Source of the DNA: an uncultured archaeon
Lineage (GTDB): Archaea; Asgardarchaeota; Lokiarchaeia; Sigyniarchaeales; SOKP01
Length of the DNA stretch: 31,696 nucleotides
Assembly (NCBI GenBank): GCA_964388035.1
Contig: CAYLZE010000056.1
Span: forward strand, 1 to 31,696
Direction of reading: 5' to 3'
Below are positions 1 through 31,696 of this stretch, piece after piece. Both the position numbers and the translations under genes were made by a program. The notes beneath the pieces were generated by a model, which worked only from the letters and a program-made list of their open reading frames with translations, ran no database searches and was not told where the DNA came from. Position 1 is the first letter of the stretch, and each line of letters starts with the position of its first letter.

Positions 1-154
1 TGAGGATAACTTCAAAAAAACTCACGGATAAATTAAATATTTTACAGAAAAATTGAGCATGCCATCAGAAAGGATTGCTATTCCTTATTCAGAATGTAAT
101 AATGCATCTCCTCGATGGCTTAAAAGTCATTAATTAGTCTTAATTTTAAATAAA

Positions 155-433
155 TTATTTAATTCCTGCTTCCTTTTTAATTATTTTCCAATCTCGTTCT
201 TCAGGGGTAGCGGGAGTTTTAATAAAGAAATTTAATTCACTACTTCCACAATAATTAGTTTCTAAAACAATCGCATCCTCACCAAATAGCTGCCAGTAAT
301 TTTTCAACTCTTCCTCTGATCTCCCTTCTATTCTCATTTCTTCGAGAGAATCTCTTACCCATCGTCGCGCAAATTCCCTGGCGAGTTCTTTTTGTAGGAA
401 ATCCAGTGATAGCATAATGTTCATTTCCATCAT
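155..433 (-). CDS. Small hypothetical protein (92 aa)
   Basis: ATG-started ORF with protein-like charged/helical composition; in-frame TAG six codons upstream fixes the start; no recognised motif. Confidence 0.6.
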   Translation of the reverse strand: MMEMNIMLSLDFLQKELAREFARRWVRDSLEEMRIEGRSEEELKNYWQLFGEDAIVLETNYCGSSELNFFIKTPATPEERDWKIIKKEAGIK

Positions 434-731
434 GTAAGTGGAAATTATCTATTATTAGAACCGAATAACTTGTTTTATTTATTTGGGAAATTTAAACCAC
501 CACTTAAAGTTATTACTGATACATTAGGACTATCTATCAAAGAAAAAGAAGAATAATTTTTTTTAGTTTTGGCTAATTTCAAATTAACAGAAAATAAATT
601 TTTACCCATCGGGAGTAATCAATATAATTGAACCCATTTATCCTAAAAAGGATAACGGATAATTAATTTAAAGAATTAATTTAAAGTATTTTCTTAAAAT
701 ATAACTCTTATTAAAAAGATATTATAATAAA

Positions 732-1235
732 ATGGTACGTCCTTGGTATTGGCCCGAAGGTGGAATGCCAGAAAGAGCATCTCCCTTTAATTGGATCGTC
801 AAGAATAAAATGGCGGCGAGTTGGTGGCCTGATGAAGATGTATTTGATATCTATAGGCAAGAGGGTATAAAAGTCATCATCAATTGTTCTGAATTCGATA
901 ATAGGAATAGTATCCCTCCCAAATTTAAATATTATCATATACGTATCCCAGATTATGGAAATCCTACGGATGAACAAGTACAAGAATTCCTCGATATTAC
1001 CGATGATCATTCAGAGAAAAATGAGCCGATGGTCGTGCATTGTGTTGCAGGTTGTGGAAGAACCGGGACATTAATCGTGATTTGGGCTGCTTTTAATAAT
1101 TATATCCCTAAAAACATGGATCCTGTTCAATGGATCAGAAAAATAAGAAAATGCTGCTTGGAGACCAGGGAGCAAATGGAATTAGCCAGAGCCATGGCAA
1201 AAATATATCATAGAAGAAAAAAGAATAAATCTTGA
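732..1235 (+). CDS. Dual-specificity/tyrosine protein phosphatase, DUSP23-like
   Basis: CX5R P-loop VHCVAGCGRTG, general-acid loop IPDYG, N-terminal FNWIV and C-terminal IRKIR...ETREQ, the layout of small atypical DSPs. Confidence 0.9.
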   Translation: MVRPWYWPEGGMPERASPFNWIVKNKMAASWWPDEDVFDIYRQEGIKVIINCSEFDNRNSIPPKFKYYHIRIPDYGNPTDEQVQEFLDITDDHSEKNEPMVVHCVAGCGRTGTLIVIWAAFNNYIPKNMDPVQWIRKIRKCCLETREQMELARAMAKIYHRRKKNKS

Positions 1236-1265
1236 TAATTATATTATGAAAATAAGAATTAGAAC

Positions 1266-2405
1266 ATGACATCTCAAGACTATATAGATTTTATTTTTGA
1301 AAATATATTGATTTTTAAGCTTAATGATAAGCCAGAATTTCAAGAAGATAAATTAAGACCAATTTTAAATGCAATAGATGAAAATAGTCTAAAGATTGCA
1401 GCGGGATTTAATAAATACTTATTAACTTACTTCATTTTAAAAGTAATCAACGAAGATAAAATCCACCTCGAAGAGAACCTGAAAAAACTTGAGAAACTGT
1501 CCCTACTGATTGGTCCCATGGGAGCTTTAAGTTATTTTACTCCCAATCAGATGGAGTACGTGCTGGATAAGTTAAATTCAATGCCTTTTGATGATATTAC
1601 CGAAGAAAAAATAAGCATTTTAGGCGATGAGCAATTACATCAAGAATTTGGAGGTTCGGGATATACTTCTCAAGATGCATTATTAAACCAACTCACATCT
1701 GCAGAATATTATCTCAAGGAGATGGGATATTCTGATGAGGAAATAAAAGTAAAGGTCGAAGCTGCTAAAAAAAACCCAGAAACCATCGATTCACTCTTTA
1801 GCGCTCCAAGAAAAGAAATAATGAGCCTACCTCCTGAACTACAACAGAGGAATGTTAATTCTGAAACATCAACCCCGGTTGATGAGGGCAAGAAAGAAGA
1901 AGCTATTAGCCGTCATATTGCGTCCATTCAATCCGAAGGAGATGAAGAAAGAAATCAAAAGGTGGAAGAAATCGTGGAAAAAATCAAAAAAATAGTGAAA
2001 GATGCCATGAATGAAAATCAAGAAAAAGTTTTCCGTCAAATGCATCCCGACCGATTAAATAGAGCTTTTAAGATGTTAACCGATACTAAAAGAAAAGCGG
2101 ATAGAATATCATTATATTTAGATTGGTTCGCGAATAGTTTCCTCCTTTCAAAGATAGAATTAAAAGTAGAACATTGGCAAGTTTCATCAGCAGCACGCCA
2201 AGGTAGCACGGGGGTCTATACTGCCGGCATAGATTTTTCCCGCTATGATAATATCATTAAAGATTTTTCTGATTCTAAACTAGAAAAGGTAGTCAATATC
2301 TCAAATAAGATTTTAGTCAATCCTTCCAAGAAAGCCATTCAAAAATTAGGGCAAGATTTAATTGCTGAAACGGGATTTGATGAACACCTTTATTTCACGG
2401 ATTAA
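1266..2405 (+). CDS. Hypothetical, mostly alpha-helical protein (379 aa), probably co-transcribed with the phosphatase
   Basis: Long ORF starting 30 nt after the phosphatase stop; acidic low-complexity central linker; no recognised motif. Confidence 0.8.
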   Translation: MTSQDYIDFIFENILIFKLNDKPEFQEDKLRPILNAIDENSLKIAAGFNKYLLTYFILKVINEDKIHLEENLKKLEKLSLLIGPMGALSYFTPNQMEYVLDKLNSMPFDDITEEKISILGDEQLHQEFGGSGYTSQDALLNQLTSAEYYLKEMGYSDEEIKVKVEAAKKNPETIDSLFSAPRKEIMSLPPELQQRNVNSETSTPVDEGKKEEAISRHIASIQSEGDEERNQKVEEIVEKIKKIVKDAMNENQEKVFRQMHPDRLNRAFKMLTDTKRKADRISLYLDWFANSFLLSKIELKVEHWQVSSAARQGSTGVYTAGIDFSRYDNIIKDFSDSKLEKVVNISNKILVNPSKKAIQKLGQDLIAETGFDEHLYFTD

Positions 2406-2410
2406 AATAG

Positions 2411-3220
2411 CTAAAATAGAGAGATATAATAGGTGAATTTATCATCTTTTATCTCATATGCAGGGAAAAAGGCATGTCTCTTTCTAGCATCCCAAAGATT
2501 ATCAATTTTTTCAATCCCTTCTTTGAGAGCCATTAAAAGTTCCCTATCGCAGGGCGTTTTGGTATGAGAGGGAAAAAGTGAGAATTTTTCATTAGCTGTG
2601 CATATTTTGATTAATTTCTCCAAAGTATTTAATACGATGGGGAAATCTTCTCTTTTAGGCAGAAAATGTTCCCCATAATATGCCACATCACCGGTGAAAA
2701 GCTCATTTTTATTAGTATAAAGGCAAATAGAACCGGGTGAATGACCGGGAGCGTGAATTACTCTGACGATAAGATCCCCTAAATTAAATGTATCCCCATC
2801 TTGTAAAATTCGAATCTTTTTTGCAGGTGGAATTAAAAAATTAAACTTTTCATGGGTCTTTATGGTATCATAAGGGGAGTCTTTCAAAAAAGAGACATTA
2901 TAAGGTTTAGAAATTACATGAGAATCATTTGCATGGATGAATACTTCCTTAAAATCCATGTTTCCCAGCACGTGGTCCCAATGTGCGTGAGTATTTAAAA
3001 CCATCAATTCTTTCTCTCCAATTAATTTATCCACTATTGACTTTAAGGGTTCAATTCTACATCCCGTATCAATAAGGAGCGCTTTTTGGGAACCGAGTAG
3101 AAGATACAAGTTTAAGGGGCTATTTTTGTATACGGGATGAATATCCGTTATACTTTCTTGAATTATGTATAAGTAATCTTTATACTTAATCACATTATAA
3201 CGAGATTTTACATCATTCAT
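2411..3220 (-). CDS. Metallo-beta-lactamase fold hydrolase
   Basis: LIDTG, THAHWDH (HxHxDH), PGHSPGS, FTGD and PSH motifs. ATG at 3220 (MNDVKS) preferred over the track's non-ATG start at 3241. Confidence 0.9.
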   Translation of the reverse strand: MNDVKSRYNVIKYKDYLYIIQESITDIHPVYKNSPLNLYLLLGSQKALLIDTGCRIEPLKSIVDKLIGEKELMVLNTHAHWDHVLGNMDFKEVFIHANDSHVISKPYNVSFLKDSPYDTIKTHEKFNFLIPPAKKIRILQDGDTFNLGDLIVRVIHAPGHSPGSICLYTNKNELFTGDVAYYGEHFLPKREDFPIVLNTLEKLIKICTANEKFSLFPSHTKTPCDRELLMALKEGIEKIDNLWDARKRHAFFPAYEIKDDKFTYYISLF

Positions 3221-3269
3221 TTTCCTAACAAAAAGCGACAAGTAGCTTTATAAAATCAAGCTATAAGCG

Positions 3270-4892
3270 CTATTTTTTAAATACTGTTTTTCCTCTTATG
3301 ATTGTCTCGAGCACCTGGATGTCTTTTAAATTTTCCGCAGAAGTTTTAGCAACTTCTATTGGGTTTTTATCCAAAATAACCAAATCCGCAAATTTTCCCA
3401 CTTCAATACTCCCTTTAATATCCTCTTCAAAAGCGGCATATGCTGCATTAATTGTATAAGATTTCAAGGCGTCTTGAATGGAAATGCACTGCTCGGGTAT
3501 AAATCCCCCACGTGTACATAATGCATATAGACCCAGTATAGGACTGGGATCTTCTACGGGGCAATCTGAGCCTGAGGCTATGAGAACGCCAGCATCTAAT
3601 AAGGACTTAATGGGATAAGCCCGTTTCGAGCGTTCTTTTCCTAGGCGATAATCTGCAAGTGCAGAATCCGTGGTGATAAAAGGAGGTTGAATCGAGGCAA
3701 TTAATTGTAAATCTTTCATATCTTGAATTGTATCAGGGGTTAATACAGAAGCATGTTCAATTCTGTGGCGATGGTTCTCACGAGGATATTCCATTAACAA
3801 TTTTTTATATAAATCAACTAAAACCCGACATCCTCGATCGCCGATACTATGTATAGCTAATTGAAATCCAAGATTATGCCCTTCCTTCATTTCCTTGTAT
3901 AAGGTTTCTATATCATTATAAACGCAGAGACCAGAAGAATTCGGATTATCCGTATATGGTTCGAGCATCCAAGCCGTGCTGGCACCTAAAGATCCATCTA
4001 TAAATAATTTTTGCGCTTCCACCCTGAATTTGCTCTCTTTTTTGCCCCCATCCAATGGGAGTTTTTTAATTTTTTTGATTTTTTTCGCTGATTTTGAAAT
4101 TACAAGACTATACCAATTTTGTAGAATTAAATTTTGGATAGATTTCATTATTGGAATCTCTATTGCTCCAATTTCGTCAAATTCTCCTCCCGCACCTAAA
4201 CTAATAACGCCATGAAGGGAAGTGATCCCTTTTTCGGCTAAGCTTGAAAACGCTTTTCTTGCCGCCAGGCTTATTTGATCCATGCTGGGGATTGCAAATT
4301 TTCCCATAAAGACGCGGACTGCTTGTTCGGTCACCACTCCCGTTAATTCTCCCTTATCATTCTTTCGATATTCGCTCCCTTCAGGTGGGATTGAGGTTTT
4401 ATCAATGCCAGCGTCTGCTAATGCTTTACTATTTGCCACACCACAATGCCCGTCAAACCGCAAAATAAAAGCAGGATTATCCGGACAAGCTTTATCTAGA
4501 TCCCAGCGATTAGGTAATTTTTTATCCTTAGGGTCTTTAAATTTAAGTTCATCATATGCTACACCAAAAATCAATTCTCCCGGCGGTCGTTGCTCGGCGG
4601 CTTCTTTCATCCTAATTAAAAATTCTTCATAACTTTGAAGTCCGCGCAAATAAAGGACGATTTGAAATAATACATACCCAATAGGATGACAGTGAGAATC
4701 AGTAAATCCAGGTAATAACGTATTTCCTTCAAGATCAACAAGTTCATAATCTTTTCCCATTATATTTTTTACATCTTCAATCTTACCAACGGCGATTATT
4801 TTCTCTCCTTCGATCCCGATGCTTTCTACTAAAGGAGCCACTTCATTCATCGTGAGAATGGACCTACCATAAAAAATCTTTTTTTCACTCAT
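3270..4892 (-). CDS. Amidohydrolase 3 family, YtcJ-like (paralog 3 of tandem array)
   Basis: LPGFTDSHCHP, KLFIDGSLG, AIHSIGDR, HRIEHAS, GSDCPVE, YTINAA, GSIEVGKFADLVILD. Confidence 0.92.
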   Translation of the reverse strand: MSEKKIFYGRSILTMNEVAPLVESIGIEGEKIIAVGKIEDVKNIMGKDYELVDLEGNTLLPGFTDSHCHPIGYVLFQIVLYLRGLQSYEEFLIRMKEAAEQRPPGELIFGVAYDELKFKDPKDKKLPNRWDLDKACPDNPAFILRFDGHCGVANSKALADAGIDKTSIPPEGSEYRKNDKGELTGVVTEQAVRVFMGKFAIPSMDQISLAARKAFSSLAEKGITSLHGVISLGAGGEFDEIGAIEIPIMKSIQNLILQNWYSLVISKSAKKIKKIKKLPLDGGKKESKFRVEAQKLFIDGSLGASTAWMLEPYTDNPNSSGLCVYNDIETLYKEMKEGHNLGFQLAIHSIGDRGCRVLVDLYKKLLMEYPRENHRHRIEHASVLTPDTIQDMKDLQLIASIQPPFITTDSALADYRLGKERSKRAYPIKSLLDAGVLIASGSDCPVEDPSPILGLYALCTRGGFIPEQCISIQDALKSYTINAAYAAFEEDIKGSIEVGKFADLVILDKNPIEVAKTSAENLKDIQVLETIIRGKTVFKK

Positions 4893-5010
4893 TTAGACCA
4901 TCCACTTTTTTCAATTAAATCATTTAATTCTTGAATTAGTATTCATTTAATATTTAAAATATTTTTCTCTTCAAATTAGAAAAATAAGGAAAAAACCGCG
5001 AGAAAGGTTT

Positions 5011-6630
5011 TTACTTTTTATCTCTTTGAAAAACCACTTCACCTTTGATGATAGTGGAAAGAATTTGGATGTTTTTCACTTCATTAGGAGGTGTTGTAAG
5101 TGGATTCCTGTCAAGAATGACAAAATCAGCCATTTTTCCAAGTTCAATCGTTCCTCGTACTTTTTCTTGAAAACAAGCAAATGCTGCATTAATAGTATAG
5201 AATTTTAATGCTTCTTCTATTGGAATACATTGCTCGGGAACAAATCCATTACGAGTAACCAATGCATGAAGTCCCTTAATGGGATCAGGGTCTTCAACGG
5301 GACAATCGGAGCCTGCCGCGACTATAACCCCCTCAGAAATTAAAGATTTATAGGGATAAGCCTGCTTGCTCCGTTCTTTCCCTATCCTTCTTTCGAGCCA
5401 TTTGTATTCGGAATTAAGAAAGGAAGGTTGACAAGAAGCAATAATCCCTAATTCCTTCATGTCCTTAATGACATCGTCCATTAACGAGCTGCAATGTTCG
5501 ATTCTATGGCGATGATCCTCACGAGGATAATCCTTTAAAAGTTTTTTATACATGTCCACTAACATGCGGTTTGCTTTATCTCCAATACTGTGTATCGCGA
5601 TTTGATAACCAAGATTATGGGCTTCCACCATTCTTTCATAAAGCACGTTTTTATCCACCACCAAAAATCCATTCTTTTCTGGTAGATCCGTGAAATTCTC
5701 ATACATCAAAGCCGAAGCAGACCCATAAGTTCCATCAAACCATGATTTTAACGCACCTACTTTATACTTTCCCTCTTCCTCCTTGTCATGCAATGCTGAT
5801 TTTCTTAATCTGTTAAGTTTTTTAGGAGTTTGAGTATATACCATGAAATAATAGTTTTGAAAGATTTTATCCTTAACTAATTTCATGATCGGGATCGAAA
5901 TTCCGCCAAGATTTTCCACTCCACCTTCATGATCTAGTTCAATAAGTCCGTGAACAGATGTAATGCCCTTCTCTGCCAAGCTTTGGGAAAACTTTAATGC
6001 AGCAGCATTCGTGGTCTCAGAATCGGGAGGTGGGATACTATTCATGACGAGATTGGTTGCATTTTCCGTTAAGATTCCTGTTATCTTGCCCTCCTTATTT
6101 TTCTGAATTTCTCCACCTTCTGGGACAGGTGTATTTTCATTTATTCCAAATGCCTTCAAGGCTTTACTATTTATAACGATTAAATGTCCATCGGTTCTTA
6201 AGATTCCACAGGGGTTATCCATAACAGCTTCATCTAAATCCCAACGCGTGGGAAGAACTGGAGGATTAAAATTCTGTTCATTGAAGTTTAATCCCAATAT
6301 TAACTCATCGGGTTTTTTTTGTTGCGCAGATTTTTTTAAGACGGTTTTTAATTCATCTATACTTTTTACTTCAGCCAGATCGGGAAAAATGAAATAAAAA
6401 AGAGAGCCCACGGGATGGATATGACAATCTGAAAATCCGGGAAGCATGCATGCCCCTTTTAAGTCAATGAGTTCAGTATTTTCTCCCATTTGATTTTGGA
6501 CTTCTTTTAAACTACCCGTTGCCTCAATTTTTTCATCTACGATCCCTACAGCTTCAATTATTGAATTCGCCAGATTGGAAGTCGTCATGCTTAAAATTAT
6601 ACCATTGTGAAATATTTTTTTATTAATCAT
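5011..6630 (-). CDS. Amidohydrolase 3 family, YtcJ-like (paralog 2)
   Basis: LPGFSDCHIHP, KSWFDGTYG, AIHSIGDK, HRIEHCS, GSDCPVE, GTIELGKMADFVILD; GAGGT Shine-Dalgarno upstream. Confidence 0.92.
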   Translation of the reverse strand: MINKKIFHNGIILSMTTSNLANSIIEAVGIVDEKIEATGSLKEVQNQMGENTELIDLKGACMLPGFSDCHIHPVGSLFYFIFPDLAEVKSIDELKTVLKKSAQQKKPDELILGLNFNEQNFNPPVLPTRWDLDEAVMDNPCGILRTDGHLIVINSKALKAFGINENTPVPEGGEIQKNKEGKITGILTENATNLVMNSIPPPDSETTNAAALKFSQSLAEKGITSVHGLIELDHEGGVENLGGISIPIMKLVKDKIFQNYYFMVYTQTPKKLNRLRKSALHDKEEEGKYKVGALKSWFDGTYGSASALMYENFTDLPEKNGFLVVDKNVLYERMVEAHNLGYQIAIHSIGDKANRMLVDMYKKLLKDYPREDHRHRIEHCSSLMDDVIKDMKELGIIASCQPSFLNSEYKWLERRIGKERSKQAYPYKSLISEGVIVAAGSDCPVEDPDPIKGLHALVTRNGFVPEQCIPIEEALKFYTINAAFACFQEKVRGTIELGKMADFVILDRNPLTTPPNEVKNIQILSTIIKGEVVFQRDKK

Positions 6631-6640
6631 TTTATGATTT

Positions 6641-6645
6641 ACCTC
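6641..6645 (-). promoter_or_regulatory. Shine-Dalgarno-like GAGGT upstream of amidohydrolase paralog 2
   Basis: Minus strand reads GTGAGGTAAATCATAAA-ATG. Confidence 0.5.
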
Positions 6646-6772
6646 ACTAATCAGATTAAAATAAACCTAATTTTAATTTGGATGATTATAATACAGGTAT
6701 GAATGATAATTAAATAGTTCCATATTTAACACAAAAGAAAATTAAATTATAAGTATTTGATTTACAAAATAA

Positions 6773-8374
6773 TTAATTTTTTTTATACACTGTTTTTCCT
6801 CGAATGATGGTTTCTAGAACTTGTATGTTCTTTATTTCATTATTTGGCACTTCTAGAAGATTTTTATCTAAAATTACGAAATCAGCTAATTTTCCTTCTC
6901 CAATGGACCCCTTTAGATTTTCTTCAAAACTGGCGAATGCTGCGTTAATGGTATAAGTTTTTAATGCCTCTTCAATAGAAATACATTGCTCAGGAACAAA
7001 ACCATTCCGAGTAACTAAAGCGTGTAATCCCATAATAACGGAGGGGGATTCCACAGGACAATCCGATCCAGATATGAGAGTAACTCCTGCATCAATTATG
7101 GATTTCATAGGATAGGTATATTTGCAACGTTCTTTTCCTAATCTTTTTTCCAACCAAGTATATTCTGAATTAATAAATGATGGTTGACAAGATGCAATAA
7201 TCCCTAATTCTTTCATATCTCTGATTATATCGTCAGTAAGCATGCTTGCGTGCTCAATTCTGTGTCTATGATCCGTTCTTGGAGATTCCTCAAGTAATCG
7301 CTTAAACAAATTTACCGCTATCCTATTTCCTTTATCCCCTATTACATGAATCCCAATTTGGAAACCTAAATCGTGAGCTACTTTCATTTTTTGATAAATC
7401 TCCTCCAAATCCACCACGCAGAATCCACATTTTTGGGGGTCATCCGTGAAAGGTTCATACATGCAAGCTGTTTGAGCTCCAAAGGTTCCATCCAAGAATA
7501 ATTTCAAGCAACCTAATTTAAATTGACTGTCCTCTTTTCCGAAATCTAAGGGAGGTTTCTTCTTTCGCTTAAGTTTGTTTGGGAATCGCGTGGAGAGTAA
7601 AATATACCAGTTTTGAAGGATGTTATCTTGAACTTTTTCAAAAACGGATAATTCAATGGCACCCAAATCTCCGACTTCACCACCAGGTTCTCCCTGCATT
7701 ATCCCATGAAGGGTGGTAATGCCTTGTTCTGCAAGAATTTTAAATCCTTTTTCTGCTACATTATAAATAGCATCCAAAGATGGTTTATATTTTGAAATTA
7801 TTAATTGCATTGCATTCTCGGAAAAAATACCATTTATTTTTCCATTTTCATCCTTTCTAATTTCTCCTCCTTCTGGTGATACTGTATCTTCGGTCACACC
7901 CGCCCATTCTAATGCCTTAGTATTTGCAATGCCGATATGTCCATCATACCGTAATAAAAAAACAGGATTATCAGGACACGCCTCATCTAAATCCCAGCGA
8001 GTGGGTAAGGTGGGTTTATCAAAATTCTCTTCCTTCAAACTTAATCCTAAGATAAAGGCACCTTTTTCTTTCTTACTTGTTTCTTCAGATAATAATTTCT
8101 TTAATTGTTCTAAACTTTTCACATTCGATAGTATAGGATTAACCAAGAAAAATAAAAAGAATAGAGGATGAATATGACAATCAATGAAACCAGGCATTAA
8201 GACATTGCCTTTCAAATCTATTGATTCAAAATCGCCACCTAACGTTCGCTTTACAGATTCTAAATCCCCAACTGCAATTATTTGTTCGTCAATTACACCC
8301 ACAGCACCAACTCCTTGCAATTTCTTATCCATTGTGAGTATGGGCCCGCCAAAAAACAGTTTTTTCTTTTTCAT
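6773..8374 (-). CDS. Amidohydrolase 3 family, YtcJ-like (paralog 1)
   Basis: MPGFIDCHIHP, KLFLDGTFG, GIHVIGDK, HRIEHAS, GSDCPVE, GSIGEGKLADFVILD. Confidence 0.92.
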   Translation of the reverse strand: MKKKKLFFGGPILTMDKKLQGVGAVGVIDEQIIAVGDLESVKRTLGGDFESIDLKGNVLMPGFIDCHIHPLFFLFFLVNPILSNVKSLEQLKKLLSEETSKKEKGAFILGLSLKEENFDKPTLPTRWDLDEACPDNPVFLLRYDGHIGIANTKALEWAGVTEDTVSPEGGEIRKDENGKINGIFSENAMQLIISKYKPSLDAIYNVAEKGFKILAEQGITTLHGIMQGEPGGEVGDLGAIELSVFEKVQDNILQNWYILLSTRFPNKLKRKKKPPLDFGKEDSQFKLGCLKLFLDGTFGAQTACMYEPFTDDPQKCGFCVVDLEEIYQKMKVAHDLGFQIGIHVIGDKGNRIAVNLFKRLLEESPRTDHRHRIEHASMLTDDIIRDMKELGIIASCQPSFINSEYTWLEKRLGKERCKYTYPMKSIIDAGVTLISGSDCPVESPSVIMGLHALVTRNGFVPEQCISIEEALKTYTINAAFASFEENLKGSIGEGKLADFVILDKNLLEVPNNEIKNIQVLETIIRGKTVYKKN

Positions 8375-8715
8375 TTCTACTAATTGATAGTTTGAAATTG
8401 ATAAAAAATTTAAGGTGATTTATGTAATATCTTACTGGTTTTAAAATCTCGTTTTAATGGATATTGATGTTAAAGTCTCTTGAGCAATGTTTAATTGAAT
8501 TTGAAATGAAAAAGTCTTGGTTTAAAGCTAGTTAAAAATGAATTGTATTAAACAAAAGACGACATAATAAGAATCCACATCACTTTTGAAGAATAATATT
8601 TGCTATTCAATCATTCAAGAGTAAAAAAGAAGAATACTTAATTTACTCCCACATTTAAGAATTAATTCTTAAAAATAAAATGAAAAAAAAGTGTTTATTT
8701 TCTAAATGGTTAATA

Positions 8716-8781
8716 TTTATAAAATTAGTTATTATATATTGTTAAATTAGTAGTAATTTATTTTTAATTATGGAGGAGTGA
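8716..8781 (+). promoter_or_regulatory. Putative TATA box (TTTATAAA, 8716-8723) and Shine-Dalgarno (GGAGGAGTGA, 8772-8781) of the repeat-protein gene
   Basis: Archaeal TATA-like octamer and a strong SD 6 nt before ATG 8788. The region is very AT-rich, so the TATA call is weak. Confidence 0.45.
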
Positions 8782-8787
8782 AATACC

Positions 8788-11193
8788 ATGTTTAAGAAAA
8801 AATCATCCAGTGTGAAAGTAATGGAATCCCTTATAAATGAAGCATATGAGCTAAGACATCAGAATAATTTTGATCTCTCTATTACAAAATTCGAAGAGGC
8901 AATAAATCTAATTCAATCGGAATTTAAAGATCTTGAATTCATTGAAGATCAAGTTAGTAAGTTAGAAATGGAAATTATAGCTCTCTACTCTGATAAAATT
9001 AATAATATCATTCTTCAAGCAAAAGAATTAATGAAACAAGATCAATTAGAAGAAGCAAATACTCGTCTTTATGATGCTTTAGAAGTTGCGAAAAACATTA
9101 AAAATGATGAGATTAAAGACAATTTTATCCGCAACATAGAAAATTTAGTAAATCTTAATAAATTCAGGCTTGTCCTAGATAAGGCCTCTAAATTTTTGGA
9201 ACAAAATGAGTTAGAGGAAGTGAAATCTCTTTTAAAAGAGACTAAGATTCAGGTTGAAGAAGTGGCTGATTCAGAAACCAAGAGAGACATATTAAATCAA
9301 ATTCAAGAATTGGTAGATCATACATATCAAGCCAAAATTGATGAAATTTCCATAACCGCGAATGCATTAGTAGGAGAGAGCAAAAAAGACGAGGCTCTAA
9401 AGTTACTCAAGGAAAATTTTTCATCTTTAGATGAATTAATTGGTTCAAGCAGGAAGGAGGAATTTTCATTGAAGTTAAAAAAGAAAATTAATGAGATTCA
9501 TGCCCTACAGATAGAATCCATAATTAATAAATCTCAACCTTTTTTAGATCAAGGGAGCTTGATAGATCTCACGCAGTCATTAAAAGAAACCAAGGAAATT
9601 ATTGATTCCATGGAGGAAACTGAACAAAAGCAACGACAAATTCAAAAAGCAAATAAAATATTCTATCCCGTTTTCGAGAAAGAGATTAATAATTTATTTC
9701 AGAAAGGGATGGAGATCATTAAAAATGAGGATTTTGAAAAATCAACGAAAATGGTAAGTGATGCAATTCAATATTTTGTTAACGCCTTGGATTTAGCAAA
9801 TAAATTGGTAGACTCCGATTTAAAGGAAAAATTAATAACAAGAATTCAAGTCGAATTGAATCAAACATGTTCAAAAGGAATCAATACTCGAAAAGAAAAA
9901 GCAAATGAAATGGTACAGAATAAGAATTTTGAAGAAGCTATCGGTGATATCTATTCTGCTCTGAGTATTGCTAAATCTGTTGCATATGGTGATGAAGAAA
10001 GTCAACAAACGGAGGAATTAAAGAATTTTATTAATAACATTTATTCTGCTCAAATTGAAGATTTAATAGAAAATGCTAAAATCAAGCTAAATCAAGATAC
10101 CTTTGAAGAAGCAAGAGGATTATTAAATAGTGCCTTAAGCGTCACTAATAAAATGTATCTCTCAAGACAAATGGACGATGAAATTGAAAAGATCAATAAA
10201 ATGATGAGGCGCATAGAAATAAACGAAACTATCTCTAAAGGAGATATTTTATTAGAAAGTGAAAAATTCAACAAAGAATTAGAAGAACTGAGAGAGAAAT
10301 TAGAGAGTGCAGAAGCTATTGAAGACTCCGATGAGAAATACCAAGAATTACAGAATATCAAGAATCTTATTGATAATGTACATGCTTCTGAAATAACATT
10401 AATTATAGAACAAACCTTTCAACATATTAAAAGCGAGAACTATGAAGGAGCAATGCAAGAGATTGATCAAACACTATCCATCGTTCAAAAAATCGAGCTT
10501 GAAGAGAATAAAAAGAAAGAACTTGTGGAGATTTTAAAAAAGATACTTGAAATTTCCACTATATTATCAAGCAAGGAAGTATATAAAGTTGTTCCCGACT
10601 TGTTTGATAAAGCATTTGAAATAATACAATTAATGACGGAACAGGAACTCAAGGGACATAGTCTCATAGAATTAATCGATTTGATGAGTTCCTTTGGACA
10701 AAAGCTATTCGCACAAGATAAAGGAGAGAATGCTATTAAAGATTTGAAAGCAGCCTTAGTATTTTGTAAAGAATTTGAAGATGAGCAGATAAAAACAGAC
10801 TTAAGCGAAAAGGTAGAGGGAATCTTAAAGAATGGAATGATTAATATTGCAAAACAGTTAATGATTATTAAAGAATATGATAAAGTAATTGAAATTTCTA
10901 AGGATTTGATATCGATCGATGATAATTTTATTCAAGCTCATGATTACTTGGCAAATGCTTACATGCGAAGGAAAAAATATGATCTTGCGATACCAAGCTA
11001 TGAACGGGTGATAAAGTCAAATCCCGATAATTTTAAAGCGTTGATCCGTATAGGATTAATACACGAGCTAAAAGACCACATCCCCGAAGCGCTTGAATAT
11101 TATAAGCGTGCTAGTGCCATTGATTTTATGAAATTTTTACGGCAAAATCGAGAATTATATTCTGAGCTAACAAGTAATCAAAATGAGAAGTAG
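8788..11193 (+). CDS. Large alpha-helical repeat protein with C-terminal TPR repeats (801 aa)
   Basis: About ten ~55-65 aa helical repeats (A..L....F/YEEA...L..AL..A), then canonical 34-aa TPRs (AHDYLANAYMRRKKYDLAIPSYERVIKSNPDN). Confidence 0.85.
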   Translation: MFKKKSSSVKVMESLINEAYELRHQNNFDLSITKFEEAINLIQSEFKDLEFIEDQVSKLEMEIIALYSDKINNIILQAKELMKQDQLEEANTRLYDALEVAKNIKNDEIKDNFIRNIENLVNLNKFRLVLDKASKFLEQNELEEVKSLLKETKIQVEEVADSETKRDILNQIQELVDHTYQAKIDEISITANALVGESKKDEALKLLKENFSSLDELIGSSRKEEFSLKLKKKINEIHALQIESIINKSQPFLDQGSLIDLTQSLKETKEIIDSMEETEQKQRQIQKANKIFYPVFEKEINNLFQKGMEIIKNEDFEKSTKMVSDAIQYFVNALDLANKLVDSDLKEKLITRIQVELNQTCSKGINTRKEKANEMVQNKNFEEAIGDIYSALSIAKSVAYGDEESQQTEELKNFINNIYSAQIEDLIENAKIKLNQDTFEEARGLLNSALSVTNKMYLSRQMDDEIEKINKMMRRIEINETISKGDILLESEKFNKELEELREKLESAEAIEDSDEKYQELQNIKNLIDNVHASEITLIIEQTFQHIKSENYEGAMQEIDQTLSIVQKIELEENKKKELVEILKKILEISTILSSKEVYKVVPDLFDKAFEIIQLMTEQELKGHSLIELIDLMSSFGQKLFAQDKGENAIKDLKAALVFCKEFEDEQIKTDLSEKVEGILKNGMINIAKQLMIIKEYDKVIEISKDLISIDDNFIQAHDYLANAYMRRKKYDLAIPSYERVIKSNPDNFKALIRIGLIHELKDHIPEALEYYKRASAIDFMKFLRQNRELYSELTSNQNEK

Positions 11194-11408
11194 ACTTGAG
11201 AGTGACTTTAATTTCACTATTAGATAATTTAAAAACTCTCAAATCTTAAAATGTGAGAGAATTTATTTCAACTCTTTTTTTGTATTATAATAGGGAACAA
11301 TCATTCAATTTCAATATTTTTACTTTTATTTGAGAATCCAACAAATGAACGATGGAAAAATGCTTGTTTTATTATTAGAACCAAAAAACGTGAGAAAATG
11401 CTTTTAAT

Positions 11409-12680
11409 TTAAATCAACATTGCTTTTAGAAATCGGGGGGATAGAGTAATTTTCGAAAGTGCGGGTAGTTTACCAAATAATTTTTCACCCACGTATTTGT
11501 CTTTATTTGTATCATGTTTTGCTAGATCTTGATTAATATGGGCTTCATATATGTATCTCTGAGATGTTTCATCCATAGCAACAACTTCACAATAATATTT
11601 CCATAAAGACCTTACATAGGATCCTGTATTGTAAAATAAATACTCGCACGCATTTCCGTTTCTAAAATAATTGTTCAATAACACTCGATTAACTTCCGAA
11701 TCATATTTGCTTAATTCATAGCGCGTGAGATTACTTTCACTTTTCAGCAAGGGTTTTACAGTTTCTGCAGCCAAGTGTGCACTTGCTAAGCCACATAAAA
11801 TTCCTTCATAGAAGAAAGAGGTAACTATTCCCGCAGCTTCCCCCAAAACAATCGTTCTATCGTTAGAGAATTGCTTCAATGGATGCTTGGAAATTTTACC
11901 CGTCACAACATCAATACCTTTTTTCAAATTTTTAATAAAAGGTTGTATCCTTTTGTAATTTTGCAAAATTCGGTCTAATTTGTTGTTCATTTCTGCGGGA
12001 GTATCATTCATTTTTCCGAGAAATCCTACAAAAGCCCTTTCTACCCCCTTATTGATGAAAAAGGGTCCATCCGTGCTTATTTTTGGATTATAATGAAAAA
12101 TGTATTGGCATTTTAAATTATCATTTAATACATCTTCATCTCCATGTAAATGAACGCATATTCCTTGATATTGATCTGGAACACCCAAGCCTAGAGCTTT
12201 TTGTAATGAAAAATCCCACGAGCCCGTGGCAAAAGCTAGCAATTTAGTTGTAATAGATTCGCCATTATTACACGTGATTTCTACACGATCCCTCGTTTTA
12301 TTCACTCGTTTCGCTTTTATTCCAAATTTAGTATCCCCGCCTCTATTTTCAAATAGATGAATCATATGTTCAATGAATCTATCCGTGTAACAAATATTTC
12401 CCAAGGGAATCCCAAATTTTGTAGAATCAATCACACCATCGACTTCATCCGCCATGTAATCTGCGCGAAGATGTGGTATAGGAAAAATAGTCTTATCATT
12501 CCAATCGACTTCTTGAATGAAAGGACGATTGTGCTCCGGAAAAATATTGGTCTTAATCGGAATTCCTTTAGAAAAATCTTTTTCTTCAATTAATAACGTT
12601 TTCGCATGTCCTGCCATTTTTAAAGCGAAGGAAGACCCCGCTACTCCAGCACCAATAACTACAATTTCATAATCAGAAAT
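11409..12680 (-). CDS. FAD-dependent oxidoreductase, geranylgeranyl-reductase-like; probable ATT start
   Basis: The frame continues upstream of ATG 12617 as ISDYEIVVIGAGVAGSSFALK (Rossmann GxGxxG). Also FATG and VLGEAAG...EGI motifs. No ATG/GTG/TTG before the TAA at 12701-12699; AGGGTG lies 7 nt upstream of ATT 12680. Confidence 0.82.
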   Translation of the reverse strand: MSDYEIVVIGAGVAGSSFALKMAGHAKTLLIEEKDFSKGIPIKTNIFPEHNRPFIQEVDWNDKTIFPIPHLRADYMADEVDGVIDSTKFGIPLGNICYTDRFIEHMIHLFENRGGDTKFGIKAKRVNKTRDRVEITCNNGESITTKLLAFATGSWDFSLQKALGLGVPDQYQGICVHLHGDEDVLNDNLKCQYIFHYNPKISTDGPFFINKGVERAFVGFLGKMNDTPAEMNNKLDRILQNYKRIQPFIKNLKKGIDVVTGKISKHPLKQFSNDRTIVLGEAAGIVTSFFYEGILCGLASAHLAAETVKPLLKSESNLTRYELSKYDSEVNRVLLNNYFRNGNACEYLFYNTGSYVRSLWKYYCEVVAMDETSQRYIYEAHINQDLAKHDTNKDKYVGEKLFGKLPALSKITLSPRFLKAMLI

Positions 12681-12865
12681 ATTAATGCACCCTACGAATT
12701 AATATTAAAAAGAAAAGTAATTGAAATATATTAATTATTATGTATTTTATGAAAGAATTCCTACCATTCATCCGTGATTGAATATAAAATGAAAATTCGA
12801 TTCAAATGAGATGAAAGAACGAAAAGACAATCTTAAAAATTCTTGCTCTGCTATATAAAAGAGTA

Positions 12866-13618
12866 TTAAATTATATTTTCGATCCTTTTCCCTAATTTGT
12901 TAAGATAGAGCTCGGCCATTCCCAGGGGAACAGACTTTTCAAAGAGTAACACAATTAAAAAATCCACGCCTTCTGGGACGAGACTTATAATTTTTGAAAA
13001 GACTTTTTGACCATTTTCCAATTGATAAAATAATTCGGGTAATGCTTCCACTCCGGTCATGAATCGAATTTCTAATTCTCGCAACGAATCTAATAAAATT
13101 TGATTGGGTAATGAAGAATACACGATGTTCCCCTTCGTAGTTAATAAACACGCACCGGTAATTTCATTTTTTGAAATTTCTTCTTTAAAGAGATTGATCG
13201 CTCTAATATAAAAATCTTTATTCTTAAGGATTTCCTCTTCGCCTTTTATTATCGAATCTGAAATTGTATCCAGTTCGGGATCCTCGATTTCCTTGCAAAC
13301 ATCCAAGTATTCAGGCTTATTATACATTTGAAAGAAGACATTCATGAGCTTCTCTATCCGTGAAATTATGAAAAGTAAACTTACGGTCGTATCCGCTAGA
13401 ATCGCAAAAATAAACTTCTCTCGCTTTCTAAAAACAAACCGTAATCCGCTCATTTCAAGTACTTCCATCTTTCTAGATATGATATTTTCAGCAAAAGAAA
13501 TAATGGCAGAAAAGAATGGGGTAATTAGATTCACGTTAAGATTGAACTCGCTTGTAAAATTTCTACTGTATAAGCAACACCCTGACTGATCTAACACAAA
13601 TAATGAGTGGATTTTCAT
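12866..13618 (-). CDS. Longin-domain + roadblock-like fusion protein
   Basis: N-terminal IHSLFVLDQSGCCLYSRNF...LITPFFSAIISFAE...FIFAILAD fits the longin pattern; C-terminal ITGACLLTTKGNIVYSSLP...FLIVLLF..VPLGMAEL fits the roadblock/LAMTOR pattern. Confidence 0.75.
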   Translation of the reverse strand: MKIHSLFVLDQSGCCLYSRNFTSEFNLNVNLITPFFSAIISFAENIISRKMEVLEMSGLRFVFRKREKFIFAILADTTVSLLFIISRIEKLMNVFFQMYNKPEYLDVCKEIEDPELDTISDSIIKGEEEILKNKDFYIRAINLFKEEISKNEITGACLLTTKGNIVYSSLPNQILLDSLRELEIRFMTGVEALPELFYQLENGQKVFSKIISLVPEGVDFLIVLLFEKSVPLGMAELYLNKLGKRIENII

Positions 13619-13838
13619 TTATTTCTCACGTTTTCATAGATAAACGATTCACAATATATATTGATTTTCAATTCTATAAACTACCCATAAGGTGCTAATC
13701 TATTATTTTTTTTCATTATACCATGATTCATCATAATTGACTAAGTTGTGATCTTTTTATCCCAACAAAAAGGTTTTTTAAAGGTCTATTCTTCTTATTC
13801 TTAAGTTGTGAAAAAAAAAAGCATAACTTATTAAAATC

Positions 13839-14240
13839 ATGTCAGAAAAAGATTTAGAAAAAATTCGAATGGAAAAAGTTAGAAAAATCATGATGCTCCA
13901 ATCCATGCCGAAGGAAGTAATTCACGTGCACTCGGATGGCGAGTTTGCTGACCTCATTCAAAAATATCCCGATAAGATCATTGCTATTGATTTCTGGGCT
14001 GTTTGGTGCAGTCCTTGCATGTCATTTGCCCCAATTTTTGAAAGGTTACATGAAGAATTTCATCAAGAGTTCATTTTTGCTAAAGTAAATGTCGACGAAA
14101 CTCAAATAGCAAACAGATATGGCATTACGGGGATTCCAACAACTCTCTTTATTGAAGGAGGAAAGGTAATACACAAGGTTGTAGGAGCCATGAATTATGA
14201 AATGATGAAGAATATTCTTTTGAAACTCAGATCCAATTAG
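13839..14240 (+). CDS. trxA: Thioredoxin
   Basis: DFWAVWCSPC active site, FAKVNVDE, GIPT cis-Pro motif; N-terminal DLEKIRMEK helix extension as in archaeal thioredoxins. Confidence 0.92.
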   Translation: MSEKDLEKIRMEKVRKIMMLQSMPKEVIHVHSDGEFADLIQKYPDKIIAIDFWAVWCSPCMSFAPIFERLHEEFHQEFIFAKVNVDETQIANRYGITGIPTTLFIEGGKVIHKVVGAMNYEMMKNILLKLRSN

Positions 14241-14299
14241 CATTCAATCATTTCATCTTATAGAACCTTTCAATAATGATGGTCTGAGAGTGGAAAAAA

Positions 14300-14776
14300 G
14301 TGGAAATTATCAATAAACAATTAGAACAAATTAGACAATTAGAGCAAATTAATAAACAAGTTTTAGAAGATAAGGATATTTTTAGGAGTCAAAAGTTATT
14401 TAAATGCATATTGGGGTTAAACTCGTTAGAAACTAAAGTGTTTGCATATTTATTAAAAGTAAAATTTGCTAGTACTAAAGAATTAGACAAAATGATCAAA
14501 AAGGACAGGAGTTCAATTCAACGGGCTCTGCAGAATCTCATTACGCTCAATTTAGTTAAGAGAAAATCAATTTCCATGAAAGAATTTAGACAATTAAGAG
14601 AATCACCCATTTCGGGAAAGCGAGGCTATTTGTATGTTTATAGCACGGAAGATATTGGGCTAATTAAAAAAGAACTTAGAAAATTACTCGATAAGTGGCA
14701 TGAGATAATGCTAACTTACTTGGATAATCTCGATGAATTTTTTGAATGTTATGATCTTGATGTTGATATTTGCTAA
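14300..14776 (+). CDS. TrmB-like winged-helix transcriptional regulator
   Basis: CILGLNSLETKVFAYLL...KDRSSIQRALQNLITLNLVKR...GYLYVY; GTG start. Confidence 0.8.
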   Translation: MEIINKQLEQIRQLEQINKQVLEDKDIFRSQKLFKCILGLNSLETKVFAYLLKVKFASTKELDKMIKKDRSSIQRALQNLITLNLVKRKSISMKEFRQLRESPISGKRGYLYVYSTEDIGLIKKELRKLLDKWHEIMLTYLDNLDEFFECYDLDVDIC

Positions 14777-15122
14777 TCTTTTCCTTAAATTGCTTGATGA
14801 GGGCATGACATAATGAACTTTTATTTAACTAATTTGGAAGGTTTGTTCAATTGTCATGAAATTAATGAAGATTCATGCTAAATGTTGTTTTATCGAATTT
14901 TAAAGATGGAAATCATTATTCTCTCTAAAGATAGTATAATCTACTGTATCTAATAATCCATTAGAAATATGAAAATAAAAAGTCCCCTCGGAAATTCTCT
15001 TTAAATCTCGAGAATTTTAATAAGGATTAAGATTGAAGAGAGTTAGAAATCTTTAGATACACTATTCCTATTTATGGTTAATTTTAATAGATTCTCGGTT
15101 GTTCTCCACTACTCTTGGGATG

Positions 15123-15183
15123 AATTAAAAAATGTCTGGGGGATGGGTGAGAGAGATAACAAATATTCCCCCAATTTTTAATT
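15123..15183. repeat. Imperfect intergenic inverted repeat
   Basis: Left arm AATTAAAAAATGTCTGGGGGA, right arm TCCCCCAATTTTTAATT; perfect core TGGGGGA (15137-15143) / TCCCCCA (15167-15173). Confidence 0.5.
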
Positions 15184-15244
15184 AAATTGAAGAATTAAAG
15201 ATTATAATACTAGTTTATTATTCAAAAATGGGGATAGTTAAACT

Positions 15245-16528
15245 GTGGAAATTAAAATAATACAAGAAGATTCTAACTACATGCATGGTATCATTCAGAA
15301 AATAATTGATGAATGTGGACCCCGAATGCCTTGTAGCCCTCAAGAAGCGAAATCTGCCGAGTTAATAAAAACGGAGCTTGACAAGACATGTGATGATGTC
15401 AAAATTGAGCCCTTTACTTGTGCTCCACGAGCTTTTTTAGGGTACATACGGATCATAATTCTTTTAGTGATATCCTCCTTTCTGCTATTTTTCTTGATAC
15501 CACTTGATTTGTTCTCTTTCTGGCGAGAATTAGTTGCGATCCTTTGCTTTATATTAAATGGAATAGCCTTTCTGGTCTTGTGGAATGAATTTTTTAATTA
15601 TCGTGAATTTATCGACTTTATGTTTAAAAAGAGACAATCCCAAAATGTTGTAGGAAAGATAAAAGCGAGTGAAGATTTAAGAAAAATCCTTATTTTTTCG
15701 GGACACCATGATAGCGCTCTACAATTTAATTTATTGAAGTATTTGAAAGTCTTTTACCCCATAATTATCCTTCTCGGAATCGGTATAATGCTTCTATGGT
15801 TAATAATTTCAGCAGTAATTCTGACCATATCTTTTTTCAATGAGAATGTATTTGCATTGTTTCAAGGAATGATAACTTGGCTGCTAATTATTGGACTTTT
15901 CCCCCTTGTTTGTTTATTTTTCTTTGTAAGCCCGGGCAAGGCTGCCAATAAAGTACCGGGTGCTGTAGATAATTTAAGTGCTGTTGCTATTGTATTAGGG
16001 CTTGGTAGATATCTTAGACGCAATAAAGAGATAATTCCAAAGAACATGGAGATCAGATTAATTTCATTTGGATGTGAGGAAGCAGGATTAAGAGGAGCAT
16101 ACCGGTATGTGGAAGCTCATCTCGATGAACTGAAAAAATACAATGCCGTGTGTGTAAATATGGATGCAATACAAAGTGCAGATAAAATTTCCTTTATTAA
16201 AAAGGAACCCACTACTCGAACAACTCATTCTGAATCAGTCGTTCAAAGACTCAATGACGCAGCTAAGTTATTGGGCGTAAAAGTAACTGAATCGGGATTA
16301 AGTGGATCCAGCACTTTAGAAAAAATAATAGGACAGATTACGGGTGGAACAGATGCCACAGCTTTCTCTAAATCGGGAATTGAAGCAAGTTCAATAATGT
16401 CCATAAATTTGTTGCAAATGACAAAATTTTATCATCAACCAACCGATACATTAGACAAGATCGAGAAAGGAGCTTTAGAACAGGTTTTAAAAATCTTAAT
16501 TGGTTTTCTAAGTTTAAATGAAAACTAA
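15245..16528 (+). CDS. M28-family zinc peptidase with inserted transmembrane segments
   Basis: GHHDS, GAVDNLSAV, FGCEEAGLRG, NMD, GGTDATAF and YHQPTD motifs, plus two hydrophobic hairpins. Confidence 0.88.
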   Translation: MEIKIIQEDSNYMHGIIQKIIDECGPRMPCSPQEAKSAELIKTELDKTCDDVKIEPFTCAPRAFLGYIRIIILLVISSFLLFFLIPLDLFSFWRELVAILCFILNGIAFLVLWNEFFNYREFIDFMFKKRQSQNVVGKIKASEDLRKILIFSGHHDSALQFNLLKYLKVFYPIIILLGIGIMLLWLIISAVILTISFFNENVFALFQGMITWLLIIGLFPLVCLFFFVSPGKAANKVPGAVDNLSAVAIVLGLGRYLRRNKEIIPKNMEIRLISFGCEEAGLRGAYRYVEAHLDELKKYNAVCVNMDAIQSADKISFIKKEPTTRTTHSESVVQRLNDAAKLLGVKVTESGLSGSSTLEKIIGQITGGTDATAFSKSGIEASSIMSINLLQMTKFYHQPTDTLDKIEKGALEQVLKILIGFLSLNEN

Positions 16529-16750
16529 ATTAAAACGATTACTCGATATAGACTTATACCATATCTGAAGTAATTTATTAACCAAGAAAAACGATAGACG
16601 GTAATCTAAGAGACGAATATACTCCCCCCATATTTGAAGATTTAAACAATTTATAAAAAAGTCGGGCCATTATTGGTGATGGAAAATGAATGCTTGGAAC
16701 GAAAGCTAACTGGGAACTTGAATGCCTTGCGATGGGGGAACGAATTGAGT

Positions 16751-17950
16751 TCACATTTCTGTTTTAAGCTTCCATTCTGTTCCACACTGACCACAGCGGT
16801 ATTTTTTCCCGTACATTCTCGGATAAGCCATGATTATGTTGGTTTTATCCAATTCTTCATGGATTTTATTGCGATTTGTGTTCCCGCATGCGGGGCATCT
16901 ACGATGTCCATCTGCATCAGATACAATCAGAGTTTCCTTTTTTGCTTCAAATCCTGATGAAGTTCCTGATTCGAGTGGGCTTAAGAATTCAGCTTTTTCC
17001 ATTAGCAATTCTTTTTCTACTACTGGGGCGATTTTTTCTGTAATATCTTCCGTCTCAAGGTCTTCGATCGGAGCATTCCCTAACTCTTTTTGCAGAGCTA
17101 AAATTTCAGATGGTTTTACCGTGCTTTCTTCATCTAATTCTGCGCCTAATTTCGTGGTTGCTACTAAGAATTCTTTGTATTCTTTTTCTATTGGTTCATG
17201 AGAAATAGTCTTGGGAGCTTCTTTTGCCAACCTTGCTTTCTCCAATTTCTTATTAAGTAGAAAATTGTCCTTTCTCAACTGGTTATTTTTTTCTTTCAAT
17301 AGTTCAAGTTCTTCTCTTAAGTCTTCTTCGCTGGTTTTAGAAGTTGCATTAGCAAGGGAAGCTTCTAGCGTTTGAACTCGATCTGTAAGCTCTTCTATTT
17401 GAGCTTTATATCTTTTCTTTTCCTCCACTAATTCATTTAACCGTTCGATATCGGGTGTGTGGGATTGAGATTGACTTTTGAGAACTTCGATTTCTTTTTT
17501 GTAATCTTCATTTGTTTCCATCATTTGTTTTACAATTTTCTTTGAATTTTCTTCATTCAGCTTATACAGCTTGTTTTCTTCCGTTAATTGGAGAAGTAAT
17601 TGCCGGGCATTTTCTAATTCTTCAACTTTTTCAGAGGGAGGTTCTTGTTGGGAAAAGGATTCGATTTTTGTTCTTAAAGAAATAATTTCCTTGGTTAATG
17701 CTTCAATTTCGTTTTCTTTTTCCTCTATTTCCTGTCTTTTTTTAATAATCATGTCCTTTAATATCTGAACATCGGGTGGGATATTAGACTCGATTTTATC
17801 TTGTTGTTCTATCAGAACATTTTGCTCTTCTATTATGCTTTTTAACTTGATGACTTCTTCACTCAGAGCATCAAACTGTTGTTCTAGATCTATTCTCGTC
17901 TGCGTTTCTTCTTCGATACTTTCGATTTGATCTTTTATTTCTTTACTCAT
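16751..17950 (-). CDS. Coiled-coil protein with C-terminal zinc ribbon
   Basis: About 240 aa of E/K/Q/L heptad-rich sequence, an acidic linker, then CPACG...CGQCGTEW. Confidence 0.85.
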   Translation of the reverse strand: MSKEIKDQIESIEEETQTRIDLEQQFDALSEEVIKLKSIIEEQNVLIEQQDKIESNIPPDVQILKDMIIKKRQEIEEKENEIEALTKEIISLRTKIESFSQQEPPSEKVEELENARQLLLQLTEENKLYKLNEENSKKIVKQMMETNEDYKKEIEVLKSQSQSHTPDIERLNELVEEKKRYKAQIEELTDRVQTLEASLANATSKTSEEDLREELELLKEKNNQLRKDNFLLNKKLEKARLAKEAPKTISHEPIEKEYKEFLVATTKLGAELDEESTVKPSEILALQKELGNAPIEDLETEDITEKIAPVVEKELLMEKAEFLSPLESGTSSGFEAKKETLIVSDADGHRRCPACGNTNRNKIHEELDKTNIIMAYPRMYGKKYRCGQCGTEWKLKTEM

Positions 17951-18081
17951 TTTCTTGTAACTTGTTTATTAAAATCTAATAAAAAAAACTTACTCTAAAA
18001 TCAATAAAAAAATTAATACATAAATTTTTTCTGCATGAAAATGTAAAAGCTTTTTTAAAAGTCAGATCAAATAATATTATT

Positions 18082-19449
18082 ATGGAAAAAGATAAAGATA
18101 CGAAAAATTCTGCAATCCTTTCTATAACTTTGTTTGTAGTTATAGTATCTTTGATATCTTCTACCCAAAATCTCATATCTCCCAATCTTGAACGAATGTC
18201 CTATTATTTTGGTTTTGCGGGACAAACAAGTCAATTAGGCGTGCTAACCTTTTCATTTACTATTATTGCGGGCGTTGCTCTTGCTATTTTTGGTTATTTA
18301 GCAGATAAAGTGGTTAGGAAATGGCTTTTGGTCTTTGGAACGTTTCTATATTCCATTTTTGCCATCTTGGTTATTTTTGTCACCCCCCAGTATATGGGAT
18401 ACATTTTGTTCTTCATATTAACGAGTTGCATCGGGATAGGATATGGGGCAATCATCCCCTCGATTTTTTCTTTAATTGGAGACCTTGTCTCCCATGAAGA
18501 TCGTTCCAAAGGATATTCCTTCTTCTCTATCGCTTCACTCTTAGGCATGGCAATTGGTTTAATCGTGGCAACGGTCATGGGCCCCATTGATTGGAGATTA
18601 TCTTATTTAGTAATCGGGATAGCAGGATTAGTGAATGCGGGTATCATCCTGTTTTTTAAAGAACCCTCTCGTCTTGGAAAAGATTTTTCCTATCTTCTAC
18701 AAGAAGGGGGCGTGGAATATACGTATCGGATAAAACTCTCCGATCTTAAAATAATTTTCAAGAAGAAGGCAAATGTTTGGCTGGTTATAAATTTCGTAGA
18801 CACGATTCCCACGGGTATCATTACCTTCCTCCTTTTCTATTACATGTCGGAATATCATAATGCTCCCGAAGGAGTCTCATTGATTTTCTTATTTCTTGTT
18901 CTAATCAGCACGCTAATTGGAACTATAATCTTCGGTTTTGTAGGCGATAATTGGTATAAAAAAGGAAAAAAAAGAGCCAGAGTGCTCTTAGCATTAATAG
19001 GGAATATTGTCCCCATTCCTTTTGTCTTTATTGCTCTAATCATTCCTTTTAAACTTCCGGATAATGCGGGGATTATTGATTTCTTCCTCATTCCAGGAGC
19101 CTTAATCATGATGTTATTCTTCATAATAGGCTTATTTATCAATGGTGCTGTGAATGGGAGTTGGTATGCCACGGTTGTGGACCTAAATCTTCCCGAGCAT
19201 CGCGGAACGGTGCTAGCAGCGGCCAATTTTTTTGATATTATCGGACGAGCATTGGGGCCTTTAATAGGATCGATCATTGCAGATGCTTTTGGACTAGTGT
19301 ATGGCATGATGAGCTCGATAGTATTTTTTATCCTGATACCCTTTTTCTGGCTTCCCGTGTTGAGAAATGTCATACCAGAAATGGAACAAACGGAAAAAAT
19401 CTTCAACGAGAGAGTGAGAGAATTATCCGATATGAAAAATAATAGTTAA
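18082..19449 (+). CDS. MFS transporter
   Basis: About 12 TM segments; motif A GYLADKVVRK and its second-half equivalent GFVGDNW; PEHRGT loop. Confidence 0.9.
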   Translation: MEKDKDTKNSAILSITLFVVIVSLISSTQNLISPNLERMSYYFGFAGQTSQLGVLTFSFTIIAGVALAIFGYLADKVVRKWLLVFGTFLYSIFAILVIFVTPQYMGYILFFILTSCIGIGYGAIIPSIFSLIGDLVSHEDRSKGYSFFSIASLLGMAIGLIVATVMGPIDWRLSYLVIGIAGLVNAGIILFFKEPSRLGKDFSYLLQEGGVEYTYRIKLSDLKIIFKKKANVWLVINFVDTIPTGIITFLLFYYMSEYHNAPEGVSLIFLFLVLISTLIGTIIFGFVGDNWYKKGKKRARVLLALIGNIVPIPFVFIALIIPFKLPDNAGIIDFFLIPGALIMMLFFIIGLFINGAVNGSWYATVVDLNLPEHRGTVLAAANFFDIIGRALGPLIGSIIADAFGLVYGMMSSIVFFILIPFFWLPVLRNVIPEMEQTEKIFNERVRELSDMKNNS

Positions 19450-19693
19450 AAAAAATGTTTAATTACTTTATTTTTATTAAAGTTAATTAAATTATAATTT
19501 AATTTATTCCAAATAACGTTCAATTGTGAAAACGTGAAAGTCTTATTCATGAGTATAAATAATCATCGAACCATGTTCAAGAATCCCCTTATTTATAGCG
19601 TATAAAATTTAGAAGACTATATATTTCTTTATCAATAATTCATAATTATTATCGGATATAAAATTATTATAAAGCATAAATAGATGATAAACC

Positions 19694-20869
19694 ATGGAAA
19701 AAACTTCAAAAAGTAAGATCGATCCGACGGGAAGGGATATGATAGACTTCATAAAAAAGGTTTGTAATAATATAGGGCCCCGAATTGGAGGTTCTGAACA
19801 AGAAAAGGAAGCGGGAAACTTAATACATGAAGAAATGTCTAAATTTTGCGATGAGGTGGAAAAACAGGAATTTGAGTGTCATCCTGGGGGATTTTTAGAT
19901 TATATCTGGTTTACCGCACTTTTTTACGTCTTAGGCGTTATTAGTTATTTCTTCATGCCACTTCTTACTGTTATCTTTATATTAGTCGGAATTCTTCTCT
20001 ATTTTGCTCAGCAATGTCTAACTTTAGAAATTATTGATTTTGTCTTTCCTAAAATAGACTCTTTTCATGTTATTGGTAAAATAAAACCGAAGAATGAGGC
20101 TGAAAACCTGGTTTTATTAGGCGGTCATCATGATTCCGCCTATGAGTTTCCGCTTCTTAGTAAATTAGGAGGAAAATCGACTTATCTAATCATGTTAGCC
20201 TTATTGATAACGATCTTGAACATAATAATGGCTGCGATAAAAATTTTCATAGCTATTCCGTTGTTAGATCTCATTCAAATAATCTTATTCATAATTGGAA
20301 CACCATTAATTTTGATTATTGCTAAATTTTTACGATCAAATGTGGTAGTAATGGGTGCTAATGACAATCTAACCGCAGTTGCCGCATTATTAGAAATTGG
20401 GAAATATTTCTCTAAAAGTGAAAACAGACCTAAAAAGACTGATGAAGAGCACATGAGAGGGTCAAAACGCTTTGTTTCTACGAATAAGAAGGAGCTTAAA
20501 GACCGTGGTGCAATGTTATTCAACATGGAATGCTTGAGCGGAGATTCTTTTCTTTTAGGAACCGCAGAAACTCTATTTTTTGCAAAACATTCCCAAAAAG
20601 TAGTTAATATTGGTAAAAAAGCTGCGGAAGATTTAGGAATTGAAATAGAAGTGGGACCACTCACATTTGCGGGCAGTGATTCTGCTAATTTCTCTCGAAA
20701 AGGATTGGATGCAACAACCTTATTCGGAATCGCTAAAAAGGGGACACCTAATGATTGGCATACCAAGCGGGATGTTCCTGAAAGATTAGATGGAGGAAAA
20801 ATAGCTAAGGGAGCGGGAATTGCTTTACGTTTCGTTGAGTTGGTTGATGAGAGTGAAACTAAGAATTAA
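19694..20869 (+). CDS. M28-family peptidase with TM insertions, apparently missing ~8 residues before the EE motif
   Basis: GHHDSA, GANDNLTAV, EE, GSDSANF and WHT..D motifs. Reads PKKTDEE where the paralog reads PKNMEIRLISFGCEE. Confidence 0.82.
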   Translation: MEKTSKSKIDPTGRDMIDFIKKVCNNIGPRIGGSEQEKEAGNLIHEEMSKFCDEVEKQEFECHPGGFLDYIWFTALFYVLGVISYFFMPLLTVIFILVGILLYFAQQCLTLEIIDFVFPKIDSFHVIGKIKPKNEAENLVLLGGHHDSAYEFPLLSKLGGKSTYLIMLALLITILNIIMAAIKIFIAIPLLDLIQIILFIIGTPLILIIAKFLRSNVVVMGANDNLTAVAALLEIGKYFSKSENRPKKTDEEHMRGSKRFVSTNKKELKDRGAMLFNMECLSGDSFLLGTAETLFFAKHSQKVVNIGKKAAEDLGIEIEVGPLTFAGSDSANFSRKGLDATTLFGIAKKGTPNDWHTKRDVPERLDGGKIAKGAGIALRFVELVDESETKN

Positions 20870-21133
20870 TTTCTAGCTTAAAATTTAAGTTTTAATCTTT
20901 TTTATTATATCAATTTTGACATGCTATTCAGATAAAATACTTCCTATATTCATGCTTTCAAATCTTCATGGTATGAGTTCATTAAAAATAAAATTATAAT
21001 GAGAAATGAACACCTTATTATTTTTCCCTTAATAAAATAATTTTAAGAGTTGTCTAAATTGAAGAAATAATAAACACCTCAACATGTCCGAGTGAAATTT
21101 TAAAATTGGTAATAATTTAATAAAGGTCATGCC

Positions 21134-22063
21134 GTGAGTGAAAATAAAAAAATTTCGCAGAAAAAGATATTCAGATACATGAAAACAGATAAAGATTTTT
21201 TTAAAAATCTTAATCGAATTAAGAATAAAAAACAAAAAAAGATCGTGGATGTTCCAAGACCCTTCGTAAAATGGGCGGGAGGAAAGAGGCAGATTATCAA
21301 TCGCATGGATAGATTTTTTCCAGAAGAATTTGATACTTATATTGAACCTTTTTTAGGGGGAGGAGCAATATTTTTTTATTTACTGCCGTCAAAAGCAATT
21401 TTAATTGATATCAATCCCGAATTGATCAATACCTATCAAGTAATACAAGAAGATGTTGTAAAACTAAGTGAATCTCTCAAAAAGCATGAGAATGAGAAAG
21501 AATATTATTATAAACTTCGTAATATAGATAGAAATTTGGAGGAATTCAATAAATGGTCCAAAATTGAAAAAGCTTCAAGAACCATTTATTTAAATAGGTG
21601 TTGCTATAATGGCTTGTATCGTGTAAACAGTAAGGGGCAGTACAATGTTCCTTTTGGCAAGTACAAGAATCCAAATTTTTGCGACGAGAAAAATCTATGG
21701 GCAGTACATGAGGCATTAAAAAATGTTAAAATTATTCAAGGGGGGTTTGAGAGAGTCTTAGAGTTTGCCGAGAAAGGAGATTTTATATATTTTGACCCGC
21801 CCTATCATCCGCTTTCGGAGACATCTAATTTTACCAGTTATACAAAATTTGATTTCGGAAAGGAATCGCAAATAAGACTTTTTGAAGTATTTAAGGAACT
21901 GGATAAGAAAGGATGCAAGCTATTGTTAAGCAATTCCTATAATGAATTCATTATCAAGTTATATAAAGATTATAAAATTGTTACCATCAATGCAAAGCGA
22001 GCCATCAATAGTGATGCATCCAAACGTGGGAAGATAAAAGAAGTTTTAGTAATGAATTCTTGA
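21134..22063 (+). CDS. dam: Dam-family (D12 class) N6-adenine DNA methyltransferase
   Basis: KWAGGK, YIEPFLGGG, IYLNRCCYNGLYRVNSKGQYNVPFG, DPPY catalytic motif, LSNS. GATC specificity is inferred from the family. Confidence 0.93.
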   Translation: MSENKKISQKKIFRYMKTDKDFFKNLNRIKNKKQKKIVDVPRPFVKWAGGKRQIINRMDRFFPEEFDTYIEPFLGGGAIFFYLLPSKAILIDINPELINTYQVIQEDVVKLSESLKKHENEKEYYYKLRNIDRNLEEFNKWSKIEKASRTIYLNRCCYNGLYRVNSKGQYNVPFGKYKNPNFCDEKNLWAVHEALKNVKIIQGGFERVLEFAEKGDFIYFDPPYHPLSETSNFTSYTKFDFGKESQIRLFEVFKELDKKGCKLLLSNSYNEFIIKLYKDYKIVTINAKRAINSDASKRGKIKEVLVMNS

Positions 22064-22752
22064 AAGAACATGTAAGAATGGTTAAAATGTCAGTGGCACA
22101 GAAAAAAAAATTATTTGTCAAGCTCCTCTTGGACTGGTTTAAAGAAAATAAACGCAACTTTTATTGGAGAGTTCATGAATTGACCCCTTTTCAGATGTTA
22201 ATAGCAGAGATGATGCTTCAAAAAACAAATGCTAATCAAGTAGAAAAATTACTTCCAGACTTCATAAAAAAATATCCTGATCCACAAAGTATTTGTAAAT
22301 TAGATTTATTAGAGTTAGCTGAGATATTACAACCTTTAGGATTATTTAATCGCCGAGCGAGAGATTTAAGAAAAACAGCCCAATATCTTTTAGAGCATGA
22401 TAAAATCATTCCCACCACAAAAAAGGAATTAAAAAGTTTACCGGGGGTAGGAGATTATATTGCTAATGCGCTTCTATGCTTTGCGTTTAATAAGCCGGTT
22501 CCGATCATAGACGCCAATGTTGGGCGCGTTATTAAGAGGGTATTTTCATTCCCAGTTAAGAGTGCCCCTTCTCGGGATAAGAAGCTTGAAGAATTCATGC
22601 AAGGTTTATTGCCAAAAGAAAATTATAAAGAATTTAATTTAGCAATTTTGGATTTAGCTGCCTTAATCTGCACTCCGACATCTCCTGCTTGTGAAGACTG
22701 TCCTTTATTAAGCATAAGTGATTTCGGACAAAAAGCACGATCCTCCAAATAA
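22060..22752 (+). CDS. HhH-GPD DNA glycosylase, MutY/Mig (T:G mismatch)-like
   Basis: IAEMMLQKT, PLGL..RRA, HhH LPGVGDY, catalytic IDANV, C-terminal C-X6-C-X2-C-X5-S. TTG start overlaps the dam TGA. Confidence 0.88.
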   Translation: MKEHVRMVKMSVAQKKKLFVKLLLDWFKENKRNFYWRVHELTPFQMLIAEMMLQKTNANQVEKLLPDFIKKYPDPQSICKLDLLELAEILQPLGLFNRRARDLRKTAQYLLEHDKIIPTTKKELKSLPGVGDYIANALLCFAFNKPVPIIDANVGRVIKRVFSFPVKSAPSRDKKLEEFMQGLLPKENYKEFNLAILDLAALICTPTSPACEDCPLLSISDFGQKARSSK

Positions 22753-22827
22753 AATATATAAGAAAAGGGAATTAATCGTTGGTCATAAAGCAAAGGATCG
22801 ATAATTAGAATAAAAAAAATCAAACGG

Positions 22828-24054
22828 ATGGTCATATTGTATAATATTATTGATTTATTTGCCGGATGTGGTGGATTTAGTGAAGGTTTTAAACTAGAAG
22901 GTTTTCAAGTCATAGCAGCCAATGAATTTTGGGAGCCAGCTATCGAGACTTATAAATATAATCATGGAAGTACAAGATTGATCGAAGGAGATATAACTTT
23001 AAAAGAAATTAAGCAACAAATATATGATTCTGTTAAAGATGAAAAAATTAATGTCATTATTGGTGGACCTCCCTGCCAAGCTTATTCCATTTCAGGAAAT
23101 AGAAATCCCGATGACCCAAGAGGCAAATTATATTTAGACTTTATTGAGATGGTGGACCATGTAAAGCCGGACTTCTTTATAATGGAAAATGTGAAGGGAT
23201 TAATTCACATGAAGCACCTCAATCCCCATCTTTCAAAAAAAGGATTAGCAGCATTTAAAGATCAGTGTTCTAAATTACAGAGATATAAAGATTTGAAAAG
23301 GTATAAGGCACAGAGAGAATTAAATGAAGAGGAAGAAAAAGATTATTCTACAATAGAAAAAGAGATAAAGTCGATTAAAAAAGAGATTAATAAAAATTTA
23401 ATCCCTCTCTTGGATATAATTTTAGAGAAAATGAGGGAGATTAATTATAAAGTTGAATGGAGAGTTCTTAATGCCGCCAATTATGGAGTTCCTCAGACGA
23501 GAGAACGAATAATCTTCATTGGCACGAAACACGAACAATATCCCATTAATTTTCCAAAAATGACTCATTTCAATGGAGATATCCAAACCACGATAAATGA
23601 ATTTTCAGAAGAAAGAGACGGGGGAAGTAAAAAAAAGGCTTGGAATACTGCGGGAGAAACCTTGAAAAAGTATGAAAAGTGGCCTGAAGTTCCAGAAAAA
23701 AATCACTTATTTACCAAACATTCCAAAACATTCATTCAAAAACTACACGATACCCCTATTGGAGAAACAGTGTATAAAAATTATAGTGATGCATGGCGGA
23801 GACTAGATCCCAAAAAACCCGCTAAAACCGTGAAAGAAAATCACGGCGGCGTTTTTGTGCATTTTGAACTAGATAGGGTTTGTACTCCCCGGGAACTAGC
23901 CGCTTTACAATCTTTCAGCGATTCTTTTATTTTTAGAGGCACTAAAAGTTCGATACTGAAACAGATAGGGAACGCGGTTCCTCCTTTATTAGCTAAAGCA
24001 ATAGGAAAACAAGTTAAATCCGATTTAGATCGAATTTATGGAAAAACACTATAA
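22828..24054 (+). CDS. DNA (cytosine-5) methyltransferase
   Basis: Motif I DLFAGCGG, IV GGPPCQ, VI ENV, VIII PQTRER, IX RELAALQSF, X QIGNAVPP. Confidence 0.95.
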   Translation: MVILYNIIDLFAGCGGFSEGFKLEGFQVIAANEFWEPAIETYKYNHGSTRLIEGDITLKEIKQQIYDSVKDEKINVIIGGPPCQAYSISGNRNPDDPRGKLYLDFIEMVDHVKPDFFIMENVKGLIHMKHLNPHLSKKGLAAFKDQCSKLQRYKDLKRYKAQRELNEEEEKDYSTIEKEIKSIKKEINKNLIPLLDIILEKMREINYKVEWRVLNAANYGVPQTRERIIFIGTKHEQYPINFPKMTHFNGDIQTTINEFSEERDGGSKKKAWNTAGETLKKYEKWPEVPEKNHLFTKHSKTFIQKLHDTPIGETVYKNYSDAWRRLDPKKPAKTVKENHGGVFVHFELDRVCTPRELAALQSFSDSFIFRGTKSSILKQIGNAVPPLLAKAIGKQVKSDLDRIYGKTL

Positions 24055-24304
24055 AAAGCTTAAATGTGATTCTTTTATAAATATTGAAGTGAAATTTAAT
24101 CGAGTACATTATTGCTTTTATTTCCTTTACCTGCATTGTAATGGGCTTGGACTCATTAATGACCCTTTAATGAATCAGTTTTGAAATTTTGTCTTTAAGT
24201 TCTGTAGAAAAGAATTCACTTCATCTTATAAGTATTAATCCCCAAGTTTAAAAATATATCATTTAGGTTTATATTTAGAACTATTTAAACAAGAGGGAAT
24301 TGAA

Positions 24305-24733
24305 ATTCCAACAAGAAAAGCAACAGCGGAATGGAAAGGTAGTTTTAAAGAAGGAGAAGGGACGTTGGAAACGGAATCTAAAGCCTTAAAGGCAAAATAT
24401 TCCTACACTTCGAGGTTCGAAGAAGGGAAAGGTACGAACCCTGAAGAATTAATCGCAGCAGCACACGCGGGATGTTTCACGCAAGCATTCACCTTGATAT
24501 TGGGACAAAAGGGCTATAAACCAGAGAAAATAGTTACAACGGGAGCAGTTTCCATTGACCCAGCTAATGGGGGTTTTTTAATTAGTAGCATACTATTAGT
24601 AATGGAAGCAAAAATACACAAAATAAAAGAAAAAGAATTCATGGAAATCGCAAATATGGCTAAAGAAAATTGCCCTGTCTCTAAAGCTCTCGCCAGTGTT
24701 CCCAAAATCGAACTTCAAGCTAAGTTATTATGA
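24305..24733 (+). CDS. osmC: OsmC peroxiredoxin; probable ATT start
   Basis: GTNPEELIAAAHAGCF and CPVSKAL motifs. The frame extends upstream of TTG 24365 as (M)PTRKATAEWKGSFKEGEG, the typical OsmC N-terminus, beginning at ATT 24305 after GAGGGA; this gives 142 aa. Confidence 0.9.
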   Translation: MPTRKATAEWKGSFKEGEGTLETESKALKAKYSYTSRFEEGKGTNPEELIAAAHAGCFTQAFTLILGQKGYKPEKIVTTGAVSIDPANGGFLISSILLVMEAKIHKIKEKEFMEIANMAKENCPVSKALASVPKIELQAKLL

Positions 24734-24746
24734 TTTTTTTTTCTTT
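24734..24746 (+). terminator. Putative archaeal oligo-T terminator after osmC
   Basis: T9-C-TTT immediately follows the TGA stop. Confidence 0.45.
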
Positions 24747-24892
24747 ACTCATTTTAAAATTAATTATGGAAATCAATTCTAGAATAAAACAAATTAATTT
24801 TTTTAGCAAAAATAGCTTTTATAAAATGAATTATTTTGAAATCTTAATATCATGATAAATATACCTTCCTTTCAAATAGAGAGATTTTTTAG

Positions 24893-25189
24893 ATGAACTT
24901 AAATAAAACTCGAATTCTCAGAATTTTAACAGATATAAAAGGAGAACTGAGTTCTAAATATAAAGTAAAGCAAGTAGGATTATTTGGTTCATATATTAAA
25001 AATGTTCAAGAAGAATCAAGCGATATAGATTTTCTAGTAGAATTCGAGGAGGATGCAGATTTATTTCATTATATTGGTCTTATCTTATTTCTCGAAGAAA
25101 AATTTAACCGAAGAGTTGATGTTATTTCTAAACCAGCATTAAAAGAAGATTTGAGAGATATTATTTTACACGAGGTTGTTTACGTTTAA
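24893..25189 (+). CDS. Minimal nucleotidyltransferase (MNT/MntA-type antitoxin family)
   Basis: 98 aa; GLFGSY...SDIDFLVEF and LEEKFNRRVDVI motifs. Confidence 0.88.
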   Translation: MNLNKTRILRILTDIKGELSSKYKVKQVGLFGSYIKNVQEESSDIDFLVEFEEDADLFHYIGLILFLEEKFNRRVDVISKPALKEDLRDIILHEVVYV

Positions 25190-25250
25190 AAATTATTTAT
25201 ATTTAAATTCAATTATTAGTTAAAACAAGTTAAAAAGAGGGAAAATTCAA

Positions 25251-26327
25251 TTGGTCAATGTTTATGGAGAAGAAATCAATAAAAGAGATTTCTTACGTAA
25301 GTTTGGACATTCAAATCAATTCGCATTTGCGACATCATTCACTTATAATGAGGGTAATGCCACGGGTGTTAAAGCAGTACATGTGTCAACTGGGTCTGGT
25401 TTAAGCTACACCGTATTGCCGGGAAGAGCGCTGGATATAGCAAACGCCACGTATAAGGGATTGGCATTGGCGTGGATTTCTAAGTCTGGAATTACAAGTC
25501 CACGATATTATGATGATGAAGGTTTCCATTGGCTTAGAACATTTTTCGGGGGATTATTAACAACTTGCGGACTTGATTACATGGGGGCACCTTGCGTGGA
25601 TTTAGGGGAAAAATTGGGACTTCATGGGAGAATTGGCAATTTAGAAGCTCACGATCTGAGTGTTTCTAATGATTGGGAAGGAAATGATCTGATTTTATCT
25701 ATTTCGGGTAAAGTAACTCAAGCGAGACTATTTGGTGAGAATTTACTCATGTCCCGAAAAATTATTTCAATAGCAGGTAAAAACATTATGCAGATTAAAA
25801 CCACCGTGGAGAATTTAGGTTTTAAACCAGAACCATTGATGATCTTATTTCACATGAATTTTGGCTATCCACTACTTTCTCGATATTCGAAACTTGTTGC
25901 TCCGATAAAGGGGATTATGGCTCGAGATGATGAAGCTAAGGCGGATAATGGGATTAAAAATTTCACCGTGTTTGAAGATCCCATGCCAAATTATAAGGAA
26001 AAGGTTTTTTTCCTCGATCTGGGCAATGATAAAAATCATGATACCCTTATATTGCTTTATAATGAAAAGCTTAACTTTGGGATTGTACAGCGTTTTAATA
26101 CTAAAGAACTCCCCAAATTCGCGGTTTGGAAACAACTCGGAGAAGGAGATTATGTTTTAGGATTAGAACCGGGCACTGCAACACCTATTGGCCGAGATAA
26201 AGTAAGGGAAAGCGGAGAATTGTTATTTATTAATCCGGGAGAAAAGAAAGAGTATGATATTAAAATTGAAGTTTTAGACGGTCTGGCAGCCATTACTGAT
26301 GCGAAAAAAGAAGTAGAATGCCTTTAA
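25251..26327 (+). CDS. Aldose 1-epimerase superfamily protein (DUF4432-like)
   Basis: PGRALDI, FGGLLTTCGL, GLHGRI, FHMNFGYP and YVLGLEP motifs; TTG start with GAGGG upstream. Confidence 0.82.
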   Translation: MVNVYGEEINKRDFLRKFGHSNQFAFATSFTYNEGNATGVKAVHVSTGSGLSYTVLPGRALDIANATYKGLALAWISKSGITSPRYYDDEGFHWLRTFFGGLLTTCGLDYMGAPCVDLGEKLGLHGRIGNLEAHDLSVSNDWEGNDLILSISGKVTQARLFGENLLMSRKIISIAGKNIMQIKTTVENLGFKPEPLMILFHMNFGYPLLSRYSKLVAPIKGIMARDDEAKADNGIKNFTVFEDPMPNYKEKVFFLDLGNDKNHDTLILLYNEKLNFGIVQRFNTKELPKFAVWKQLGEGDYVLGLEPGTATPIGRDKVRESGELLFINPGEKKEYDIKIEVLDGLAAITDAKKEVECL

Positions 26328-26481
26328 ACCTCTTACATACCCCCTTCCCGTCAAGAAAATCTCGAGTTACTTTTAATAATTTTGCGAAAGTTGAGAAAAT
26401 GGGACCCACTTTTATAATTGAAAGAATTTATAACTCATTGTAAGTTATCTACAAATATTAAATTTCAAATTGGTGTTGAAC

Positions 26482-27282
26482 ATTCCGGTATTCTCTCATG
26501 ATGGTATTGAAACTTTTTATGTAAAAGAAGGAAGCGGTGCCCCGCTCGTTTTAGTAAGCGGATTGGGAAGTGCAATCAGTTGGACATTTCAAATCCCCTT
26601 TTTCAAGGAACGAATGATGGTCATTGTGCCACATAATAGGGGCGTTGGTAAAAGCTCTCGACCTAATTATCCTTACACGATGGACATGTTCGTAGATGAT
26701 ATCAAAGCTCTCTTGGAACATTTAAATATTAACGAGAAAATTCACCTCTGTGGCACCAGCATGGGCGGAATGATTGCTTTAAATTTTGTCTTGAAATATT
26801 CCGAAACTGTTAAATCTTTAATACTTTGTGCCACCTCTGCAAAGCACGACTCCCACACCTTAATTGAAGCCCAAAAAATGATGGATACTATGACTTTAGA
26901 AGAAAAATTTAAAACAAGAATGATTTCATTATATTCCCTCCCTTTTCGAAAAACGTTAAGGAAAAGAAAGGATATTTTGGAACGATTAAAGAAAGAATTC
27001 ATGGAAGACCCAACCACTCTTCAAGATTATATCAATCAAAATGCTGCCATCATAAACCACGATACCACTCAAAGATTACGTGAAATCAAGCAGCCCACTC
27101 TTATTTTACTTGGTGATGATGATCGAATCATTCTGGGCTTAGAACATTCTAAGTTTCTTCATGATAACATTCCCAACTCTACACTAAACATCATTGAAAA
27201 GACCGGACACGGATTTAATGCTGAAAAACCCGAAGAAGTTAATGAATTGATATGGAATTTCATTCAAAAACATCTAAAGTAA
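26482..27282 (+). CDS. Alpha/beta hydrolase (PcaD/AB_hydrolase_1-like)
   Basis: HNRGVGKS, nucleophile elbow GTSMGG, GDDD and TGHG catalytic triad pattern. Start is uncertain: TTG 26470, GTG 26473, TTG 26476 or ATT 26482 (which gives MPVFSHDG). Confidence 0.88.
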   Translation: MPVFSHDGIETFYVKEGSGAPLVLVSGLGSAISWTFQIPFFKERMMVIVPHNRGVGKSSRPNYPYTMDMFVDDIKALLEHLNINEKIHLCGTSMGGMIALNFVLKYSETVKSLILCATSAKHDSHTLIEAQKMMDTMTLEEKFKTRMISLYSLPFRKTLRKRKDILERLKKEFMEDPTTLQDYINQNAAIINHDTTQRLREIKQPTLILLGDDDRIILGLEHSKFLHDNIPNSTLNIIEKTGHGFNAEKPEEVNELIWNFIQKHLK

Positions 27283-27488
27283 TTTGATTAATTAATTTTT
27301 AATCTACTTCCATGCGACATTTCAATGAACCTGATTTAGAAATCTTTTGAATATTTTCCCCTTTTTATATTTAGGATAATCTACCAAACTTCAGATTAAT
27401 AATAGAGAAAACGACGTTAAGAAAAATAATTCTCTTGTTTCTAACATGAAAAGATTTAAAAAAAGATAATAAAAAAGAAATGTAAAGT

Positions 27489-28061
27489 TTAAGCTTTTAA
27501 CTTTTTCAATAAGTATACCATGTTCTTTCCCAGATTTTCAAATGTCTGAATACCTTCTTTATCTTTCTCAACATCTCCAGGTTCCCGTCCTATTCCTATG
27601 TTCCAGTAAGATGAGGGAACTACGAAAATTTGATTAATTAGGAAAAAATTATTAATGCTCGAAAACGCGTGAATTGCTCCTGCTCTTCTTACTGCCACGA
27701 CAGCTGCGCCAACTTTATATTTATACATGTCACTATTCATTCTGTCTACCATCCCGGCCCTGTCAATGAAGGCTTTTACCGTAGATGAAACATCTGCAAA
27801 ATAAGTCGGGGATCCTATGACCATTCCATCTGCTTGCAGTATTTTTTCTACATACTCGTTTAGCTTATCATTTTCCTGCGAGCATCTTCTCTTTCCTTCG
27901 CATTTAAAACAAGCTTTACAAGGTAATAAAGGCTCTTGACCTATCCATACATATTCACATTCAATCCCGCCTGCCTCTAATTGTTCCTTGACCACATTGA
28001 GTGCGTGATAGGTATTTCCTTTAGCCCTTGCGCTTCCATTAAATAATACCACTTTAATCAT
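27489..28061 (-). CDS. Iron-sulfur flavoprotein / flavodoxin-like NADPH-dependent FMN reductase family
   Basis: GSARAKGNT FMN-binding loop, CKACFKC-X5-C cluster motif, GSPTYF, RRAG and SSYWNIG. Confidence 0.88.
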   Translation of the reverse strand: MIKVVLFNGSARAKGNTYHALNVVKEQLEAGGIECEYVWIGQEPLLPCKACFKCEGKRRCSQENDKLNEYVEKILQADGMVIGSPTYFADVSSTVKAFIDRAGMVDRMNSDMYKYKVGAAVVAVRRAGAIHAFSSINNFFLINQIFVVPSSYWNIGIGREPGDVEKDKEGIQTFENLGKNMVYLLKKLKA

Positions 28062-28269
28062 TTGAATATAACACCATTTAGAGTAATCTTATTTTTTAAA
28101 ATAATTTATTCATTAAAATATTCTTTTTTTTTTATTCCTATTCTAATTTATTTTTAATATGTGACTCTAAAAGAAAAGGGATAATTCCATGAACTAAAAG
28201 ATCAAAACAGTTATATACTTCATCATCAAATTAAATATATTAAATTCATGAAGATTTATTTCTCACATC

Positions 28270-30321
28270 ATGATAAATTATAAAAAAATTCAATTCGTTA
28301 TATTCTACGGCATTCTATTTTTCTTGTTGATAGAATCATTTAGCAACATGATGGTTGACACGAATGCACACGTATTCATGAATCTCTCGCAGATTCAAAT
28401 GATTTTGCCATCGATTATAATTTTACTAATAATAATATTCGCCGAGATTATACTCTTTTATAAAAAGTCAATTGATCTTAAATATAAACCCTATATCTTA
28501 GTATATCTCATCTCAGGTATCCGGCTTCTCGCTCAATTCATTATTTTTCCTCCAATTATCATGATTCTTAATTATTCTCTTTTTTTCTCAATAGTCTTGC
28601 TCTTTATTGATTTAATCCCTTTCATGGAATCACATAATGTTGATTTTGACTTCCTAACGTTTTTATTTGGCATTTCAGTCGGAATAGGAATCCAATTAAT
28701 ATTCCTAATGCTTAATGTATCCTTGGATTTGACAAGTGATCCTATTAAAATCATTCCCATCATGGTTTTTGTGGCTTTTCTTCTGATTACAAATTGGCAA
28801 TTCCTACATCCTAAAATTTTTGAAGAATATCCTCAAAAAGTAAAAAATGTAAATGAAACAGCCCCAAGGAAGGAAATTTCATTCTTTCACTTCATTGTTT
28901 TCGGTATTTTATTTCTCTTATCCTTAACTTGGGCAATTAATCCCATGGCTCTTTCTGCTTATGACTTGTTAGACCGTTCTTACAATCACCTTATTGGAGG
29001 TACTATTCATTGGATCTCTTACGGGTTTACCTATTACATATTTATAATAGCCGGAACCGCATTCATTAGCAGTATTCTTGCGTTTAAAGCAATCTCGACT
29101 AAATCCTACAAGTTCATGATAAAGCTAATCATTTTCTCCATGGTAATTTCTTCTCTATTAAATGGACTTGCTTATTTCATTATTGAAAATCCCATAATTG
29201 GATTATCTACCTTCTATATAACCCTCTTAGTAATTGTGAATGTATTCTCGATAATTACCTACTTTTCATTTTGCTTTTCCTTTTATTCGTTTCAAAACAG
29301 GAAGAAGCTTTATTTAGGATTGGTGGTGTTCTTCTTTACATGTTTCTTTTTTATCATTTTACAGGTTGAAATTATATGGTATGAATATTTATCGCTGTTA
29401 ATTAACGATATTATCATTCTGTCTGTTAGTGGAACCGTGCTCATAATCATTTTAGAGCTCAAACATTTCAACTTGGATATGAAACTTAAAGAAATTAAAT
29501 GGGAAAAGGAATTTCATATTCCAGTAATATACGCAATATTTTTAATTCTTCTATTTATCTCTTTTGGAGTAATCATGAGTGAGAGAATTCCAACGCCCAA
29601 CCCTAGACCATCCCCCAAATTTATGACTTTTAATATACATAATGCAATTGGGGTGGATGACGTGTTTGATCCCAGTAGAATTGTAGATACAATAAAGGAA
29701 AATGATCCCGATATTTTAGGATTGAATGAGGTAGATTTAGGAGCATTAAAAACATCCTTTGCAGATTTAACCTCGTATTTTGCTCATAATCTTAACATGT
29801 ATTATTTTTACGGATATACTTTTTACAAGCATTATGGTAATGCACTTTTTAGTAAATATCCAATAAAATCGGCCGAAATCATTCACTTACCTCAAGCAGT
29901 ACAATCTACAGAACCCAGATCCTTGATCAAAGCAAAAATTGAAATAGGAAATGATATTTGGACTGTGTATATAACGCATCTCTCCACAAACGAGGAGGAT
30001 CGCCTCGTGCAGGTTCCCTATATTCTTTCAATAATTAGTCAAGAGCAAAAAGTTAACAAAGTTGTATGGATGGGGGATTTTAATTTAATACCGAGTTCAG
30101 AAGAATATCAGTTCATTCAGACTTCATCATTACATCTGATTGACACGTATCCCTATCTGCATAAATCAGATCCCGGATATACGGGCGATTATAATGATAA
30201 TTACAGCCCAACAAAAAGGATTGATTACATTACATGTTCTCCAGATTTAACCCCCCAAACTAGCTATATTTACTGTTCAATTGCTTCTGATCATTGCTCA
30301 GTCATAACTGAATTTACTTGA
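28270..30321 (+). CDS. Polytopic membrane protein with C-terminal EEP (endonuclease/exonuclease/phosphatase) domain, Cwh43/PGAP2IP-like
   Basis: About 13 hydrophobic segments in aa 1-437, then TFNIH, LNEVD, GNALFSKYPI, THL, GDFN, IDYI and SDH. Confidence 0.85.
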   Translation: MINYKKIQFVIFYGILFFLLIESFSNMMVDTNAHVFMNLSQIQMILPSIIILLIIIFAEIILFYKKSIDLKYKPYILVYLISGIRLLAQFIIFPPIIMILNYSLFFSIVLLFIDLIPFMESHNVDFDFLTFLFGISVGIGIQLIFLMLNVSLDLTSDPIKIIPIMVFVAFLLITNWQFLHPKIFEEYPQKVKNVNETAPRKEISFFHFIVFGILFLLSLTWAINPMALSAYDLLDRSYNHLIGGTIHWISYGFTYYIFIIAGTAFISSILAFKAISTKSYKFMIKLIIFSMVISSLLNGLAYFIIENPIIGLSTFYITLLVIVNVFSIITYFSFCFSFYSFQNRKKLYLGLVVFFFTCFFFIILQVEIIWYEYLSLLINDIIILSVSGTVLIIILELKHFNLDMKLKEIKWEKEFHIPVIYAIFLILLFISFGVIMSERIPTPNPRPSPKFMTFNIHNAIGVDDVFDPSRIVDTIKENDPDILGLNEVDLGALKTSFADLTSYFAHNLNMYYFYGYTFYKHYGNALFSKYPIKSAEIIHLPQAVQSTEPRSLIKAKIEIGNDIWTVYITHLSTNEEDRLVQVPYILSIISQEQKVNKVVWMGDFNLIPSSEEYQFIQTSSLHLIDTYPYLHKSDPGYTGDYNDNYSPTKRIDYITCSPDLTPQTSYIYCSIASDHCSVITEFT

Positions 30322-30368
30322 ATTAATAGAGGTATGAAATCTTCAAAATAAAAGGTAAGGAATCAATC

Positions 30369-31696
30369 ATGTTTTTAGAAAAACTTAGAGCAATCAAAGG
30401 GAAGAGGTGGCTACTATTTTCCTGCATTTATTTAACCAATTTTTCCATTTTCATTTTATTTTTACTTATATTGCAGCCGTATTGGGGAGAAATAAACAGC
30501 ACCGTTTCGGATTGGTTTGGAATTAATCTCAATCTTATCTTGGTCTTATTTTTCATTTTTTTAGCTCCTCTCCTCTATATCCTTACCTTAATCCTTCAAT
30601 CTTTGAGAATGATACGCATGCAATTAGAGATTTCCATATCAAAATTAAATAAAATCCTTCCCTTGATCCTTACCATAGTTTTTAATCTATTAGTGGTATT
30701 GCTCTTAATTGAATTGGGGGGATATTCCTTGTTAATTCCTCAGTTCATGGAATTTTATAGCATTTTTATTTATCTAGCTATCCAAGGGCTGCTCATTATA
30801 TTTCTTTATCCTCTAATTCGAGCACTTCCACAGCTCAAATTCAATCTTTCCAATAAAATCATGAGCGCCAAGAAAAAAAGTGTAATCATCATTGCATGTC
30901 TATTAGGCAGTTATATCTTTATATTCGCTTCACCCTTCCTTTTTGTACCGGCAAATGTATATTCAAACGAATTACCCATAAAACCAGACGTTATTGCTCA
31001 TAGGGGTGGAGCGTATCTTGGTCCTGAAAACACGCTCTTGGCTGTAGAAGCTTCCCTTCAATTTAATATTGTCGGGTGGGAAGTTGATATCCAAATCAGC
31101 AAGGATGGAATACCCTTTTTGATGCACGATAATACCCTCACCAGAACTACAAATGTTGAAGATGTATTTCCCGATCGCAAGAATGACCCCGCGGAATCTT
31201 TTACCATGGCAGAGTTAAAAAAATTGGATGCGGGATCTTGGTTCGTGGAAAAAGACCCTTATGGAGTAATTAGAGAAGGAATCATCAGTACTGAACAAGC
31301 AGAATCTTATAGAGGGGCTAAAATTCCCACTTTCCAGGAAGTATTACAATTTACCAAAGCTCATGATATATATCTTGATTTTGACATGAAATCACCTTCT
31401 CAAGATCACCCTTTCCACGATAGATATTTTAACATTATTTTGGACATGACAATTCATTCCGGAATCGATTTAAGTAAAGTAATGATACCTACTACCAATA
31501 AGAATGTTATTAACTTGATAATGTATAGAAATGCAAATGAAATTTTAACGGGTTATGAGTATATTAATACGGGGGATGAATATTCAAACGAAGAATATAG
31601 GTCCTTCCATGCCGAAAATTTCCCCGTCATGGTCTATACTATTGACTCGGTAGAGCGATTCTGTGAACTATGGTGTTTAGGGGTGACGTGGGTTAA
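30369..31696 (+). CDS. Membrane-anchored glycerophosphodiester phosphodiesterase, GDE2/GDE3/GDE6-like (3' truncated by window end)
   Basis: Hand-translated open frame from ATG 30369 to the window end: five TM segments, then KPDVIAHRGG..GPENT, WEVDIQISKDGIPFLMHD.TL.RTTN, LDAGSWF, IPTFQEVL and VYTID. Confidence 0.9.
   Translation, partial: MFLEKLRAIKGKRWLLFSCIYLTNFSIFILFLLILQPYWGEINSTVSDWFGINLNLILVLFFIFLAPLLYILTLILQSLRMIRMQLEISISKLNKILPLILTIVFNLLVVLLLIELGGYSLLIPQFMEFYSIFIYLAIQGLLIIFLYPLIRALPQLKFNLSNKIMSAKKKSVIIIACLLGSYIFIFASPFLFVPANVYSNELPIKPDVIAHRGGAYLGPENTLLAVEASLQFNIVGWEVDIQISKDGIPFLMHDNTLTRTTNVEDVFPDRKNDPAESFTMAELKKLDAGSWFVEKDPYGVIREGIISTEQAESYRGAKIPTFQEVLQFTKAHDIYLDFDMKSPSQDHPFHDRYFNIILDMTIHSGIDLSKVMIPTTNKNVINLIMYRNANEILTGYEYINTGDEYSNEEYRSFHAENFPVMVYTIDSVERFCELWCLGVTWV

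Follow-up and report, generated by a model that had tools for sequence, protein, structure and literature searches.

The six-transmembrane (six-TM) enzymes GDE2, GDE3, and GDE6 (GDPD5, GDPD2, and GDPD4) have so far been studied as animal GPI-shedding enzymes and are built from five TM helices, a GDPD ectodomain, and one further TM helix. GDE3 is an ecto-enzyme acting on glycerophosphoinositol and lyso-PI monomers, substrates for which no GPI is needed (PMC11314389). In a second family, PGAP2IP, like the C-terminal part of fungal Cwh43, joins a multi-TM domain to a C-terminal EEP domain. Yeast Cwh43 exchanges a lipid moiety and takes several lipids (PMC4962981). In humans, PGAP2IP/Cwh43 is a hydrocephalus gene whose biochemistry is poorly defined; the mammalian protein resides in the ER, in contrast to the cell-surface action of GDE2/3, and its involvement with GPI is not established (PMC7125958). 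A Cwh43-like group in Asgard archaea and Chloroflexota has been described before: the EEP group containing Cwh43/PGAP2IP includes an "Asgard/Chloroflexus" subcluster (Fossa et al. 2023; PMC10704324). The sole biochemically characterized members of this group, GlcNAc-PDases that remove phosphocholine/phosphoethanolamine (PC/PE) from GlcNAc-6, are soluble, secreted Clostridia proteins (PMC10704324).

The window analyzed here, 31,696 nucleotides in length, is the entire contig C56 of a Promethearchaeota (Lokiarchaeia) MAG, the host of both genes. Gene 1 (28270 to 30321, + strand, 683 aa) encodes a 13-TM membrane EEP phosphodiesterase, and gene 2 (30369 to 31696, + strand, open end) encodes 442 of ~495 aa of a glycerophosphodiester phosphodiesterase, truncated because the window ends with the contig. 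An earlier note, made from the sequence alone, had described two co-oriented genes 47 nt apart for polytopic membrane proteins with an EEP and then a GDPD domain, and the ORF coordinates, hydrophobic segments, and Pfam matches reported below bear out this description. The 47-nt gap (30322 to 30368) is spanned by contigs of a salt-marsh and a sediment metagenome run, both public, which rules out an assembly artifact as the source of the adjacency, and one metagenome contig extends beyond the window's contig end. No intrinsic-terminator-like site was found in the gap, and a promoter scan with a model of bacterial type stayed at chance level. Among co-oriented neighbors in the host genome, 24% are this close, and the spacing is weak operon evidence; the pair may be cotranscribed.

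Gene 2 genuinely belongs to the six-TM GDE2/3/6 type, in line with the GDE2/3-like assignment made in that note. It has five hydrophobic segments and a GDPD domain (PF03009, E value 1e-23). TM1 to TM5 (30414 to 30938, + strand) are homologous to the N-terminal TM region of animal GDEs (HH probability 98.0, E value 1.5e-13, 174 columns), with MFS and EEP-TM controls scoring <6%. The GDPD TIM-barrel ectodomain (30975 to 31694, + strand) retains H211, R212, E238, D240, and H253 intact and would lie outside the cell, as K/R loop bias suggests under the positive-inside rule. TM6 falls beyond the contig end and is present in the same-genus ortholog (495 aa, 65% identical) and in nearly all full-length homologs, so the family has the same architecture as GDE2/3/6. 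Matches to animal GDEs are near full length (phmmer), with 26 to 38% identity (BLAST) and a common catalytic H/R/E/D/H set; the canonical Glu is shared with GDE3, while whale GDE2 has Gln at this position. Unlike the animal proteins, gene 2 lacks long cytosolic tails and a Cys-rich N terminus, its barrel has a 15- to 20-aa deletion, and its host is an archaeon with no GPI transamidase detected; its substrate is putative. The elaborate conserved TM bundle exceeds the needs of a scavenging GlpQ, which hints at membrane-embedded substrates. Several close homologs are labeled "glycerophosphoinositol inositolphosphodiesterase" by JGI, as an annotation only.

Phylogenetic analysis (IQ-TREE, LG+C20+F+G4) places gene 2 in a 100/100 clade with animal GDE2/3/6 that excludes soluble GDPDs, ruling out a position among generic soluble GlpQ enzymes; neither protein of the pair nests there. 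Members of the six-TM clade come from Asgard archaea, Anaerolineae, and Amorphea. Eukaryotic six-TM GDEs group with Anaerolineae (99/94), but the alternative grouping of Asgard with eukaryotes is not rejected (AU P = 0.21). Eukaryotic GDEs may thus be sister to either lineage, and their nesting within Asgard is neither shown nor rejected by this tree. Our literature search, which covered few subscription papers, turned up nothing published on prokaryotic six-TM GDEs. The six-TM design also exists in cells without detectable GPI attachment machinery (Asgard, Anaerolineae, and amoebozoan whole-architecture members), and these proteins are simple ones in which to ask about the ancestral substrate.

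Gene 1 has 13 hydrophobic segments by hydropathy and matches both the generic EEP profile PF03372 (E value 7e-23) and PF23226 (E value 2e-16, cutoff 27 bits), the generic profile scoring higher (81.9 versus 60.6 bits). Its first 404 residues (28270 to 29481, + strand) form 12 TM helices with an MFS fold (AF2 pLDDT 83). Structure comparison aligned this domain with SotB (VIA Z 20.0, 332 residues aligned, rmsd 4.4), FLVCR2 (Z 19.1), and Spns1 (Z 18.6), and the matches include the lipid movers Spns1, MFSD2A, and LtaA. Across SotB, FucP, FLVCR2, and Spns1, the same 12-TM two-bundle fold is recovered with Z scores of 17 to 21 over 310 to 350 residues; however, identity is only ~10%, the domain is fused to an enzyme, and no MFS Pfam matches the sequence, so that transport is putative and possibly lost. 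Foldseek and ESM-atlas searches with the whole gene 1 model missed the MFS match. TM13 (29518 to 29574, + strand), identified by hydropathy, would carry the catalytic domain outward, since K/R-rich even loops argue for an external position under the positive-inside rule. The EEP domain (29605 to 30318, + strand) has N455, E487, H570, D603, N605, D674, and H675 intact, which correspond to the residues of the GlcNAc-PDase metal site (PMC10704324). The gene 1 family shares these ligands and an Asgard/Chloroflexota distribution with the Asgard/Chloroflexus subcluster of the GlcNAc-PDase group and falls in the same EEP group as Cwh43/PGAP2IP, whereas the characterized GlcNAc-PDases are soluble and secreted; the MFS-fold domain of the Asgard/Chloroflexus proteins is not part of the published description.

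How close is gene 1 to PGAP2IP? The Cwh43-like assignment in the earlier note holds for the multi-TM/EEP architecture and PF23226, whereas both PGAP2IP TM Pfams are missing: PF23022 and PF23021 occur in 0/37 close homologs and nowhere at the locus. On sequence criteria, gene 1 is a distant PGAP2IP/Cwh43-C paralog, and it lacks the N-terminal Frag1/PGAP2 fusion of fungal Cwh43. Its ESM feature score to a fungal PGAP2IP cluster is 0.96. Another Asgard clade, labeled Hodarchaeota/Kariarchaeaceae, has all three Pfams (PF23022, PF23021, and PF23226) and scores far above gene 1 against PGAP2IP profiles; Pfam scores and a tree of prokaryotic sequences only point to this clade, rather than to that of gene 1, as the probable one with PGAP2IP affinity. 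Both share the MFS TM fold. In HH comparisons of the TM region, the window's clade matches generic Asgard paralogs (62%, E value 7.6e-5), which in turn match the PGAP2IP-like clade (98.8%). A direct match between the window's TM region and the PGAP2IP-like clade was rejected (0.6%), leaving a transitive link only. Asgard proteins with the complete domain set are candidate direct prokaryotic relatives of PGAP2IP, and the finding that TM domains of the PGAP2IP type adopt an MFS fold offers a testable idea for lipid handling by Cwh43/PGAP2IP.

Both families are patchy across Asgard genomes (EEP family in 135/301, six-TM GDE in 38/301), and both also occur in Anaerolineae. The earlier note had suggested a synteny check across Asgard, and this gave no conserved pairing. 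Among ~70 GDE-bearing genomes and 10 assembly loci, an EEP gene lies in the GDE locus in two genomes and two assembly loci. All adjacent pairs sit in one genus-level lineage, in a synteny block marked by a divergent NADPH-dependent FMN reductase gene (27489 to 28061, − strand); a conserved operon or two-gene module is thereby ruled out. Sister-genus synteny suggests that the two genes were linked before this genus arose, and the sister genus probably had both genes at one locus, although one of its strains lacks the EEP gene there and the GDE is kept without it in L285/L286. Linkage persists between species at ~67 to 69% nucleotide identity. Each family is usually found without the other nearby, and the neighborhoods of both differ between genera. 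No EEP gene was found within 8 kb of a GDE in Anaerolineae, where one weak EEP match occurs in five GDE-bearing genomes. No conserved neighbor genes were found, nor any linkage of the EEP family to lipid synthesis genes. The commonest neighbors are MFS/MFS_2 transporters and alpha/beta hydrolases (3 to 5 members each), genes common in Lokiarchaeia, and the neighbor-gene signal is weak. In itself, the gene pair contributes little.

We consider it marginally probable that the two proteins are phosphodiesterases of the cell surface that salvage or turn over (lyso)lipid head groups, loosely linked and forming no obligatory module. Both would be metal-dependent membrane enzymes with active sites outside, working at the membrane surface to hydrolyze phosphodiesters that derive from lipids. 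A GDE3-like activity is most likely for gene 2, which would cleave glycerophosphoinositol or monomers of the lyso-(ether)phosphatidylinositol type; gene 1 would act on a lipid or glycolipid, taking off a head group or a phospho-substituent, and its MFS-fold domain might present or flip the lipid or import the product. Head groups, phosphate, and backbones could thus be recovered from environmental or own lipids. The genes would have become neighbors in one Lokiarchaeia lineage (one genus and probably its sister), a loose link possibly favored by a common substrate pool. Counted for this reading were the intact catalytic residues, outward domains, MFS fold of gene 1, GDE3 monomer substrates, JGI labels, inositol-lipid genes, patchy families, Anaerolineae occurrence, and transporter/hydrolase neighbors; counted against it were the weak neighbor signal, the TM bundle more elaborate than scavenging would require, the sister-genus linkage, and the missing MFS Pfam in gene 1.

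It is possible, if rather unlikely, that the genes are unrelated neighbors brought together by genome shuffling, gene 1 stripping PC/PE from glycans with its MFS domain importing the released group and gene 2 separately hydrolyzing glycerophosphodiesters. The activity of the characterized enzymes, the matching metal-site residues, the changing surroundings, and L285/L286 agree with this, but those enzymes are soluble Clostridia proteins, and the linkage survives considerable divergence. Equally doubtful is own-membrane remodeling without protein anchors, in which gene 1 would be a Cwh43-like enzyme that exchanges the lipid or head group of glycosylated archaetidylinositol by transphosphatidylation, the MFS domain bringing the acceptor lipid, and gene 2 would trim lyso/ether by-products. 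Lipid exchange by yeast Cwh43, the lipid movers among the MFS-fold matches, and four EEP-family members in the host genome fit this idea, whereas the window's clade stands well apart from the PGAP2IP-like clade, more than half of the Asgard genomes searched gave no EEP-family member, and the family is unlinked to lipid synthesis genes. We regard it as quite improbable that the substrate of the pair is an archaeal glycosyl-inositol ether lipid, one that might tether surface proteins or glycans independently of a transamidase, and that the pair preserves pre-eukaryotic chemistry later recruited for GPI remodeling (PGAP2IP/Cwh43) and shedding (GDE2/3).

Domain searches for GPI genes covered the host and, for Peptidase_C13, five other genomes, with G000 (96.7% complete), G001, G297, G258, and G215 in the set. 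The note had proposed looking for PIG-A, PIG-L, and PIG-K/GPI8 homologs: Peptidase_C13 (the transamidase catalytic subunit) and the PIG-A domain were not found, with positive controls for both, and the nine PIG-L-family matches are generic, being present in seven control genomes too. GPAA1/Gaa1 (PF04114) and PIG-T/Gpi16 (PF04113) gave no match, but their controls were likewise silent. The host genome encodes inositol-1-phosphate synthase and six CDP-alcohol phosphotransferases. Least probable is the GPI-like remodeling-and-release module of the earlier note, in which gene 1 swaps the lipid that anchors a protein and gene 2 then releases that protein from the surface: both eukaryotic homologies are real, both active sites are predicted on the outer (luminal-equivalent) side, the host has genes for inositol lipid synthesis, the two genes are probably linked in two genera, and a preprint gives GPI synthesis and transamidase genes an Asgard ancestry (PMC12338589), but the proposal is not supported given the one-genus adjacency (2/~70 genomes), the broken linkage, the GPI gene searches above, the ER location and merely putative GPI role of mammalian PGAP2IP, and the lack of a six-TM GDE in families with the closest PGAP2IP relatives (f19, 0/11; f30, 0/3; f33, 0/2). 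Head-group breakdown is more likely than such a system because the pairing is confined to one small lineage and no GPI attachment machinery was found. The host genome carries about 17 DUF998/Frag1-like genes away from this locus, and the one adjacent case (G008) is attributable to chance at this copy number.

Gene 1 (28270-30321, forward strand) encodes a 683-aa protein with 13 hydrophobic helices and a C-terminal domain of the endonuclease/phosphatase-fold (EEP) family, and gene 2 starts 47 nt later on the same strand, with five helices and a GDPD domain before the contig end cuts it at residue 442. ORF and domain calls confirm the co-oriented layout of the earlier note, and contigs from two public runs span the gap, one extending beyond the contig end. 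The window spans all of contig C56, which belongs to a MAG (G000) of 5.47 Mb and 96.7% completeness. Its DNA is present in salt-marsh and sediment metagenomes, and Promethearchaeota/Lokiarchaeota make up the majority of named homologs of both genes. Since about a quarter of co-oriented neighbors across G000 are spaced as closely, the 47-nt spacing by itself is no proof of an operon.

Sequence comparison makes membership of gene 2 in the six-TM glycerophosphodiester phosphodiesterases (GDEs) solid, because layout, TM region, catalytic residues, and phylogeny all point to it. GDE2, GDE3, and GDE6 are defined by five helices, a GDPD domain, and a sixth helix (PMC5576486, PMC11314389). Nearly all full-length homologs share this sixth helix after the catalytic domain, as does the 495-aa ortholog from the same genus (65% identical). 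The five-helix region alone matches its animal counterpart (HH probability 98%, E = 1.5e-13; controls <6%), and H211, R212, E238, D240, and H253 are all intact. Exhaustive phmmer searches gave near end-to-end matches to animal GDPD5-like proteins (Tubulanus, E = 9e-51; Priapulus; Littorina) and further matches to whale GDPD5, squirrel-monkey GDPD2, Chromosphaera, Mastigamoeba, and Pelomyxa. A catalytic-domain tree (LG+C20) separates the six-TM proteins from soluble GDPDs as a clade with 100/100 support, ruling out nesting of gene 2 among generic soluble GlpQ-type enzymes. Eukaryotic GDEs group with Anaerolineae (99/94), with Asgard sequences as a weakly supported sister group, and an AU test retained an Asgard-plus-eukaryote clade (P = 0.21). 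K/R bias predicts an inside N terminus and an outside barrel.

The family was found in 38 of 301 Asgard genomes, and full-length bacterial members are from Anaerolineae except for those on one contig. That contig (L079), labeled "Ca. Nanopelagicaceae" and probably misbinned, has six-TM GDE genes in tandem that group inside Lokiarchaeia sequences. Among anaerobic amoebozoans, Mastigamoeba (with three GDPD repeats) and Pelomyxa have six-TM-type homologs (P0191, P0291), which widens the eukaryotic range to Amorphea. A literature search found no paper on prokaryotic six-TM GDEs.

The earlier note also called gene 1 Cwh43/PGAP2IP-like, which holds for architecture, for its EEP domain (PF23226 at 60.6 bits, above the cut-off, with generic PF03372 scoring higher), and for a shared MFS fold. 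In an AlphaFold model (pLDDT 83), which a Chloroflexota cluster matches over its whole length (TM 0.82), residues 1-404 superpose on MFS transporters (SotB, Z 20.0, 332 aligned, rmsd 4.4; FLVCR2, 19.1; Spns1, 18.6). The call does not extend to the PGAP2IP TM families, PF23022 and PF23021, which match 0 of 37 close homologs. All three Pfams are passed by a different Asgard clade with members labeled Hodarchaeota and Kariarchaeaceae (P0360-P0367, with 62, 125, and 119 bits for P0363; L217:1261-3249 in G297; L247-L251), whose TM domain likewise adopts the MFS fold (FucP, Z 21.3, 320 aligned, rmsd 4.0). The TM region of gene 1 connects to that clade solely via intermediate paralogs, and its EEP domain sits on a separate branch. 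Hence, sequence relationships indicate that gene 1 shares the PGAP2IP blueprint yet is not the closest Asgard relative; the most promising candidates for a direct prokaryotic relationship to PGAP2IP/Cwh43 belong to the clade with Hodarchaeota and Kariarchaeaceae labels. No six-TM GDE was seen in the families of that clade.

An Asgardarchaeota/Chloroflexota subcluster of the EEP group holding Cwh43 and PGAP2IP has already been reported (PMC10704324), and the gene 1 family was found in 135 of 301 Asgard genomes and, within the Anaerolineae class, in 30 of 201. G000 carries four copies. One (L203; G000:C74:15823-17902) is split in two: a gene for 11-12 TM helices overlaps one for a 1-TM EEP protein, and downstream lie genes for an MFS sugar-transporter-like protein and, probably, a sulfatase-like protein. 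G177, G268, and G085 have this split arrangement as well.

How widely is the pair kept? Direct EEP-GDE adjacency was found in G000, in G001 of the same genus, and in assemblies L051 and L289, all with a divergent FMN reductase upstream. Apart from these cases, none of the roughly 70 genomes that carry a six-TM GDE locus (59 of which have 600 nt or more of upstream sequence) had an EEP gene in it, nor did Anaerolineae GDE loci within up to 8 kb. This restricts direct adjacency to one genus-level lineage and rules out a conserved two-gene module across the genomes compared. In sister-genus G013, the end of one contig carries a helicase followed by EEP, and the end of another carries the tail of an unrelated ORF followed by GDE. 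In L285/L286 (91 to 95% identical to G013), the helicase is followed directly by GDE. Compared with G013 contigs C57 and C262, these assemblies show an apparent deletion of the EEP gene and one more gene between the DEAD/Hef-like helicase and GDE. The L285/L286 gap is a chimera of both G013 gaps. With the G013 pieces on separate contigs, we infer that the ancestor of both genera probably had EEP and GDE at a shared locus and that EEP may be lost or moved while GDE stays. No neighbor family is conserved, the commonest being MFS transporters and alpha/beta hydrolases (3-5 of 85-104). In G008 (L006), the EEP ortholog is followed directly by a Frag1-like/DUF998 six-helix gene; about 17 such genes occur across G000.

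We lean slightly toward a reading in which both proteins are surface phosphodiesterases that salvage or turn over the head groups of lipids, with a loose link between the genes in a single lineage. In gene 1, hydrolysis would be coupled to the MFS-fold domain, which may present lipids or act in transport. Inositol lipids are plausible in the host, since archaetidylinositol is common among archaea (PMC9385802) and G000 encodes inositol-1-phosphate synthase together with six CDP-alcohol phosphotransferases. Anchor-free remodeling of the cell's own glycolipids is improbable. Unrelated neighbors, with gene 1 having a GlcNAc-PDase-like activity, also seem unlikely; the gene 1 metal-site residues N455, E487, D603, N605, D674, and H675 correspond to those mutated in GlcNAc-PDase. 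The GPI-like anchor module proposed in the earlier note is very doubtful. Searches of G000, G001, and three genomes of the PGAP2IP-like clade gave no Peptidase_C13 and no PIG-A domain. Gaa1 and Gpi16 gave no match either, with their controls also silent. One preprint traces GPI synthesis to Asgard ancestors at the phylum level (PMC12338589), so the idea stays viable in general, though not for this locus. PIG-L-family matches do exist, as do Frag1-like ones, but are multicopy and unlinked to the pair. The eukaryotic enzymes are themselves no single module, because PGAP2IP is in the ER, its mammalian GPI role undetermined, and GDE2/3 act at the cell surface (PMC7125958); GDE3 also hydrolyzes glycerophosphoinositol and lyso-PI, neither of which requires a protein anchor (PMC11314389). 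What is valuable here is the six-TM GDE in prokaryotes, the MFS fold, and a complete PGAP2IP clade among other Asgards, rather than the pair itself.

Elsewhere in the window, three tandem Amidohydro_3 paralogs (533-540 aa) occupy 3270-8374 on the minus strand, and ORFs at 1266-2405, 11409-12617, and 12866-13618 (250-402 aa) have no Pfam match at E 0.001. A small MNT-like nucleotidyltransferase (98 aa) lies at 24893-25189, and none of the ORFs of 80 aa or longer is a HEPN partner for it. Positions 21134-24054 hold, in a row, a D12-class adenine methyltransferase, an HhH-GPD glycosylase, and a C5-cytosine methyltransferase; this set may combine a 5mC methylase with a glycosylase for T:G mismatches. 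In G001, similar methyltransferase/glycosylase genes are located close to the pair.

Follow-up and report, generated by a model that had tools for sequence, protein, structure and literature searches.

The window analyzed here, a stretch of 31,696 bp, has the same extent as the contig (C56) to which it belongs, in a host genome of 5.47 Mb with about 33% GC. The end of the contig cuts through a gene for a membrane-bound GDPD (Table 1). The open reading frame (ORF) starts with an ATG at 30369 and has a coding span of 30369-31694 on the plus strand; no stop codon occurs before the contig ends, which probably accounts for the absence of the ORF from the track of called genes. The two final bases, AA, are compatible with a Lys after GVTWV, as in the GVTWVKTN of homologues. 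Judged by these homologues, the missing C-terminal part consists of the end of the barrel, a P-W linker, the sixth transmembrane (TM) helix and a basic tail. No overlapping contig that would extend the gene was found in the genome, and a scan for promoters and terminators gave results at chance level. The closest homologue (P0003/L001, from Promethearchaeota Meg22_1012_Bin_233) belongs to the same genus, which makes the host an Asgard archaeon of the Lokiarchaeia type; this homologue is 66% identical, 495 aa long and has the sixth TM helix. A eukaryotic or otherwise foreign contig was ruled out: the neighboring genes are of archaeal type, the GC content is 36% versus 33% in the genome, and the gene order is the same in genome G162.

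Table 1. Features of the GDPD gene and its upstream neighbor (positions in the window).
Feature	Position	Strand	Basis or remark
Cwh43/PGAP2IP-like gene, upstream and co-oriented	28270..30321	+	13 TM + EEP domain; 47-bp gap to GDPD gene
Six-TM GDE2/3/6-type GDPD gene	30369..31696	+	442 codons; cut by contig end, ~50 aa missing
N-terminal five-TM module	30408..30944	+	hydropathy, model helices, K/R counts, match to animal TM-module profile
GDPD TIM-barrel catalytic domain, predicted extracellular	30972..31694	+	aa 202-442+; PF03009, PDB GlpQ/UgpQ by sequence and fold
His211-Arg212 of HRG	30999..31004	+	invariant in alignments; counterpart of GDE3 H229/R230 and GDE2 H233
Glu238-x-Asp240 metal ligands and second catalytic His253-Asp254	31080..31130	+	invariant in Asgard, Chloroflexota, animal and canonical rows
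LDAGSWF..DP motif and ~18-residue insert after it	31224..31313	+	common to animals, Chloroflexota and some soluble prokaryotic GDPDs
FDMKSPSQDHPF: Asp339 as third metal ligand, then P..HP; mark of the six-TM family	31380..31415	+	alignments
LWCLGV = W..G motif of the six-TM family	31668..31685	+	motif counts

The rest of the window carries a mixed set of genes. On the minus strand are three tandem paralogues of about 535 aa (3270-8374), the first of them Amidohydro_3; an Asgard longin-like protein of 250 aa (12866-13618) with weak longin-type Pfam matches (Fuz_longin_1, Clat_adaptor_s, Sybindin; E 0.02-0.05); and a coiled-coil protein with a C-terminal CxxC zinc ribbon (16751-17950). The plus strand encodes a dual-specificity phosphatase (732-1235), a long helical-repeat protein with C-terminal TPRs (8788-11193) and two membrane M28 peptidases (15245-16528 and 19694-20869), the second apparently without the GCEE-motif stretch of the first, by internal deletion or assembly error. 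Further along the same strand a Dam-type methyltransferase, an HhH-GPD glycosylase and a C5 methyltransferase are consecutive (21134-24054), and no restriction enzyme was seen; similar genes flank a GDPD locus (L057) from the same genus. A minimal nucleotidyltransferase of the MNT type (24893-25189, +) has no HEPN partner among the ORFs of at least 80 aa.

According to the preliminary description, the ORF at 30369-31696 encodes five TM helices followed by a GDPD domain. This is confirmed by Kyte-Doolittle hydropathy and Pfam, with His211 in place, and the six motifs quoted there were all found, starting at residues 202, 247, 286, 338, 363 and 434. PF03009 is the only Pfam family matched (E 1e-23, 85.1 bits against a cut-off of 23.6), and the fold of the domain matches GlpQ (E 1e-12). 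The GlpQ/UgpQ models are also the best matches in NCBIfam, although the ORF scores far below their cut-off. Residues H211, R212, E238, D240, H253 and D254 are invariant across the groups compared, and the catalytic residue set of the ORF is intact. The roles of the E-x-D metal ligands and of the second catalytic His are established GDPD enzymology. By analogy with this chemistry, a divalent metal held at Glu238, Asp240 and Asp339 would bind the phosphodiester, and His211 and His253 would serve as general base and acid. The counterparts of His211 and Arg212 in GDE3 are essential, as H229A and R230A are inactive (PMC5576486; PMC11314389). Four other short GDPD matches occur in the host genome (contigs C13, C23 and C27), two of them 2 kb apart on C13; the match on C27 begins in a TM stretch.

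Three elements had been singled out in the preliminary description as foreign to GlpQ/UgpQ. For P..HP and W..G this holds, as both are nearly confined to the six-TM family, its Chloroflexota members included: W..G occurs in 54/59 Asgard, 18/19 Chloroflexota and 17/24 animal rows, in 1/83 canonical rows and in 0/20 soluble rows that carry the insert. It does not hold for the WF..DP insert. None of the 83 canonical GDPDs has it, but 19 of 20 short single-domain prokaryotic GDPDs do, and the insert is therefore not a eukaryote-like mark. The third metal ligand is another distinction. The canonical motif (I/V)E(I/L)K has a Glu where the ORF has Asp339; the Asp is invariant in the Asgard and Chloroflexota alignments and nearly so in animals, while the EIK-type motif is present in 58/83 canonical and 16/20 soluble-insert rows.

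The hydropathy profile has five peaks, all N-terminal to His211, and the five TM helices lie at about residues 14-34, 52-76, 96-114, 129-151 and 172-192. The sequence of the ORF itself ends before a sixth helix. Full-length homologues are about 490-515 aa long, and nearly all have a single TM C-terminal to the domain besides the five in front of it, so that the sixth helix anticipated earlier does exist in the family; in these homologues, which include the 66%-identical protein, the segment matches animal TM6 (P 98%). The basic segments of the ORF protein (N-terminus, loop 2 and loop 4) are assigned to the inside and its acidic loops, 1 and 3, to the outside. The same pattern extends over 59 Asgard rows: each inside segment (N-terminus, loop 2, loop 4, C-tail) has 3-6 K/R and each outside loop fewer than one, with means of 4.1, 4.6, 6.2 and 3.0 per inside segment versus 0.5 and 0.9 outside. 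This charge bias indicates that the barrel faces outward. N-x-S/T sequons are enriched in the Asgard ectodomain (216 versus 132±10 in shuffled sequences), which we take as supporting evidence only because the rows are related and thus not independent; the ectodomains of animals are likewise enriched (110 versus 55) and those of Chloroflexota depleted (13 versus 28). The sole sequon of the ORF protein is N43 in outer loop 1, with none in the sequenced part of the ectodomain, and STT3 is present in the host genome. We predict with high confidence an N-in/C-in topology, with the barrel anchored at the outer side of the membrane. The positive-inside pattern and the family-wide sequon enrichment agree with the outside position proposed beforehand for the catalytic domain, which is a prediction in both cases. 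The AlphaFold model of the closest homologue is confident (pLDDT 94.6, pTM 0.91).

Next we consider the relationship to the animal enzymes. Named animal GDPD5/GDPD2 proteins align with query residues 12-442 in an exhaustive phmmer search (E about 1e-37 to 1e-48), the Asgard and animal profiles align end to end over 492 columns (E 4.6e-99), and an HMM built from animal rows gives a match with E 7e-90. The TM module alone, as a family profile, matches that of animals in hhalign with P 98%, E 1.7e-13 and a score of 86; shuffled columns reach at most 17.6 and unrelated membrane proteins 12-17. Even the module of the single ORF protein matches the animal module (P 82%, E 1e-5). The model of the closest homologue matches a wholly eukaryotic, mostly Chordata Atlas cluster with a TM score of 0.82. 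Searching the Atlas features for the TM module by itself brought no usable match and was uninformative. With soluble and canonical GDPDs as outgroup, the six-TM proteins including those of animals form a single clade (100/100). The protein is clearly set apart from GlpQ/UgpQ and from bacterial membrane GDPDs of the PF10110 type (hhalign P 0.1% for the TM region of the latter, TM score about 0.5 for the whole chain), and none of the outcomes named beforehand as refuting occurred.

These data leave hardly any room for the reading that a standard GDPD of the GlpQ/UgpQ kind is joined to an unrelated membrane anchor and resembles the animal proteins by hydrophobic convergence. It is true that the best PDB and NCBIfam matches are bacterial GlpQ/UgpQ proteins, in libraries that yielded no six-TM GDE structure. 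However, the NCBIfam scores are far below cut-off, and the TM-module match far above both kinds of control, the chordate model match and the common clade refute this reading. The likeness to animal GDPD5/GDPD2 is thus real, far above chance and extends over the whole length, the N-terminal TM region and TM6 included. Because the profile, TM-module, model and clade evidence agree, the structural reading in the preliminary description is right: the protein is a member of the six-TM GDE2/3/6 lineage, with five TMs, a GDPD domain and, in its homologues, one further TM, in a family of three clades. Our main reading, with a probability of roughly 0.7, is that the ORF is a prokaryotic member of this lineage that acts as an outward-facing phosphodiesterase on lipid-derived substrates.

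The six-TM family was found in 64 of 400 Asgard genomes, in 22 of 85 genera and at least three classes. The Asgard carriers comprise six Lokiarchaeia families, f13 (14/31 genomes), f18 (2/12, not Lokiarchaeia) and f31. Family f13 is Heimdallarchaeaceae, as its genome G021 is JAEOTG01, listed as Heimdallarchaeaceae YT1_048 in the supplement of PMC10307638; f31 is Thorarchaeia by likeness to a named protein, and a Kariarchaeaceae member came from a separate look-up. Ca. Lokiarchaeum ossiferum carries a six-TM GDPD (P0099). The NCBI label 'Hodarchaeota' of P0066 is distrusted, since an identical protein occurs in G199, which GTDB places in the family of the ORF host. Several Lokiarchaeia have tandem or multiple paralogues, at L004 and L005 (G255:C45, G268:C42) and in G136, G140, G142 and G150; an internal TGA occurs in one of the G150 copies.

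Eukaryotic carriers are animals, Chromosphaera (Ichthyosporea), Mastigamoeba (Amoebozoa) and further protists, the latter recognized by neighboring genes (eEF1A, Sec23, tubulin and the like). Plants and fungi had no member among the matches listed, and a search with a protist profile added only animals and canonical GDPDs. The Mastigamoeba balamuthi protein (P0134, EukProt; 886 aa) has three nearly identical GDPD repeats, which either arose by tandem duplication or reflect a fused gene model. The bacterial carriers, with the 5+1 TM layout, form a deep clade, among whose members are Brevefilum, Anaerolineales and other Chloroflexota records. With the Asgard or Chloroflexota model they were found in 3 of 401 genomes of the phylum and 2 of 401 of the class, the seed genome included; as these searches rate just a few candidates in each genome, copies can be missed. 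Two six-TM members from this phylum (L064, L065; genomes G627, G576) have lost the DP insert after LDAGSWF and lie after a DegV gene, opposite a GH94 phosphorylase.

The phylogenetic relationship was analyzed with a full-length tree of 42 rows (LG+C20 PMSF) and a domain-only tree rooted on soluble GDPDs. Partial rows and P0247 were left out, as were the long-branch P0171 and P0140 in the careful trees; P0255, P0258, P0197 and P0257 were counted as eukaryotic by their position in the tree and are not named records. In the full-length tree the Asgard (100/99), Chloroflexota (100/100) and eukaryotic (94/86) proteins form three separate clades. Of the trees, as called for in the preliminary description, the one with other GDPDs as outgroup sets the family apart from them, and the full-length one does not place the eukaryotes within Asgard. 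The best rooted domain-only tree pairs Chloroflexota with eukaryotes, weakly (62/88), and AU tests reject neither Asgard plus eukaryotes (p-AU 0.29) nor Asgard plus Chloroflexota (p-AU 0.48). A grouping of eukaryotes with Heimdallarchaeia was rejected in three tests (p-AU 0.0013, 0.00025 and 3e-13), which also force long-branch protists together. The root test with the non-reversible NQ.pfam model was uninformative, with the leading 60 or so root positions within about 5 log units. In a tree of the TM module only, Chloroflexota stand on a stem of about 2.0, and eukaryotes and Asgard form one unresolved group. The animal-trained HMM gives the same picture for the TM module (median 21 bits in Asgard versus -1 in Chloroflexota) and the opposite one for the catalytic domain (259 bits in Chloroflexota versus 214 in Asgard); both patterns can come from differences in rate. 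Within the Asgard clade, L041 and L042 from f18 nest inside the Lokiarchaeia family f3 (support 97-99), which suggests transfer between Asgard classes.

The protein had been put forward as a possible eukaryotic signature protein (ESP). In the strict form of that idea the six-TM fusion would have been born in Asgard archaea, inherited vertically by eukaryotes and transferred to a few Chloroflexota. The alternative is a bacterial origin, in which a soluble GDPD with the insert gave rise to the fusion in or near Chloroflexota and the fusion then reached Asgard and early eukaryotes by separate moves, or a later transfer was common to eukaryotes and Chloroflexota. The distribution favors the former: the gene is broad in Asgard and very patchy in Chloroflexota, and its presence in animals, Ichthyosporea, Amoebozoa and further protists fits inheritance, though no Hodarchaeales member is established and plants and fungi are missing among the matches listed. 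The domain data pull the other way, both in the score of the Chloroflexota domains on the animal model and in the maximum likelihood pairing of eukaryotes with Chloroflexota; that pairing is weak, however, and Asgard-eukaryote sisterhood passes the AU test. The TM module is much nearer to animals in Asgard and most divergent of the three in Chloroflexota. Vertical descent from Asgard has to accommodate an Asgard clade that is monophyletic without eukaryotes, the rejection of Heimdallarchaeia as partners (p-AU ≤0.0013) and the internal transfer within the Asgard subtree, while the bacterial reading can draw on the deep, diverse Chloroflexota clade, on nearest outgroups that are short prokaryotic GDPDs bearing the same insert, and on the adjoining Cwh43-like gene, whose look-alikes are likewise dominated by Chloroflexota.

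Given its breadth in Asgard, its rarity in Chloroflexota and the Asgard-leaning TM module, we put the Asgard origin at roughly even odds, a shade below rather than above, and the same holds for the broader statement that eukaryotes got the six-TM GDPD from the Asgard line, whatever its substrate. The bacterial origin is possible, at somewhat worse than even odds; for the eukaryotic copies the alternatives are a source in the Chloroflexota branch, an acquisition alongside that branch, or some other route. The six-TM GDPD is old in Asgard. It is not a clean ESP, because Anaerolineae-type Chloroflexota (Brevefilum, Anaerolineales) carry the same full-length 5+1 TM protein, though rarely, and the eukaryotes fall outside the Asgard clade. 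GDE2/3/6 have been studied as animal enzymes. Open-access papers yielded no account of a six-TM GDE from a prokaryote, and PDB searches by sequence and fold brought up no solved six-TM structure. The known animal subfamily thus has a prokaryotic branch that is apparently unpublished, and the Asgard proteins are a candidate, not an established, ESP. As an animal-looking Asgard protein can be common to Chloroflexota, it should be listed as an ESP only with that caveat. The compact archaeal protein is a practical model for structure and ancestral substrate.

The genomic context gives some indication of function. The upstream Cwh43-like gene has its nearest Atlas clusters among those rich in Chloroflexota and Thermoplasmatota, then in fungal PGAP2IP (score 0.96), and matches occur in 35 of 161 Lokiarchaeia genomes, nearly all of the host's family. 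After the GDPD it is the second membrane-lipid enzyme here whose spread covers Asgard, Chloroflexota and eukaryotes. A conserved module of the two genes was considered and rejected: they are adjacent only in the host genome and G162, both of one genus, lie on different contigs in 8 other genomes, and many genomes hold only one of them. No neighbor conserved across Asgard families was found; an MFS_2 sugar transporter adjoins three Asgard-side loci. The Chloroflexota copies lie upstream of PfkB and PTS genes in an operon or downstream of DegV, contexts that point to the scavenging of lipid-derived headgroups. That such catabolic neighbors come mostly from the bacterial branch counts against the explanation we favor, in which the protein likely faces outward and works as a metal-dependent phosphodiesterase on headgroups derived from lipids, perhaps on inositol; the substrate is a guess. 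On balance it would act at the cell surface on lipid-derived phosphodiesters, either deacylated or lyso-phospholipids or the headgroups of ether lipids, and its role would be the scavenging or remodeling of polyol- or sugar-phosphate headgroups. Archaeal G1P ether lipids may not fit the GDPD site. Inositol headgroups are a tentative first guess by analogy, because the animal enzymes prefer them and the host makes inositol-1-phosphate; its genome encodes inositol-1-phosphate synthase and six CDP-alcohol phosphatidyltransferases. GDE3 is a Ca2+-dependent ectoenzyme that hydrolyses glycerophosphoinositol and lyso-PI, besides GPI anchors (PMC11314389). GDE2 and GDE3 differ in substrate and in the side of cleavage, so that homology fixes neither for the ORF protein.

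A bolder explanation is a proto-GPI sheddase that would cut inositol-glycolipid anchors of Asgard surface proteins, in concert with the upstream Cwh43-like remodelase. GDE2/3/6 cleave GPI anchors (PMC5576486), an Asgard affinity has been claimed for GPI-synthesis enzymes in a preprint (PMC12338589), the remodelase-like gene is 47 bp away and the host synthesizes inositol. We nevertheless regard this as improbable, as the adjacency is limited to two genomes of one genus, the Chloroflexota copies are in sugar-uptake operons, and no peptidase C13 (Gpi8-like transamidase) was found in the host genome; searches there for Gaa1 and Gpi16 were blank, had no positive control and do not count as absence. 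Slightly less probable again is that GDE2/3/6 descend directly from the Asgard protein and that the latter already sheds surface proteins by cleaving such anchors; if this were true, regulated anchor shedding would predate eukaryotes. The archaeal protein lets one ask whether surface inositol lipids were cleaved before GPI anchors existed.

Compared with known systems, the protein shares with bacterial and archaeal GlpQ/UgpQ (B. subtilis GlpQ 5T91, T. tengcongensis 2PZ0 and the S. aureus lysophosphatidylglycerol PLD 8GHH) the TIM-barrel fold and the site of two His and a metal; those enzymes, at about 20-25% identity, are soluble or singly anchored, have Glu in place of Asp as third ligand and lack P..HP and W..G. 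Bacterial membrane GDPDs with PF10110 (GPDPase_memb) also have a multi-TM region followed by a GDPD domain, but this TM region shows no detectable relation (whole-chain TM 0.49-0.50), and PF10110 gave neither a Pfam nor a profile match in the ORF. Animal GDE2 (GDPD5), GDE3 (GDPD2) and GDE6 (GDPD4) have the same arrangement of 5 TM, ecto-GDPD and 1 TM. They also share HRG, E-x-D, HD, RTTN..FP, the WF..DP insert, FD..P..HP, W..G, the P-W..Y..W before TM6, the sequon-rich ectodomain of the family and the predicted fold. The identity to them is only 25-36%. The Asgard proteins lack the Cys-rich cytosolic N-terminus and the long C-tail, have PAN after TM5 where the animal enzymes have SPC, and in the subclade of the ORF show a deletion of about 12-20 aa late in the barrel; archaea have no known GPI-anchored substrate. 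Their clade is separate and orthologous to no single animal paralogue. The apparently undescribed Chloroflexota six-TM GDPDs (Brevefilum, Anaerolineales; for example P0167, P0304, P0366) have an identical 5+1 TM layout and the same motifs, with a more divergent TM module, depleted sequons, PfkB-PTS often downstream or DegV adjoining, and a rare occurrence in the phylum. The ORF protein scores 311 bits with the Chloroflexota model and slightly lower, 288 bits, with the animal model.
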